From an uncultured Planctomycetia bacterium (GTDB lineage Bacteria > Omnitrophota > Gorgyraeia > Tantalellales > Tantalellaceae), in assembly GCA_964527765.1 (NCBI GenBank), contig CAZGQR010000009.1:4579-68578 (forward strand): 64,000 nt of DNA, written 5' to 3'. The notes beneath the pieces are model-generated. The model was not told where the DNA came from. It searched no databases and worked only from the letters and a program-made list of their open reading frames with translations. This document shows, one piece after another, positions 1-64,000 of the stretch; the stretch's first letter is position 1; each line of letters starts with the position of its first letter. A program made the translations under genes and the position numbers.

Positions 1-357
1 GAGGTGCAGCTGCGCGCTGCGGGTATATTCGCCGAGGTTGATCTTATCGGTCTCGAGTTCCACCACGTCATCCAGTATGTCCTCGGGGCCGAAAACAGAT
101 ATCTTTGCGGGTTCCACCTTGACCTTATCGAACAGCGCGCGGTATCCTTCAGGCGACTTGCCGGAAAAAACCGGTTTCACCGGGACCTCTTTCACGACAA
201 ACTTATAATATGAAAAAACTTCTTCCGCGGTCTTTTTTTTCTGTGAAAATGAATCAGTATTGACCAGGTCAAAAACATAGAACCATGTCGCTATCGCGAG
301 CGCAAGCGCAATGACCTTCGGCCAGAAATTATTGAATATAATATCGCCGAGTCTCAT
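1..357 (-). CDS. cdaR: CdaR/YbbR-like regulator of diadenylate cyclase, 5' part only (runs off window start)
   Basis: Minus-strand reading frame starts at ATG (rc of cat 355-357), overlapping the cdaA stop. Manual translation begins MRLGDIIFNNFWPKVIALALAIATWFYVF..., a signal/TM-like N-terminus typical of YbbR proteins. Position directly downstream of cdaA matches the conserved cdaA-cdaR operon. Not in ORF track because it is truncated by the window edge. Confidence 0.45.
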   Translation of the reverse strand, partial: MRLGDIIFNNFWPKVIALALAIATWFYVFDLVNTDSFSQKKKTAEEVFSYYKFVVKEVPVKPVFSGKSPEGYRALFDKVKVEPAKISVFGPEDILDDVVELETDKINLGEYTRSAQLHL

Positions 358-360
358 ATA

Positions 361-1158
361 CTATTCCTGTAATACCCTTCGTTTTGCCAGGATCCTTTTA
401 ATAACCACCAGAAAAGACTGTTTCTTTACCTTGGGCATGTATAATTTCTCAAGCATTTTTGCAAGGTTCCTGTGCTCGACATCTTCGGTTATCTTCCCGC
501 CGGCAGCCGCGGAAATGGTGCCTGTTTCCTCGCTCACCACGATAACAACGGCATCCGTCTCCTCGCTGAGCCCCAGGGCCGCCCTGTGCCTGGTCCCCAT
601 TGTTTTCGGGACGTTGGGGTTCTGCGTGAGAGGAAAAAGACAGGCCGCCGCTTCTATACGGTGCTCGGAAATGATTATGCCTCCGTCGTGGAGGGGCGAT
701 CTCGGCGTAAATATCGAGTTTATGATCTCGCTGGTCACCTGCGAATCTATAGTAACGCCGCTTTCGACATACCGGCGCAGTCCGATCTCCCTCTCTATCG
801 CGATCAGGGCGCCTATCTTCTTTTTAGACAATATTACGGACGCCTTGGCTATCTCGCCGAGGATATGCCTCTCCCCGGAAAATATGCCGAACCGCCCTAT
901 GCTGGCCAGCCCTCTTCTGACCTCCGGCTGAAAGATAATAAGGAACGCGATGACCGAAATGGCGAGAAGCCGCGTCAGGAGCCAGTTGATGATGACAAGG
1001 TTAAACCCCCTGCTCAGCATGATGACGGCGGCGATCACGATGATCCCCTTGAGCACCTGTTCCGCGGCGGTCCCCTTCAGAAGAAGGTATATCATATAAT
1101 AGACGCCCCAGAGTATCAGTATCTCAAATATTATTTCCCAGGATTCCAGTAAAAACAT
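361..1158 (-). CDS. cdaA: diadenylate cyclase CdaA (3 N-terminal TM helices + DAC domain)
   Basis: 265-aa ORF with hydrophobic N-terminus then DisA_N/DAC motifs (DGA...RHRAALG...ETGTIS). Confidence 0.85.
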   Translation of the reverse strand: MFLLESWEIIFEILILWGVYYMIYLLLKGTAAEQVLKGIIVIAAVIMLSRGFNLVIINWLLTRLLAISVIAFLIIFQPEVRRGLASIGRFGIFSGERHILGEIAKASVILSKKKIGALIAIEREIGLRRYVESGVTIDSQVTSEIINSIFTPRSPLHDGGIIISEHRIEAAACLFPLTQNPNVPKTMGTRHRAALGLSEETDAVVIVVSEETGTISAAAGGKITEDVEHRNLAKMLEKLYMPKVKKQSFLVVIKRILAKRRVLQE

Positions 1159-1161
1159 GGT

Positions 1162-1995
1162 CTAAGCACCTGTTATTGCGTCTGCGATGCACGTGACGTC
1201 ACGCATCTCGCGGACATCATGAACCCTCACGATATCGGCACCGTTCATTATCGCGGCCGTAAAACTCGCCGCCGTGCCGAATATCCTGCCGCCGACCTCT
1301 TTTCCGGTAAGAGCGCCGATGAACGATTTGCGGGAAGTGCCGATAAGAACGGGTTTACCCAGATCCTTAAACCGGTCAAGCCGGCGCAGGATAACAAGGT
1401 TCTGTTCAACCGTCTTCCCGAACCCTATACCGGGGTCAACGATTATCTTTTCGGGATCTATCCCGGCTTTATGAGCCAGGTCGACCGAATCCGAAAGATA
1501 CAAAAAGATCTCCTCGATCACATCGTCGTAGTGCGGCTCCTCCTGCATGGTCTTCGGCTCGCCCAGCATGTGCATGAGGACAACACCCGCATCGAATTCG
1601 GCGATCGTCCGCGCCATATCCTCGCTCCCGCGCAGCGCCGTGATATCGTTGACCATAGAGACCCCTTCGGCCAGCGCCCGACGGGCCACCTCGCTCTTGT
1701 AAGTATCGATCGACAGCGGCACGTCAATTGCCCCGGCAAGCTCCCTTATGACCGGCATGACGCGGTCAAGTTCTTCTTCCGCGGAAATGCGTTCCGACCC
1801 GGGACGCGAGGACTCCCCGCCGATATCTATGATATCGGCGCCCCCGTCCGCCATCTGTTTCGCTTTTTCTACCGCGCCGGGCGAGTCCAGATATCTGCCG
1901 CCGTCACTGAAAGAATCGGGCGTGATATTCAGCACGCCCATGATACAGGTGCGCTCCCCGACCGGGAGCATATGATCTTTCAGGCACAGCCCCAA
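1162..1995 (-). CDS. folP: dihydropteroate synthase
   Basis: 277 aa. Pterin-binding DHPS signatures (GVLNITPDSFSDGG, DIIDIGGESSRPG, VHDV). 4-nt gap to cdaA. Confidence 0.9.
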   Translation of the reverse strand: MGLCLKDHMLPVGERTCIMGVLNITPDSFSDGGRYLDSPGAVEKAKQMADGGADIIDIGGESSRPGSERISAEEELDRVMPVIRELAGAIDVPLSIDTYKSEVARRALAEGVSMVNDITALRGSEDMARTIAEFDAGVVLMHMLGEPKTMQEEPHYDDVIEEIFLYLSDSVDLAHKAGIDPEKIIVDPGIGFGKTVEQNLVILRRLDRFKDLGKPVLIGTSRKSFIGALTGKEVGGRIFGTAASFTAAIMNGADIVRVHDVREMRDVTCIADAITGA

Positions 1996-2010
1996 AGCGC
2001 ATCCCGCCTT

Positions 2011-3933
<1,923 letters not shown>

Positions 3934-4026
3934 TCTTACCTGACTGTTCTATAAGTAATGATATTGAATTTGATAGTAGTAATCATACCGGACGCGGTGC
4001 TATTGTAACATACTCCTCAAACACGG

Positions 4027-5103
4027 TCAACTGCGCCTTTTCCTGAAAATGATCTCATCGCCATGCTTGGTCACTCTTATTTTTCCTGGAAAATCCAGCG
4101 ATTTGTTCCTTTCCGCGGCTCTCAGGAAATAATCCATGTCCATCCAGTGCCGGTACGTGAGCTTCTTGATATTACCCCCGGCTCTCCTGAAAAGCTCTTT
4201 GAAAAGTTCTTTTCTCAGCGCTTTCGGCTGAAGAAGAATATCCTTGATCTTTATGCCGCTGGCGCGCGTCCCCTTAGAAAAGTTTTTTCTAACGGGGCCC
4301 GCATGCCTCTCGATGGCCTTTTTCTTCTCCGTATCAAGAAAGACAAGATCCTCCCTGAGGGTATCGGACAGGTTCACCAGGGACCGTTTAAGGCCCGGAT
4401 TATATTTTTCAAGAAGGGGCAATATCTCGTGGCGTACCCTGTTGCGCAAAAATCTAACGTCCAGGTTGGTCTTGTCTTCGACATATTTTGACCCGGTTTT
4501 TTTAAAAAAGTCCAGGACATCACGCCTCTCGACCCTTATCAGGGGGCGGATGATCCTTCGTCCGTCCTCGTACCTGACCGGGGGAATGCCGGTGATCCCG
4601 GCAGATGACGACCCGTAAATGATCCTCATCAGGACCGTCTCGGCCTGGTCGTCCATTGTATGCCCCGTGGCTATCACGTTGCATTTGTTGCGGGCGGCCG
4701 CCTCAAGCAGGAACGCGTATCTTTTTCCCCGGGCCTGTTCCTCGACCGAGATACCCTTTTTCCTCCCGGATCTCAGGTTTACTTTTTTATGGACGCATTT
4801 CAGCCCTGACTCCCCGGACAGTCTTTTCACGAATTCAGAATCGCGCCTGGACGCGGTCCCCCTGAGTCCGTGATCCATGTTCCCTACGACTATCTCCAGG
4901 TCCAGTTCCCTGCGGAACCGCAGGAGCGCTTCCAGAAGACATACGGAATCCGGGCCTCCTGATACCGCCACCAGCACCCTGTCTCCTTTATGAAGCATGT
5001 CGTACTGCTTTACGGCATCCCTTACCCTTTTTAAAAAAGCGGAACCGGATAGCCCCCGCCTGCCGGCGGCGGGTTTAGTCTTTTTTTGTTTTCTTCTTTT
5101 CAT
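4027..5103 (-). CDS. tilS: tRNA(Ile)-lysidine synthetase TilS
   Basis: PP-loop SGGPDS (VLVAVSGGPDSVCLL). ORF track extends to 5238 with an Arg/Lys-rich N-terminal extension overlapping queH. Start reassigned to internal ATG at 5103 (M46), ~20 aa before the PP-loop as in TilS. Conserved tilS-ftsH adjacency. Confidence 0.8.
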   Translation of the reverse strand: MKRRKQKKTKPAAGRRGLSGSAFLKRVRDAVKQYDMLHKGDRVLVAVSGGPDSVCLLEALLRFRRELDLEIVVGNMDHGLRGTASRRDSEFVKRLSGESGLKCVHKKVNLRSGRKKGISVEEQARGKRYAFLLEAAARNKCNVIATGHTMDDQAETVLMRIIYGSSSAGITGIPPVRYEDGRRIIRPLIRVERRDVLDFFKKTGSKYVEDKTNLDVRFLRNRVRHEILPLLEKYNPGLKRSLVNLSDTLREDLVFLDTEKKKAIERHAGPVRKNFSKGTRASGIKIKDILLQPKALRKELFKELFRRAGGNIKKLTYRHWMDMDYFLRAAERNKSLDFPGKIRVTKHGDEIIFRKRRS

Positions 5104-5653
5104 TTTCCCTGCGTTCCTTTTTCGCCAGCGATTCTTCAAGGCTGTAGATGCAGCCGCAATAATTCTGCCGGTACAGTCCCCATTCCCGCGAGAGCTCCGT
5201 CGCCCTGGCAAATCCGCCTTTCTTCTTGAAATCCGCACAGATGAAGCGCTCGCCGCCTATTTTCCGGCCGATAGCGTTCACGAGCGTCACGTCTTTAAGG
5301 GGACTTACCGTCAACGTGGTGGCAAATGCATTGAATATCCCCTTTTTAAAATATTCATGGGTTTTCTCCAGGCGCATGTTAAAACATATCTCGCAGCGGG
5401 CTCCCCCTTCCGCCGAGTACTCCTTTCCCTTGACCAGCTCGAACCACCTCTGGCGGTCATAGGGGCCTTCTACCAGGTCGAATCCCAGCTGGCGGGCGAC
5501 TTCGGCCGCCCCGTCAAGGCGCCTCTTATACTCATCGGCGGGATGGATATTTGGGTTATAGAAAAACCCCGTCACCCGGTACCCATCGCACATCAGCTGT
5601 TCGGCGACCGAGGAAGCGCATGTCCCGCAACATATGTGCAGCAGAACCTTCAT
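5075..5653 (-). CDS. queH: epoxyqueuosine reductase QueH (DUF208)
   Basis: 192 aa starting MKVLLHICCGTCAS with additional conserved Cys (CEICF, CGCIY) typical of QueH. Lys-rich C-terminal tail. Confidence 0.75.
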   Translation of the reverse strand: MKVLLHICCGTCASSVAEQLMCDGYRVTGFFYNPNIHPADEYKRRLDGAAEVARQLGFDLVEGPYDRQRWFELVKGKEYSAEGGARCEICFNMRLEKTHEYFKKGIFNAFATTLTVSPLKDVTLVNAIGRKIGGERFICADFKKKGGFARATELSREWGLYRQNYCGCIYSLEESLAKKERRENEKKKTKKD

Positions 5654-5711
5654 GTCTGATTTTACCCTGCCTCTTATACTGTACTATTTTTACCCTGTTC
5701 CTTATGCTGCA

Positions 5712-6626
5712 TCACACGACAACCGATAAAAAATCTTCCGCCACTTCAATATTCGAGTACCCCTTTACCATGGCCTTTAACTCCCCCGCATCCTGATATT
5801 TCCTGCTTATATGCGTAAGGACGGTCCGCTTTACCTGTTCCTTCAAAACCATTTCGAGGACCTCCGGCAGCGCGGCATGTTCATGGGGCCTGTCGCGGCC
5901 CACATCCCCGAAATACGTACAATCCTGTATCAATAGATCCGCCCCGCGGACCAGTTTCTTCAGATTGTTGCAGATCCTGGTATCGCCGGAATAAACTATT
6001 TTCTTGCCCTTTTTCGTCATGGATATATCTTTAAGCGTTATCTTCTTCTTCCCCAGAAAGACCTTGCCCTTCTCTTTCAATTTGCTGTACACTTCTCCTT
6101 TTTGCGGCAGCCCGAGAGTGATGGCTTTCCTCAGGTCGATAGAGGTCTTGTCCTTTTCCATCAAGGCATAGGCGACGGCAGGCACGCCGTGCTTGACCGG
6201 TATGGAAACTATGCGAAACCTGTTCGTTGACATGAGGGGCGTGATCCGCCTGCCTCTCGCGGGAACCCTGCGAACGTCTATCCTGAAATTGCTCATGGAG
6301 CGGCTGAACCCGAGACACCTGCGGACCCTCCGCGCCTCCGGAGCATAAACAGTAAGGGGGCGCTTCCTGTCCTCGAACCCCATCGAATCCGTCATACCGG
6401 GAAGCCCCAGACAGTGGTCCCCGTGCCAGTGCGTTATGAACACGTCATTTATTTTCATTGAGTTAAGCCCCGCGGTCATGAGCTGCCTCTGCGTCCCTTC
6501 ACCGCAGTCAAAAAGCAGGCAGAACTCTTTTCCGTCGTCATAGCTTAAATGTATGGCCGCGTGGGCTCTTTCCCTGGTCGGAACCCCCGCGGTCGTCCCG
6601 AGTATATTTACTGCAATTCTTGACAT
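5712..6626 (-). CDS. rnz: ribonuclease Z (metallo-beta-lactamase fold)
   Basis: HxHxDH motif (THWHGDHCLGLPG). ORF track start 6698 is probably an upstream extension; internal ATG at 6626 (MSRIAVNILGTTAG) fits RNase Z N-terminus. Confidence 0.8.
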   Translation of the reverse strand: MSRIAVNILGTTAGVPTRERAHAAIHLSYDDGKEFCLLFDCGEGTQRQLMTAGLNSMKINDVFITHWHGDHCLGLPGMTDSMGFEDRKRPLTVYAPEARRVRRCLGFSRSMSNFRIDVRRVPARGRRITPLMSTNRFRIVSIPVKHGVPAVAYALMEKDKTSIDLRKAITLGLPQKGEVYSKLKEKGKVFLGKKKITLKDISMTKKGKKIVYSGDTRICNNLKKLVRGADLLIQDCTYFGDVGRDRPHEHAALPEVLEMVLKEQVKRTVLTHISRKYQDAGELKAMVKGYSNIEVAEDFLSVVV

Positions 6627-6727
6627 GTGTATCCTTTCGTTAATTGCTGACTTTGTTTGTAAGAGTGCAGTATGTTCCCGTACAGGGAGGATCCACACCG
6701 GGCGGAGGGGCCCTGGTAGGGAACATA

Positions 6728-7675
6728 CTAAACTCTTTGATTTCTCTTCCAGTATCTTACCGTCCGGCGCAGGCCCTCTTCGGTCGATACAGCCGGATCA
6801 TAGCCGAGCAGATCGGCCGCGCGCGTAATGTCATAGACCCTGTCCTTAAATATCCCCTTTGCTTTCCTGCGTAAAGGAGGGACGGTCATGAGGAGTCTCA
6901 CCGCCCACCCCGGCACGATCGGGGGGCAAGTGCCCTCCAGTTCATCATACAGTATTTCCAGGAACCTCCTGGGGGTTATGATCTCTTTGTCCGCGACCAT
7001 GAACGTACCGCGCGTGGCTTCGTCCTTTTCGAGCGCGAGTTCCAGCGCCTGTACCACATTGCCCACGTACACCAGATGAAGCTTGGAATCCATCTCCGGC
7101 ACGTCAAGGATCGGGATGCGGCGCGATCTTACCGCCCTCAGGATCCTGTCCAGAGCATGAGGTTCATCCTCACCGTAAACCATGCAGGGCCTTATCACGG
7201 AGACCGGGAGCCCTTTCCGGCGGAACTCAAGCGCTACGCGCTCGGCTTCGATCTTGGACCTACCGTAAGCGCTTGTTGCCTTGTACGGCAGGTCATCCGC
7301 GAGCGGCACCTGCGGATTCCCGCTTACCACGGCGACGGAGCTCAGGTAAATGAGCCTTTTTACGCCGTAAGTCCGGCATGCCCGGCATACGCTGCGGGTG
7401 GCTTCGACATTGATCCTGCAAAGTTCCGCTTCATCTTTTTCGGTGACACTGGCCGCGCAGTGAAAAACGGCCCGGGGCCGCGCTTCGCCAAAGATCCTGT
7501 CCACCGCACCGGTATCCGTTACGTCGCCTGTTGCCAGGGATACGCCCATTTCCCGCAGAAGATCCGTTTTGCTCGTTTCCCTGACAAGACAGGTCACCTC
7601 ATGGCCCTTTGGCAAAAGACGTTTTACCAGGTTCCTGCCGAGAAAGCCGGTCGCGCCCGTAACCAGTATCTTCAT
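6728..7675 (-). CDS. NAD-dependent epimerase/dehydratase (extended SDR)
   Basis: Rossmann motif MKILVTGATGFLG at the reassigned start (ATG 7673-7675, ATGA overlap with the upstream SemiSWEET stop). Catalytic YGRSK. ORF track start 7903 is an antisense-free extension through the SemiSWEET gene. Confidence 0.75.
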   Translation of the reverse strand: MKILVTGATGFLGRNLVKRLLPKGHEVTCLVRETSKTDLLREMGVSLATGDVTDTGAVDRIFGEARPRAVFHCAASVTEKDEAELCRINVEATRSVCRACRTYGVKRLIYLSSVAVVSGNPQVPLADDLPYKATSAYGRSKIEAERVALEFRRKGLPVSVIRPCMVYGEDEPHALDRILRAVRSRRIPILDVPEMDSKLHLVYVGNVVQALELALEKDEATRGTFMVADKEIITPRRFLEILYDELEGTCPPIVPGWAVRLLMTVPPLRRKAKGIFKDRVYDITRAADLLGYDPAVSTEEGLRRTVRYWKRNQRV

Positions 7676-7947
7676 TTCCCCGTCCCGCCTCCGTACATGA
7701 CCTTGGCCGCCAGTATGAAAAGACACAGGATGAGCGAGACGCTGTTTGCCAGTATGATCGGAAACTGTCTTAAAAAGATCCCGTAAACCAGCCACAGGAA
7801 AATACCGGCTGTAAGGATAGCGAACATGTACAGCGAGATATCCCTCACGTGCCTGGTCTTCAGGATCTTGATTATCTGTGGTATGAAGGATATCGTCGTG
7901 CATATGCCGGCAATGATCCCTATAATACCGATATGCAGCTGCTGCAT
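7672..7947 (-). CDS. SemiSWEET / PQ-loop 3-TM sugar transporter
   Basis: 91 aa, three hydrophobic helices, PQ motif (FIPQIIKILKTRHVRDIS) in helix 1 as in bacterial SemiSWEETs. Confidence 0.7.
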   Translation of the reverse strand: MQQLHIGIIGIIAGICTTISFIPQIIKILKTRHVRDISLYMFAILTAGIFLWLVYGIFLRQFPIILANSVSLILCLFILAAKVMYGGGTGK

Positions 7948-7948
7948 A

Positions 7949-9931
7949 TTAGGCTGCCTCCTGTTCCTTCAGCATTTTCTTCAGCCTCGCGATCTGGTCC
8001 CTGTAAACGATCGCTTTCTCGAATTGCAGGTTCCTTGCCGCCTGTTCCATGTCGCTTTCAAGCTGAGCTATGACCTCCAGGATGTCGTACTCTTCTTCGC
8101 TTTCGCCGGTCACATCCTGGACTATCTCCTTGGCCCGCCTGTACGCCTCGATCCCGTCCTTCACGGCTTTCATGATCGTCTTCGGTTTGATGCCGTGCTC
8201 CTCGTTGAACTTGATCTGCCTTTCTCTTCTCGCGTTCGTGACGTCAATGGTCTTCTGCATCGATTCGGTCATGTTGTCCGCGTATAACAATACCTGGCTG
8301 TTCACGTTCCTCGCGGCCCTCCCGGCTACCTGTATCAGCGAAGTCGCGCTCCTCAGGAAACCTTCCTTGTCGGCATCCAGCACGGCGACCAGCGAGACCT
8401 CCGGAAGGTCCAGGCCCTCCCGGAGCAGATTGATGCCGACCAGGCAATCGAATTTCCCCAGCCGGAGGTCGCGTATTATCTCTATGCGGTCCAGCGCGTT
8501 GATCTCGGAATGAAGGTACCGCACGCGCAGTTTCATCTCTTTGAGAAAACGCGTGAGCTCTTCCGCCAGGCGCTTGGTCAAAGTGGTCACCAGGGTCCTC
8601 TCGTTCCTGGCGGCGCGTTTTTTTACTTCCTCTATCAAATCGTATATCTGGTCTTTCGTCGGGCGCACGGCGATCGGCGGGTCCACCAGGCCCGTAGGAC
8701 GTATGACCTGCTCGGCAACTACCTTGCTTTGCGAGATCTCGTAATTCGTGGGGGTCGCCGAAACAAAAAGGATCTGTTTCACTATTCCCATGAATTCATC
8801 GAATTTCAGGGGTCTATTGTCCAGCGCCGACGGCAAACGAAAACCGTAATCGACCAGCGTCCTCTTCCTGGCCTGGTCGCCGTTATACATCGCGTGCAGC
8901 TGTGGAAGCGTAACATGCGACTCGTCTATAATAACAAGGAAATCGTCGCCGAAATAGTCCAGGAGGCACCAGGGACGGCTGCCAGGCGCTCTGCCGGAGA
9001 GATGGCGCGAGTAGTTCTCTATGCCGCTGCAATAACCCAGCTCACCCAGCATGTCCATATCGTATTTGGTCCTCGTTTCCAGGCGCTGCGCCTCCAGGAG
9101 TTTTCCCTCGCCTCTCAGCTCGGCAAGACGTTCTTCCAGTTCGGCGGCGATCAATTTCAGCGCGCTTTTTACCTTGTCCTCGGTGGTAACAAAATGTCTC
9201 GCGGGATAGATCGCTACCCTGTCGAGTTTCGCCAGGACGCCGCCCGAAACCGGGTGTATCTCGGACACGCGGGTGACCTCATCGCCGAAAAATTCCACCC
9301 GCAGCGCCGTTTCCTTGTACGCCGGCAGTACTTCCACTATATCCCCGCGGACCCGGAACTTTCCCCGCTGGAGCTCCATGTCATTCCGTTCATACTGTAT
9401 ATCCACCAGCTTTTTCAGGAATTCCTCCCTGGCAAGGGGCTGGGATGATTCCACGTTCACCAGCATGGTCGAATAATCTTCCGGGGACCCGAGGCCGTAG
9501 ATACAGGACACGCTGGCGACTATCAAAACGTCACGGCGCGAAAACAGCGAACTTGTCGCGGACAACCTGAGACGGTCTATATCTTCGTTGATCGAAGCGT
9601 CTTTTTCGATATACACATCGGTCTGCGGGACATACGCCTCCGGCTGGTAATAGTCATAATAACTGACGAAATACTCAACGGCGTTCTTCGGGAAGAAATC
9701 CCTGAACTCCGCAAAAAGCTGCGCCGCCAGGGTCTTGTTGTGGGAAATGACCAGCGTAGGCCTGTTGATAAGCTCCACGATATTGGCCATCGTGAAGGTC
9801 TTGCCGCTGCCGGTAACGCCAAGGAGCGTCTGAAAGGGGTTTCCTTTTTCAATGGATCCCGTGATCTTCTCGATCGCTTCCGCCTGATCGCCCGCAGGTT
9901 CAAGATCAGTGATCAGCTTAAATCTTTCCAT
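7949..9931 (-). CDS. uvrB: excinuclease ABC subunit B
   Basis: 660 aa. Helicase motifs (GVTGSGKT, DESH), UvrB interaction and C-terminal UvrC-binding coiled coil. Confidence 0.95.
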   Translation of the reverse strand: MERFKLITDLEPAGDQAEAIEKITGSIEKGNPFQTLLGVTGSGKTFTMANIVELINRPTLVISHNKTLAAQLFAEFRDFFPKNAVEYFVSYYDYYQPEAYVPQTDVYIEKDASINEDIDRLRLSATSSLFSRRDVLIVASVSCIYGLGSPEDYSTMLVNVESSQPLAREEFLKKLVDIQYERNDMELQRGKFRVRGDIVEVLPAYKETALRVEFFGDEVTRVSEIHPVSGGVLAKLDRVAIYPARHFVTTEDKVKSALKLIAAELEERLAELRGEGKLLEAQRLETRTKYDMDMLGELGYCSGIENYSRHLSGRAPGSRPWCLLDYFGDDFLVIIDESHVTLPQLHAMYNGDQARKRTLVDYGFRLPSALDNRPLKFDEFMGIVKQILFVSATPTNYEISQSKVVAEQVIRPTGLVDPPIAVRPTKDQIYDLIEEVKKRAARNERTLVTTLTKRLAEELTRFLKEMKLRVRYLHSEINALDRIEIIRDLRLGKFDCLVGINLLREGLDLPEVSLVAVLDADKEGFLRSATSLIQVAGRAARNVNSQVLLYADNMTESMQKTIDVTNARRERQIKFNEEHGIKPKTIMKAVKDGIEAYRRAKEIVQDVTGESEEEYDILEVIAQLESDMEQAARNLQFEKAIVYRDQIARLKKMLKEQEAA

Positions 9932-10820
9932 CTTTTAAAACTATCTCCAGGCTGAAATCGATCGGCCGCACGAAACCGGTAATAGCTCCGACGGAGATGA
10001 TCTCTATGCCCGTCCCGGCATAATCCCTGATGTTCTCCTCGCTGATGCCGCCCGAGACCTCAAAAAGCGCCTTTTCTTCCATGTTCTTTTTCTTGCGTAG
10101 AGCGACCGCATCGCGGACCATCTGCGGGGACATGTTGTCCAGCATGATGACATCGGGGCTTTCCTCAAGGGCGTATTCGCATTCCTTCAACGTTTCTACT
10201 TCTATTTCTATCCTGACGTTCTTCTGCGCCTTTTCCCTGGCGCGCCTGATGGCTTCTTTTATGATGACCTCGCTGTCAGAGGTCTTCATCTGCATGGCCA
10301 GCGCCCTTAAATGATTATCTTTTATCAGGACCATGTCCCATAATCCCTCTCTGTGGTTGCGGCCGCCGCCGACGGTGACCGCGTACTTCTGAAGGTATCT
10401 GTGAAGGGGGATCGTTTTCCGCGTGTCATATACCTTCGCCTTCATCCCTGCCGTTCTATCGACCATCTCCCGCGTCTTCGTGGCCACCCCGCTCATCATC
10501 CCCAGGAAGTTAAGCGCTGTCCTTTCCCCCTTCAGGATCGCCCGCGCCTCGCCTTCGATGAACGCTATCTCCTGTCCGGGCTCGATAAGATCACCGTCCT
10601 TTACCATGGGACGAAACCTGAGGCTGTATTCTGCGGCGGCAAAGACCCTCTCGATGACCTCCATGCCGCAGGCCACGCCCTTTTCATGCGACATGATACA
10701 GGCATCCGTATCAAGGAACCTGTCAATGACCGCCTGCGACGTGATATCGCCTCCCCGGATATCCTCTTTCAGCGCGGCCCGGACGATCCTATCCACTCTT
10801 TTCTTGTCCAGGTCTTTCAT
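9918..10820 (-). CDS. nadC: nicotinate-nucleotide pyrophosphorylase (quinolinate phosphoribosyltransferase)
   Basis: QPRTase family sequence (ILKGERTALNFLGMMSGVAT, VYDTRKT, LIKDNH). Start moved to ATG 10820 (MKDLDKK), giving a 4-nt overlap with rluB. Confidence 0.85.
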   Translation of the reverse strand: MKDLDKKRVDRIVRAALKEDIRGGDITSQAVIDRFLDTDACIMSHEKGVACGMEVIERVFAAAEYSLRFRPMVKDGDLIEPGQEIAFIEGEARAILKGERTALNFLGMMSGVATKTREMVDRTAGMKAKVYDTRKTIPLHRYLQKYAVTVGGGRNHREGLWDMVLIKDNHLRALAMQMKTSDSEVIIKEAIRRAREKAQKNVRIEIEVETLKECEYALEESPDVIMLDNMSPQMVRDAVALRKKKNMEEKALFEVSGGISEENIRDYAGTGIEIISVGAITGFVRPIDFSLEIVLKDGKI

Positions 10821-11536
10821 GCTCCCAGTTCCCTCAATCTTTCGATTTCCTTTCGGGTGAGCTCTCTGAACTCGCCTTCCTTCAGCCCCTTCAATGTCAG
10901 CCCCGCATATCCGGTGCGCTTGAGCTGCACGACCCTGGCGCCGCATGCTTCGAACATCCGCCGGACCTGTCTCTTGCGGCCCTCATGCAGCTTTATCCTG
11001 TACACCCCTGCCTTGCCGCTCTTCCTTTCCAGCTTCACCCTGCAGGGGGATGTAAGCTTTCCGTCGATCCTGATACCGCGTTCGATCTTCCGGATATCGC
11101 TCCCCGTAATAAAAGGCTCGACCGTGACGGCGTATTCCTTCTCTGTTTCAAAACTGGGATGCGCGAGCCTGTGCGTGAGTTTTCCGTCATTGGTGACTAT
11201 CAGGATCCCGGTCGTATCCTTGTCCAGGCGTCCCACGGGATAAAGCCGGGCGTTTATGTCCCTGAAAAAATCCGTCACTTTTTTCCGGCCGTGCGTATCG
11301 CTGACGGTAGAGATAACACCTTTCGGCTTGTAAAATAAAAAATGATATTTCTTCTCCTCGCCGGAAAGAGGCCGGCCGCTGACCAGTATTTCGTGCTTTG
11401 CCGGATCAAGCCTGAACCCCTTGTCGGTCACGGGCAGCCCGTTCACCCTTACTTTACCGTTCTCGATAAGCTGTGCCGCGCGTCTTCTCGAAGCTACACC
11501 GGCATGCGCGAGAACCATCTGCAACCTTTTTTTCAT
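10817..11536 (-). CDS. rluB: rRNA pseudouridine synthase, RluB/RsuA family (S4 + PseudoU_synth_2)
   Basis: N-terminal S4 domain (RLQMVLAHAGVASRRRAAQLIENGKVRVNG) and catalytic VGRLDKDTTG motif. Confidence 0.8.
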   Translation of the reverse strand: MKKRLQMVLAHAGVASRRRAAQLIENGKVRVNGLPVTDKGFRLDPAKHEILVSGRPLSGEEKKYHFLFYKPKGVISTVSDTHGRKKVTDFFRDINARLYPVGRLDKDTTGILIVTNDGKLTHRLAHPSFETEKEYAVTVEPFITGSDIRKIERGIRIDGKLTSPCRVKLERKSGKAGVYRIKLHEGRKRQVRRMFEACGARVVQLKRTGYAGLTLKGLKEGEFRELTRKEIERLRELGA

Positions 11537-11537
11537 A

Positions 11538-14228
11538 CTACTCGATCGCTGCGAGGTTTTCCTTTAAATTCTCTACCTGTTCCCGGAACCTGTCCCTTTT
11601 CGCCTTTTCCTTCCGGACGACATCTTCGGGAGCTTTGTCCAGGAACGACTTGTTCGCGAGTTTCTTGTCTATGCCGCCGAGGTATCGCTCGAGATCTTCC
11701 ATCTTTTTGGCTATACGGGCCTTTTCCTTTTCCACATCAACGGTTCCGCCGAGGGGTATGAACAACTTTACTCCCCCGATCAGCGCCGCGACAGACTGAT
11801 CCGGCCTGGAGACATCTTTTCCAAGGGCGCTGATCTCGCAGCGGGCCAGCCGCTCGATATAAAGGGTATTCTCCTCCAGGAGGCGCTGATCCTCCCGGCT
11901 GCCGGCGCTCAAAAGGATACCCATCCGGACATCATGCCCGATGTTCCAGAACGCCCTGACATTGCGCACAGCGGTGATGATCCCGATCAATTTCTCCATA
12001 TTGCCGAGGGCTTCCGCGTCATCATGCTCCTTATCGGCCTCCGGCCAGTCAGCTGTCATTATCCACCTGGCCGGAGTGCCTGGTATCTTCTGCCAGATCT
12101 CCTCGGTTATGAACGGCATGAAGGGGTGCAAAAGACGCAAGGCCCCGGCGAGGACCTTCACCAGGACCTTCCGCGTCGTCTCCTTGTCATCCGAAAGCTT
12201 GGATATCTCCAGATACCAGTCGCAGTATTTATGCCATATAAAATCGTACAGCGCCGAGGCGGCATCGCTGAACCTGTAAACTTCAAGGCTTCTTGTGACT
12301 TTTTCCACCGTCCTGTTCAGGCTGCTCAGTATCCAGCGGTCCGCAAGGGTCAGTTTCCCCTTATCGATCCCGCCCCCCGGGGCCGATCCTTCAAGGTTCA
12401 TCAAAACGTACCGTGAAGCGTTCCATAGCTTGTTCGCGAAGTTCCGCCCCAGCTCAAACTTGTCCCTGGACAAAAAGACGTCCTGCCCCTGGCTGGTTAT
12501 GGAGATGATACTGAAACGCAACGCGTCGCTGCCCACATCCCCTATGATGTCAAGCGGGTCTATGACATTGCCGAGCGACTTGGACATCTTGGTCCCCGTG
12601 GAATCGCGCACCGTGCCGTGGATATAGACGTCCCTGAAAGGTATATCCTTCCGGAACTTCAGTCCCGCCATGATCATCCTGGCAACCCAGAAAAATATGA
12701 TCTCCTGCGCGGTGACCAGCGCGTCGGTGGGATAAAACACTTTCAGCTCTTTTGTCTTCTCCGGCCAGCCCAGCGTGGAGAAAGGCCACAGCCAGGAACT
12801 GAACCAGGTATCCAGGACGTCCGGATCCTGCTCCATATCCGTCCCTCCGCATGCCGGACATTTCTCCGGCGGTTCGGTACCGACGTACACTCCCCGCTTT
12901 TTCGGCCCGGTTATCTCGACATCACGGGCGTTCTCGTATTTCAGGCAATCCCTGCAATACCAGGCCGGTATGCGGTGCCCCCACCATATCTGGCGGGAGA
13001 TACACCAGTCACGGATATTTTCCATCCAGTTCAGGTACACCTTCGTCCATCGTTCGGGATAGAACTTGATCTTTCCGTCACGAACGACCTTGATGGCGTC
13101 TTTTGCAAGCGGTTTCATCTTCACGAACCATTGCCTGGAAAGGCGCGGCTCCACGACGGTATGACAGCGGTAGCAATGCCCGATAGCGTGCCCGTGTTCT
13201 TCCGCCCGGATAAAAAGCCGCCTTTGCTTCAGGTCTTCGACTATTGCCTCGCGGCATTCGAACCTGTCCATGCCCTCATAATCGCCGCCGAGCGCGTTTA
13301 TCCTGCCGTCGGGGTGCATCACATTTATATTTTCCAATCCGTGTTTTTTGCCGAGTTCGAAGTCCACGGGATCATGGGCCGGGGTGACCTTTAAAGCCCC
13401 CGTTCCGAATTCCGGGTCCACGTCCTCGTCGAATATCACCTGCAGTTCCCTTTTAAGGATGGGCAGGATCAGCTTCTTGCCCTTAAGATGCGAATACCGG
13501 GGGTCTTTCGGGTTGACCGCCACGGCCACGTCCCCGAGCATCGTCTCGGGGCGGGTGGTAGCCACCACGATGTAGTCCTCGCCTTCCTTTTCCAGTTTTT
13601 CTCGTCCCTTGACCGGGTATTTTACGTAATAGAGCATCCCTTCGACTTCGCGGTGCTCGGCTTCCTCGTCGCTGAGGGCCGTTCCGCAGTGCACGCACCA
13701 GTTGATGATATAGTCGCCTTTGTAGAGCAGGCCGTCCTCATATAAACGCACGAAAACTTCCCTGACCGCGTTTGAAAGGCCTTCGTCCATGGTAAAACGC
13801 GTGCGTTCCCAGTCGCAGGAGCACCCCATCCTTTTCAGCTGGTGTATGATGGTGCTGCCGTATTCCTCCCTCCACTGCCATACTTTTTCCAAAAATTCCT
13901 CCCGGCCCATTTCCGACCTCTTAAGCCCTTTCGCGGCGATCTCCCGCTCGACGACATTCTGGGTCGCTATGCCGGCGTGGTCGGTCCCGGGCATCCAGAG
14001 CGTATTGAAACCCTGCATGCGTCTCCACCTGATAAGTATGTCCTGGAGGGTGTTGTTGAGGGCATGCCCCATGTGAAGTATACCCGTGATGTTGGGAGGA
14101 GGGATCACTATGCAGTAAGGCGCTCGGCTGCTGTTCTCATCGGCGCGGAAGAGCTTTTCCGATGACCACGAGTTATAGATCTCCTCTTCCTTTTTCTGGG
14201 GATCGTACCTGGTAGGGATCTCTTTCAT
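11538..14228 (-). CDS. valS: valine--tRNA ligase
   Basis: 896 aa. Class I HIGH (HMGHALNN) and KMSKS (KMSKSLGN) motifs, C-terminal coiled-coil. Confidence 0.95.
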   Translation of the reverse strand: MKEIPTRYDPQKKEEEIYNSWSSEKLFRADENSSRAPYCIVIPPPNITGILHMGHALNNTLQDILIRWRRMQGFNTLWMPGTDHAGIATQNVVEREIAAKGLKRSEMGREEFLEKVWQWREEYGSTIIHQLKRMGCSCDWERTRFTMDEGLSNAVREVFVRLYEDGLLYKGDYIINWCVHCGTALSDEEAEHREVEGMLYYVKYPVKGREKLEKEGEDYIVVATTRPETMLGDVAVAVNPKDPRYSHLKGKKLILPILKRELQVIFDEDVDPEFGTGALKVTPAHDPVDFELGKKHGLENINVMHPDGRINALGGDYEGMDRFECREAIVEDLKQRRLFIRAEEHGHAIGHCYRCHTVVEPRLSRQWFVKMKPLAKDAIKVVRDGKIKFYPERWTKVYLNWMENIRDWCISRQIWWGHRIPAWYCRDCLKYENARDVEITGPKKRGVYVGTEPPEKCPACGGTDMEQDPDVLDTWFSSWLWPFSTLGWPEKTKELKVFYPTDALVTAQEIIFFWVARMIMAGLKFRKDIPFRDVYIHGTVRDSTGTKMSKSLGNVIDPLDIIGDVGSDALRFSIISITSQGQDVFLSRDKFELGRNFANKLWNASRYVLMNLEGSAPGGGIDKGKLTLADRWILSSLNRTVEKVTRSLEVYRFSDAASALYDFIWHKYCDWYLEISKLSDDKETTRKVLVKVLAGALRLLHPFMPFITEEIWQKIPGTPARWIMTADWPEADKEHDDAEALGNMEKLIGIITAVRNVRAFWNIGHDVRMGILLSAGSREDQRLLEENTLYIERLARCEISALGKDVSRPDQSVAALIGGVKLFIPLGGTVDVEKEKARIAKKMEDLERYLGGIDKKLANKSFLDKAPEDVVRKEKAKRDRFREQVENLKENLAAIE

Positions 14229-15826
14229 CTGCGTTTCTTTTTCTTCGGCCTTTTTTCGTCCTTCACGAATTTGTATTCGATGGAATCCTTGAGGGCAAGC
14301 CAGCTCGCTTCAATGACGTTCTCGGAAACACCGACCGTCCACCATGAGTCGGTCGCGTCCTGGGACTGGATAAGGACGCGGACTTTGGCGGCGGTGCCCG
14401 CTTTCTCGTCCAGGACCCTGACCCTGAAATCCGACAGGTGCATCTCGTTCAAAGACGGGTAGAACGCTGTCAGGGCCTTGCGGAGGGCCTGGTCCATGGC
14501 GTGGACAGGGCCGTCGCCCAGTGAAACGGTATGTTTCAACCTGTCGCCGATCTTGAGTTTTATCGTGGCTTCCGAAATGATGGGACCGTCGCCCCGCTTT
14601 TCGACGATGACCCTGAGATCCTTCATCTCGAAATGTTCCTTGAAGATCCTTGAGGCCCGATTCATCAAAAGCATGAGCGATGCCTCGGCCAGCTCGAACT
14701 GGAAGCCTTCTTTCTCCATGTCCTGCACGCGCGAAAGGATGTCCCTGGCCTTGTCGGATTTTTTCCTGATCCTGAACCCGATCTCCCTGGCCTTCTCTAT
14801 TATGCTTGACTTCCCGGAAAGCTCTGAGATAAGCATCCTCCGCCTGTTCCCGACCTTTTCCGGCTCTATATGCTCGTAGGTCCTCGGGTTCTTCAGTATC
14901 GCATTGACGTGGACGCCCGCTTTATGGGCAAAAGCGCTCCTGCCGACATACGGCTGCGTGTCCCGCTGTTTCACGTTGGAGATCTCCGCGATATACCTTG
15001 ACGCCTCGGTAAGTTCCTTGAACTCGATATTGGTAAGACAATCCAGGCCCATTTTAAACTTCAGGGTGGGCAGGATCGACACGAGGTCCGCGTTGCCGCA
15101 TCTCTCGCCGTAACCGTTAAACGTTCCCTGGACATGCGTGCACCCCGCCTGCACGGCGGCAATGGAGTTGGCCACGGCCATGTCGGCGTCGTTGTGAACG
15201 TGGATACCGAGCGGTTTTTTTATCTTTTCCGCCACTTCCTCGACGATCTCGAAGATCTGGCTGGTAAGCGTGCCCCCGTTCGTATCGCAGAGTACCAGGG
15301 TCCCTGCGCCGCCGTCAAGGGCCGCTTTAAGGGTCTCCATGGCATATTCGGGATTGTCCTTGTACCCGTCGAAAAAATGCTCGGCGTCAAAGATCACGCG
15401 CCGGCCCTTTTTTCTCAGGTACCTGACGGAATCCTCGATCATCCTGAGGTTCTCCCTCAGCGTGGTCTTCAGGACGGTCCTCACGTGCAGGTCCCAGCTT
15501 TTCCCGAATATCGTCAGGTATTTCGTTTTCGCCTTCAAGAGGCCTTCTATAACGGGATCCGAGGCCGTTCTCGCGCCCGCGCGCCGCGTGCTGCCGAACG
15601 CCACGAGTTTGGAATTCTTCAGTTTCAGGGACCTGGCCGCTTCCCTGAAGAACTCGTCATCCTTGGGATTTGAGCCGGGCCAACCGCCCTCGATAAAATC
15701 GATGGTCAGTTCGTCCAGTTTCCGGGCTATCCGGATCTTATCCTTGACCGAAAAGGATATCCCTTCCGACTGCGCCCCGTCCCTTAAAGTCGTGTCGTAG
15801 ATCTCGACTTTTTTCTTGTTTTTCAT
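14225..15826 (-). CDS. cimA: (R)-citramalate synthase, LeuA-family (Geobacter-type CimA)
   Basis: [20 protein letters not shown]...[12 protein letters not shown] matches the LeuA-related citramalate synthase subgroup. Start reassigned to ATG 15826 ([11 protein letters not shown]), a 4-nt overlap with lysC. Confidence 0.65.
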
Positions 15827-17067
15827 TTTGACCTCTTTTTCGTCTTTTTTCCGAGCCCGAACGCCTTGTGAACGATCTTCGCGGCCTCTTCGGCATGTCT
15901 CCTGGCAATGACACACGATATCTTGATCTCGCTGGTAGATATCATGCCGATATTTATCTTTTTTGAAGCGAGCGCGCTGAACATCCTCGCCGCGACCCCC
16001 GAATGGCTGCGCATGCCTATCCCCACGACCGATACCTTGGCGATATTTTTATCATACCTGACCCCCTTGGCCCCGATCTCCTTAACGATTCTTTTCATCA
16101 CGTCATGGGCCCTGCTCAGGTCCTTTTTATCCACGGTAAAAGAGATATCCGTCGCCTTCGTCCGGGATATGTTCTGTATGATCATATCCACGTTGATATC
16201 GGCTTTCGCCAGCTGCTCGAACAGTCTGCTGGCTTCTCCCGGCCGGTCCGGAACATCGCACACCGTGACTTTCGCTTCATCCTTGTTCACGGTAACATTA
16301 CGCACCAAGACCTCTTCCATAGCTTTGACCTCCTTGGTTATCAAAGTCCCGTCCTCGTAAGAAAAACTTGACCGCACATGCATCGGAACGTTGAACTTGC
16401 CGGCGACTTCCACGCTTCTTGCCTGCATGACCTGGGCGCCGAGTGACGCCATCTCGAGCATTTCCTCATAACTCACGCTGTTCAGCTTGCGCGCGTCCCG
16501 GACTATCCTAGGGTCGGCCGTATAAACGCCTTTGACGTCAGTGTAGATCTCACACATCTCCGCCTTCAGGGCCTTTGCCAGCGCCACGGCCGTTATGTCC
16601 GATCCCCCCCTTCCAAGGGTAGTGATCTCCTGGTCCAGGTTCATGCCCTGGAACCCGGCGACGATGACTATCCTGCCTCTATCAAGTTCTTTTTTGACCC
16701 TGCTCGTACCGACGTCTATTATCCTTGCCTTCGTGTGGGACGAATCGGTGATTATGCCCACCTGGGCGCCGGTGAAAGAAATGGCCTCCTGTCCGAGTTT
16801 ATGCAAAGCCATGGCCAGAAGCGCGACCGATATCTGCTCCCCGGTCGACATGAGCATATCAAGCTCTCTCTCCGCCGGTCTTTTGTTGATCCCGTGGGCA
16901 AGGTCCAATAGCTCATCGGTCGTATCGCCCAGCGCCGAGACCACGACGACCACGTCATATCCGTTCTTCTTGCAGGCGGTGACCCTCCTGGCCACTCCCC
17001 TGATCCTCTTCGGGTTAGCCACGCTGGTCCCGCCGTATTTCTGAACTATGATCCCTTTTTTAGCCAT
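15823..17067 (-). CDS. lysC: aspartate kinase (with C-terminal ACT domains)
   Basis: 414 aa. [16 protein letters not shown] amino-acid-kinase N-terminus, tandem ACT region at C-terminus. Confidence 0.9.
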
Positions 17068-18265
17068 TCCCGCCCCTCAATAAGATCCTCATGAGCTCCG
17101 ATCCCTGGACCAATCCCATGCTGCCGGCCTTCGCCGACTTTTCAGTGAACACCGCGACATCATCAGGACTGATCCCCTTGCCGGCTATCGCAAAAGGCAC
17201 CGGATCCGCCGTGTGCGTCCTTTTCTTTATCGGCGTGGGGTGATCCGGCAGGATCAGGACCCTGTAATCGCATCTTTCGGAAAGTTCTTCAATGATCCTG
17301 CCCGTTATCTTGCTGTCAAAGTTCTCTATCGCCTTTATTTTTTCCATGATGTCCCCGTTATGCCCCGCCTCGTCAGGGGCTTCAACGTGGACAAAGACCA
17401 TGTCTTTCTTTTTGAGTATATCAAGCGCCGCTTCCGCCTTGCCTTCGTAATTCGTATCGTAATACCCGGTCGCTCCGGGGACTTCGGCGACCTCGAGTCC
17501 CAGCACACGCCCCAGTCCCTTGAGCAGGTCCACCGCGGATATTATACCTCCGGAAATACCGTAGGCGTCCTCGAATCCGGGTATGTCGGGTTTTTTGCCC
17601 TGGCCCCAGATCCATATCATGTTGGCGGGATTCTGCCCCAGGTCGACCCGCACCTTGTTGATGTCAATATCCCTCAGTATCCCCTTTGACCGCTCCATGA
17701 GCTCGACAAGCCGGGGTTCTTTCGGCAGGTGCCCGGAAATGGACTTATCCAGTATGTCATGCGGCGGATAGCACGGTACTTTCGACAACCTGTCCGCTTC
17801 TTCCGCAGAATCGCAATGCACCACCAGCAGATTGCGGTAACTCGTCCCCGTATAGAAACTGAACCTTTCGCTGCCAAGTTCCCTGTTCAGCAGATCTACC
17901 AGAACAGCCGCCTCTTTTGTCGTGATATGGCCGGCGCTGTAATCAAGCATCTTGCCGTCGGACACGGTCACCGTATTGAACCGGAAGGCCACGTCGCGTT
18001 CGGTAAGGTCCACGCCGAGATTGGCGGCTTCCAGAGGGCCGCGCCCGCAGTAATATTTCCGCGGGTCATACCCAAGTATGGAAAGGTTGGCCACGTCGCT
18101 TGCGGGCGTCATTCCCCTGGGAACGTTCTTCGCCATGCCCACTACGCCTTTTCTTGCGATCATGTCCATGTTCGGCGCTTTAGCCGCTTCCATGCAGGTG
18201 CGGTCATTGATCTCCTCAAGAGGTAAGCCCGCCATACCGTCAGGCACGAGCACAATATACTTCAT
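17060..18265 (-). CDS. archaeal-type cofactor-independent phosphoglycerate mutase homolog (AP superfamily, COG3635). Probable non-orthologous homoserine kinase
   Basis: 401 aa with ApgM-family sequence ([13 protein letters not shown]..., metal-ligand [10 protein letters not shown]). Sits exactly in the thrB slot between thrC and lysC with 4- and 8-nt overlaps. No canonical GHMP-kinase thrB in the cluster. Confidence 0.8.
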
Positions 18266-18267
18266 AT

Positions 18268-19329
18268 CTATAAACCAGCCTCCCTCACCACATCTTCAAG
18301 TTTCGCATCCACCACAACGGGGTGCTTTACGCATTTAATGGCCCTGTCAGGGTCTTTCAAGCCGTGTCCGGTCAGCACACAGACGATATCTTTCTCATGA
18401 CCCGGCTCGCAGGGCGGAAAATATCCTTCTCCTGCCTTTTTTAAAATACCCGCTACACCGGCAGCGGACGCCGGTTCGGCGAATATCCCTACCTTGCCGG
18501 CCAGCAATTTGTAAGCGTCTATTATCTCATCATCGGTGACCTTTTCTATGAGTCCCCCTGATTCATCCCGGGCGGCTTCGGCCTGTTTCCAGCTTGCCGG
18601 GTTGCCTATCCTTATGGCGGTAGCGATCGTCTCAGGATCTTTTATCACGCGTTTCTCCACTATGGGAGCCGCCCCGGCCGCCTGAAAACCCAGCATCTTC
18701 GGCAGTTTGTCCGTCTTGCCCTTTTCCTTGTATTCCCGGTACCCTTTCCAGTAAGCAGTAATATTCCCCGCATTACCCACAGGCAGAGCATGATAGTCGG
18801 GCGCGTGCCCCAGGCGGTCACAGATCTCAAAAGAAGCGGTCTTCTGCCCTTCTATCCTGTAGGGGTTGATCGAATTGACAAGCGTTACCGGATATTTCTC
18901 GGTCAATTCACAAACTATTTTCAGGGCGTCGTCAAAATTCCCCTTGATGGCTATCACCTTCGCGCCGTGTATAAGCGCCTGGGCCAGCTTGCCGAGAGCT
19001 ATCGCCCCCTCGGGAATGACCACGATACATTTTATCTTTGCCCTTGCCGCGTATGCCGCCGCTGAAGCGGAAGTATTTCCGGTGGACGCGCAAGCCACGG
19101 CGCCTGAGCCTTCCTCCACGGCCTTGGAAACAGCCATCGTCATGCCCCTGTCCTTAAAACTGCTCGTGGGATTAAGCCCCTCATATTTTAACCACACGTT
19201 GTAGCCGGGCCCTATGATCTCCGCGATAGGGTCAGCCTTGATGAGCGGCGTATCCCCTTCCTGCAGGGTGATCACGGGTGTTTTCCCGTTCACGGGAAGA
19301 TGTTCCTTATAGTGTTCGATAACCCCCAT
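18268..19329 (-). CDS. thrC: threonine synthase
   Basis: 353 aa, PLP-lysine motif SFKDRG. Confidence 0.9.
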
Positions 19330-19349
19330 TTTTCTCCTTCGCCTAAGCG

Positions 19350-20660
19350 CTACTCTTCCTCTTCTTCTATCCTGATGGCCACGGTTCTATCGGTCACGCA
19401 TTCCAGCTTATCTATCTTGGTAATGGCCTTGCGCATGCTGCCTTCCCTGGCCTCATGGGTCAGTATTATGACGGGGACCCTCTCCCCTTCCTTGCGTTCT
19501 TCCTGTGAAACGCTGGCGATACTGATCTCGTTCTCCGCAAGGACCGAAGATATGCTCGCCAGGACGCCGGGCTTATCGATAACGGAGAATCTCAGGTAAT
19601 AAGGGACCGACAGTTCCTCTATCTTGCTGATTTTTTTGCTTTCCACGGCATAGTCCAGCTTATACGGCATGGGATTGTTGGCGCCGATAAATGCAACGTG
19701 CCTGGCGATCTCAACAATATCCCCGACAACGGAGCTTGCGGCTGGTTCCTTGCCGGCGCCCTTGCCGAAAAGAAGGGACTCTCCCGCGAGATCACCTTTG
19801 ACGAAAATAGCGTTATCCGCTCCTTTTACATCCGAAAGAAGGTGGCTCGACCGGAGCAGAGTAGGATGAACCCTGAGCTGTAATCCGTCAGGCGCATTTT
19901 TTGCGATAGCGAGAAGTTTGACGCTGTAACCCCAGCGGCTCGCGTTCTGTATATCCTGCGGCCCTATACCGGCGATCCCTTCAGTATAAATATCATCGAG
20001 AGAAACATCCACCCCAAAACCCAGGAGTGAAAGTATGGCCAGTTTATGGGCACTGTCTTTGCCGCTTATATCGAGTTTCGGGTCTTTTTCGGCAAGACCT
20101 ACTTCCTGCGCGATCTTGAGCGCCTCGTCAAACATACATCCGCGGTCCTCCATCATGGTCAGTATAAAATTCGTAGTTCCGTTCAGGATGCCGTAGATTA
20201 TATTGATGTTATTCCCCACAAGACTTTCGCATAAAGTCCTGATAATAGGTATGGCTCCGCCCACGCTGGCTTCAAATCTTATGAACACCCCGTTATCGTG
20301 CGCGGCGGCGAAAACATCTTTCCAGTGCTCGGAAAGCAATGCCTTGTTCGCGGTCACGACATGCTTCCTGTTCTGCAGGGCCTTTAATATGATGTCCTTT
20401 GCCGGGTGCACCCCGCCGATAAGTTCGACGATGATGTCGATATCCTTGTCCTTGATCAGGTCTTCCGCGGAAGTGGTTTTTATGATATCTTCCCGGCAGT
20501 TGATGCTGTTCAACAATTTCTTGTCCTTATCACATATCCCCATGATCCGAACAGAAACACCGGTTCTCCGGGCGATCAGCTGGCCGTTGTCCGTGATGGC
20601 ATCAAGAACGCCTCTTCCGACGGTACCCAATCCAATCAGTCCGATATTTACAGTTTTCAT
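19350..20660 (-). CDS. hom: homoserine dehydrogenase with C-terminal ACT domain
   Basis: [21 protein letters not shown]-binding N-terminus. Start set to ATG 20660. The ORF-track extension to 20780 would run into the tRNA-Pro gene and a structured leader. Confidence 0.85.
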
Positions 20661-20785
20661 CTTATCCCCATTCGCGTAATAGTCGTTTACCTTGCTCCTA
20701 CCAGGGGGCCCCTCCGCCCGGTGTGGATCCTCCCTGTACGGAGCATGGTAAACGACTTTCATGCGCCATGCGCCGTACAAAAGAA

Positions 20786-20864
20786 TGGTCGGGACGGCCG
20801 GATTCGAACCGGCGACCCCTAGTCCCCCAGACTAGTGCGCTAAACCAGACTGCGCTACGTCCCG
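20786..20864 (-). tRNA. tRNA-Pro (anticodon GGG)
   Basis: Minus-strand sequence CGGGACGTAGCGCAGTCTGGTTTAGCGCACTAGTCTGGGGGACTAGGGGTCGCCGGTTCGAATCCGGCCGTCCCGACCA folds as a cloverleaf: 7-bp acceptor, D-arm GCGC/GCGC, anticodon stem CTAGT/ACTAG with loop CUGGGGG (U33, G34G35G36, G37), T-arm GCCGG-TTCGAAT-CCGGC, encoded CCA. Confidence 0.85.
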
Positions 20865-20865
20865 A

Positions 20866-21852
20866 TTATTCGTAATCTTCTTCCTTCGGACTGCGTGTCA
20901 TGAGTTCACTGACCGCAGCGCCGGGATCTTTGCCCTTGTAAAGAACCTCGTATACTTTCTGGGTTATGGGCATCTCAACGCCGTATTTCTTCGCGAGCTC
21001 ATGGGCCGACTTGCAGGTATCCAAACCCTCCACGACCATTTCCGTCCCGGCCAGGATCTCGTCGATATTCCCGCCCTTGCCGACCTCGGTCCCGAACCAG
21101 CGATTCCTGCTGTGAGCGCTGATACAGGTGGTCGCCAGATCCCCCAGGCCGCTAAGGCCCCTGAATGTCGATCTCTCGGCTCCCATTTTTACTCCAAGCC
21201 GGGTTATCTCGGCAAGGCCTCTGGTCAGGATCGCGGCTTTGGAATTTGTCCCGAAACCGAGGCCATCGGAGATACCCGCGGCTATCGCGATTATATTCTT
21301 TAAAGCGCCCCCCATTTCGACGCCGGTAACATCTCCTGAAGTATATACCCGGAAACGTTCGGTCATCAGGAAGTCCCGGACCTCTTTCTTCCATTCACCG
21401 TCACCGGCAACAACCACCGCCGTGGGAACATTGCGCGCGACTTCAAACGATATGCTCGGCCCGGATATAACGCCGATCCGGCTGTTCCGGAAGTATTCAG
21501 CCAGTATCTCCGAGGGGCGTTTCAGGGAACCGGTCTCTATCCCTTTGGTAGCGCTGACAATATAAATAAAATCAGCGCCAGTGAACCTGTCGAGAACCGA
21601 ACGTAAATACTTGCAGGGAACGGCGAAAAGAGCGTATTCCGCTTCCTTAACCGCCGCGTCATCGGATGTTATCTTTAGATCGCGGGGCAAAGAAACCCCT
21701 TCAAGAAACTTGGTATTTTCCCTGCGCCTGTCAAGATGCTCGGCATATTCCGGAGAATAGCTCCAGAGGGTAGTATCTACCCCCTTGGAGTGCAGCAGGA
21801 GAGCCAACGCGGTCCCCCAGCCACCGTCCCCTATAACGCTTACTTTGCTCAT
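20866..21852 (-). CDS. gpsA: NAD(P)H-dependent glycerol-3-phosphate dehydrogenase
   Basis: 328 aa. MSKVSVIGDGGWGTALA Rossmann N-terminus, GpsA family throughout. Confidence 0.9.
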   Translation of the reverse strand: MSKVSVIGDGGWGTALALLLHSKGVDTTLWSYSPEYAEHLDRRRENTKFLEGVSLPRDLKITSDDAAVKEAEYALFAVPCKYLRSVLDRFTGADFIYIVSATKGIETGSLKRPSEILAEYFRNSRIGVISGPSISFEVARNVPTAVVVAGDGEWKKEVRDFLMTERFRVYTSGDVTGVEMGGALKNIIAIAAGISDGLGFGTNSKAAILTRGLAEITRLGVKMGAERSTFRGLSGLGDLATTCISAHSRNRWFGTEVGKGGNIDEILAGTEMVVEGLDTCKSAHELAKKYGVEMPITQKVYEVLYKGKDPGAAVSELMTRSPKEEDYE

Positions 21853-21864
21853 AATAACTCACAA

Positions 21865-21893
21865 AGTTTAGCATATATGATATTCATAGTCAA
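21865..21893 (-). promoter_or_regulatory. candidate sigma70-type promoter for gpsA
   Basis: On minus strand TTGACT (rc of 21888-21893), 17-nt spacer, TAAACT (rc of 21865-21870), ~12 nt before the gpsA ATG. Sequence pattern only. Confidence 0.35.
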
Positions 21894-21980
21894 TAACATT
21901 ACCTAATATGCATACCGGCTGGGAGGGGCTCCGGGCCTTAATTTAGGGAACGGGTATAAAGCTGAATTCGCGAACGGGTC

Positions 21981-22020
21981 AAATATAAAAAAAGGGGCGG
22001 CGTTAGCCGCCCCTTTTCAG
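21981..22020 (-). terminator. Rho-independent terminator (bidirectional architecture)
   Basis: GGGGCGGC-GTTA-GCCGCCCC perfect 8-bp GC stem (21994-22013). On the minus strand it is followed by TTTTTTTATATTT, on the plus strand by TTTT. Lies just downstream of the minus-strand orphan genes. Confidence 0.7.
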
Positions 22021-22057
22021 TGTGGAGGTAAGGGCTGCCACACGGCAGCCCCGGGAG

Positions 22058-22171
22058 TTAATGCCTCATCATTACTTCAAGTAAGAACATCTGGGCCTTA
22101 AGGAGATTGAGCTTCCATAAAGCCGCCATGATCATGACAACATGTACCATCCTGCCTGGTTGAATGTTCAT
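22058..22171 (-). CDS. hypothetical 37-aa Met-rich hydrophobic peptide (MNIQPGRMVHVVMIMAALWKLNLLKAQMFLLEVMMRH)
   Basis: Manual translation. GGAG 6 nt upstream of ATG (22169-22171). Starts 22 nt after the 116-aa orphan stop. Followed by hairpin GGCTGCC-ACAC-GGCAGCC (22033-22050) and the strong terminator. Too short to score by composition. Confidence 0.25.
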   Translation of the reverse strand: MNIQPGRMVHVVMIMAALWKLNLLKAQMFLLEVMMRH

Positions 22172-22192
22172 CTTTCGCTCCTTTAAAGATCT

Positions 22193-22543
22193 TTAACCGT
22201 CTATCTGGATCCTCAGTTCATTGACATATACGATCTTATAGACCGTCTTTCCCCAGATAACAAAAAAATCACCGAGCACCTTGCAGATAATCTTATTCTC
22301 TCCGCTTTGCGTGTCAGCCTGCCTGAGGATATGACAATCCTTCCTGCAGCTGTTCCTGCTCTCCGCGCGCATCCAGTTCCTGAGCTCCTCTCCGTTCTTG
22401 GAACTGAACTTTTCTTTTATGAAATACTTGCATATCCACTTCCTGGCGACCCTTGCCTCCGTGCGGTCGCTGATCTCCTCCAGGGATATTTCGCGTTTAC
22501 GCGGATTATTTCCAAGTATGTCGCGATAATAAAGCTTTTTCAT
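22193..22543 (-). CDS. hypothetical protein, 116 aa, no recognisable family (orphan in AT-richer island)
   Basis: ORF with GAGG RBS 5 nt before ATG, own candidate promoter (TTGCAA-16-TATACT at 22631-22658) and downstream terminator. Four Cys, basic. Inserted between plsY and gpsA. Confidence 0.5.
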   Translation of the reverse strand: MKKLYYRDILGNNPRKREISLEEISDRTEARVARKWICKYFIKEKFSSKNGEELRNWMRAESRNSCRKDCHILRQADTQSGENKIICKVLGDFFVIWGKTVYKIVYVNELRIQIDG

Positions 22544-22630
22544 TAAAACCTCATTGTTTAGACTTTTTAAATGTCTTTAATAAGGTCTGTAAAAAAATTT
22601 CTTTCCCTTTTTAAAATACTAACAAATAAT

Positions 22631-22658
22631 AGTATACTCCATTCTTATTAAATTGCAA
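22631..22658 (-). promoter_or_regulatory. candidate promoter for the 116-aa orphan gene
   Basis: Minus strand TTGCAA (22653-22658), 16 nt, TATACT (rc of 22631-22636), in a very AT-rich 120-bp intergenic stretch. Confidence 0.3.
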
Positions 22659-22668
22659 GTAATATTAT

Positions 22669-23295
22669 CTAGCTTTTTTTTGCCTTAATGATTTTGCTCT
22701 CTGTTCCCTGGATCAAGCGTTTGATATTAGCTCTGTGGACATAAACCCCCACCAGGCATAAAACCGCGCAGAAAATAATAAAGCTCATTTTTTTGCCTGT
22801 CGCCAGGGCAAGGATGGGAAGCGCGGTCGCGGCTATGATCGATGCCAGCGACACATATTTCCAGATCGCGAACACGATTATCCATATCCCGAGACAACTG
22901 AGAAATATCCAGGGAGAAAGCCCTGCCATAACGCCCGCCGTGGTCGCCACTCCCTTGCCCCCTCTGAATCTCAAAAAACAGGTCCAGATGTGCCCGGAAA
23001 TAGCCGCCGCTCCCAGTAGGATATAGACAAAGCCGTAAGATTCCGCCAGGCCCGGAATAAATCTCCGGAGGACCGCGGGTATCAGGGTAACGGCTATTGT
23101 TCCCTTTGAAAAATCTATAATGAATACGATGATCCCGGGAACCTTCCCTACCGTGCGGGCCACGTTCGTAGCCCCGACATTGCCGCTTCCGTGTTCACGT
23201 ATATCAATACCTTTTAATGCCCTGCCGAAGATGTATGCCGTCGGAATAGCTCCCAGGAGATACGCAACAATGATAGATACCGCGATGTATATCAT
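22669..23295 (-). CDS. plsY: glycerol-3-phosphate acyltransferase PlsY
   Basis: 208 aa multi-TM protein with PlsY motifs (GSGNVGATN, FKGGKGVAT). Confidence 0.9.
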   Translation of the reverse strand: MIYIAVSIIVAYLLGAIPTAYIFGRALKGIDIREHGSGNVGATNVARTVGKVPGIIVFIIDFSKGTIAVTLIPAVLRRFIPGLAESYGFVYILLGAAAISGHIWTCFLRFRGGKGVATTAGVMAGLSPWIFLSCLGIWIIVFAIWKYVSLASIIAATALPILALATGKKMSFIIFCAVLCLVGVYVHRANIKRLIQGTESKIIKAKKS

Positions 23296-24656
23296 CTCTC
23301 CGCCTTTCTCGATTTTCTGATCAATACCTTGACGGGGATACCCTTGAGCGGCAGGTTATCCCGCAAATTATTTTCTATAAAACTCAAGTGTGCCGGCAGA
23401 ACGCTGGCAGGATCGTTCACGAAATACTTGAATTCCATGGGCCTGGAGCTGCTCTGGACCATGTAAAGAAAATTGGGCCTTTTTCTGCTCCTGGGGATCG
23501 GAACAGCCGAAGGATCTTTTTTCTCGAAGATCCTGTTCAGGAACGGCGTGGAAACCTTGAGGTCAAGATTCGCATCCAGCACTTTGGCCATTTGAAGGCT
23601 TGCGAGCACGTTCTTTCCGGTTTTCGAGGAAATGAACGATATCGGGAATTTGGCGAGGTGGCTGAACGCGTAAACGAGATGCTTTTCGTAACTCTCCACG
23701 GATACATCATCGGCCTTCTCGGCCAGGTCCCATTTATTGACAAGCACAAGGCACGCTTTGCCGTTATCTTCAACGAACCGCAGTATATCGATATCATCTT
23801 TGGTTACCCCGTCCGGGGCGTCAAGCAAGAGTATCACCACGTCCGCCCTTTTAATGGATTCCCTGGACCGCATGACGCTGTAAACGTCAACTGCGGCCTT
23901 GATCTTTCGCTTGTGACGGATACCGGCGGTGTCGATCAAAATGTATTCGTCCCCTTCGTAACTGAAATAGGTATCGATGGAATCCCTGGTGGTCCCCGGG
24001 ATGGCGCTTACTATGACACGGTCGCGCGCCAGGAGATTGTTGACAAAGGATGATTTCCCGACATTCGGCCTGCCCACAACCGCTATCTTGAGATATCTTG
24101 ATTCTTGTTCTGCCGCGACCCCGGGCACCGGGGCCTCCTTCATAAGATCCTCGATGGATTCCAGTATGCGTTTCCTGATGCTCCTTATGCCTTTCCTGTG
24201 CAGGCAGGAGATCTGTTCCGGTTTTCCAAAACCCAGCTGATAGAACTCCAGTGAATCATTCTCGAGCATGTCGTTGTCGGTCTTATTCGCCGCCAGGATA
24301 ACGGGTTTGCTGAACTTTCTCAGAAGCAGGGCGATCTCCTCATCGGAAGCGGAAATGCCCGCAGCTGTATCGGTCACCATAAGTATTATGGAAGCCTCTT
24401 CCATTGCCCTGTATATCTGGTCCTTGATCTGCAGGGAAAGCTCGTCCTTGTCTTTGGAAACATACCCGCCCGTGTCCACGATCTTGGCGCTGAATCTGTT
24501 CAGGTGAATGACCGCTTCCACCCTGTCCCGGGTGGTCCCGGATTGCTCGACAACCACGGCGCGTTTTTCCTTCAGGAGGCAGTTGAAAAGGGATGATTTT
24601 CCTACGTTAGGCCGGCCCACGATACATATCGTGGGAATACCGCTATGATTTTTCAT
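23292..24656 (-). CDS. der: ribosome-associated GTPase Der/EngA (tandem G domains + KH)
   Basis: Two P-loops (GRPNVGKSSLFN and GRPNVGKSSFVN), DTAG/DTGG, NKxD motifs. Confidence 0.95.
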   Translation of the reverse strand: MKNHSGIPTICIVGRPNVGKSSLFNCLLKEKRAVVVEQSGTTRDRVEAVIHLNRFSAKIVDTGGYVSKDKDELSLQIKDQIYRAMEEASIILMVTDTAAGISASDEEIALLLRKFSKPVILAANKTDNDMLENDSLEFYQLGFGKPEQISCLHRKGIRSIRKRILESIEDLMKEAPVPGVAAEQESRYLKIAVVGRPNVGKSSFVNNLLARDRVIVSAIPGTTRDSIDTYFSYEGDEYILIDTAGIRHKRKIKAAVDVYSVMRSRESIKRADVVILLLDAPDGVTKDDIDILRFVEDNGKACLVLVNKWDLAEKADDVSVESYEKHLVYAFSHLAKFPISFISSKTGKNVLASLQMAKVLDANLDLKVSTPFLNRIFEKKDPSAVPIPRSRKRPNFLYMVQSSSRPMEFKYFVNDPASVLPAHLSFIENNLRDNLPLKGIPVKVLIRKSRKAER

Positions 24657-25230
24657 TGATCTGCCCGGATCCTATCCTGATATAATCCAAGCCGGAAAGG
24701 ACGGTGAACACCACCGTGATATTCCATATCCAGCTCGCATGAACAAAACGCAAAAGCACGGTGACGATCGTCAGCATCTGGAAAAAGGTGGTTATTTTTC
24801 CCATGACCGTGGGTTTGATGTTCAGGTCGCCGGTCACGAGATATATGATCGCCGCCCCCATTAAAATGATCACGTCCCTTGAGATGACGATTATGGGAAC
24901 GTACACGGGCATTTTGATATAATCGGGTAAGCCGCTTACCAGACTGAAACTTATGAACGCGCTTCCTATGAGCATCTTGTCGGCAATGGGATCCATTATG
25001 GCGCCGAACTTTGTCTTTTCCCTGCGTGTCCGGGCTATATAACCGTCCAGCGCATCCGTTATGACGGCAAGCAAGAACACCGCAAAAGCTATGTTCAGCC
25101 TGTGGTACAGAACAGACGTAATGAAGATCGGAACAAGTATTATCCGGCATATGGTAATCCTGTTAGCCCAGTTCATAACTCCCCCCGTCAATCTCCTTTC
25201 CTGATAAGCCGTATCCGTTTTATCGGCCAA
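24643..25230 (-). CDS. pgsA: CDP-diacylglycerol--glycerol-3-phosphate 3-phosphatidyltransferase
   Basis: CDP-alcohol phosphatidyltransferase motif DALDGYIAR...G...AIMDPIADK. Start could alternatively be ATG 25176 (MNWANRIT). Confidence 0.8.
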   Translation of the reverse strand: MADKTDTAYQERRLTGGVMNWANRITICRIILVPIFITSVLYHRLNIAFAVFLLAVITDALDGYIARTRREKTKFGAIMDPIADKMLIGSAFISFSLVSGLPDYIKMPVYVPIIVISRDVIILMGAAIIYLVTGDLNIKPTVMGKITTFFQMLTIVTVLLRFVHASWIWNITVVFTVLSGLDYIRIGSGQINEKS

Positions 25231-25781
25231 TGGATAATGAAAACTTTACCTACGAGGTTCCTGTCCGGGACAAATCCCCAGTACCTTGAGTCCATGGAAT
25301 TAGCGCTGTTGTCGCCCAGCACGTAAAAATGGCCTTCCGGAACGCGGATCGCCTCGCCTATAGCGCCGTACTTCCCCCGGTTGTAATAAAAGAAACGCTT
25401 GAAGGGGGAGTCGGTAATCCTCTTGCCGTCCACGAAGAGCGCGCCGTCTTCTATCCGGACAGATCGCCCTCCTCCGGCGATGAAGCGTTTTACAAGATAT
25501 TTTTTCTTCTCTATGGGTGACAGGAACACGACGATGTCCCCGAGCTTGGGGGACTCCATCTCCGGCAACCTGATGTCCGTAAAGGGCACTTTGGCCCCGT
25601 AGACAAATTTGTTGACAAATATCCTGTCGCCCGGCTTAAACGTGGAATACATCGAGTTGGAAGGTATCTTGAAGGGCTGCACGATAAACGTCCTTATAAA
25701 AAGAGCAAGGACAGCCGCGATCAGTATCGGTTTTATCCACTCGTCCCACAGGTAATACCGGAATTTTCTGTCGAACTTCAT
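25188..25781 (-). CDS. lepB: signal peptidase I
   Basis: Catalytic Ser box IPSNSMYSTF, Lys box, GDNSANSMDSRYWGFV. Start reassigned to ATG 25781 (ATGA overlap with lepA stop). ORF-track start 25910 is a Lys-rich extension. Confidence 0.85.
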   Translation of the reverse strand: MKFDRKFRYYLWDEWIKPILIAAVLALFIRTFIVQPFKIPSNSMYSTFKPGDRIFVNKFVYGAKVPFTDIRLPEMESPKLGDIVVFLSPIEKKKYLVKRFIAGGGRSVRIEDGALFVDGKRITDSPFKRFFYYNRGKYGAIGEAIRVPEGHFYVLGDNSANSMDSRYWGFVPDRNLVGKVFIIHWPIKRIRLIRKGD

Positions 25782-27577
25782 GAGACCCTCATGGCTTTTA
25801 AGAACGCTTCCTTGGGGACATCCACTTTTCCTATCCTGCGCATTTTTTTCTTCCCGACTTTCTGTTTTTCCCAGAGTTTTCTTTTTCTTGTAATATCGCC
25901 GCCGTAGCATTTTCCGGTGACGTGTTTTTTCAGCGCCGAGATGTTTTCCCTCGCCAGGACTTCCCCTCCGATAGCGGCCTGCACCGCCACCTTGAACAGC
26001 TGCCTGGGAATGGTCTCCTTAAGCTTCTGCACCAGTTCCCTGCCTTTCCTTTTGGCCTTTTCTTTATGCACGATGGACGAGAGCGCATCGCACGGGACCC
26101 CGTTAATGAGGATATCCAGCTTGACTATATCAGACTTTTTATATCCGATAAACTCATAGTCAAGAGAACCGTATCCCTGGGTCGAGGACTTGATCTTGTC
26201 GTAAAAATCAACTATTATCTCCGCCAGGGGCATATTGTAAATAAGCTGCGCTTTCCTGGGATCAAGGTACTTGGTGCTGATAAATTCGCCTCTTTTGTCC
26301 TCGCACAGTTTCATGAGAGCCCCGATAGCGTTCGACGGCGCGATAATGTAACACTTCACGAACGGTTCCTCGACATATTCTATTCTTTCTTTCTCCGGGT
26401 ACTTCGTCGGGTTATCTACTTCGATGAGCTCCCCTCCGGTCAGTTTTACCTTGTAATTCACGCTCGGCGAGGAGGCGATCAGGTCCAGGTTAAATTCGCG
26501 TTCCAGCCGCTCCTGGATTATCTCCATGTGCAGCAGCCCCAGGAAACCGCATCTGAAACCGAATCCCAGCGCCGCCGATGTCTCGGGCTCATAGATAAAG
26601 GAGGGATCCGACAGGCGCATCTTTTCCATTGCGCTCTTAAGATCCTCGTAATCTTCATTACTGATAGGATATATGCCGCTGTAAACCATCGGTTTTACTT
26701 TTTTATATCCGGGCAGCGGGTCTTTCGCGGGGTTGGCCAGATCGGTTATGGTATCACCCACGACCACTTCCTTCGCCTCCTTGATGTTGCAGATAATATA
26801 CCCTACCTGACCGCAATCCAGCTCATCAACGGTCTGTTCGGAAGGCGTGAACACGCCGACCTCCTTTACCTCATACCGGTTACGCCTGTTCATCATCTCG
26901 ATCTGCATGCCGGCTTTTAAAAAACCGTTCACGATACGCACATAGACTATGACGCCCCTGTAGGTATCGTAGGAGGAATCGAATATGAGCGCCTGAAGGG
27001 GCTCCTTTCGCTTGCCGGAAGGCGGCGGTATTCTCTTCACGATCTCCTCAAGGACATCCTGCGTGCCCAGTCCTTCTTTCGCGCTTATGAGCATGATCTC
27101 ATCGTCCTCGACCCCCAGGATATCCCTCATCTGGTGTTTTATTTCTTCTATTCTCGCGCTTTTAAGATCGATCTTATTGATGATCGGGATTATCTTCAGG
27201 TCATGCTCCATGGCCAGGTAAAGATTGGCGATGGTCTGGGCCTCGACCCCCTGAACGGCATCCACCAAGAGGAGCGCGCCTTCGCATGCGGCGATCGACT
27301 TGGAGACCTCGTACGCGAAATCGACATGCCCCGGGGTATCGATGAGGTTCAGCAGATAAGTATCATTATCCCTGGCTTTGTAAATTATCCTGACCGCGCT
27401 GGACTTAATGGTTATGCCTCTTTCCCTTTCCAGGTCCATTGCGTCCAGGAACTGATCCCTGAACTCGCGGGTGGTGACGGTATCGGTGACCTGTATCATC
27501 CTGTCGGCCAGGGTCGACTTGCCGTGGTCGATATGGGCTATGATGCAAAAATTCCGTATTTTCGAGAGATCGCTCAT
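25778..27577 (-). CDS. lepA: elongation factor 4 (LepA)
   Basis: 599 aa. G-domain AHIDHGKST, DTPGHVDF, LepA-specific C-terminal domain. Confidence 0.95.
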   Translation of the reverse strand: MSDLSKIRNFCIIAHIDHGKSTLADRMIQVTDTVTTREFRDQFLDAMDLERERGITIKSSAVRIIYKARDNDTYLLNLIDTPGHVDFAYEVSKSIAACEGALLLVDAVQGVEAQTIANLYLAMEHDLKIIPIINKIDLKSARIEEIKHQMRDILGVEDDEIMLISAKEGLGTQDVLEEIVKRIPPPSGKRKEPLQALIFDSSYDTYRGVIVYVRIVNGFLKAGMQIEMMNRRNRYEVKEVGVFTPSEQTVDELDCGQVGYIICNIKEAKEVVVGDTITDLANPAKDPLPGYKKVKPMVYSGIYPISNEDYEDLKSAMEKMRLSDPSFIYEPETSAALGFGFRCGFLGLLHMEIIQERLEREFNLDLIASSPSVNYKVKLTGGELIEVDNPTKYPEKERIEYVEEPFVKCYIIAPSNAIGALMKLCEDKRGEFISTKYLDPRKAQLIYNMPLAEIIVDFYDKIKSSTQGYGSLDYEFIGYKKSDIVKLDILINGVPCDALSSIVHKEKAKRKGRELVQKLKETIPRQLFKVAVQAAIGGEVLARENISALKKHVTGKCYGGDITRKRKLWEKQKVGKKKMRRIGKVDVPKEAFLKAMRVS

Positions 27578-27599
27578 GTCTATCCGTGTACAGTATTCA

Positions 27600-27763
27600 C
27601 AAAAAGATTACAGGACAGTTCGGGGCATTTTTACCGGAAGCCTGCAAACTTTTAAGAACATTAAATATTATGCTATTGTTATTTTTTCAAGCTCGGACGC
27701 GTAGCAATTTAAGTTTGTTGTTTCATGCAAGCTTCCGTACAAAACGCCCCGAACTGTCCCGTC
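27600..27763. repeat. long imperfect inverted repeat (~42-bp arms, ~90% complementary) around a ~73-bp AT-rich spacer. Possible MITE-like element or large regulatory stem-loop
   Basis: Left arm 27600-27643 acaggacagttcggggcatttttaccggaagcctgcaaac pairs with right arm 27717-27761 (rc acgggacagttcggggcgttttgtacggaagcttgcatgaaac). Located between the PGM/PMM stop and the lepA start. Confidence 0.6.
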
Positions 27764-27781
27764 CGTTTCCGACTTTCACAT

Positions 27782-29206
27782 TCACATCAATGAAAACGCG
27801 TACTTCTCCCCGAACTTCAGATACCTCAACGACTCTTTTTTCGAACGGGTCTCGGCGTATATCCTGAGTTTCGGCTCGGTGCCCGAAAGCCGCAGGAGAA
27901 GCCAGCTGCCATCCTTGCATATGAATTTCGACCCGTCGTAGTCCACGATCCCGACGACCGGTTTGTCCAGCACTTTCCCGAGCGGCTTTTTCCTGATACC
28001 GTGCATCAGCTTTTTCCGTTTGGATTCGGGAAAGATCAGGTCTTTCCTCTCGTAAACATAATTTCCGTACTTTTTGTTCGTGTCGGCCACTATGCGCCCC
28101 AGGGGCTTTTTTTCCGCGAGCATGAGCTCCATGATCAAAAGCGCCGACAGGAAACCGTCCCGTTCCGGAATATAGTTCTTGAAGGCGATGCCTCCCGTTT
28201 CCTCGCCGCCGATAAGGATATTCTTTTTTGTCATCACATCACATATGTACTTGAACCCGACAGGGGTCTCATACGCCGGAAGACCGTATTTCTCGCAGAT
28301 CTTGTTTATCAGGCCGGTCCCGCAAATGGTCTGGACGACACCCCCTGTCATCTTCCTGTTCTTGAGGAGGTGTAAGAGCAAAAGCGCCATGACCTTGTGC
28401 CCCGACAGCATATTTCCCTTTTCGTCAACTATGGCGACACGGTCGGAGTCCCCGTCCGTGGCCACGCCCAGATCATATTTTCCTTTTTTCACGCCGCTCA
28501 TGAGCCCCTTCAGGTGTCCTTCGTTGGGTTCGGGCGCCCTGCCCTTAAAGGAAGGGTTTATCTCGGCATTCATGAAATCCAGTTTTATCCCGGTATTCTT
28601 AAGCAGATCCCCTAAATACGTGCGGCCCGTCCCGTTCATCGAGTCCACCAGGACCTTGAACTTCGCTTTCTTGAGCTTCCTCATGTCGGCGTACCTCTTG
28701 ACGTAACTGAGTTGCACTCTCACTATATCCTCCAGGGTGATCCTGCCTTTCTTCAATCCCTCGTCAAGGGACATGGACTTCACGGGGTTCCTGTGAAGCC
28801 TTTTTTCGATATCATCAATGATATCGTTCCCGGCGGAACCGGCAAAAAAGCCCTTGTACTTGATGCCGTTATACCGCGCCGGATTGTGGCTGGCGGTTAT
28901 AATGACCCCGCCCGTTAACTTCTTGTCCTTGATATAGACACACACCGCCGGCGTCGGGCTCGGCCTGTCAGAAAGAACGACCTTTATCCCGTTGGCGGCC
29001 AGGACACCGGCTATTATCTCGGCATATTCGTCGGAAAGAAACCGGGTATCATACCCCACCACCAGTTTTTTCTTCCTGTAAACCGGTTCTTTGCGTGACT
29101 TAACAAAATCCGCGACCGCCTGGGCCACGATCTCCACGTTCTTAAAGGTGAAATCGTCGCTTATGACCGCTCTCCATCCGTCCGTACCGAATTTTATCCT
29201 GGACAT
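27782..29206 (-). CDS. phosphoglucomutase/phosphomannomutase family (alpha-D-phosphohexomutase)
   Basis: 474 aa. KFGTDGWRA N-terminus, active-site TASHNP, Mg loop DGDSDR, sugar-binding GGEETGG. Confidence 0.8.
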   Translation of the reverse strand: MSRIKFGTDGWRAVISDDFTFKNVEIVAQAVADFVKSRKEPVYRKKKLVVGYDTRFLSDEYAEIIAGVLAANGIKVVLSDRPSPTPAVCVYIKDKKLTGGVIITASHNPARYNGIKYKGFFAGSAGNDIIDDIEKRLHRNPVKSMSLDEGLKKGRITLEDIVRVQLSYVKRYADMRKLKKAKFKVLVDSMNGTGRTYLGDLLKNTGIKLDFMNAEINPSFKGRAPEPNEGHLKGLMSGVKKGKYDLGVATDGDSDRVAIVDEKGNMLSGHKVMALLLLHLLKNRKMTGGVVQTICGTGLINKICEKYGLPAYETPVGFKYICDVMTKKNILIGGEETGGIAFKNYIPERDGFLSALLIMELMLAEKKPLGRIVADTNKKYGNYVYERKDLIFPESKRKKLMHGIRKKPLGKVLDKPVVGIVDYDGSKFICKDGSWLLLRLSGTEPKLRIYAETRSKKESLRYLKFGEKYAFSLM

Positions 29207-29240
29207 ATATTCTCCTCTTTTTAATGGTCGCTGTCCCTAT

Positions 29241-29885
29241 TTAATTGCCCCTGAGTTCCCTGATCGCCTTTCCGTAATCCTCCTGACCGAAGACCGCGGT
29301 GCCCGCTACGAGGACATCCGCACCGGCGCTTATTGCTTTCGGGGCCGTTTCCCCGGTTATCCCGCCGTCGACCTGTATCTGCCCGTCAAACCGGCCTCTT
29401 ATCTCCTTTATCTTATCCATCGTGTCTTCCATGAAAGATTGTCCCGCAAAACCCGGTTCCACCGTCATGACCAGGACCATATCCACCTTGTCCAGAACAT
29501 GATCGAGGGCCGAAACACCCGTTCCCGGCTTTATGGAAACGCCTGCCTTCTTGCCTTTTGCCCTTATCTTTTTGATGGTATTTTCGGGAGTTTCGCAGGC
29601 CTCTATATGGAACGTTATCATATCGCTGCCGGCATCGGCAAACTGGTCGATGTACCTTCCCGGATCGTCGATCATGAGATGCGCATCAAGGAACAGGTTT
29701 GTCACCGGCCTGATGGATCTCACGACAACGGGGCCTATCGTGATGTTGGGGACAAAGACCCCGTCCATCACGTCGATATGCACCCAGTCGGCTCCGCCCG
29801 CTTCTATCGCTTTTATCTCCTCGGCCAGTCTGCTGAAATCCGCCGAGAGAATGCTGGGCGCGATCAATATTTTTTTATCGCTCAT
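29241..29885 (-). CDS. rpe: ribulose-phosphate 3-epimerase
   Basis: 214 aa. IAPSILSADF, HIDVMDG, conserved Rpe TIM-barrel motifs. Confidence 0.9.
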   Translation of the reverse strand: MSDKKILIAPSILSADFSRLAEEIKAIEAGGADWVHIDVMDGVFVPNITIGPVVVRSIRPVTNLFLDAHLMIDDPGRYIDQFADAGSDMITFHIEACETPENTIKKIRAKGKKAGVSIKPGTGVSALDHVLDKVDMVLVMTVEPGFAGQSFMEDTMDKIKEIRGRFDGQIQVDGGITGETAPKAISAGADVLVAGTAVFGQEDYGKAIRELRGN

Positions 29886-29917
29886 GTTCGATCCTTTCCT
29901 GACGATCGCTCGCCGCT

Positions 29918-30994
29918 TTAGTGACGTTCGCTCACCATAACATAGACCCTGTTTATGTCATCCAGGGTGATCACGCCTATTATCTTGCCGTTCTTTTCCA
30001 CCGGCATGGCGTGCGTGCCGTGCTTTTGCATGAGCTTTTGCACGACGTGCAATCTGGCGGTCACCTTGACCGGAGGTATATCCCTGCGCATGATACGCCC
30101 GACCTCTGTCTCCCTGCCCTTCTCGTGCAGGGCGTGGATGATCTCCCTCCGCGTAACAAAACCTTTCAGGCGCCCGTTCTCCATCACGGGATAGTCTTCC
30201 TGATGCGTATGGAATATGAGTTCCAGGACCTTCGCCAGGGGCGTATCCTCGTCCAAGCATATAAAATCCCTGGCGAGCACATCCCTTACCGAATACCTCT
30301 TGATGGTCTCCGTGACCTCCACCTGGATGCCCTCGCTGGAAGCCGCCATGTAAATGAAAACCGCAATGATCAAAAGGATAATATGTCCGTACACTATGCC
30401 GATATAAGCAAAAAGAAGCGCGAATATATGCCCGAGCCTGACGGCCACGGCCGTGGCTTTTCTGTGGCTCATGCGATACGTCAGCACCGCGCGCAGGACC
30501 CGCCCGCCGTCCATGGGAAATGCCGGGATCATGTTGAAAACAGCCAGAATGAGGTTGATCCAGTAAATATGCGCCAGGACGTTGAAAGACCCCGTGTACT
30601 TCGCCTGTCCCGTTATCACCAGGAACGGATACATCAATGTCTCTTTTCCGAGAAGAAAATAAAGCGGGTAGTAAAAGATCACCACGATGAGTATGTTGGA
30701 TAAAGGGCCCGCAACGGATATGAGGAGTTCCTGGTACGGCTTGGTCGGCGCTTCGGACATTGACGCCACGCCGCCTATGGGCAAAAGAGTTATGCGCTTC
30801 ACCTTTATCCCGAAATATGCCGCGACCACGCTGTGGGAAAGCTCGTGTATCGTCACGAACAGGAACACGCCCAGTATAAGGATAAGCCCCTTGAAACCGA
30901 GCAGGAGAAAGAAAGCCGCAAGAAGCAGAAAGAACGTGAAATGTATATCTATGTCTATCCCCAGGACCCTGGTCAGACGAAAAGAGCCTCTCAT
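29918..30994 (-). CDS. site-2 protease family zinc metalloprotease (peptidase M50) with tandem CBS domains
   Basis: HELSH zinc motif (TIHELSHSVV), multiple TM helices, second metal ligand region FNMIPAFPMDGG, C-terminal CBS pair. Confidence 0.8.
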   Translation of the reverse strand: MRGSFRLTRVLGIDIDIHFTFFLLLAAFFLLLGFKGLILILGVFLFVTIHELSHSVVAAYFGIKVKRITLLPIGGVASMSEAPTKPYQELLISVAGPLSNILIVVIFYYPLYFLLGKETLMYPFLVITGQAKYTGSFNVLAHIYWINLILAVFNMIPAFPMDGGRVLRAVLTYRMSHRKATAVAVRLGHIFALLFAYIGIVYGHIILLIIAVFIYMAASSEGIQVEVTETIKRYSVRDVLARDFICLDEDTPLAKVLELIFHTHQEDYPVMENGRLKGFVTRREIIHALHEKGRETEVGRIMRRDIPPVKVTARLHVVQKLMQKHGTHAMPVEKNGKIIGVITLDDINRVYVMVSERH

Positions 30995-32262
30995 AACTTG
31001 TTCAGTTCCTTTTTGATCTTATTTTTATCCCTGTCGCTTATCCTCCCTATCATGGCCAGGTTGGCCGAAGAGGACCTGAAGATCCTTTCACTCATATTTT
31101 GTATCTCCCCCGGCGTCACAGCGTCTATTCTTTTCAGCACGCTCTTTACCTCCGGTATGTTCTTGTGCACCATATGCCTGTCCCCAAGCCACAGCATCCT
31201 TGTCGATGTTCTCTCTATCGCGAGAAGGAACTGTCCTTTGGCGTATTCCTTCGCGCGCGCCAGCTCGCCGCCGGTCACACCCATATCCCTCAGCTTTTTC
31301 AATTCGTCCAGTATGGCGATCACGGACTTCAGCGCCTTCCTGTTGTCCACCCCGGCGTGTACCTGGATCTCTCCCGTATCGCTATGCCGCTTGTACGCCG
31401 AGGCTATATCGTAGCAAAGGCCGTACTTTTCGCGCAGTTCCTCAAAAAGACGGGATGACATGTTCCCGCCGAAGATCACGTTCATGAGCCTTATCGCGAA
31501 TCTCTCCCTGGTATCGCGGTCCGTGGCATGGAACCCCATCGCGAGATGCGTCTGCTTGGTCTCCTTGCGGCAGATTTTCACGCGGGAACTTTTCTGCCCA
31601 GTCCTCGGGGCGCTGAAAGACGGATTCCGCTTCTTCCTCTGCCCCGCGAACTTCCGCATGGCACAGGTGAAGACTTTTCCGGGGCTGACCTTTCCCGCCG
31701 CCACAACGGCGATATTCCCCGGATGATAGTTCGCTTCCTTGAATTTTATCAACGTGCCCGCGCTAAAACCCGTCACGGTGGTCATGTTTCCCGTCAACGG
31801 GCGCCCCAGAGCGTTGCCGGGCCACATGATCTCCCCCAAAAGGTCCAGGACGTGGTCTGCCGGATGATCGCGGTACATTTTTATCTCTTCGCAGATAACA
31901 AACTTCTCCCGGGCGAGGTCCTCCTTGTCGAACCTGGCGTTCAATACCATATCGGCCAGTATATCCATGCCGAGTTCCATATGCCTTGCGGGCACCTTCA
32001 CCATGTAGCATGTCACCTCGTCAGAAGTAAAAGCGTTGAACGTGCCGCCGATCCCTTCGATGGCCTGCTTGAGATCTTTGGCGGTCCGGGTATGCGTCCC
32101 CTTGAACATCATGTGTTCCACGAGATGGCTTATGCCGCTCTGGCGGGCGGACTCGTAACGCCCTCCTATGCCGACCCATATCCCGAGAGAGACCGAGGCC
32201 ATCTGCGGCATCGGAGACACTATCACGGTAAGACCGTTATTCCCCTGCAATTTCTTGTGCAT
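30991..32262 (-). CDS. peptidase M16 (pitrilysin/insulinase family) zinc protease
   Basis: Inverted zinc motif HxxEH (GISHLVEHMMFKGT) plus downstream Glu. 4-nt overlap with the M50 gene. Confidence 0.8.
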   Translation of the reverse strand: MHKKLQGNNGLTVIVSPMPQMASVSLGIWVGIGGRYESARQSGISHLVEHMMFKGTHTRTAKDLKQAIEGIGGTFNAFTSDEVTCYMVKVPARHMELGMDILADMVLNARFDKEDLAREKFVICEEIKMYRDHPADHVLDLLGEIMWPGNALGRPLTGNMTTVTGFSAGTLIKFKEANYHPGNIAVVAAGKVSPGKVFTCAMRKFAGQRKKRNPSFSAPRTGQKSSRVKICRKETKQTHLAMGFHATDRDTRERFAIRLMNVIFGGNMSSRLFEELREKYGLCYDIASAYKRHSDTGEIQVHAGVDNRKALKSVIAILDELKKLRDMGVTGGELARAKEYAKGQFLLAIERTSTRMLWLGDRHMVHKNIPEVKSVLKRIDAVTPGEIQNMSERIFRSSSANLAMIGRISDRDKNKIKKELNKL

Positions 32263-32264
32263 GT

Positions 32265-32687
32265 CTATTCCCTGCCTGACTGCAGACTGTCGAGATAACT
32301 CTGCAATATGATCTGCGCCGCGATCTTATCCACGACTTTTTTTCTCTTGCCCCGCCTGACGGCGGCTTCCATCATAGTGTTTTCCGCCTCTTTGGTGCTC
32401 AAACGTTCATCCCATAATTTTACGGGTACGCGGGTCTGTTCTTTCAGCATATCGGCGAATTTCACGCTGTCTTTCGCCCGTTCTCCCATGGTCCCGTCCA
32501 TGTTGAGCGGAAGTCCCACGACGATCTCAGCGACGTTGAATTCATCGAGCATTTCCCGGATCCGCGCTATAACCTGCCTGTTGCTTGCCCTTCGGACGAC
32601 TTCTTTGCCTTGCGCAAGTGTCCCGCTCTCATCGCTGAGGGCTACGCCTATATTCTTCGTTCCGAGGTCCAATCCCATTATCCGCAT
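32265..32687 (-). CDS. ruvX: Holliday-junction resolvase-like putative pre-16S rRNA nuclease RuvX/YqgF
   Basis: MRIMGLDLGTKNIGVALSDE RNase H-fold N-terminus. Start set at ATG 32687 (ORF track begins at 32717). Confidence 0.8.
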   Translation of the reverse strand: MRIMGLDLGTKNIGVALSDESGTLAQGKEVVRRASNRQVIARIREMLDEFNVAEIVVGLPLNMDGTMGERAKDSVKFADMLKEQTRVPVKLWDERLSTKEAENTMMEAAVRRGKRKKVVDKIAAQIILQSYLDSLQSGRE

Positions 32688-32688
32688 T

Positions 32689-33495
32689 TTAAGTTGTGCC
32701 ATGGACCGCCCTTGCAACGGACCTGGCGAACGCCCCCACCTTCTTCACCAGAAGGTTTTTATCCGCCAGGTTTTTCTCGATCACCCTGATTATGGCGCTC
32801 CCGACGATTATGCCGTCAGAGGCCCCGACGATCTCCCTCGCCTGGGCGGGATTGGAAATGCCGAACCCCACGCACACAGGTTTCGCCGTCATCTTTTTCA
32901 GCTTCTTTACATCGTTTTTCAGCTCGTCGGAAAGTGATCTTCTCGCGCCTGTCACTCCCGTCAGGGACACATAATAAATAAATCCGCGGGAACAGCCCGC
33001 TATCTTTCTGAACCTTCCCGGAGGCGTTGTAGGCGCGGCGAGCATGATAACGTGAAAATCCTCTTTATCCGCCATGCCCGTCAGCTCCCCGGACTCCTCC
33101 ATGGGAAGATCGGGCACTATGATGCCATCCGCTCCCGAGGCCTTCGCGTCCCTGATGAAACGGCTGATACCGTAATTGAAGATAATATTGTAATAGGTCA
33201 TGAAAACCAGGGGAACCCGGACCTCCCGCCTCAGCTGCCCGACCATGTCCAGGACTTTCCTTACGGTACATCCGGCTTCAAGCGAACGCTGTACGGCTTT
33301 TTGTATCGTCGGCCCGTCCGCCAGGGGATCCGAGAACGGTATCCCCAGCTCTATGATATCCGCGCCTGCTTTTGCCAGGGAAGAGACTATCCTTTTGGTC
33401 GTCTTCATGTCGGGATCCCCGACGGTCACGTAAGGGATAAAGGCCTTCTTCTTTTCTTTCTTCAATCTCCTGAACGTCTCATCGATCCTGTTCAT
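32689..33495 (-). CDS. trpA: tryptophan synthase alpha chain
   Basis: 268 aa. FIPYVTVGDP, ELGIPFSDPLADGPTIQ signature. Confidence 0.9.
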   Translation of the reverse strand: MNRIDETFRRLKKEKKKAFIPYVTVGDPDMKTTKRIVSSLAKAGADIIELGIPFSDPLADGPTIQKAVQRSLEAGCTVRKVLDMVGQLRREVRVPLVFMTYYNIIFNYGISRFIRDAKASGADGIIVPDLPMEESGELTGMADKEDFHVIMLAAPTTPPGRFRKIAGCSRGFIYYVSLTGVTGARRSLSDELKNDVKKLKKMTAKPVCVGFGISNPAQAREIVGASDGIIVGSAIIRVIEKNLADKNLLVKKVGAFARSVARAVHGTT

Positions 33496-33593
33496 ATTTC
33501 CCGTCCGCCTTTCACATATGAAAATAAACGGGACTGGTCTATTCCCGACCTTATGCTGCTACAGCAGACCTGTCCCGCCCTTCAACAGCTACA

Positions 33594-34796
33594 CTACTTG
33601 ATATACCTCTTCATTATGTCAATATCCTTATCCCCTCTGCCCGACAGGCACAGAACGATTATATCCCTTTTCTTCGTCTTTCTTGCCAGCCTGGTCAGGT
33701 ACTGCACCGCGTGCGCGGTCTCCAGAGCCGGGATGATACCTTCGGTCTCGGAGAGGAGTCTGACCCCTTCAAGGGCTTTTTTATCATCCACCGACACGTA
33801 CTCGGCCCTTCCGATCCGCTTGTAATACGCGTGTTCCGGCCCGACCCCCGGGTAGTCGAGGCCCGCGGACACCGAATGCGCCAGGCGCACCTGGCCGTCA
33901 TCGTCCTCCAGCAGAAAACTCTTGCTCCCGTGAAGCACGCCGACCCTGCCCTTCATCAGGGCGGCGGCGTGACGGCCGGTCTTCAAGCCGAACCCGGCGG
34001 CTTCAACCCCGATGAACACTATCTTCCTGTCGTTAAAGAACGGATGAAAAAGCCCGATGGAATTGCTTCCTCCCCCGACGCATGCCACCAGATGAGTGGG
34101 AAGCCTGCCTTCCTTGCGCATTATATCCTTGCGTACTTCCTTGCCTATGACGGTCTGAAAATCCCTCACCATCATCGGATACGGATGAGGCCCTACGACG
34201 GATCCTATGATGTAATGCGTATTGCGAACGTTAGTGACCCAGTCCCTTATCGCCTCGTTGGTGGCGTCCTTAAGCGTGCAGGACCCGCTGGACACGGGAA
34301 TGACCCTGGCTCCCATGAGCTTCATGCGGAACACGTTCAGGTTCTGCCGCTCTATATCCTCGGTCCCCATGTACACGTCGCACTTAAGCCCGAACAGCGC
34401 CGCCACGGTGGCGGTGGCAACACCGTGCTGGCCGGCCCCGGTCTCGGCGATCACGCGCTCCTTGCCCATGTGCACGGCGAGAAGCGCCTGTCCTATGGTG
34501 TTGTTGATCTTATGAGCCCCTGTATGCAAGAGGTCTTCCCGTTTAAGATATATCTTTCCCCCGCCCAGTTTTTTCGTCAGTTTCTCCGCGTGATACAGAG
34601 GGGTCGGCCTTCCGGCATATTCCTTAAGATAATATTCAAGTTTTTTCCTGAAAGAAGCGGTGCGGGTTATTTTCCTGTATGCCGCGGTAAGCTCCCTTAA
34701 GGCAGGCATTAGCGTTTCCGGGACATACTCTCCGCCGAATATGTCAAAATATCCTTTATTATCGGGCAGTTTACGTTTTTTTCGCATTTTCGACAA
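33594..34796 (-). CDS. trpB: tryptophan synthase beta chain
   Basis: 400 aa. PLP site [19 protein letters not shown]. Confidence 0.95.
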
Positions 34797-35457
34797 ACTC
34801 CTTTAAAAGTTTTTCATCTTTTTTCCCGGGGGATTTTTCCACGCCGCTCGAAACATCGACCCCGTAAGGACGCACGGCCTTTACGGCATCCGAGACGTTC
34901 TCCGGGCGAAGCCCTCCGGCAATAAAAAACGGTTTCTTTATCCTGTCCTTCTCCCTTATCAGAACTCCCCAGTCAAAACTTTCACCCGTGCCGCCGGGGA
35001 TATCGGGGTGAAACGTATCAAAAACGAAATAATCCGCGGCGTCGTAATCACCGGGGCCGTACTGCTTTTGAGCGGCATGCCCGTGGGGCAAGATCCGCTC
35101 TTTCACCTTAAAGGCTTTTATGATCTTCACCTGCCTGTGATATTTTTGCTCGAGTATCGTTCTTAAACTGCCGCAGTCTCCGGGTGTCTCACTGCCGTGA
35201 AGCTGCACGTGATCCAGGTCGCAGAACGAAACGGCTTCCGCGATCCTCTCGAGCTTCATATCCCTGAAAAGCCCGACCCGCCCGACCCTATTCTTGCAAT
35301 CCCCGGGAAGGCCCATGATAATGTTCCTGACGGCATCACCCTCAACAGCACGGGGTGTTCCCCCGATGAAGATAAACCCTATAAGGTCGGCCCCATAGTC
35401 GCAGGCTTTCCGGGCATCTTCCAGGTTTGTCACGCCGCATATCTTGACCTTGACCAA
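34771..35457 (-). CDS. trpF: phosphoribosylanthranilate isomerase
   Basis: [18 protein letters not shown]-barrel PRAI family, position between trpC and trpB. Confidence 0.85.
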
Positions 35458-35462
35458 TTTTA

Positions 35463-36239
35463 CTACTCCCGCATCAGGTTTCTTACTTTTTCCCCTATAT
35501 TCGTCGCCCGCATGAAGATCTCCCCTATAAGAACGGCATTGACGCCGAGACTTTTCAGGAACATCACCTGTTCATAGGTCTCGATCCCGCTTTCGGAAAC
35601 TATTATTTTGTTCTCGGGAATAAGATGGATCAGTCTCTGGGTAACGGAGACATCTACATCGAAGTTCACCAGATCCCTGTTGTTTATGCCTATTATCGCC
35701 GCGGGACTGTTCAGGGCTTTCTCGACTTCTTCTTCGTTATGCACCTCGACCAGCACATCCATGCCCAGTTCCTTGGCGATGCCGAAATAACGGTTCAGCT
35801 CCTCCTGGGTCAGGATATGCGCGATCAGAAGGATCGCATCCGCGCCGCTTGCGGCGGACTCATAGATCTGATACTCGTCTATGATAAAATCCTTTCTGAG
35901 AACGGGAATGGTCACCCTTTCCTTTACCATCGTGACGTATTCCAGTTTTCCGTCAAAGAACCGCTCGTCGGTCAGTATGCTTATGGCGCTGGCGCCGGCA
36001 GCCTGATAAGTGAGCGCGATCTTGAGGGGGTTGAACTTGGCGCGAATGACGCCTTTCGAAGGGGAGCTTTTCTTGATCTCCGCTATAAGATTGATATGTC
36101 CCTTCCTGGATATGTCTTTCTTGAACGTGCTCCTGATGTACATGGATCCCGCTCTTTTTTTGAGATCGTTCAAATGAACGCTTTTTTGCGCTTTGTCAAC
36201 TTCGCGCCTTTTCTCTTCTATTATCCTGGGTAATATCAT
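35463..36239 (-). CDS. trpC: indole-3-glycerol phosphate synthase
   Basis: 258 aa. [25 protein letters not shown] motifs. Confidence 0.85.
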
Positions 36240-37300
36240 GAAACGTCCTCATTTGTTATCCTGGCCAGATCTTCCAGTTTTTTCAGGGCTCCTCCGGAAT
36301 CGATGGCTGACGCGGCCACCCGGACGCCTTCCTTGAAATTCTTCACCTTGCCCGCGGCCATAAGCGCAACACTGGAGTTCATCAGGACCACGTCCCGCCT
36401 GGGGCCTTCTTCGCCTGACAGGACTCCCCGGACCATTGCCGCGTTCTCTTCTGCGGATCCGCCCCTGATCTCCCCCAGGGCCGCTTTTTTGAGCCCGAAA
36501 GTTCCGGGGGCCACGTAATAGGACCTTACCCTGCCGCCGGCCAGTTCGCTGACCTTCGTCTTGCCGGTTACGGTGACTTCATCCAGCCCGTCCATGCCAT
36601 GCACGACGAAAGCGCGTTTTGTCCCCAGGTTTCCAAGGACCCTTGCCATCGTCTCCGTCAGCTCCTCTTCGTACACCCCCAGGACCTGGCACGTGGCCGA
36701 CGCCGGGTTGGACAGAGGCCCTAAAATATTGAATATCGTCCGCACTCCCACTTCCTTCCGGGGCGGGGCGGCATACCGCATGGCTTCATGAAAAAGCGGC
36801 GCGAACATGAAACCTATGTTGATCCGGCTTATGCATTTTTCCGTCACCTCGACGGGGACATCCAGCTTCACTCCCAGTTCCTCGAGCACATCGGCGCTGC
36901 CGCACCGGCTGGACGCCGCCCTGTTCCCGTGTTTCGCGACCTTGACGCCGCACGCGGCAAGAACGAACGCCACGGTAGTAGAAATATTGAAGGTGTTCGT
37001 TCCCGTTCCTCCGGTACCGCACGTATCAAGTATGGCTTCCTCTTCGGGGGTGATCTCATCCCTGTCTATATCAACGGAATCTCCGCTCACTTTTATCTTC
37101 AGCGATTTCTCCCTCATCACCCGGGCCGCTCCCGTTATCTCTTCGACGGTCTCGCCTTTCATGCGCAGCGCCGTTATGAACGCGGCTATCTGCGAAAGGG
37201 TGGCTTTGCCGCTCATGATGCCGCCGAAAACCGAGTGCATCTCCTCCTCGGTAAGATCCTCGAAGAGAATGACCTTTTCGATCGCCTTCTTTATGTCCAT
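36236..37300 (-). CDS. trpD: anthranilate phosphoribosyltransferase
   Basis: 354 aa. [17 protein letters not shown] glycine-rich PRPP loop. Confidence 0.9.
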
Positions 37301-37316
37301 CCTTTTACCTTCCTCC

Positions 37317-37877
37317 TCACTTTATGAAATTCCTCAGAATCTCTTTCCCTTCCTCGGTCAATATGGACTCAGGATGGAACTGGACGCCGTATATGGGCCT
37401 GTCCCTGTGGCGAATGCCCATGACCTCCTTTTCCTCAGTCCATGCGGTAAGTTTCAGCGGGTCTTTCAAGCTTGACGGCTCGACTATCAGAGAATGGTAC
37501 CGCGTGGCAGTGAACGGAGAAGGTATCCCGCTGAAGATGCCCTCGCCGTCGTGATAGATCGAACTCACCTTCCCGTGCATGATACGATCGCCGCCCGTAA
37601 CGGAAGCGCCGTAAACTTCGGCGATACACTGATGCCCCAGGCACACCCCGAGTATGGGTGTCGTGCCCTCGAACCTGCGGACCACTTCCTTCGATATCCC
37701 CGCGTTGTCCGGCCGGCCCGGTCCCGGCGAGATGATTATCCTCCCGGGAGAAAGAGATTCTATTTCTTCCGGCGTGATCTTGTCGTTACGATAGGTGACG
37801 ACCTCCTCCCCGAGCTCGCCCAAATATTGAACGAGATTATACGTGAAGGAATCATAATTGTCTATGACGAAAATCAT
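37317..37877 (-). CDS. trpG: anthranilate synthase component II (class I glutamine amidotransferase)
   Basis: [19 protein letters not shown], catalytic GVCLGHQ and HPES. Start reassigned to ATG 37877 (ATGA overlap with trpE stop). ORF track adds a spurious 54-aa extension. Confidence 0.85.
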
Positions 37878-39352
37878 TCCAGCCCTTCCTCGCAAAATTC
37901 TATGGCCTTGATCAGGGCCATGGCCTTGTTCATGGTCTCCTGATATTCCTTCCTCGGCTCGGAATCCAGGACGATGCCGGCCCCGGCCTGAATACAGGCA
38001 ATGTCCCCCTTCATCACGATCGTCCTGATAGTGATGCACAGGTCGATATTACCCGAAAAGCTTATATACCCCACGCAGCCGGCGTAAGGCCCGCGCCTGG
38101 TGTTCTCCAGCTCATCGATAAGTTCCATGGCCCTGACCTTCGGCGCTCCCGTCACGGTACCCGCCGGGAACGTCGCCCTTATAAGGTCATATATGTCCTT
38201 TTCTTTCCCGAGCTTACCGACAACATCGCTGACTATATGCATCACGTGCGAATACCTTTCGATCCGCATGATCTCGCGCGGCCTGACGCTTGAATATTCA
38301 CATACACGCCCGATATCGTTGCGACCGAGATCGACGAGCATGATATGCTCCGCCCTTTCCTTCGGGTCCGCAAGAAGCTCTTTCTCCAGGCGCAGGTCCT
38401 CCTGCTCATCTTTCCCGCGCCTGCGGGTGCCGGCTATCGGCCTGACCTCAACGAGCCCGTCTTCGCATCTCACAAGGATCTCGGGTGACGAGCCGACGAT
38501 CCTGTACTCGCCGAACTTAAGGTAATACATGTAAGGCGAAGGATTAATGGACCTCAGGGCCCTGTATATGGAAAAAGCGTCCGCCTCCGTACGCTTCTTA
38601 AGCCTCTGGGAAAGCACGACCTGGATCACTTCCCCGGCGCGTATGTATTCCTTTGCTTTCTCGACGATCCCGCAGAACTCTTTCTTTGAAAAGTTCGATT
38701 CGATCTTCGGGCGCGCCTGCACGGCCTTCATTTCTTCCTGTTCGATCACGCCGCTCTTGAGCTTCTCTATTATCCGGTCTATCTTCCTGCAGGCCTTCTC
38801 ATAAGCTTCCGCCGGGTCGTCCTTCTCGACCAGCGAATTGGAGACGACCTTGATCTTATGGTCGATATGGTCAAAAATAAGTATGGTATCCGTAAGGACG
38901 AGCTGCATGTCCGGAATATCAAAATCCCCGGGATTCTTGTCCGGTATATCCTCGATAAAACGGACCATATCATAACCGATATAACCCACCAGGCCCCCGC
39001 AGAAACGGGGCAATCCCTCTACGCTGACAAAACGGAATTTCCCCATGAAAGACCTTATCTCGCTTATGGGGTCCTCCCCGGCCGTATATGTGTCGATCTT
39101 GTCGCCGCGCGTAAAGGTGACCTCCCTGCCCTTGCTTTCGATTATGAGGGAGGGGCTGCTGCCCAGAAAGGAATACCTGGCCATGTGTTCGCCGCCTTCA
39201 ACGGATTCAAGCAGGTAGGCGAATTTTTCCTTGTCGATCTTCAAAAAAGCGGACAGAGGCGAATCGAAATCCGCCAGTATCTCCCTGTAAACGGGGATGA
39301 CGTTGCCCTTTTTTGCCAGCCTTATGAATTCCTCTTTGCTCGGATAAAACAT
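37874..39352 (-). CDS. trpE: anthranilate synthase component I
   Basis: 492 aa chorismate-binding enzyme (GTVTGAPKVRAMELIDELE, PYAGCVGY). Confidence 0.9.
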   Translation of the reverse strand: MFYPSKEEFIRLAKKGNVIPVYREILADFDSPLSAFLKIDKEKFAYLLESVEGGEHMARYSFLGSSPSLIIESKGREVTFTRGDKIDTYTAGEDPISEIRSFMGKFRFVSVEGLPRFCGGLVGYIGYDMVRFIEDIPDKNPGDFDIPDMQLVLTDTILIFDHIDHKIKVVSNSLVEKDDPAEAYEKACRKIDRIIEKLKSGVIEQEEMKAVQARPKIESNFSKKEFCGIVEKAKEYIRAGEVIQVVLSQRLKKRTEADAFSIYRALRSINPSPYMYYLKFGEYRIVGSSPEILVRCEDGLVEVRPIAGTRRRGKDEQEDLRLEKELLADPKERAEHIMLVDLGRNDIGRVCEYSSVRPREIMRIERYSHVMHIVSDVVGKLGKEKDIYDLIRATFPAGTVTGAPKVRAMELIDELENTRRGPYAGCVGYISFSGNIDLCITIRTIVMKGDIACIQAGAGIVLDSEPRKEYQETMNKAMALIKAIEFCEEGLE

Positions 39353-39379
39353 GTCGACGTCTCTCCTGATGTCAGGAAC

Positions 39380-39763
39380 CTATTTATATACATCCTTCGG
39401 GTCGAAGACCTTTTCTTCCTCTATTACTGTCTTTCCGTCCTTGTCTATTCTTCGGAAATAACAGCTGAAATATCCCTCGTGACACGCGGCGCGGGCCTGG
39501 TCCACTTTGAAAAGAAGGGAATTGTCCGCGCAGTCGACAAAAAGCTCCTTCACTGCCTGGACACAGCCGGAAGTCTCCCCCTTGAGCATGACCCTTCCCC
39601 TCGACCTGCGGAACACGTATATTTTCTTTTCCTTCAGCGTCTTCTCAAGGGCGCCTTTATCCATGTAACACAACGTCAGGACCCTGGATGACTTTTCATC
39701 CTGTATTATCGCCGGGATAAGCCCGTTATCGTCAAAATTAAGTTTATCCATGAATTCCATCAT
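39380..39763 (-). CDS. hisI: phosphoribosyl-AMP cyclohydrolase (monofunctional HisI, not fused to HisE)
   Basis: 127 aa. LIPAIIQD, conserved Cys pairs (CADNSLL, CHEGYFSC). Confidence 0.85.
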   Translation of the reverse strand: MMEFMDKLNFDDNGLIPAIIQDEKSSRVLTLCYMDKGALEKTLKEKKIYVFRRSRGRVMLKGETSGCVQAVKELFVDCADNSLLFKVDQARAACHEGYFSCYFRRIDKDGKTVIEEEKVFDPKDVYK

Positions 39764-39766
39764 TTA

Positions 39767-40525
39767 CTACCCCCTGACAGGTACGCCTTTTTCCCTTAAA
39801 TACTCTTTCACCCCGGCAATCGAGAATTCCCTGAAGTGAAACACACTTGCGGCGAGAGCCGCATCAGCCTTGCCGTCCGTGAGAGCTTCCAGAAAATGCT
39901 CCAGTTTTCCGCATCCTCCCGATGCCACCACCGGTATATTCACCGCTTCGCTTACCGCCCGCGTCAGCCCTATGTCATACCCGTCCTTGGTCCCGTCGCG
40001 GTCCATGCTTGTAAGGAGTATCTCTCCGGCGCCCAGTTCCTCCGCCTTGCGGGCCCATTCCACCACGTCCATACCGGTCGCTTCGCGTCCGCCTCTCACG
40101 TAAACTTCCCACGACCCTTCTTTTTTTGCCTTTGCGTCTATAGCGACGACGATGCACTGCGTTCCGAACCTCTCGCTGGCCTCTTTCAGAAAATCCGGAT
40201 CTTTGACGGCAGCGGTGTTTATCGAAACCTTGTCGCATCCCGCGTTCAAGAGCTCGCGGATAATATCATTGGAATAGATCCCCCCGCCGACGGTGAACGG
40301 CATGAACACCTGTTCCGCGACGCGTTTTACGACGCTTACCATGGTCTTTCGCTTCTCGTAACTGGCGGTTATATCCAGGAACACAAGCTCGTCGGCGCCT
40401 TCGTCGTTATAGACCTTGGCATTTTCCACCGGGTCCCCGGCATCGCGCAGATTGACAAAATTCACGCCTTTCACGACGCGTCCATCCTTCACGTCAAGGC
40501 AGGGAATTATCCTTTTTGCCAGCAT
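39767..40525 (-). CDS. hisF: imidazole glycerol phosphate synthase cyclase subunit
   Basis: [20 protein letters not shown] canonical HisF N-terminus. Start at ATG 40525. Confidence 0.9.
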
Positions 40526-41234
40526 TGATCGCCTCCTCAAGTTTTATAGTGCCGTCGTAAAGCGCGCGTCCTATGATGACGCCGCTGAGCCCCAGGGGCT
40601 CCAGCTTCTTCAGCTGCCTGATGTGGCCGATATCCCTGATGCCCCCGGCGGAGATGATCTTGATATCGACCTGTTCCAGGATCTCCTTTAACCTTTCAAT
40701 GTTCGGGCCGGAAAGCGTTCCGTCCCTCGCTATGTCGGTGTAGATCACTTCCTTCGCCCCGAACGAAACGAATCTCCGGAGCATCTTGAAAATATCCAGA
40801 TCAAGCGTTGTCTGCCATCCGTGCACCTTCAGTTTTTTGTCTTCGACGTCCAGGCTTATGATTATCCTTTCCTTGAAGGTCTTTATGCAGTCACCGGCAA
40901 AATCTATGTCCTTCAGGGCCCTTGAACCGAGAATGACGCGCCAGACCCCGCTATCAAGCGCTTTTTTGATCTCTTCCATCCGGCGAAATCCGCCGCCGAC
41001 CTCGATCGGTATATTGACGGATCCCGCTATTTCCTTTACTTTCTCGAAGTTCACGGGGTAATTTTCTTTAGCCCCGTCGAGATCGACCACGTGGATCAGT
41101 TTAGCGCCCAGCGATTCCCATGTCCTTGCCGCATCAACGGGATCCATGTCATAATTCATCTTCCTGTCATACCTGCCCTGCTGCAGGCGCACAGTCTTGC
41201 CTTCGATTATGTCTATGGCCGGTATCACCTTCAT
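40494..41234 (-). CDS. hisA: ProFAR isomerase HisA
   Basis: [20 protein letters not shown], (beta/alpha)8 HisA family. Confidence 0.85.
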
Positions 41235-41839
41235 AGTTTCGCGAAATTCTCCAGTATTTTTATGCCGTTCTCCTGCGATCTTTCCGGATGGAACTGCACG
41301 GCGAAAATATTATCTTTCCACAGCGCGGAAGTGTACCGGATGCCGTATTCCGTTACCCCGGCGGTATATTCCTCCTCATCATTATCGCAGTAATACGAAT
41401 GCACGAAATAAAAATAGGTCTCGTCCCCTATACCCTTGAAAACAGGGCAGCGCGCCCCGCGGAGGGCGACCGTGTTCCATCCTATCTGCGGGACCTTTAT
41501 TCCTTTTTCCGCGGGGAAGAGTTTCACTTCTCCGCGGATCACACCCAGGCAATCGCATCCGCCGCCTTCGAAGCTCCGCGTAAAAAGAAGCTGAAGCCCC
41601 AGGCATATCCCCAGGAACGGCCTGCCGCTTTTTATGAAATCCGCCAGCGGCCCCGCAAGATCCCTTCGCGCAAGCCCTTCCATCGCGTCCCCGGACGACC
41701 CGACACCCGGAAGCACGATCCTGTCGGCGCGGCCGAGATCATCCGGACTTTCGCATATCCTGACATCCTGTCCGAGATAGCGGAAAGCGTTAAAGACGCT
41801 GCGCAGATTTCCCGAACCGTAATCCACAATGCCGATCAT
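41231..41839 (-). CDS. hisH: imidazole glycerol phosphate synthase glutaminase subunit
   Basis: MIGIVDYGSGNLRSV, catalytic GICLGLQ, HPE. Confidence 0.85.
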   Translation of the reverse strand: MIGIVDYGSGNLRSVFNAFRYLGQDVRICESPDDLGRADRIVLPGVGSSGDAMEGLARRDLAGPLADFIKSGRPFLGICLGLQLLFTRSFEGGGCDCLGVIRGEVKLFPAEKGIKVPQIGWNTVALRGARCPVFKGIGDETYFYFVHSYYCDNDEEEYTAGVTEYGIRYTSALWKDNIFAVQFHPERSQENGIKILENFAKL

Positions 41840-42468
41840 AGTATTCCCTTGCTTGACGGGACTTCCTCGGTCCTGCGCGGATCGATACTGGTCGCCTTAT
41901 CCAGCGCTATCCCCAGGGCCTTGAAGACCGCCTCGAGATAGTGGTGCATATCCCCTTCCCCGGCTATCTCAATATGCAGGTTCATGCTGAGTTTTTTCGC
42001 GAAACTCCGCAGCAGATCCTCGGCAAGATCGAGGGAGTACCCTTCCGTATCCGGTATCCCGGCCTTTCCAAAGCTTCTCAACTTGAACTTGAATGCGGCC
42101 CGGTTGGAAAGATCCACCAAGACGTTTGCGCTCACCATGTCCATGGGAACGTCCGCCGAAGCTATCCTTGTTATGCCCTTGCAGTCGCCCAGCGCTTTCT
42201 TGAAGGCCTCCCCCAGCGCGATCCCTATATCCTCGTTGAGGTGATGCTTGTCAACGTGCGTGTCGCCGGTGGCCCTGAGGTCCAGGTCAAAATAACCGTG
42301 ATATGCAAAAAGCGTAAGCATGTGGTCCAGAAACCCGATTGACGTGGATATCCTGGTCTTTCCCGTACCGTCGATGTTCAGCCCGGGTATCTCTATCTGC
42401 GTCTCTTTGGATTTTCTTTCGTATCTGGTCTTTCTGGCCTTCCCCTGCTTCTTTGCGAATATACCCAT
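41836..42468 (-). CDS. hisB: imidazoleglycerol-phosphate dehydratase
   Basis: IGFLDHML...D..H..E metal-binding motifs of IGPD. Monofunctional, with no phosphatase domain. Confidence 0.85.
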   Translation of the reverse strand: MGIFAKKQGKARKTRYERKSKETQIEIPGLNIDGTGKTRISTSIGFLDHMLTLFAYHGYFDLDLRATGDTHVDKHHLNEDIGIALGEAFKKALGDCKGITRIASADVPMDMVSANVLVDLSNRAAFKFKLRSFGKAGIPDTEGYSLDLAEDLLRSFAKKLSMNLHIEIAGEGDMHHYLEAVFKALGIALDKATSIDPRRTEEVPSSKGIL

Positions 42469-42483
42469 CTCTCCTCCCGTCTA

Positions 42484-43725
42484 TTATTCACATCTTACCT
42501 TGATCGATTCCCAGTGTTTCTCCAGCTTTTCAAGCTCCGTGAGTTCACGCGCCCAGGCCGCCGATGCGCAAAGGGCCTTGCGCGAATAGGAAATTATATG
42601 CGAGCTTTTCATAAAACTTCTCAAGTTCAGGCCGGAAGAATACCGCGCCGTCCCGCCGGTAGGCAGGACATGGCTTGGCCCGGCGATATAATCGCCGATG
42701 GCCACGGGCGTGTACTGCCCGAGGAAAATGGCCCCGGCGTTGGTGATGTTCTTCAGCACCCTCTTGGGCGATTTCACCATGAGCTGCAGGTGCTCCGGAG
42801 CGATCATATTGGACACTTCCGCCGCCTCATCAAGGTTCTTGACCTTGATAATATATCCTCTCACCTCCGGATCCTTGTGCAGGGCGTTAAATACCCCCCT
42901 GGACGGCGTGACGAGAATGGACAGGCCCTTGTGGTGTTCCGCCTGGGCCATGAGATCTTTTTTAAGATAATCGAGGTTCGCGTGCTTATTGGCTATTATC
43001 AGCACCTCGCTCGGCCCGGCCAGCATATCTATGTCGCAATAACCGAATACCTGGCGCTTCGCCTCTGTAACATACTCGTTGCCGGGGCCGACTATCTTGG
43101 CCACCTTCGGCACCGTTTTCGTCCCGAAAGCCAGCGCGGCTATCGCCTGAGCTCCGCCGACCTTATATATCTCATCGACCTTGAGAAGGTTCGCCACCAC
43201 CAGTATATGAGGATCGATGCTTCCATATCTGTTCGGGGGAGATACCATCACGATCTTTTTCACGCCGGCGATCCTGGCGGGCAGGACGGTCATGTAAACG
43301 CTCGATACAAGGGGGACTGTCCCGCTGGGGACATACACTCCCACTTCTTCTATCGGGGCGAATTTTTCCGCGAGCTCGACGCCGGATTCCTGCCGTATCG
43401 TCCACGATTTGGGCGCCTGGTTCGTGTAAAACTTGTTCATGTTCCTTATGATCGTCTTCAGGGTGTTGACGATCTCGGGTTTTATGTCCTGATACGCGCC
43501 GCTGATCTCAGCTTCGGTCACCCGGAGGTCCTTCCGCTTGATATCGATTTTATCGAACTTCTTCGTGAACTTTATCAGGGCATTGTCCCCTTCGGCCCGC
43601 ACCTTTTCTATGATCCCGGCGACTTTCTGCTGAAGGCGCTTTTTACCCTGGTCATGCCTGTTGACCAGGTTATTGAACATCTTGCTTCCTACCTTGACGC
43701 TTCGCATGCTAACCCCTCTTTTCAA
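42484..43725 (-). CDS. hisD: histidinol dehydrogenase
   Basis: 413 aa. HisD family (VGVYVPSGT, zinc/NAD motifs). True start may be ATG at 43707 (MRSVKV), just downstream of the alaS stop. Confidence 0.85.
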   Translation of the reverse strand: MKRGVSMRSVKVGSKMFNNLVNRHDQGKKRLQQKVAGIIEKVRAEGDNALIKFTKKFDKIDIKRKDLRVTEAEISGAYQDIKPEIVNTLKTIIRNMNKFYTNQAPKSWTIRQESGVELAEKFAPIEEVGVYVPSGTVPLVSSVYMTVLPARIAGVKKIVMVSPPNRYGSIDPHILVVANLLKVDEIYKVGGAQAIAALAFGTKTVPKVAKIVGPGNEYVTEAKRQVFGYCDIDMLAGPSEVLIIANKHANLDYLKKDLMAQAEHHKGLSILVTPSRGVFNALHKDPEVRGYIIKVKNLDEAAEVSNMIAPEHLQLMVKSPKRVLKNITNAGAIFLGQYTPVAIGDYIAGPSHVLPTGGTARYSSGLNLRSFMKSSHIISYSRKALCASAAWARELTELEKLEKHWESIKVRCE

Positions 43726-46438
43726 TGATACTTCTGGCCTTTTCCACGGCGGCCCGGATCCCTTCCGCTTTTTTCCCGCCGGCCTGGGCGAACGTCGCCT
43801 TCCCTCCGCCGGAGCCGTTGATCTCGCCGGCTATGGAGTTCATTATCTCCCGCGCGTCCACGCCGGCCTCCGTAAGATCGGAAGTCACGGCGCATATCAT
43901 GTATGCCTTGCCGCCGGTGCTCGAGCCCAGCAGTATCACGCCCGACCGCACCTTCTGTTCAAGATACCCCGCGGCTTTCCTGAGCAGCGCCATGTCCAGG
44001 CCTTCCAGGACGGCTGAAACAAAATTTATCCTGCCGAGCACGGCCGGGCTGTCGGCAAGTTTGTCCAATTCCTTTTTCACGCCGCTGAAAACCCCGGCTT
44101 CTTTTTCCTTCTTAAGCTTTTTCGCGGTCCTCTCCAAGCGTTCGCGTGCCTTTAAAAGCTCCGGTCTTATCTTTTCGTCAAACCCGCGCATGACATCCGC
44201 GTCTATGGCGAGCCTGCCGCCGACTATACCATCGATATCGCGCTTCACTTCCTCTTTCAGCTCCGGTTCGGCGCCGCCGGCTGCCGCCTTCAAATCGTCA
44301 AGAAGGCCCTTTAACGTCTCCTTAAGCCACCGGCGGGCATTCTCGCCGGTTACCGCTTCTATTCGCCTGACACCGCTGGCCACGGAACTCTCTCCGGTTA
44401 TTTTCATTATCTCGATATCCCCGGTATTATCCACGTGGGTCCCGCCGCAAAGTTCTTTTGACTTCTCGCCCACCGACACGACACGGACCGTATCGGCGTA
44501 TTTTTCGCCGAAGAACGAAAGCGCCCCTTCTTCCTTTGCCTCTTTAAGCTCTTTGGTCCGGCTGGACACCGGGATGCCTTTGCCTATCCAGGCGTTGACG
44601 ATATCTTCCACTTTCCTCAGTTCCCTGTCCGAGAGTTTCCTCATGTGCGTGAAATCGAACCTTAATCTTTTATCGTCCACGAGGGAACCTGACTGTTTCA
44701 CGTGCTCTCCCAGAACCTGCCGGAGCGCGGCCTGCAGAAGATGGGTGGCGGTATGATTTCTCGCCGTTCTTTCCTTCTTCGCCGAGTCAAGGTCAAGGGT
44801 GACCCTGTCCTTTTTCCTGAAGGATCCCTTCCTTACAACGACATGAAGGACCTTCCTGCCGTCCACCTCGAAGGTGTTCGTGATGTCCATCTGTCCGCCC
44901 GGCTTGAGGATGGCGCCGGTATCCCCCACCTGCCCGCCGGCTTCGGCATAGAACTTCGAGCTCTGGGGGGAAGTTATGACTTCGGCATACTCCCCCTCAC
45001 GGACTTCATCGGATGCCCTGTCCCCGGTCAGTATGAATTCCAGTTCCGCTTCCAGCGGCAGATCGTCCGAAAAAGACGGCTTTGGGGCGTCGGTAAAACG
45101 GTCCGGCTGAAAAATAAATTCACCGGAGATGTCACTGCTCGCACGAGATTCTTCTCTTCTTTTTTCCATCAGCCGCCCGAATCCCTTTATGTCAAGGTCG
45201 ATCCCTCTTTTAGCCGCTTCTTCCTCGATCACGTCAAGGGGCAGGCCGTAGGTATCCACCAGCTTAAATATATCATTTCCTTCCAGTTTCAATTCCCCGG
45301 AGGCGCCGGCGTCGGATGCCACCATGCTTTCAAGGACCGGCACGGCCGCTTCCAGCGTATCGCTGAACCTTTTTTCTTCTTCTTCCACTATCGCGCTTAT
45401 ATGTTCTCTTTTTTCCTCCAGCTCGGGGTACACGTCTTTCATCATCCTCGTAACCGTCGGGACAACATTATATAAAAAAGGCCCCTTTCTGCCGCCTTTC
45501 AGGTAAGCCCTCCTGATAAGTTTTCTTATAACGTATCCCCGCTTTTCATTGGACGGCGAGACACCGTCAGCTACCGCGAACACCGCCGCCCTGACGTGAT
45601 CGGCCATAAGATAAATATCCTCGACCGGCATCTTTTTACCGGCACCGCCCAGTGTCTGCTTTATCCGATCGACGATCGGAATAAAAAGGTCCGTCTCGAA
45701 GTTTGTCATGACGCCCTGCATCACCGACGCCATCCGCTCCAGCCCCATGCCGGTGTCTATGTTCTTGTTGGGGAGCGGCTCCAGCGCCCCGTCGGGCTTC
45801 CTGTCAAACTCGGTGAACACGAGGTTCCACACTTCCACAAACCTTCCGCATTCGCATGAAGGATCGCAGGTCTTTTTCCCGCACCCCTTGTCCTCGCCCC
45901 AGTCGTAGAAAATCTCGGAACACGGGCCGCACGGCCCGTTCGGCCCCTGGGTCGGGGCGTCGGCCGGCCAGAAATTATCATGCGCTCCGAGCCTGACTAT
46001 CTTCTCCGCCGGCACCTTTATCTCATTGAGCCATATGTCATACGATTCATCGTCATCCTCGTAAACGGATACCCACAGCCGCTCTTCGGGAAGACCCATC
46101 TCCCCGGTCATGAACTCCCAGCCCCACCCGATGGCTTCCTTCTTGAAATAATCGCCGAATGAAAAATTCCCCAGCATCTCGAAAAAAGTATGGTGCCGGG
46201 GAGTTTTTCCCACGTTCTCCAGGTCCGCTGTCCGCAGGCATTTCTGGCAGGAAGCCGCGCGCCGAAAGGTGATGTTCTTGCCCATGAACTGTTCCTTGAA
46301 CTGGTTCATCCCGGCGCCGGTGAATAAAAGCGTGGGGTCGCCCTTCGGGACAAGAAGGTCGCTCCGGACGACGGTGTGACCTCTCGTCCTGAAAAAATCG
46401 AGGAATCTCTCTCTTATCTCGCCGGATGTCATGGTCAT
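43709..46438 (-). CDS. alaS: alanine--tRNA ligase
   Basis: Class II AlaRS core, editing domain HxxxH/CxxxH region, C-terminal DHHA1-like. Start reassigned to ATG 46438 ([16 protein letters not shown] overlap with recA stop). ORF track adds a 43-aa extension. Confidence 0.9.
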
Positions 46439-47493
46439 TGCGCGATGTTTATCAGGGCTTTTTTTACTTCGGTTTCGATCTTCTTCAGCAAACCGGGATT
46501 TTCCTTCAGATGCAGCCGCGCGTTCTCTTTCCCCTGTCCGATCTTCTCGTCGCCGAAGGAGAGCCACGTGCCGGTCTTCTTGATAACCCCGACTTCCTCC
46601 GCCATATCGATGATGCTCGAGGACCGGGATATCCCCTCGTCGAACATGATGTCGAACTCCGCCTGCTTGAACGGCGGGGCGAGCTTGTTCTTGACGACTT
46701 TCGCCCTGACACGGCTGCCTATGACCTTGTCGCCCTTCTTGAGGGACGCTATGCGCCTCAGGTCGATCCGCACCGATGAATAGAACTTCAGGGCGTTACC
46801 TCCGGTGGTGGTCTCCGGGTTGCCGAACATGATGCCTATTTTCATCCTCATCTGATTAATGAAAATAACGCAGGTCTTCGACTTGCTTATGACGCCGGTA
46901 AGTTTCCTGAGCGCCTGGCTCATGAGCCGGGCCTGCAGGCCCATGTGGGGTTCCCCCATCTCGCCCTCTATCTCCTTCCTGGGGGTAAGAGCCGCAACCG
47001 AATCTATGACGATGACATCAACGGCGTTGCTGCGGACCAGGGTTTCCGCGATATCCAGCGCCTGTTCCCCGTTATCGGGCTGGGATATCAGCAGATTATC
47101 CAGATTGACGCCGATCTTTTTAGCGTAAACCGGATCAAATGCGTGCTCGGCGTCTATGAAAGCCGCTTCGCCGCCGGTTTTCTGCGCGCTGGCAAGTATG
47201 TTCAGGGTAAGCGTGGTCTTCCCGCTGGCTTCGGGTCCGAATATCTCGATGACCCTTCCGCGGGGCACGCCGTTCGTCCCCAGCGCTATATCCAGGCCGA
47301 TCGATCCGGTGGATATCGACTCCACCTCGGTATTATACCCTTTCCCCATCTTCATTATCGCGCCTTCGCCGAAATCCTTATGGATCTTATCAAGCGCCAG
47401 CTCCAATGCATTCCTTTTAGCCGTGCTTTTTACATCCGTTTTTTCAGCAGTATTTTTTTCGCCGCCGGATCTGCTTTTCCCTTTTTTTATCAT
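46435..47493 (-). CDS. recA: recombinase RecA
   Basis: 352 aa. Walker [11 protein letters not shown]1/L2 loops. GGAGG RBS 7 nt upstream. Confidence 0.95.
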
Positions 47494-47538
47494 GATTCGC
47501 CTCCGTTTTATTTTAATAATTTATATTGCCTGCTTTAT

Positions 47539-47602
47539 TATACAAACATGATTTATTCTTTGTAAAGCTTTAATTATACAATATTTTACTTATAAGGCAA
47601 GT
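47539..47602 (-). promoter_or_regulatory. recA promoter region: two candidate sigma70 promoters, the proximal one overlapping a palindrome (candidate operator)
   Basis: Minus strand TTTACA (rc 47562-47567), 17 nt, TATAAT (rc 47539-47544). Second TTGCCT, 18 nt, TATAAT (rc 47573-47578). Palindrome TACAAA-N12-TTTGTA overlaps the proximal -35/spacer. Confidence 0.4.
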
Positions 47603-47716
47603 TCGGAAAAATCCGTCTTTTCCGGACACCGGCAGAAGAGAAGCCCCGGTATATAAGACACGCGGCACGGCTTTTTTCTTTCAGCCGGCCGGTAGAAAAT
47701 CCGCGGATAGCCGGAT

Positions 47717-48301
47717 CTACCCGGCAAGTTCCGCAATGGCCAGTGGTGAGTAAACAGCGCCCTTCGGGGTAAGGACCGACTTGAAAAGCACTATCCTGGA
47801 GACGGAGGTGCGCGCGGGCTTGACCTTTATCGAGCGGGCCAGTCTTTCCAGCTCATCTTTATTCTTCGCTCTTCTCACTCTTCCAAGAGTAAGGTGCGAG
47901 CTGAAGGCCCTCTTCTCTTTCTCGAAGCCCTCAAGGGCCATGGCCTCTTCCGCGCGGGATGCAAGGTCTTTTACTTGATCATCGCCTTCTCCCACCCCTA
48001 CCCACAGCACCCTGGGATGGTTCCATCCGGGAAAGACGCCGATACCGCCCAGCGCGATCTCGAACGGCGATGCCGACCGCGCTATTTCCTTTAATCTTTG
48101 CGCAAGAGCGCCGATCTTCTCTTCCGGGACATGCCCGAGGAACTTCAACGTGAGATGTACGGACCCCGGCCGGACCCACTTGACGTCAGCGTCCGCCTCT
48201 TTGAGTGAATCTATTATCCTTGAAAGCTCGCTTCTGGTCTCGTCCGAAAGTTCCAGGGCGATAAAGCTTCTTATCTTCTGCGAGGCGCCTTCATTAGCCA
48301 T
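47717..48301 (-). CDS. thpR: RNA 2',3'-cyclic phosphodiesterase (2H phosphoesterase, LigT/ThpR)
   Basis: 194 aa with two HxTx motifs (HLTLKF and HLTLGR). Confidence 0.8.
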   Translation of the reverse strand: MANEGASQKIRSFIALELSDETRSELSRIIDSLKEADADVKWVRPGSVHLTLKFLGHVPEEKIGALAQRLKEIARSASPFEIALGGIGVFPGWNHPRVLWVGVGEGDDQVKDLASRAEEAMALEGFEKEKRAFSSHLTLGRVRRAKNKDELERLARSIKVKPARTSVSRIVLFKSVLTPKGAVYSPLAIAELAG

Positions 48302-48304
48302 TTT

Positions 48305-48802
48305 CTACATATTCTCCCGGATAAGCTCCAGCACCGCCTGAGAGAAACGCTCCTTGATCAGCCGGCGGCTGCCTTTGAAAAAAACCTTTTTAGTTTTACA
48401 TACTTTTCCCGAAATGAACGCCGTGTACGCCAGGCCCACGGGTTTCCCCGGGCTTCCCCCGCCGGGACCGGCGACGCCCGTGACCGCCGCCGCCATGTCC
48501 GCGCTTAAAACGCGCCTGGCGCCTTCCGCCATGGCCCGGGCGGTCTGGCGGCTGACCGCTCCGTGCTTCTTTATTATCTCTGAAGGAACACCGAGAACGG
48601 ATATTTTGACGCTGTTAGCGTAAGCTACGACACCTCCCGCAAAATACCCGGAACTGCCGGGCACGTTCGTCAGGCGGTGGGATACAAGTCCTCCGGTGCA
48701 GGATTCGGCGAGGGCAAAGGTCTTTTTTTTCTTCCTGAGCGTTCTGGCGATCTCCAGTTCCGCGGTTTCAGGTCCGGAGAAGCTTTTTCTTCTGGTTTTC
48801 AT
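48305..48802 (-). CDS. cinA: CinA C-terminal domain protein / NMN amidohydrolase PncC family
   Basis: 165 aa. TFALAESCTGGLVSHRLTNVPGSS...VAYAN signature. No N-terminal MoCF-type domain. Confidence 0.8.
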   Translation of the reverse strand: MKTRRKSFSGPETAELEIARTLRKKKKTFALAESCTGGLVSHRLTNVPGSSGYFAGGVVAYANSVKISVLGVPSEIIKKHGAVSRQTARAMAEGARRVLSADMAAAVTGVAGPGGGSPGKPVGLAYTAFISGKVCKTKKVFFKGSRRLIKERFSQAVLELIRENM

Positions 48803-48809
48803 GAGAGGT

Positions 48810-48838
48810 ATTATAGCGTAATCACGGAGATTTGTGAA
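48810..48838 (-). promoter_or_regulatory. candidate promoter for cinA-thpR with leaderless geometry
   Basis: Minus strand TTCACA (rc 48833-48838), 17 nt, TATAAT (rc 48810-48815). Only 7 nt separate the -10 from the cinA ATG, and there is no SD. Confidence 0.35.
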
Positions 48839-48948
48839 AAAATAAATGGGCTTGAACCAATGAAGGGGACGGGTTTAGTCTTGCAGGGGACCCTTCGAAT
48901 GCTCTTTTTCATCGTATTCTCAGGATAAATTTTTTTGTTCGAAAAATT

Positions 48949-48995
48949 GGGGGACACTTGCAATCTTAAAAAGGGGGACACTTGCAATCTTAAAA
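48949..48995. repeat. perfect tandem direct repeat, 2 x 23 nt (gggggacacttgcaatcttaaaa), period 24
   Basis: Copy 1 at 48949-48971, copy 2 at 48973-48995, identical. Sits between the giant-ORF stop (49020) and the cinA promoter. Confidence 0.85.
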
Positions 48996-49019
48996 TCGCA
49001 AACGGTACAAATTAGCGGA

Positions 49020-52000
49020 TTACGCGGCGGATGCTATGAGTTCCTCGATCTTTTTATACACGCCTCTGTCGGGGACCTTGACCGCTCCCGGGATAAGCCT
49101 GATAATAACGGTGGTTCTGTAGCATTCGGCTGTCCTGTCCCAGCACATCTCCCATATGGCGTCCTCGTCAAGGTCCGCGGCATTGTCTATGGTCCTGTAG
49201 CAGCTTATGAACTTCTCTCTCCAGTATTCCACCCACCCTTCATCTCCATGTTCCCCCATCCTTGCAAGGGCCCGGAAAAGAGTGAAAAGGACCACTTCCA
49301 TCAGCGGATAATAATGCTCGCTCGTCAGGCCATTGTCCGTTATCTCCGTTATCGTGGAACTTCCCTCAAATCCCTTGAAATATTTTTCGCGGTTTTCGCT
49401 GCTCGTCACGATCATGACATTTTCCCTGCGCACGCTGCCGTCACCGTTCTGCACTACCGATTCAAGGCCGGCGGCAAGGTTTTTGCCATTGCCGTAGCGG
49501 ATCACGATATTCTTAAGAAAATAAGCGAGCTGGTCGTTACCGCCCGCGCGGTCCTTGAGCGCCCCGATCAGTCTGCCCAGTTGTTCCCTTATCTCTCCCC
49601 CGGCCAGCTCTTCGTCAACGGCAAGCACTATCTTTTCTCTCCTGTGACACGCAGTGATCAGGCCGTTCACCAGTTCCGGGAGGACCGTCTCCATCCTTCT
49701 CATGATCCTTTTCTCGGGTAATATTTCCATATCCTCAGCCGGTTTGACCCGTGAAGCATCACCGTCGGCCGCCAGTCTTGCTTTGAAGAAAGACCTTACC
49801 TTATCAAGTTCGTCCATAACGTCTTTCATGTTATCCGGCGTGCGCCTGTCTGTATCCCCCGCGGTCATGCCCATGACCAGCAGTCCCAGGCCGCTCACCG
49901 TGATATCGTGCCCGGAAACGCCGCTATCCCTTCTTTCATCCTCGATGAACAGGTGCTCTATCGTCCTTCCCAGGCCGTAGATATCGCGCTGCGGGCATGC
50001 ATCCTTGTCGCCGGTCGAGAACCGGTCATGCCCCCCGCCGACACGTTCGCCTTCCGGCCTGGCCAGGCCGAAATCGATCAGCATGACCTGTCCGCCCCTG
50101 TTGAAAAGAATATTATCCGGGGCCACGTCATTATGGGTCCAGCCGGCCTCATGCATGCGGTGCAGTATCTCCGCCACGCGGATAAAGACATCTATCTTTT
50201 CAAGGGGCCCGAGTTCCTGCCAGCGGCCCGCCGCGAGGTCTTCGCCCTCTTCCATCCCTTTAAGCTTCATCCAGAACGCACCGTTCGGGGTCGTGCCGAG
50301 GGTGATCAATCGCGGGATGCCTTCCCGGACCCCCAGCTTGTCCAGCTCCACCAGGGCCTGAGCTTCCTTGATGTTCACTTCGTTGTTATATCTTATTCCC
50401 TGTTCGTCCTCATCCATCCGCGAAACTTTATAAAAAACGTCCGGGTCCGACATGTCCTGAAAAATATCCGAGACATACCCGGACGCCATGTAGTCGTATT
50501 TTTCCTCATCGTGTTCCTCTTCCGAGACACCAAGGATCGAACGATCGACCAGCTGCTTAAGGCGCGGGTCCCGCTCCAGCTGCTTCAAAAGCTCTTCCGC
50601 CGCGTCGCTTGCCGCAGCAAATCCGAATTCAGCATCACCGGCAGCACCGGCATCCTCCGTCCCGAGAAGTTCCCGCCACTCTTCTTCTCCGAACATGGGA
50701 AGTCCCGGCTCCGTTTCCCCGAATAATTCCGTATCATTCAGGTGCTTTTCCATTATGGAAATGCTTTCCTCGATCTCCCGGAAAATATCCAGGATCAACT
50801 CCCTCCTCTTGTCGTCAATATTGGCTTCCCGCGCCAGAAATTCATCGATGGTCCTCGGAATGACCCTCAGGAACTCTATCTCCTTTGAGCTTCCGGAGGT
50901 AATTCCAAGTTCAAATTTCAGCATCTCGCGGATCCCGCCCAGCACCCAGACCATGGCTCCTTTTGTGCCGAGCCCCAGGTCCACGTACACCACCGGGGAG
51001 AGGTGCGCATCCGAGTGCTGAAGGACAAGATTCTGCCCTTTCATGTCCCTGATATAGAATCCCACGGCTTCACCGCTTTCATCCTTTTCCGCGGTAAGAA
51101 GCCACGCGCGGATTATGGTCTCGATCGCCTCCCGGTACGCTTTTTCCTTTTCCGCGGGGTCGTCGATCCTGTCGATGCTTACACCGTCCGCGAACTCGCC
51201 GATAGTGAGCCCGTAAATATCCTGCTTGTCCAGGTCCCTTGAAAGCCGGCGACTGAAGTCGTCCTCGATATAATAGCTTTTCTTGATGAATATCGCCACG
51301 CCGTTAAGCGCGCGGAGCTGCTTGAACCAGTCGATCTCGCGGCCTACCTTTTCCTGGGCGGTCATGATGTCTTCATAGTTCTCTTCATCTATCAGCCTGC
51401 ACCCGAACTTTATCCTGCGTCCGTCGTCGACTTCCGCTTCGACCCTGAACACGTCTTTGTAATCCCCGCTCTCTATATACCTTATGCCCCTGATGATGAA
51501 ATTTCTGCTTGTCGGGGAAACCTGCTGTTTGACGTCTTCCAATATTTCGGATAAGGCCCTTTTTAATGCCGCTTTCAATCTTCTTGTCCCCAGGGGCCAG
51601 ATCGTTTCCCGCAGCCCTCCCCAGAGGAGATCGTCGTCAATGCGCACTTCGGGCCTGAGGGGCAGTCTGGCGGACATCATTTTGGGCTGCGCGGCTTCCT
51701 TCCCGGTCAGAATGGCCCTTACCCTCAGGGCTTCGGCGCGGAATTCCCGCGCCGCGTCCGCGTCGCCGAGCTCGTCCTGCCTGAAAGCCAGTTTCTCCAG
51801 GTAATCCGCGGCGGCGTAGGCCGCTATCATCATGTTATAACTCGCTTTTTTGCTGGAACCCGATATCTTTCGCCATATTTCGCTCTCTTTTCTTGAAGGA
51901 TCGCGCGCCCATGACAATCCCTTCACCTTGGGATCGGCATCCGTCGCGGGAAGAGCGCCCCCGGCGATGTCATGCCTCTTGAGATACCTTCTGATGATCC

Positions 52001-55000
52001 TCGCCGCTCTTTTCTGGTGATAGCTCGCGATGTAAAAGATCATGTTATCAAGCCGCTCGTAGACGCCGTTGGGGCTTGCCGCTTTCGCGGAGAAATCTAT
52101 CTTCTTCTTTATCAGCTCCTGCGTAAGATCGATAAAATGCGCGTGGATCTCCGGGGCCCTGTCCGGCTTGAACGTTATGTAAGCACGCACTTCTTCCGCA
52201 CCCGGGTCCCTGTACTTCCCGGTCGATTTGTTGTAAAACAGCATGAAACCTGACGCGTTACGCGTGTCCCCGTTATAGTGATAATCGGACTCTGCGTTTA
52301 TGTGCCTGAAACGGACTTCGATGCCGAACTTTTCGAGCAAGATCTCCCTGAAACCCTGACGGACGGCGCGCCCCTCTTCCAGTATCTTCATGGCCCTTTC
52401 GCGGGATGGCTCGCTTTTTTCTCTCCGTCGTTCTATAAGAAAATTATACATGTATCGCACTACCCGGCCGGCAAGTGTGGGCCTGTCCCCTTCGACAAAA
52501 AGGTTCCCCATTACCGGGGCGATAAAAACATCCGGTTTCCTGTCCACGACAGGAAAAAGAGGGCTTACCTCTACACCGTCCGGTTCCAGAGCGCCGGTAG
52601 ATTCCCCCCGTTGCCGCGCGAACAGTTTTTCGAACTCCGCCAGTTTTTTCGGATCCTTCGCCAGAGCTTTCCTGATCACGTCCGCCTGGGAGAGAAGCCC
52701 CGTGCGCACGAGATACTCGACCAGTTCCTGCGCCGTGGCTTTTCCGGCGAACCCTTTCAAATGTTCGGCATCCAGCCCTCCGCCCATTGGTGGCGATTTA
52801 TCTTCAGGTGATTCGGCAATGGGCGGACGGGCTGTGATGCCGCTGCGGGCAGGCAATTCGTCCGTTATGAATATCCTTATCTGGGGATCGCGGTAATCGC
52901 AGTTCGAATCAAGTTCCTTTCCGTACAGATACGCGCTATAAGGGATCCCACAGGCCTTCAGATAGCTCGTATAGATCTCGAGGTGTTCCAGTTCACCGGA
53001 GGCGAGCCTGCGCTCCGGGAAGAGCTCGTAGTCATCCTTCTTGTCAAACCTGTATATGTATTTGAGCGGGAAATAAAAATCGGCCCGGACGGTCCTGTCC
53101 CGCGAGCGCTTCTCCGAGTCAATAAGAGTGATTATGGAATCGAAACTGTGGCGGTGGCAGGCGCCCCATGCGCCTCCCGTGATCACGAAAACAATATCGT
53201 CATTTTTAAGAACGGTTTCCACCCATTCCGCTTCAAGATCACCTTTATTTATCTGCGTTTCTCCGATCCCGTATTTTGACGCGAGCCGTTCCGGATCGGG
53301 GGCATATGCATCCGAAGGCCTGGTCACGATGCACCGGTGATCGACCGGGCCGAGCGCATCTTCAACGCCGGCGATCGTTCTGCCGGGGATCTCCGGGTGG
53401 ATCTCAAGGGCTGCTATTTTCGCGTCGGTAACGGCTGTTTCTCTGGCGGAAGAGGCCGTGGCACGTGGAGGCTTTGTGAAAACATAAGCGGTATTGACAT
53501 TTATCAGTCCCGGTATTTCCTCAAACCCGGGTTCATTTTCCACGAAATCCTTTCCGTCGAAGTGGCCCCATTTCAGGCTCCACCCACCTTTCTTTACGAG
53601 TTTTTTGCTAAGCTTACGTATAATAGGCCTGTTCTTCCGGTAGGCTTTCGAACTCGGCGGAAACTCTATAATGATCTGTCCGCCGGGCGCCATCCATTCT
53701 CCGAGCTTCTCATACCAGGCATCGGGAATATCCTTCACGTCAACATAAACGGCGACGTTGCATAATCTCAAAGTCCCGACACTGCCCGGCGCAAGATCCA
53801 GGTCGAGTATGTCCTGCTCCAGCACTTCCATCCCGTCGTCCGTCTCCAGCAGCGCCTCTTTTACCTGATTCAAATACGCGATAACAAAAGGATTCTTGTC
53901 CACGAAAACATACTTGCGGTCCTTGGAAAAATTCAAAAAGTAATAAAAGGGATTAGTGCCCGAAGCCAGGTCATAAAAGGGTTTTTTGTTCGCTTCCGCA
54001 TCCGGATTTTCGTGCCCCGCTATGATCCGGTTCAGCTGACCTATTTCCCGTGCGTATTCTATGTTTATGAGGGCCAAAAGCCGGCCTAACAGCGCTACAA
54101 ATTCCTTCGCCTCCGGATCTGCATGCATAGTGCCCGTAAAAGCGGTAAACCGCCGGAACCCGTCAAACATGTAAGGCTGATCAAGTTCTTCATATTCTTC
54201 CACTAAAAGTTCATAAGCCAGGTTAAGATCTTTCGCAGTGTTTAAAGAAAGAAGTAATTTGCCTGCTATTTTGAAAAAATCAAATCCGGTGCGTTCGATC
54301 ATCTCGACGAACTTCGGGTCCTTCTGCATGTAGATCTCTCTGGCGCGGGCGGCAAACCGCTCCGTGTTTTCCGCCGAACGGGCGGCGGGCAGTCCGGGAA
54401 CGGGCTCAAATTCGATGGAAGTCCGCGTTCCTACGATATTCCTGTGATTTTTACCGTAAATTTCCTGTCTTCCATAATACGCCACGCCGTCCAAGGCCCT
54501 GACGGCCTTTTCACCGGCCCCGTAACCGTACAGCTGGGCATTATGAGCCCCTATCGTTTTCCCCGTATCTACGCCCTCTTTCGACGCCGTATCGTATACG
54601 TCCATGACTTTCGCGCTTCCGTGGGGGGAGAGCTCCAGATAAATGAATATGGGACGTTCGAGATCCATTCTGTTCCCGTGCACAAAAGCGTTCTGTAAAA
54701 CCTCCCGGACCGCGGAACGCATGTCTTCTCTGCCAAATGCCCCGGACATACCCCACGCAAGATCGATCAACAGGCCTTTTAACTCTTCGTATTTATTCTT
54801 TACTTTGGAGAGAGCTTTTAGATCGAGACTGACGATCTTCCCGTTTTTGATCGCGTTTATTATTTCGTCTGTCGAAGAAATATCTATCTTGACGATCTCG
54901 GATGCGCCGGTCGTCTCCCTTATCGCCTGCTTCAGGGGATCCAGCGGCGGTAAAACCCTCTGCCCGTCGGCGGATACCGCGGAGAATAAGACCCCCTGCT

Positions 55001-58000
55001 GAAGGATGGGCCGCGGCTGGGGTTCCGGCAGCGGGAATAATGTCAGCTGTTCATAGGCGGGCGCCTTCTTCTCGACCGACATCCTTACCTTATCGAGCAG
55101 ATCCTTCGCCATATATTCAGATATTGCAACGAAACGGCACTTTTGCCGTTCGTCTTCGGGCAGATCCTCCGTTGAAGGATAATAGATCTCCCGGAATCCG
55201 AGTTTTTCAAAGAAATCCTTCGCCTGTTTTCCCTCTTCGGCATATTCGCTGTCCTCTGCCGGGTGCCCCGCGAATATTCCTTCCGCGCTGCCCTTGGTAT
55301 CAGGATCGTTCAGACCCCTTTCAACGGCCTTCGCGATAAGGACCTTGCCCAGGCCTCTCTCTCTATATTCTTCCGAGATCTCCATGTACTCGCCGATATA
55401 AACATCCCGCGCATAAAGTTCCTGCGCCCCTTCTTCAGGGAACATGAACGGGCCCTTGTAATAATACGCCATGCCCAGGAGTTCGCCTTTCTCCGACTGC
55501 AGCTTTGCCAGGAATCCGGGGGAATGCATCTTCCCGTCCATGGCGCCTTCCCAATTACGTCTTTCAAAATAACGTTCCTTCCCCGGGGCGAACCATGCAT
55601 CCAGGGTCTCTTTTATTTTGACCGGATCGGATACCTCCTCCACGTAATACCTGGTATCACCGGTCCGGAAAGGCCCTCCTATAAGTTCTTTCCGTTCTGC
55701 GGCGGGGTGCCGCGTCAGCCCTCCGACATCCTGCCGCGCAAGCAGTTCCTCGAACTCCGCCAGTTTTTGCGGACGCCTCTTTAATGCTTCCCTGATTATA
55801 TCCACCTGATAAAAAAGACCCGTACTCGTAAGATATTTGATCAAGCCTTCCGGCGTCGCTATCCCGGCGAATTCTCCCAACTGTTTAGCATCCAGCCCCC
55901 CGCCGATAGGCGCTGCGGCCTTTGGCTCTTTTGTTTTATCTGTTCCCGGATGTCCGGCAGGATCATGCCCGGCCCATTCCAGTTCCCAAAGCTCTGCCTG
56001 CTTTTCATCCGCTAAATCGATGCTGACGGGTTTCCATCCTTTGCCCTTGAACGGGAATTCGTAATTTTCCCACAGATTTACTTCCGGTATCGTGATCTTT
56101 TGCCTTTTATACCGCCGTCTTATCCTTTCCTTTCCGGAAGCGTAGAACGATCCGATCCCTGCCTTTTTTGCGGCACTGATTATTTCTTTTATGGCATTTT
56201 CCGCCCATGCCCTGTATACATCCCTTACATGGCTCGGCTTTAGTTTCCTATATCCCCTTGAGGGGTGCACTTCATTAAATAAAATCGCCGGCTTTCCGCC
56301 TATGAGCTTAACTTCAGCTTCTATCTGGCCGAATGAACCCTCCGGGCCTATGAACGCCTGCGCGACCGGCATATCCAACACATCCAGTTCAGGATGGCTA
56401 TCCCTATAAGAGACCTCCGGCTCAACGACAAAAACCTTAAATATATCATCATACTCGACCGTTGCCGTCACCCGGTGCCCTTTATGATCCCAGGTGATTT
56501 CCTTCTTACCGGCAAAAGACCCTATAAATTCTTTTTTCAGTTTTTCCATGCCGGCCCGGGGGAGTTCCCGGGGCTTTTCCGCGGGCTGTTCTCCGGACGG
56601 AGTTTTCAAAAAGTGACTGATAAGAAGGCTGCCTATCACAATACCCGCCAGCCCCAGAATACCCCAGATACTTAACGCGCCGATGCCCGCAAGAGCGAAT
56701 GCGGGCAGCATCCGGGTTTGATCCTCCGCGGCGCGGACCGTGAAAACGATATCGCCGAAAGGATTATCTCCCGACCGGTTGGAGTTGATAGACGGCCGCC
56801 ACAGCGATTCTTCATCGGAAAACTTCCCGTAACGGAGGCGCCCTTTAGCGTCCTTGTACCTGTAGCCCGTGACGCGGGCTTCAGCCGTAACCAGATACCT
56901 GCCGGGCCTCTTCGGCTCAAATACGCCCCCGAAAACATAATCGTGATGATGAAGACCCCCCACCGCCTTGTAATCCATGGGTATATACTCGGTCCCGACA
57001 AATTTTCCGTTTTCATCGAACGTGTTGATCTTCAGGCGGGCTTCCAGGCATTTTTCCGCGAAATTGCGATTTTTCTCAAAATCATCCCGGGTTTTTTCCG
57101 GAACGGGATAGAACTCCTCGACCTCGCCAAGGTATACCCTCAAAGTGATCTCGCTGCGCGAATTTGTTTCGCAGTCTATCCTGGCGCCGGAGACGGGGTC
57201 AAGCCCTCCCAGCCATGAAATGCGCGGATAAACGAACGCCTTGTCGAGCCTCTGCGATACGACCAGCTGCCGCAGGATCCCGGATACGTGTTCCAGCGTG
57301 ACGGTGTCCCCCTCAAAATCCATTTCCTCCCTGAGGATGGTCATTATCGTCTCAAGCGAATGAAGATCGTCCTTGGCCCTTTTATTGGCCTCGTAATAAG
57401 GCTCTTTTTGGTCCTCCGGCACATTAAGCTCACTGATCATGCCGTCAAGCACTTCTATATCTTTTGCCAGAGCATTTTTTATGCCGTTCATCTCTTTTAA
57501 AAAGCTGCGGACGTCTTCCACGGTCAGTCGCGCCATATTGCCTTCCATCTTGGAAATGCTGTATCTCGCCTCGGCAATATGACCCGCGGAGTTCTGTCCG
57601 AATTCAGTGTGGGATTCCCGGGATATGTCATCCTTGTGTTGCCTGACCAGGTGCTTTATATTGGACCGTATCAACCCTTCCACCGAAACCACGCTGTTGC
57701 GGAAAAGATGGCTTGTATCGGAAATGATCTGTTCCGGCACTGTCCTTTTGTGCGCTTCCATAAAGAGCATGACCTGTTCCGGATATGTTTTACCGTCTTT
57801 CTCGTCCACGCTTCTCGTATGCGCGTATTTTATGAAATGTTTATACTCCGAGGGATATGCCCTTTCAAGATAATTGACCGCGTCCCTGAACGGAAACTGC
57901 AGCGTGAGCATAAAAAGGAACAGGAAATCTTTTTCCTTCTTCTGATCGGCGGCCAGTATCCCGCCGATGGTCCTGCGGAAGATATGATCGAACCTGGCGG

Positions 58001-61000
58001 GGGTGAACGGGACCATGTCGTATTTCTCCTTGTTGACCGACAAAAGCTTCATGAGATGTTCCCTTACCAGTCTCATGCTCCGGGTCTCGTCCGGTACGGT
58101 TTTCGCCCACTCATTGAACTCATAAATAACAAGATTATCGCGGCACTGGGCCCACTGTTTTCCTATTTCACCGGCGATATCCTCCAGGGCCTCTTCTATG
58201 TCCGCGTAAACCTTCCTGTCGAACCTGTTCAGGCTTACCCGTTCTTTGTTCCCGCTGTCGTACAGCCTGACGGGATTGCCGATGACCTTTTCGCTGTAAT
58301 AATCCGCGGCAAGCTCTTCGACGAACTCCTCTTCCGTTCCATATCCGCCGTGCTGGTCCTGGTAGAGCCTCATAAAACGCGCGAATTTCTCCTGGCCCAG
58401 CCTGCCCCTGAGCCGCCCCAGGAGGGCTTTTACATGATCGTCCGTTATGAGCTCGTGCACTTTTTCGTGAAAATACCCGTAAGTCTGTATTTCGGACCGG
58501 GAGATATTTCTGCCCAGCGTCTCGGAAAGCGATTGCCTGTAGATCTCCATGACCTGTCTCGGCTGCTCCAGGACCCGGGGCGTTTCGCCCTTGATGATGC
58601 GGAAGATACCGAAACGGATGATCTCCCGGGCCTCTTCTTCCCTGCATAACCCCGCATCGACAAGCTTTTTCGTAAAAACCCCCCACAGGTTTCCTTTGCC
58701 TTTTTTGACCATGCGGGGAGGCCGCGAGGAACGTTCTTCGCCCTTGTCTTTCTTTCCGGAGCGCGTCATTACGTCGCATGACATTTCCTTCGGCGTATCA
58801 TCCCAGTGCCTGTAGATCCACTCGCGCAGGATCCAGATCGCTTCTTTGGCCTCTCTGACGGCTTCGGCGTTAACCCCGATCTTTAGCGGGCCCAGCAGAT
58901 TTCCGTATATATCGCTGAGGTCGGCTTCTCCGGAGCTGAACGATTTCATGTTCCTCAGATCCTTGTAACGCCGGCTGCCTTCCTGAAAATATTTCAGGAA
59001 TCTTTCCGCGAGCTCAGCCGCCGAAAGCGAGGAAATTTCTCTCACGAACGGCTCTTCCCAGCGTTCCTTGAATTCTCCCGGCCATTTGCGCGGGTAATAC
59101 GCGAGCTTGACCAGGTCCACAAAGCTTTCAAGGTCAAAGCGGCTTATCCTGTTCCGACGGACGTTCTCTGTATAGTTTTTCCACATCTGGTGCCAGTAAA
59201 TCTCAAGCCGCGATATATCAGTAAGGTTCTCTGTTTCGGATGGAATAGCCGCAGCCTTCAGAAGCTCGCGTTCCTGTTCTTCGTTCAGGCCGAAATCGAG
59301 GGAGAGGGCCCTTAAAAGCTCCGCATATTCCCATTTGTTCAGGGACTCCAGGCTCTCCGATCCCGAATCGCCGAGAGATCGCAGCGTCTTATAAAGATTC
59401 CCGTATTTGACGCTCATTTTTTCAAAGGAACCCGCCAGGGACGGTATCGAATCCACCTCGAGGGCGCGGATAAGGACCTGAAAGGCTTCGAACAGGGGAT
59501 TGGGTATCTTCCTGGAACGTTTCCGGGGGTCGGGCATTTGCATGCTCACGAAAGCGGCGTGGTAGAAAAGCGTCCACAAAAGACGCGGGGAACCCCTTCC
59601 GATATTGTTTTTGCGCGCGAACTGCAGGTACAGGTTGAAATTTTCCACGAAAAGCCGGTCCATGCATTCCGCCGGTTCCCCTTTCAGGCGGGCATCTATA
59701 TACTGGTCCCTCAGGATCTCCATGAACGAATTCAAGAGTTCCGTGAGCCTGAGGCGTTCTCTTGCCGCCTTGATATATTTTCTCGGAAGATTTTTATCCC
59801 ATTCTCCGCCTTTCTGCCATTTCTCGAGTTCTTGCCGTGCTCCCTGCAAAAGGTTGTTCATGCGGTAAAATTCCGGCTCTTTGAGGCTCCTGTCCCGGGT
59901 CATGCCCTGTATCCATCCCAGGGCGGTATCGTTCTTGCCCCTCTCGAGAAACTCCAGTATCCTGTCCGCTTTCCATATGTTAAAACTGTTGCGGTGATGT
60001 ATCCTGTATCTGAGCTCGCTTAATCTCCCGGTCAGTATACGGTCGATCTGGCTCTCAAGCGCTTCCTGCCTGACTTCCAGGAGACTGGCTATGACGCGCA
60101 ATATCTCCAGCGCGCTTCCGTACTCCTCGATCTCCAGAAGCTCCCTGACAAACCCCGACGCCTTGAAAGCGATCGCCTTTTCCCTGACCTTGGCCCTTTT
60201 GAGCGAACTCTCAAGGCCGCCTAAAAGTTCCACGATCTGTTCTTTTCTCTCGATCTCTTCGGCACCGGCGGCACGTTTCCAGCCTTTCCGGCGGCCGACC
60301 GCCTCTTTTGTCTCCTCCAGGGCCTTGATGGATCCCCTGGCCGCGGAGACCGTCCTGCGCACCCAGTCCATCTCCTCGAGGATACTGTCGGTCTCCCTGT
60401 CGCACGTGCGTATCGCCTGCCATGTCAGCTTAGAGGCGTGCTCCGTAACTTCCCTTACATAAGCCTCCCTTTCGCCGGATATCGCATGTTTCGCGTATTT
60501 GCCTTTAAGCACCTTGTACATCCCCGCGCTGGCGTCAAACCACGTTCTCGGCCGCATCCTTCTTTTTCTGGCGCGTGATGCCAGGGCAAGCTCCTCGGCA
60601 AGAAGGCGCGAAGCGGCGCAAAGCGAAGCGCACGCGGCGGACTCATTTTTAATATCTACAAGTTCAATGGCGCGCCCGATCTTTTCCCTGATCTCTTCGC
60701 GGTAATTACGCCCGCCCGTGATAGATAACGGATATGAAGGATCTTCAAGTCGGAACAATTCGCCGTGCATCTCTTCTCTCAGCTTTTCCAGGCGCCCCAG
60801 GCAAACTCGAAGTTTTTCTTCCCTTTCTTCTTCCGGGGCCCCGAAGATCCACCTTATGGACAGCCCGGCGCGCTCGGACGAAAGACGGATAAGTTCAAGG
60901 TTTATCTCGGGGATCCGGCGCAGGTAATAGAACAGGACATCTTTCTCCGCTTCTATATCCAGCAGTATCCTGGCGCGTTCCAGCTGGTCATAATCCGGAC

Positions 61001-63971
61001 CGGCGGACAGCCTTTCAAGTATGACCCTTGCCCCCCCGTACATCCCGGGCGGCCCCCTGCGATACCTTTCGGCCAGTTCATATATGAACGGTTTTTTCTC
61101 TTTGTCGACATGCAGTATGCCGAGGCTGGCCATGCCTTCCAGCTCAGACGATATGGTGCTGTATGAAAAGCTCTTTTCACCGCTCTTCTTCCTCCTGTCC
61201 TGGAATTCCTTTCTGGTAAAAGGACTGTTCCTTAAGGAGCCTTCCCTTAACAGGGTATCAAACCCTTCCAGTATGGAACCGCGCGGCCGGAGCCCTCTCC
61301 TGCCCTTGAACATCTCTCCGATCTGCGGCAAAGGAGGCGCCCGGGGAATGGGCACAGGCTCGGCCTCCGCTTCTTCCTTTCGGGACCTTCGCCTCATGAT
61401 CAATATCGCGGAAAGCAGCAGGACCAGCGGCACCAGGTTCCCTATATCGAAATCCGTGTTTTCCGTCGTGAAGGCGCAGCAGCATCCGCGTTTTTCTTTT
61501 TTCTCCTTGTCAAAAAGGTACCACTGGTAGGGCGACCAGCCCGCGGAGATCGTCACTGACTCCGAATAATCGCTGTCCTTCTGGCCGTCCGGCATTTCCG
61601 TGCGAATGCTCAGATCATAATCACCCGAATGCATGTGATCGGGCAGATCGACCGCATACGAGGATGTCCCTGCCCCGGGAACAAAAAATGTATCCGTGCC
61701 TATCCGTATCGTGTAACCGGTGACCGATCCCTGCAGGGCGCCGGTGTACGGCACCCAGTCCACGGTGAACGTCCTGCCGCCGGCGGCGATCACGTCTATG
61801 ATCTCGGGCGCGAACGGTTTGACTTCCGCCGACATGTTCCAGTGCTGTATGGTATCCGCCTGGGGATCGGTTATCGTGAATCCCGTATCGTCCTGCCAGA
61901 AAAGCGCTCCTTCCGCACCGGCATTGTACACCGAATCCATTTTTACGGAAATATTCGTCGGCTCGAGCTCGGTAAAAGAGAACGGCCCGTCCAGCCCGCT
62001 GGGAGGCTGAAGAGCCCCCATGTAATCATAATAATGGATCCCGTACTTATCCAGGCCGAGAGCGTTCCAGTTCAGCACCGTGTCCTTGTTCTGGGCCCCG
62101 ACCGTGACCACCGAACCCGGGTCCTGAATATGGATCATGTCGGCAAGATCCGCCACGAAAGACTGTACCTCCGGGAGGGTGGCGGTCGCCGCCCACACGA
62201 TCTCTATCGGTTCGTTTATGATGTCCCACTCGACGATCTCGCGCCGGAGCGAATACTGATTTACGAACTGCGCCATCAGATTTATCAAGGCGGCCTTTTT
62301 CACGGGATCGGTTATGAGTTCAGGGTATTCGCCCACGGGATTCGGCCCTTCCATGTCCACGCCGTCGGCCAGCGTGTAGTCGAACAGGGTGGGAATGAGT
62401 TTTATGCCCAGGGCGTTCGCGGCGTCCATGAGCGCGTCCATATCCTCATACACGTGGGCGGAAAAGGATATGGGGGCGCCGCCGCCGTCAAAGACGACAC
62501 CGGACCTTAAGTCACAGAAAAGAAATACCCGCAGATAGCCGCCCTTCCACCGGTTAAGTTCCTGGTAAAGCGCGCTCTTTTTCGTCGCTATGCCTTCGTA
62601 CGGCTCGCCGTTCACGCCGTCTCCTATATCATATCCGTATTTTTCCCAATAATTCGCGCCGCGGGCGAACGTCCAGCCCGGCGTCCACTCCTCGATGATC
62701 TCCTGGACCGGATCGACCTTTTCCACGCTGCCGTCGGGGTAATACGTTATAAACTCGGTAAGGTTCCAGGAGCCGTCATACGCGAAAGTCCAGATCGTCC
62801 CGTCCGTGTCATGCCTGCTGTTTATGTATTCATCGATCCCGTCCAGACAAAAGGAAGCCACCGTGCCGTCATCATACGTCCTGGTAAGGTAATTCGCGTC
62901 TATTGCCTCTTCTGATGCCATGGTAGAGGTGATCGGTGTATATTTTCCCGTACCGGCCGTGGCCGCGATCGGCGCCAAAAGCAGGAAGAAACAAAGCGTT
63001 AAAATGACGAATATCCTTGCCATCCAGCTGACCATCCCGAACACAAAGGGCAGCAGGAATGAATAAAACGTTCTGCCGTTTTCGGGAAGCAGGATTTCGG
63101 CTTTTTTTATCGCCTCATCCAGCGGCACCGGATGAACGACCCCCCTTCGTTTGATCTGTTTCCTCATTTCTTTAAGCAGCTTCAATATGTCCTCCGCTGC
63201 TTCTTTTTGCCCGACACTGCGGTTGAACTGGCCGGCATGCTCCCTGGCAAGGTCCATGCCCTCCGCTCCGGACGGATCCAGCACCAGCAGTTCGCTCAGG
63301 TTCTGCATCGCCCGCGGGAGCATGATCTTCGGATATTTGTCTTTAAGGGTGGAAATGATGACCGCCAGGATAAATCTTCCCATGACCGACCGCGCTTTAC
63401 CGTCAAACTTCCCGGGCAACCCTTGTTTTATGAATCCCTGCAAGCCGACGTAAAAATCGGCTGTTCTTTCTTCCTCCCAGGAATAGGTCAGCGACTTGGG
63501 AAACACATGGGCCGGGATCCTCCACACCGATAATTCCCTGAATATCCTGCTGTAGACATCCTGCTGGCCCTTATCGTCAAGATCGTCAAGCGCGAAATCT
63601 TTCCTGCTTGCGATGGTTTCTGCAAGCAGGGGCTGGATCTTTTTAAACGTGTCTTCGTCAAGAAACCCGCGGAATTTCATGATCTTCAGCCAGCCTTTGA
63701 CATCCGCTTCATTGTGTATGATAATTGTCCGCGGATATAAGCGGCGTTCGGTGAGGGCGCAGAACGCGTCGGCCACCGAAAAAAGATTCACTCTTATGCC
63801 AAGTTGCCGGTTAACTTTTTTGAGGGTCTCTCTTAATCTGGGTTCATGATTCACGGCTATGGTCAGGATGGCTTCCGGCGGCAGCCGAATACCGCTTTTC
63901 TTAAGGACCGCAAGCGAATCCCCGGTATGGTCATGGATCCTTTTCTTCTCGTTATCCGTCATCTGCGCCAA
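49020..63971 (-). CDS. giant multidomain membrane-anchored protein, 4983 aa: TM-flanked extracytoplasmic GH-A-like domain plus ~4100-aa cytoplasmic region with GNAT-, GHKL-ATPase-, SAM-MTase- and two kinase-like domains
   Basis: Single uninterrupted 14.9-kb reading frame. Codon usage and GC are continuous with neighbours. The domain motifs are detailed in the sub-features. No in-frame stop between 63971 and the window end, so the 5' end may lie outside the window. Codon 1 as reported appears to be TTG. An ATG (M4, ~63960-63962) has AGGA 11 nt upstream. Confidence 0.85.
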   Translation of the reverse strand: MAQMTDNEKKRIHDHTGDSLAVLKKSGIRLPPEAILTIAVNHEPRLRETLKKVNRQLGIRVNLFSVADAFCALTERRLYPRTIIIHNEADVKGWLKIMKFRGFLDEDTFKKIQPLLAETIASRKDFALDDLDDKGQQDVYSRIFRELSVWRIPAHVFPKSLTYSWEEERTADFYVGLQGFIKQGLPGKFDGKARSVMGRFILAVIISTLKDKYPKIMLPRAMQNLSELLVLDPSGAEGMDLAREHAGQFNRSVGQKEAAEDILKLLKEMRKQIKRRGVVHPVPLDEAIKKAEILLPENGRTFYSFLLPFVFGMVSWMARIFVILTLCFFLLLAPIAATAGTGKYTPITSTMASEEAIDANYLTRTYDDGTVASFCLDGIDEYINSRHDTDGTIWTFAYDGSWNLTEFITYYPDGSVEKVDPVQEIIEEWTPGWTFARGANYWEKYGYDIGDGVNGEPYEGIATKKSALYQELNRWKGGYLRVFLFCDLRSGVVFDGGGAPISFSAHVYEDMDALMDAANALGIKLIPTLFDYTLADGVDMEGPNPVGEYPELITDPVKKAALINLMAQFVNQYSLRREIVEWDIINEPIEIVWAATATLPEVQSFVADLADMIHIQDPGSVVTVGAQNKDTVLNWNALGLDKYGIHYYDYMGALQPPSGLDGPFSFTELEPTNISVKMDSVYNAGAEGALFWQDDTGFTITDPQADTIQHWNMSAEVKPFAPEIIDVIAAGGRTFTVDWVPYTGALQGSVTGYTIRIGTDTFFVPGAGTSSYAVDLPDHMHSGDYDLSIRTEMPDGQKDSDYSESVTISAGWSPYQWYLFDKEKKEKRGCCCAFTTENTDFDIGNLVPLVLLLSAILIMRRRSRKEEAEAEPVPIPRAPPLPQIGEMFKGRRGLRPRGSILEGFDTLLREGSLRNSPFTRKEFQDRRKKSGEKSFSYSTISSELEGMASLGILHVDKEKKPFIYELAERYRRGPPGMYGGARVILERLSAGPDYDQLERARILLDIEAEKDVLFYYLRRIPEINLELIRLSSERAGLSIRWIFGAPEEEREEKLRVCLGRLEKLREEMHGELFRLEDPSYPLSITGGRNYREEIREKIGRAIELVDIKNESAACASLCAASRLLAEELALASRARKRRMRPRTWFDASAGMYKVLKGKYAKHAISGEREAYVREVTEHASKLTWQAIRTCDRETDSILEEMDWVRRTVSAARGSIKALEETKEAVGRRKGWKRAAGAEEIERKEQIVELLGGLESSLKRAKVREKAIAFKASGFVRELLEIEEYGSALEILRVIASLLEVRQEALESQIDRILTGRLSELRYRIHHRNSFNIWKADRILEFLERGKNDTALGWIQGMTRDRSLKEPEFYRMNNLLQGARQELEKWQKGGEWDKNLPRKYIKAARERLRLTELLNSFMEILRDQYIDARLKGEPAECMDRLFVENFNLYLQFARKNNIGRGSPRLLWTLFYHAAFVSMQMPDPRKRSRKIPNPLFEAFQVLIRALEVDSIPSLAGSFEKMSVKYGNLYKTLRSLGDSGSESLESLNKWEYAELLRALSLDFGLNEEQERELLKAAAIPSETENLTDISRLEIYWHQMWKNYTENVRRNRISRFDLESFVDLVKLAYYPRKWPGEFKERWEEPFVREISSLSAAELAERFLKYFQEGSRRYKDLRNMKSFSSGEADLSDIYGNLLGPLKIGVNAEAVREAKEAIWILREWIYRHWDDTPKEMSCDVMTRSGKKDKGEERSSRPPRMVKKGKGNLWGVFTKKLVDAGLCREEEAREIIRFGIFRIIKGETPRVLEQPRQVMEIYRQSLSETLGRNISRSEIQTYGYFHEKVHELITDDHVKALLGRLRGRLGQEKFARFMRLYQDQHGGYGTEEEFVEELAADYYSEKVIGNPVRLYDSGNKERVSLNRFDRKVYADIEEALEDIAGEIGKQWAQCRDNLVIYEFNEWAKTVPDETRSMRLVREHLMKLLSVNKEKYDMVPFTPARFDHIFRRTIGGILAADQKKEKDFLFLFMLTLQFPFRDAVNYLERAYPSEYKHFIKYAHTRSVDEKDGKTYPEQVMLFMEAHKRTVPEQIISDTSHLFRNSVVSVEGLIRSNIKHLVRQHKDDISRESHTEFGQNSAGHIAEARYSISKMEGNMARLTVEDVRSFLKEMNGIKNALAKDIEVLDGMISELNVPEDQKEPYYEANKRAKDDLHSLETIMTILREEMDFEGDTVTLEHVSGILRQLVVSQRLDKAFVYPRISWLGGLDPVSGARIDCETNSRSEITLRVYLGEVEEFYPVPEKTRDDFEKNRNFAEKCLEARLKINTFDENGKFVGTEYIPMDYKAVGGLHHHDYVFGGVFEPKRPGRYLVTAEARVTGYRYKDAKGRLRYGKFSDEESLWRPSINSNRSGDNPFGDIVFTVRAAEDQTRMLPAFALAGIGALSIWGILGLAGIVIGSLLISHFLKTPSGEQPAEKPRELPRAGMEKLKKEFIGSFAGKKEITWDHKGHRVTATVEYDDIFKVFVVEPEVSYRDSHPELDVLDMPVAQAFIGPEGSFGQIEAEVKLIGGKPAILFNEVHPSRGYRKLKPSHVRDVYRAWAENAIKEIISAAKKAGIGSFYASGKERIRRRYKRQKITIPEVNLWENYEFPFKGKGWKPVSIDLADEKQAELWELEWAGHDPAGHPGTDKTKEPKAAAPIGGGLDAKQLGEFAGIATPEGLIKYLTSTGLFYQVDIIREALKRRPQKLAEFEELLARQDVGGLTRHPAAERKELIGGPFRTGDTRYYVEEVSDPVKIKETLDAWFAPGKERYFERRNWEGAMDGKMHSPGFLAKLQSEKGELLGMAYYYKGPFMFPEEGAQELYARDVYIGEYMEISEEYRERGLGKVLIAKAVERGLNDPDTKGSAEGIFAGHPAEDSEYAEEGKQAKDFFEKLGFREIYYPSTEDLPEDERQKCRFVAISEYMAKDLLDKVRMSVEKKAPAYEQLTLFPLPEPQPRPILQQGVLFSAVSADGQRVLPPLDPLKQAIRETTGASEIVKIDISSTDEIINAIKNGKIVSLDLKALSKVKNKYEELKGLLIDLAWGMSGAFGREDMRSAVREVLQNAFVHGNRMDLERPIFIYLELSPHGSAKVMDVYDTASKEGVDTGKTIGAHNAQLYGYGAGEKAVRALDGVAYYGRQEIYGKNHRNIVGTRTSIEFEPVPGLPAARSAENTERFAARAREIYMQKDPKFVEMIERTGFDFFKIAGKLLLSLNTAKDLNLAYELLVEEYEELDQPYMFDGFRRFTAFTGTMHADPEAKEFVALLGRLLALINIEYAREIGQLNRIIAGHENPDAEANKKPFYDLASGTNPFYYFLNFSKDRKYVFVDKNPFVIAYLNQVKEALLETDDGMEVLEQDILDLDLAPGSVGTLRLCNVAVYVDVKDIPDAWYEKLGEWMAPGGQIIIEFPPSSKAYRKNRPIIRKLSKKLVKKGGWSLKWGHFDGKDFVENEPGFEEIPGLINVNTAYVFTKPPRATASSARETAVTDAKIAALEIHPEIPGRTIAGVEDALGPVDHRCIVTRPSDAYAPDPERLASKYGIGETQINKGDLEAEWVETVLKNDDIVFVITGGAWGACHRHSFDSIITLIDSEKRSRDRTVRADFYFPLKYIYRFDKKDDYELFPERRLASGELEHLEIYTSYLKACGIPYSAYLYGKELDSNCDYRDPQIRIFITDELPARSGITARPPIAESPEDKSPPMGGGLDAEHLKGFAGKATAQELVEYLVRTGLLSQADVIRKALAKDPKKLAEFEKLFARQRGESTGALEPDGVEVSPLFPVVDRKPDVFIAPVMGNLFVEGDRPTLAGRVVRYMYNFLIERRREKSEPSRERAMKILEEGRAVRQGFREILLEKFGIEVRFRHINAESDYHYNGDTRNASGFMLFYNKSTGKYRDPGAEEVRAYITFKPDRAPEIHAHFIDLTQELIKKKIDFSAKAASPNGVYERLDNMIFYIASYHQKRAARIIRRYLKRHDIAGGALPATDADPKVKGLSWARDPSRKESEIWRKISGSSKKASYNMMIAAYAAADYLEKLAFRQDELGDADAAREFRAEALRVRAILTGKEAAQPKMMSARLPLRPEVRIDDDLLWGGLRETIWPLGTRRLKAALKRALSEILEDVKQQVSPTSRNFIIRGIRYIESGDYKDVFRVEAEVDDGRRIKFGCRLIDEENYEDIMTAQEKVGREIDWFKQLRALNGVAIFIKKSYYIEDDFSRRLSRDLDKQDIYGLTIGEFADGVSIDRIDDPAEKEKAYREAIETIIRAWLLTAEKDESGEAVGFYIRDMKGQNLVLQHSDAHLSPVVYVDLGLGTKGAMVWVLGGIREMLKFELGITSGSSKEIEFLRVIPRTIDEFLAREANIDDKRRELILDIFREIEESISIMEKHLNDTELFGETEPGLPMFGEEEWRELLGTEDAGAAGDAEFGFAAASDAAEELLKQLERDPRLKQLVDRSILGVSEEEHDEEKYDYMASGYVSDIFQDMSDPDVFYKVSRMDEDEQGIRYNNEVNIKEAQALVELDKLGVREGIPRLITLGTTPNGAFWMKLKGMEEGEDLAAGRWQELGPLEKIDVFIRVAEILHRMHEAGWTHNDVAPDNILFNRGGQVMLIDFGLARPEGERVGGGHDRFSTGDKDACPQRDIYGLGRTIEHLFIEDERRDSGVSGHDITVSGLGLLVMGMTAGDTDRRTPDNMKDVMDELDKVRSFFKARLAADGDASRVKPAEDMEILPEKRIMRRMETVLPELVNGLITACHRREKIVLAVDEELAGGEIREQLGRLIGALKDRAGGNDQLAYFLKNIVIRYGNGKNLAAGLESVVQNGDGSVRRENVMIVTSSENREKYFKGFEGSSTITEITDNGLTSEHYYPLMEVVLFTLFRALARMGEHGDEGWVEYWREKFISCYRTIDNAADLDEDAIWEMCWDRTAECYRTTVIIRLIPGAVKVPDRGVYKKIEELIASAA
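49751..50471 (-). other. giant ORF: Hanks-type (eukaryotic-like) Ser/Thr protein kinase-like domain 2 (aa ~4500-4740)
   Basis: FWMKLKG (beta3 Lys), catalytic loop WTHNDVAPDNILF (nt ~50106-50135), DFG as MLIDFGLARPEG (nt 50068-50076), subdomain IX-like DIYGLGRTIEHLF. Confidence 0.6.
50771..51371 (-). other. giant ORF: degenerate protein-kinase-like domain 1 (aa ~4200-4400)
   Basis: Catalytic-loop-like FYIRDMKGQNLVL (nt ~51030-51050, RD-K-x-x-N retained, His lost) and DFG-position VVYVDLGLG. Confidence 0.4.
52620..52795 (-). repeat. giant ORF: internal module copy B (aa ~3725-3783), PMGGGLDAEHLKGFAGKATAQELVEYLVRTGLLSQADVIRKALAKDPKKLAEFEKLFARQ
   Basis: Paralogous to copy A. Shared nucleotide strings include ggctggatgc, ttcgccgg and aaaaactggcggagttcga. 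Confidence 0.7.
53561..53951 (-). other. giant ORF: class I SAM-dependent methyltransferase-like domain (aa ~3340-3470)
   Basis: Motif I-like ILDLDLAPGSVGTL (nt ~53780-53820) and post-I/motif II-like WMAPGGQIIIEFPP (nt ~53664-53699) at typical spacing. Confidence 0.45.
54401..54821 (-). other. giant ORF: GHKL/HATPase_c-like domain resembling RsbW/SpoIIAB-type serine-kinase anti-sigma factors (aa ~3050-3190)
   Basis: N-box AVREVLQNAFVHGN (nt ~54672-54710), downstream Gly-rich boxes DTGKTIG and GYGAGEKAVRAL. Confidence 0.5.
55211..55631 (-). other. giant ORF: GNAT-like N-acetyltransferase domain (aa ~2780-2920)
   Basis: Motif A-like RERGLGKVLIAKAVERG (nt ~55325-55375), with beta-strand pattern GELLGMAYYY...VYIGEYMEISEEY upstream and DFFEKLGFREI downstream. 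Confidence 0.5.
55745..55915 (-). repeat. giant ORF: internal module copy A (aa ~2685-2742), PIGGGLDAKQLGEFAGIATPEGLIKYLTSTGLFYQVDIIREALKRRPQKLAEFEELLARQ
   Basis: ~50% aa identity, and visible DNA-level similarity, to copy B at 52620-52795. Confidence 0.7.
56610..56715 (-). other. giant ORF: third 35-aa hydrophobic segment (aa ~2419-2454), possible re-entrant/hairpin membrane anchor
   Basis: MLPAFALAGIGALSIWGILGLAGIVIGSLLISHFL. Gly-rich centre. Topological consequence uncertain. Confidence 0.4.
61393..61436 (-). other. giant ORF: predicted transmembrane segment 2 (aa ~846-859) followed by RRRSRK
   Basis: NLVPLVLLLSAILIM then RRRSRKEEAEAE (positive-inside), returning the chain to the cytoplasm. 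Confidence 0.6.
61437..62960 (-). other. giant ORF: predicted extracytoplasmic domain (aa ~338-845) with clan GH-A (GH5-like) glycoside-hydrolase signatures and a C-terminal FN3/Ig-like module
   Basis: EWDIINEPIE (NEP acid/base motif, nt ~62209-62217). ~80 aa downstream FTELEP (candidate nucleophile Glu). Aromatic-rich beta/alpha pattern. Then a beta-rich segment (TFTVDWVPYTGALQGSVTGYTIRIG...YDLSIR) and CCC just before TM2. Confidence 0.5.
62961..63068 (-). other. giant ORF: predicted transmembrane segment 1 (aa ~302-337)
   Basis: FYSFLLPFVFGMVSWMARIFVILTLCFFLLLAPIAATAG. The long hydrophobic stretch is preceded by a charged cytoplasmic-looking region. Confidence 0.6.
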
Positions 63972-63974
63972 ATT

Positions 63975-63999
63975 CCTGGCGCTATAGTGAAGCGCCAGG
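63975..63999 (-). other. perfect 9-bp stem / 7-nt loop hairpin (cctggcgct-atagtga-agcgccagg) immediately 5' of the giant-ORF reported start
   Basis: Seen directly. Could be a terminator of an upstream gene, a 5'-UTR structure, or coding if the ORF continues upstream. Confidence 0.4.
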
Positions 64000-64000
64000 T

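What the first reader, a model, noticed from the sequence alone, without database searches (positions are those of the whole stretch)
61393..63068. Predicted TM-ectodomain-TM loop near the N-terminus with clan GH-A (NEP...TELE) glycosidase signatures
Only ~510 aa of a ~5000-aa protein appear extracytoplasmic. They are bracketed by a 36-aa hydrophobic segment and a 14-aa TM followed by RRRSRK. Inside is the sequence EWDIINEPIE with a second acidic motif FTELEP ~80 aa later. This is the hallmark acid/base plus nucleophile spacing of (beta/alpha)8 family-5-like glycoside hydrolases. A beta-rich FN3/Ig-like segment and a Cys-Cys-Cys triplet precede TM2. An extracellular polysaccharide-recognition or hydrolysis head tethered to a giant cytoplasmic body is unusual.
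Basis: partly seen in the sequence, partly recalled or inferred. Interest (0 to 1): 0.7.

Follow-up and report, generated by a model that had tools for sequence, protein, structure and literature searches.

The report
GH5 glycanase loop in giant protein
About 500 residues of a 6,184-residue membrane protein from an uncultured, probably Omnitrophota, bacterium form a family-5 glycoside hydrolase domain (closest to animal-type beta-mannanases) held outside the cytoplasmic membrane between two membrane helices, and the same cassette recurs in related giant proteins, so it is an interesting but not unprecedented feature.

Summary

In nine related proteins the first helix looks like an internal signal peptide: basic N-flank, Pro, then (A/V)-x-A. 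The second helix is followed by a basic cluster. This supports an in-out-in loop.

The ORF runs off the window, so the real protein has 6,184 residues and the loop sits at residues 1503-2066, not near the N-terminus. The full protein also has an N-terminal signal-like anchor and a third hydrophobic stretch, so "only 510 residues outside" is unproven.

The cassette (YD-like region, GH5, FN3/Ig-like domain, G-(G/S)-C motif) is conserved in at least 10 Omnitrophota-type proteins of 1,700-6,400 residues. These resemble the regulatory "very long proteins" already described for that phylum.

Most likely function: a catalytically competent beta-glycanase tethered to the membrane. Substrate and role were not tested. 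Interest is moderate.

The parts
49020..64000 (-). C-terminal 4,983 codons of a 6,184-codon gene. The ORF runs off the window's right end; window aa k = aa k+1201 of the full protein P0113.
62955..63068 (-). Hydrophobic segment 1 (aa 302-339). The core IFVILTLCFFLLLAPIAATA (62955-63014) looks like an internal signal peptide or start-transfer helix: 'MAR' n-region, Pro at -6, A-T-A at -3..-1.
   Evidence: Modelled as one continuous helix.
62691..62954 (-). Short beta-rich YD-repeat-like region (aa 340-427) ending in the conserved 'YDGSWNLTE..YxPDG' motif. It is about 90 aa shorter than in paralogues P0114-P0118.
   Evidence: RHS_repeat E = 0.04-0.075 and YD_repeat_2x E = 0.05, both below threshold. 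Alignments; beta strands.
61815..62690 (-). GH5 (clan GH-A) (beta/alpha)8 catalytic domain, aa 428-719, closest to subfamily GH5_10 beta-mannanases.
62211..62213 (-). E587, the Glu of the N-E-P motif just after strand beta4 (predicted general acid/base). Invariant in 110 homologues.
61968..61970 (-). E668, the first Glu of T-E-L-E-P on strand beta7 (predicted nucleophile). At least 90% conserved in 110 homologues and invariant in the cassette family.
61542..61802 (-). FN3/Ig-like seven-strand beta-sandwich (aa 724-810).
   Evidence: fn3 E = 0.002-0.005. The homologous P0114 segment passes PF25523. Block pLDDT 69-90 in model 2.
61476..61484 (-). CCC triplet. It corresponds to a conserved G-(G/S)-C motif 10-20 residues before helix 2 in all paralogous cassettes.
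61395..61451 (-). Hydrophobic segment 2 (aa 841-859, FDIGNLVPLVLLLSAILIM), a stop-transfer helix.
61377..61394 (-). Basic cluster RRRSRK on the cytoplasmic side of helix 2.
61020..61277 (-). Conserved ~85-aa 'SILEGF...FSYSTISSELEG..LGIL' motif directly after helix 2. I read it as winged-helix-like by eye; this was not tested. A second copy lies upstream of helix 1 in the full protein, which argues that both flanks of the loop are in the same compartment.

Best explanation
Window 61377-63068 (minus strand) encodes an extracytoplasmic cassette inside a 6,184-residue membrane protein of an uncultured, probably Omnitrophota, bacterium.

Order of parts:
1. An internal, signal-peptide-like start-transfer helix.
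2. A short YD-repeat-like beta region.
3. A complete GH5 (beta/alpha)8 domain closest to subfamily GH5_10 endo-beta-1,4-mannanases, with E587 (acid/base), E668 (nucleophile) and the other hallmark residues (Arg on beta2, Asn before the acid/base, His/Tyr on beta6, Trp on beta8) intact.
4. An FN3/Ig-like sandwich.
5. A conserved G-(G/S)-C motif (CCC here).
6. A stop-transfer helix followed by RRRSRK.

Shown here: domain identity, conservation of the catalytic residues, recurrence of the cassette, and charge and signal-peptide features that place the loop outside the cytoplasmic membrane.

Inferred: the domain is an active retaining endo-beta-glycanase acting on a beta-1,4-mannan-like or related beta-linked glycan. 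It would be held at the outer face of the cytoplasmic membrane. There it would cut or grip glycans of a prey or host envelope, of exopolysaccharide, or of periplasmic oligosaccharides. It is physically coupled to a very large body of regulatory-type domains (HD, GNAT, HATPase-like, HopA1-like, kinase-like).
For: Domain identity:
- The profile of the domain hits GH5_10 structures 3VUP (9.5e-28), 2C0H (7.5e-25), 5Y6T and 4OOU. NEP and GE align to their motifs. Other GH5 mannanases score only 1e-6.
- 2C0H and 4OOU are GH5_10 (PMC5576741).
- The AF2 model has pLDDT >90 over the barrel and 8 strands.
- Foldseek's top hits are the same four enzymes.
- In 110 homologues R142, D171, E248 (= E587) and G286 are invariant. 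N247, H307, Y309, E329 (= E668) and W353 are at least 90% conserved.
- Homologue P0002 passes PF00150 (32.9 bits against 23.5).

Location:
- Nine cassettes have 36 K/R before helix 1 against 3 after it, and 7 K/R before helix 2 against 46 after it.
- All nine helix 1 sequences end in (A/V)-x-A with a Pro at -4..-8.
- Stand-alone homologues P0001, P0002 and P0004 carry N-terminal signal-peptide-like sequences in front of the same YD+GH5 unit.
- The loop has 6% K+R against 14-17% in the flanks.

Recurrence:
- The same cassette occurs in P0113-P0118, P0128, P0130, P0132/L001 and P0133.
- The ORF was recovered on 15 contigs from independent assemblies.
Against: - The window sequence alone reaches no Pfam or PDB hit.
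- The nearest characterised enzymes are only 20-25% identical, so substrate cannot be assigned.
- No topology predictor could be run.
- The full protein starts with a signal-like anchor (aa 10-34). By helix parity this would put the 1,470 residues before helix 1 outside, or the GH5 loop inside, unless hydrophobic segment 1 is a hairpin or the anchor does not span the membrane.
- The strictly apolar core of helix 2 is only 14 residues.
- No carbohydrate-uptake, secretion or EPS genes lie nearby; the neighbours are housekeeping genes.
- If the cell has an outer membrane (not tested), the loop is periplasmic rather than extracellular.
- One paralogue (P0118) has SEP instead of NEP.
Confidence: 0.6

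Rival explanations
1. Sensor head. The GH5 domain serves mainly as a glycan-binding receptor, and its occupancy is relayed through helix 2 to the cytoplasmic regulatory body. Hydrolysis would be secondary or lost.
For: - The cytoplasmic-type part carries kinase-like, HATPase_c_2, GNAT and HopA1-like hits, plus an HD hit in the full protein.
- A conserved ~85-aa motif (winged-helix-like by eye, not tested) lies immediately after helix 2 in every paralogue.
- Paralogue P0118 ends in PAS, GGDEF and Pkinase domains and has SEP in place of NEP.
- The family fits the 'Module 1' signal-transduction class of Omnitrophota long proteins.
Against: - Both catalytic Glu and the other hallmark residues are kept in all cassette copies and nearly all of 110 homologues. 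Lectin-like derivatives of glycosidases usually lose them (my own knowledge).
- The kinase-like domain is about 3,700 residues from helix 2.
- I found no precedent for a GH5 sensor domain.
Confidence: 0.2
2. Polyprotein or embedded secreted cassette. Helix 1 is a true internal signal peptide cleaved by signal peptidase I after A339. The G-(G/S)-C + helix + basic tail acts like a sorting or anchoring signal. The giant ORF would then be split, and the YD-GH5-FN3 unit becomes the head of a type-I membrane protein or is released or lipid-anchored.
For: - All nine helix 1 sequences end in (A/V)-x-A preceded by Pro and have a basic n-region.
- Stand-alone homologues P0001, P0002 and P0004 start with an ordinary signal-peptide-like sequence followed by the same YD+GH5 unit. 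This suggests in-frame capture of a secreted-protein gene.
- The Cys motif, helix and Arg/Lys cluster have the tripartite layout of C-terminal sorting signals.
Against: - Known sorting-domain models do not match: MYXO-CTERM 9.8 bits against a cut-off of 20, JDVT-CTERM 9.4 against 27, both E about 1.
- None of 6,299 ORFs in the fetched loci ends in a Cys-motif/helix/basic tail of this kind.
- No sortase-like gene was seen nearby.
- The AXA site may simply be an inherited remnant.
Confidence: 0.15
3. Housekeeping processing of the cell's own glycans. The loop would act as a periplasmic, inner-membrane-tethered glycanase that trims self-made exopolysaccharide or periplasmic glucans. From memory, PslG and BcsZ do this in other bacteria. 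It would not attack foreign surfaces.
For: - The anchoring helices leave the domain at the outer face of the cytoplasmic membrane.
- The gene sits among housekeeping genes (recA, alaS, his, trp), not next to secretion or pilus systems.
- A phosphomannomutase-type gene and a nucleotide-sugar epimerase gene occur in the window.
Against: - No polysaccharide synthase or export genes lie in the 64-kb window or the upstream 6 kb.
- The same GH5 clade is embedded in huge YD-repeat surface proteins (P0119-P0123), which suggests outward-facing roles.
Confidence: 0.15
4. The hydrophobic segments do not span the membrane, or the parity is reversed, so the GH5 domain is cytoplasmic.
For: - The N-terminal signal-like anchor plus a single-pass helix 1 would formally put the loop inside.
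- West-Roberts et al. note that topology calls on such giants are unreliable.
Against: - Charge bias is consistent in nine cassettes.
- The AXA/Pro signal-peptide features are present in all nine.
- Stand-alone homologues appear to be secreted.
- The loop composition is poor in Lys/Arg and rich in Tyr/Trp/Asn/Ser/Thr/Gly.
Confidence: 0.05

Closest known systems
GH5 subfamily 10 endo-beta-1,4-mannanases (5Y6T Eisenia fetida, 3VUP Aplysia kurodai, 2C0H Mytilus edulis, 4OOU/4OOZ Cryptopygus antarcticus)
   Same: - The (beta/alpha)8 fold is the same, with NEP acid/base and beta7 Glu nucleophile, Arg on beta2, His/Tyr on beta6 and Trp on beta8.
- These are by far the best sequence-profile and structural matches.
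   Different: - Identity is only 20-25%.
- The barrel is more compact (about 290 against about 350 residues), with 81 residues between the two Glu.
- The domain is embedded in a bacterial giant membrane protein rather than being a small secreted digestive enzyme.
- Bacterial GH5_10 members are uncharacterised (PMC5576741).
- Subfamily placement by CAZy or dbCAN was not tested.
Stand-alone YD-repeat + GH5 proteins of Omnitrophota MAGs with N-terminal signal-peptide-like sequences (P0001, P0002, P0004; 667-900 aa)
   Same: They share the same unit (YD-like repeats, 'SWNL' motif, GH5 barrel) at 34-39% identity, preceded by a hydrophobic N-terminal segment ending in an A-x-A-type site.
   Different: They are independent genes with an N-terminal signal-peptide-like sequence and no downstream helix. 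Here the unit lies in-frame inside a 6,184-aa ORF and is closed by a second helix.
Very long / giant membrane-associated proteins of Omnitrophota (West-Roberts et al. 2023 'Archaeovorins'; 'Module 1' regulatory class in bioRxiv 10.64898/2026.06.07.730766)
   Same: - Multi-kiloresidue ORFs with transmembrane helices and/or a signal peptide.
- Domain content of methyltransferase, HATPase, GNAT and HD type.
- Glycosyl hydrolase domains reported in such proteins; proposed roles in prey or host surface attack.
   Different: - 6,184 aa is far below the >30,000-aa 'giant' class.
- No SecA_DEAD or HEAT hits were found.
- The locus has no flanking T2SS, pilus or PilZ genes.
- Neither paper's main text contains the terms GH5 or mannanase, or (in the 2026 preprint) cellulase. 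A GH5 loop cassette bounded by an internal signal-peptide-like helix therefore appears not to be described there.
Tripartite C-terminal sorting signals (MYXO-CTERM TIGR03901, JDVT-CTERM and similar)
   Same: The layout is the same: a short signature with Gly/Cys, a hydrophobic helix, then an Arg/Lys cluster.
   Different: - The element is internal, not C-terminal.
- HMM scores are far below the cut-offs, with E about 1.
- No partner sorting enzyme and no other proteins with such a tail were found.
- It is a resemblance only.
Inner-membrane-tethered periplasmic clan GH-A exopolysaccharide hydrolases such as PslG (recalled from memory, not tested)
   Same: A GH-A barrel followed by a beta-sandwich domain, held at the outer face of the cytoplasmic membrane.
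   Different: Those are small proteins with one N-terminal anchor, encoded in EPS operons. Here there are two anchors, a giant cytoplasmic-type body and no EPS genes nearby.

Membership tests
Clan GH-A / glycoside hydrolase family 5 | (beta/alpha)8 TIM-barrel fold | tested here: met
Clan GH-A / glycoside hydrolase family 5 | General acid/base Glu in an Asn-Glu-Pro motif at the C-terminal end of strand beta4 | tested here: met
   N586-E587-P588 directly follow strand E242-247 of the model. E is invariant and N at least 90% conserved in 110 homologues. The motif aligns to NEP of 3VUP, 2C0H and 5Y6T.
Clan GH-A / glycoside hydrolase family 5 | Nucleophile Glu at the end of strand beta7 | tested here: met
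   E668 lies in strand E325-330 of the model. It is at least 90% conserved in 110 homologues and invariant in the cassette family. It aligns to the G-E of the reference mannanases.
Clan GH-A / glycoside hydrolase family 5 | Other conserved GH5 active-site residues (Arg on beta2, His and Tyr on beta6, Trp on beta8) | tested here: met
   R142 is invariant. H307, Y309 and W353 are at least 90% conserved and are matched in the PDB alignments.
Clan GH-A / glycoside hydrolase family 5 | Score above the curated Pfam PF00150 (Cellulase/GH5) threshold | tested here: inconclusive
   The window sequence gives no hit. Homologue P0002 scores 32.9 bits against 23.5. Only 14 of 110 family members hit PF00150 at E <= 0.001. 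The family profile hits GH5 structures at 1e-27.
Clan GH-A / glycoside hydrolase family 5 | Retaining beta-glycosidase activity | not testable with these tools
   Needs an enzyme assay.
GH5 subfamily 10 | Closest relatives are GH5_10 members rather than other subfamilies | tested here: met
GH5 subfamily 10 | Placement inside the subfamily by CAZy/dbCAN subfamily model or phylogeny; endo-beta-1,4-mannanase activity | not tested
   No dbCAN library was available and no tree was built. Activity needs an experiment.
Fibronectin type III / Ig-like domain | Pfam fn3-type score above threshold; seven-strand beta-sandwich | tested here: inconclusive
   The window scores fn3 17-19 bits against a cut-off of 25. 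The orthologous P0114 segment passes PF25523 (29 against 27). Model 2 gives 7 strands with block pLDDT 69-90.
YD / RHS repeat | Repeat models above threshold | tested here: inconclusive
   TIGR01643 scores 14.1 bits against 15.8. PF05593 gives E = 0.04-0.075. Paralogues and stand-alone homologues carry longer YD-type arrays.
Two-helix extracytoplasmic loop (in-out-in topology) | Two hydrophobic helices with positive-inside charge bias; loop homologous to secreted domains | tested here: met
   K/R counts are 36/3 around helix 1 and 7/46 around helix 2 in nine cassettes. Homologues carry N-terminal signal-peptide-like sequences. A formal predictor (DeepTMHMM) was not available.
Known C-terminal sorting domains (MYXO-CTERM, JDVT-CTERM and similar) | Match to the curated NCBIfam/TIGRFAM model above its cut-off; C-terminal position | tested here: not met
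   The best scores are 9.8 bits (cut-off 20) and 9.4 bits (cut-off 27), both E about 1. The element is internal.
'Archaeovorin' giant proteins (West-Roberts et al. 2023) | More than 30,000 aa, SecA_DEAD-like domain, HEAT repeats, many transmembrane helices | tested here: not met
   The protein has 6,184 aa. There are no SecA or HEAT hits in the 4,983 aa scanned. Four hydrophobic stretches were found. It resembles the smaller 'Module 1' regulatory long proteins instead.

The most novel reading that the evidence does not exclude
The giant ORF is a polyprotein built around an embedded secreted-protein gene.

The internal signal peptide (A-T-A|G at window aa 339/340) would be cleaved by signal peptidase I. 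This would split the 6,184-residue product into two parts:
- an N-terminal ~1,540-residue piece ending in a membrane helix;
- a receptor-like type-I membrane enzyme with a YD-GH5-FN3 head, one helix and a ~4,100-residue cytoplasmic tail.

The conserved G-(G/S)-C + helix + basic element would be a new internal anchoring or sorting signal. Recognition or cleavage of a surface glycan, for example on a prey or host cell, would then be coupled directly to the kinase-, acetyltransferase- and HopA1-like modules of the tail.
Probability: 0.12. Interest if true: 0.7.

Novelty: new variant of a known kind. Interest (0 to 1): 0.4.

Why it matters
What the very long proteins of Omnitrophota do, and which parts of them face outside, are open questions. 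Published topology calls are admitted to be unreliable.

This cassette is useful for two reasons:
- It is a small domain that can be expressed on its own, with a clear predicted chemistry (a retaining GH5 beta-glycanase).
- It is bounded by two helices whose orientation is unusually well defined. It therefore fixes the orientation of the neighbouring ~1,500 and ~4,100 residues and gives a direct biochemical entry point (substrate screen, catalytic mutants).

It also widens the poorly sampled bacterial side of GH5_10. That subfamily is so far characterised only in animals and is suspected to have reached them by transfer from bacteria.

It does not overturn current ideas. It fits the view that these proteins combine surface carbohydrate-active parts with intracellular regulatory parts.

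Tried and rejected
1. Single-sequence searches of the loop against Pfam, NCBIfam and PDB sequences gave nothing significant. Only the profile built from four homologues revealed GH5.
2. An exact look-up of the window ORF starting from its first Met failed, because the true gene starts 1,201 codons upstream. The whole-ORF homology search recovered the full protein.
3. tblastn of the whole giant against 80 genome loci carrying the GH5 domain found no similarity outside the loop. Those loci do not hold orthologues of the body.
4. The idea of a known C-terminal sorting signal around CCC/helix 2 was rejected. MYXO-CTERM and JDVT-CTERM both gave E about 1. None of 6,299 ORFs in the fetched loci ends in a comparable tail.
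5. Internal translation start at M317 ('MARIF...') as a separate secreted protein was rejected. The Met is not conserved in paralogues P0115, P0117 or P0130, and the upstream frame is conserved coding sequence.
6. A chance NEP...E motif was rejected (E = 1e-27).
7. Assembly artefact or gene fusion was rejected. The identical 6,184-aa product occurs on 15 contigs from JGI and Logan assemblies.
8. The second AF2 run, on a 6-sequence alignment, gave a poor barrel (mean pLDDT 54). It was used only for the FN3-like part and the helices.
9. Model coordinates are not exposed, so the Glu-Glu carboxylate distance could not be measured.
10. The literature search for the Omnitrophota envelope type was uninformative.

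Full report
**1. What is at the coordinates**

A single minus-strand ORF (49020..63971, 4,983 codons) covers the finding.
- a hydrophobic stretch at aa 302-339 (nt 62955-63068)
- EWDIINEPIE at aa 581, with E587 at nt 62211-62213
- FTELEP at aa 666, with E668 at nt 61968-61970
- CCC at aa 830-832
- a second hydrophobic stretch at aa 841-859
- RRRSRK at nt 61377-61394

The loop differs in composition from the rest of the protein. It has 6% Lys+Arg against 14-17% in the flanks, and it is rich in Tyr/Trp and Asn/Ser/Thr/Gly.

**2. The ORF is truncated by the window**

The reading frame stays open up to the last complete codon of the window. A search with the whole ORF found P0113. This protein has 6,184 residues and is 100% identical over the whole query. 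It is encoded on 15 contigs from independent JGI and Logan assemblies. Window residue k equals P0113 residue k+1201.

Two consequences follow:
- The loop lies at residues 1503-2066 of 6,184, not near the N-terminus.
- The full protein begins with a signal-like hydrophobic anchor (aa 10-34).

**3. Identity of the loop domain**

The window sequence alone gives no significant Pfam, NCBIfam or PDB-sequence hit. It does have four clear homologues at E about 1e-50. Two are labelled Omnitrophica MAGs, and one passes the Pfam GH5 model PF00150.

A profile of the 292-residue core plus these four homologues was searched against PDB sequences:
- 3VUP scores 9.5e-28, 2C0H 7.5e-25, 5Y6T 9.6e-21 and 4OOU 1.3e-19.
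- The NEP and G-E motifs are in register with those of the reference enzymes.
- Other GH5 mannanases score only about 1e-6.

2C0H and 4OOU belong to GH5 subfamily 10 (PMC5576741). That subfamily's characterised members are animal endo-beta-1,4-mannanases plus one xylanase. Its bacterial members are uncharacterised.

In the 110-sequence alignment:
- Invariant: the Arg of beta2, an Asp, the NEP Glu (= E587) and a Gly.
- At least 90% conserved: the NEP Asn, the His and Tyr of beta6, the beta7 Glu (= E668) and the beta8 Trp.

In the model, E587 directly follows strand 4 and E668 lies on strand 7. By the established clan GH-A rule (my own knowledge) these are the acid/base and the nucleophile.

The clade is divergent. 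Only 14 of 110 members reach PF00150 at E <= 0.001. It is also small, with 727 cluster representatives at E <= 0.001 among 1.84 billion.

**4. The other parts of the loop**

- Before the barrel there is a short beta-rich region with sub-threshold YD/RHS repeat signals. It is about 90 residues longer in the paralogues and clearly YD-like there.
- After the barrel there is an FN3/Ig-like sandwich. The window scores fn3 at E = 0.002-0.005. The equivalent P0114 segment passes PF25523. A second model gives seven strands with block pLDDT 69-90.
- The CCC triplet corresponds to a conserved G-(G/S)-C motif 10-20 residues before helix 2 in every paralogue.

**5. A recurring cassette**

The whole-protein search and the exhaustive representative search found the same unit in at least ten proteins: P0113-P0118, P0128, P0130, P0132 (the L001 type) and P0133. 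The unit consists of helix 1, YD-like region, GH5, usually FN3, the Cys motif, helix 2 and a basic cluster. These proteins have 1,700-6,400 residues.

P0116 is annotated as Candidatus Omnitrophota. The best genome matches to the GH5 core are also Omnitrophota MAGs. The window therefore probably comes from that phylum. This is an inference, because the window's own genome was not identified.

In L001/P0132 only the cassette is similar to the window protein (47% identity); the flanks are unrelated. The cassette thus behaves as a mobile module.

Related GH5 domains also occur in two other settings:
- small proteins with N-terminal signal-peptide-like sequences (P0001, P0002, P0004)
- huge YD-repeat surface proteins (P0119-P0123)

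**6. Topology**

No predictor was available, so I used hydropathy and the positive-inside rule on nine cassettes:
- The 15 residues before helix 1 hold 36 Lys/Arg; those after it hold 3.
- The 15 residues before helix 2 hold 7 Lys/Arg; those after it hold 46.
- Every helix 1 ends in (A/V)-x-A with a Pro 4-8 residues earlier. This is the signal peptidase I pattern (my own knowledge).
- Stand-alone homologues begin with a signal-peptide-like sequence in front of the same unit.

Together these support an in-out-in arrangement with the GH5 domain outside the cytoplasmic membrane.

The topology of the rest of the protein is not settled. The N-terminal anchor of the full protein ends in a conserved (A/V)-W-A-(Y/G)-(P/G) motif that is shared even with the YD-repeat giants. 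If it spans the membrane with its N-terminus inside, the 1,470 residues before helix 1 would be outside, unless hydrophobic segment 1 is a hairpin. Those residues contain an HD-domain hit and a conserved ~85-aa motif. AF2 draws segment 1 as one helix, at low confidence. The same ~85-aa motif occurs both before helix 1 and directly after helix 2. This argues that the two flanks share a compartment. The third hydrophobic stretch adds further uncertainty. The statement 'only ~510 residues are outside' is therefore plausible but unproven.

**7. Context**

The window and the upstream 6 kb hold housekeeping genes:
- in the window: ftsH, uvrB, valS, leuA-type, thrA-type, his and trp genes, alaS and recA
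- from the source contig, downstream of the giant gene: cinA and a LigT-type gene
- from the source contig, upstream of the giant gene: smc and a divergent GAF-GGDEF gene

There are no secretion, pilus, sugar-uptake or exopolysaccharide genes next to the giant gene.

The rest of the protein carries weak hits to GNAT, HATPase_c_2, HopA1 and protein-kinase-like models and to HD. Its paralogues add methyltransferase, HATPase, PAS, GGDEF and Pkinase domains. This matches the 'Module 1' signal-transduction class of Omnitrophota long proteins in bioRxiv 10.64898/2026.06.07.730766. It also fits the general picture of membrane-associated giants with glycosyl hydrolase domains in West-Roberts et al. 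2023.

The protein does not meet the Archaeovorin definition: it has 6,184 residues and no SecA_DEAD or HEAT hits. Neither paper's main text contains the terms GH5 or mannanase, and the 2026 preprint also lacks 'cellulase'.

**8. Most likely mechanism**

Shown:
- a complete GH5_10-like catalytic domain with intact catalytic machinery
- a position between a start-transfer and a stop-transfer helix
- conservation of the cassette across paralogues

Inferred:
- The domain is an active retaining endo-beta-glycanase held at the outer face of the cytoplasmic membrane.
- It acts on a beta-1,4-mannan-like or related glycan. The substrate cannot be assigned at 20-25% identity to characterised enzymes.
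- The YD-like and FN3-like parts act as spacers or binding aids.
- The enzyme is physically coupled to a large regulatory body.

I give the whole statement about 0.6. By component: domain identity about 0.95, outside location about 0.8, catalytic competence about 0.65.

Rivals:
- a sensor role, in which the domain mainly binds ligand (0.2)
- polyprotein processing at the internal signal peptide and the Cys/helix/basic element (0.15)
- trimming of the cell's own glycans in the periplasm (0.15)
- a cytoplasmic location (0.05)

If the organism has an outer membrane, which was not tested, the loop is periplasmic rather than extracellular.

**9. Novelty and score**

The fold, the family and the idea of carbohydrate-active parts in long Omnitrophota membrane proteins are all known. 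What is new in detail is the conserved in-frame cassette. It looks like a captured secreted YD-GH5 gene, complete with its signal peptide, closed by a Cys-motif/helix/basic element and placed inside proteins of regulatory type.

I rate it a new variant of a known kind, with interest 0.4. It is a useful handle on the topology and biochemistry of these proteins, but it would not greatly surprise a specialist.

Noticed in passing
window 63972-64000 and beyond (L081 6001-24555): The giant ORF runs off the right end of the window. The true gene has 6,184 codons, 1,201 more upstream. The upstream part encodes a region with an HD-domain hit and, by eye, further helix-turn-helix-like and AbrB-like stretches (not tested).
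   Followed up: yes
P0113 aa 10-34 (L081 ~6028-6102); also the N-termini of P0115-P0120, P0122, P0123 and the L001 ORF: A conserved N-terminal hydrophobic anchor ends in (A/V)-W-A-(Y/G/S/D)-(P/G). It is shared by otherwise unrelated large Omnitrophota proteins, both the regulatory-type giants and the YD-repeat surface giants. It may be a lineage-specific signal peptide or sorting motif, and it creates a helix-parity problem for the topology of this protein.
   Followed up: partly
window 56601-56711 (-), aa 2421-2457: A third hydrophobic stretch of 37 residues (MLPAFALAGIGALSIWGILGLAGIVIGSLLISHFLKT) lies in the supposedly cytoplasmic body. An equivalent stretch exists in P0114-P0116. If it crosses the membrane once, the C-terminal 2,500 residues would be on the other side.
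   Followed up: partly
window 61020-61277 (-) and P0113 aa ~470-545 (outside the window): An ~85-residue motif (SILEG[YF]...FSY.T[IV].SEL[DE]G...LGIL...RGPP), winged-helix-like by eye, is repeated before helix 1 and immediately after helix 2. It is present after helix 2 in all paralogues.
   Followed up: partly
window 50055-50366, 51891-52259, 55188-55580 (-): The giant's body gives weak Pfam hits to protein-kinase/Kdo/APH-like, HopA1 (a type III effector family) and GNAT acetyltransferase models. A HATPase_c_2 hit lies at aa 3082-3133.
   Followed up: no
window ~49023-49772 (-): A ~250-residue C-terminal domain (VPELVNGLITA..KIVLAVDEELG...YYPLMEVVLF...LIPGAVKVP) is conserved at the extreme C-terminus of P0113-P0118 and has no Pfam hit.
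   Followed up: no
window 1-64000: Every ORF scanned that has a Pfam hit is on the minus strand, and GC skew is negative throughout. These ORFs include ftsH, uvrB, valS, his and trp genes, alaS, recA and the giant gene. This is an unusually long co-oriented stretch.
   Followed up: no
P0118 aa ~3753; P0129, P0205, P0232: Paralogue P0118 has S-E-P instead of N-E-P at the acid/base motif. P0129 (5,101 aa) gave two matched stretches to the GH5 query in the representative search. Related GH5 domains sit deep inside proteins of up to 7,866 residues.
   Followed up: no
L081 4533-5783 (upstream of the gene, outside the window): A divergently transcribed GAF-GGDEF (diguanylate cyclase) gene lies directly upstream of the giant gene. 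The giant carries an HD-domain hit, and paralogue P0118 ends in a GGDEF domain. This hints at a cyclic-di-GMP link.
   Followed up: no
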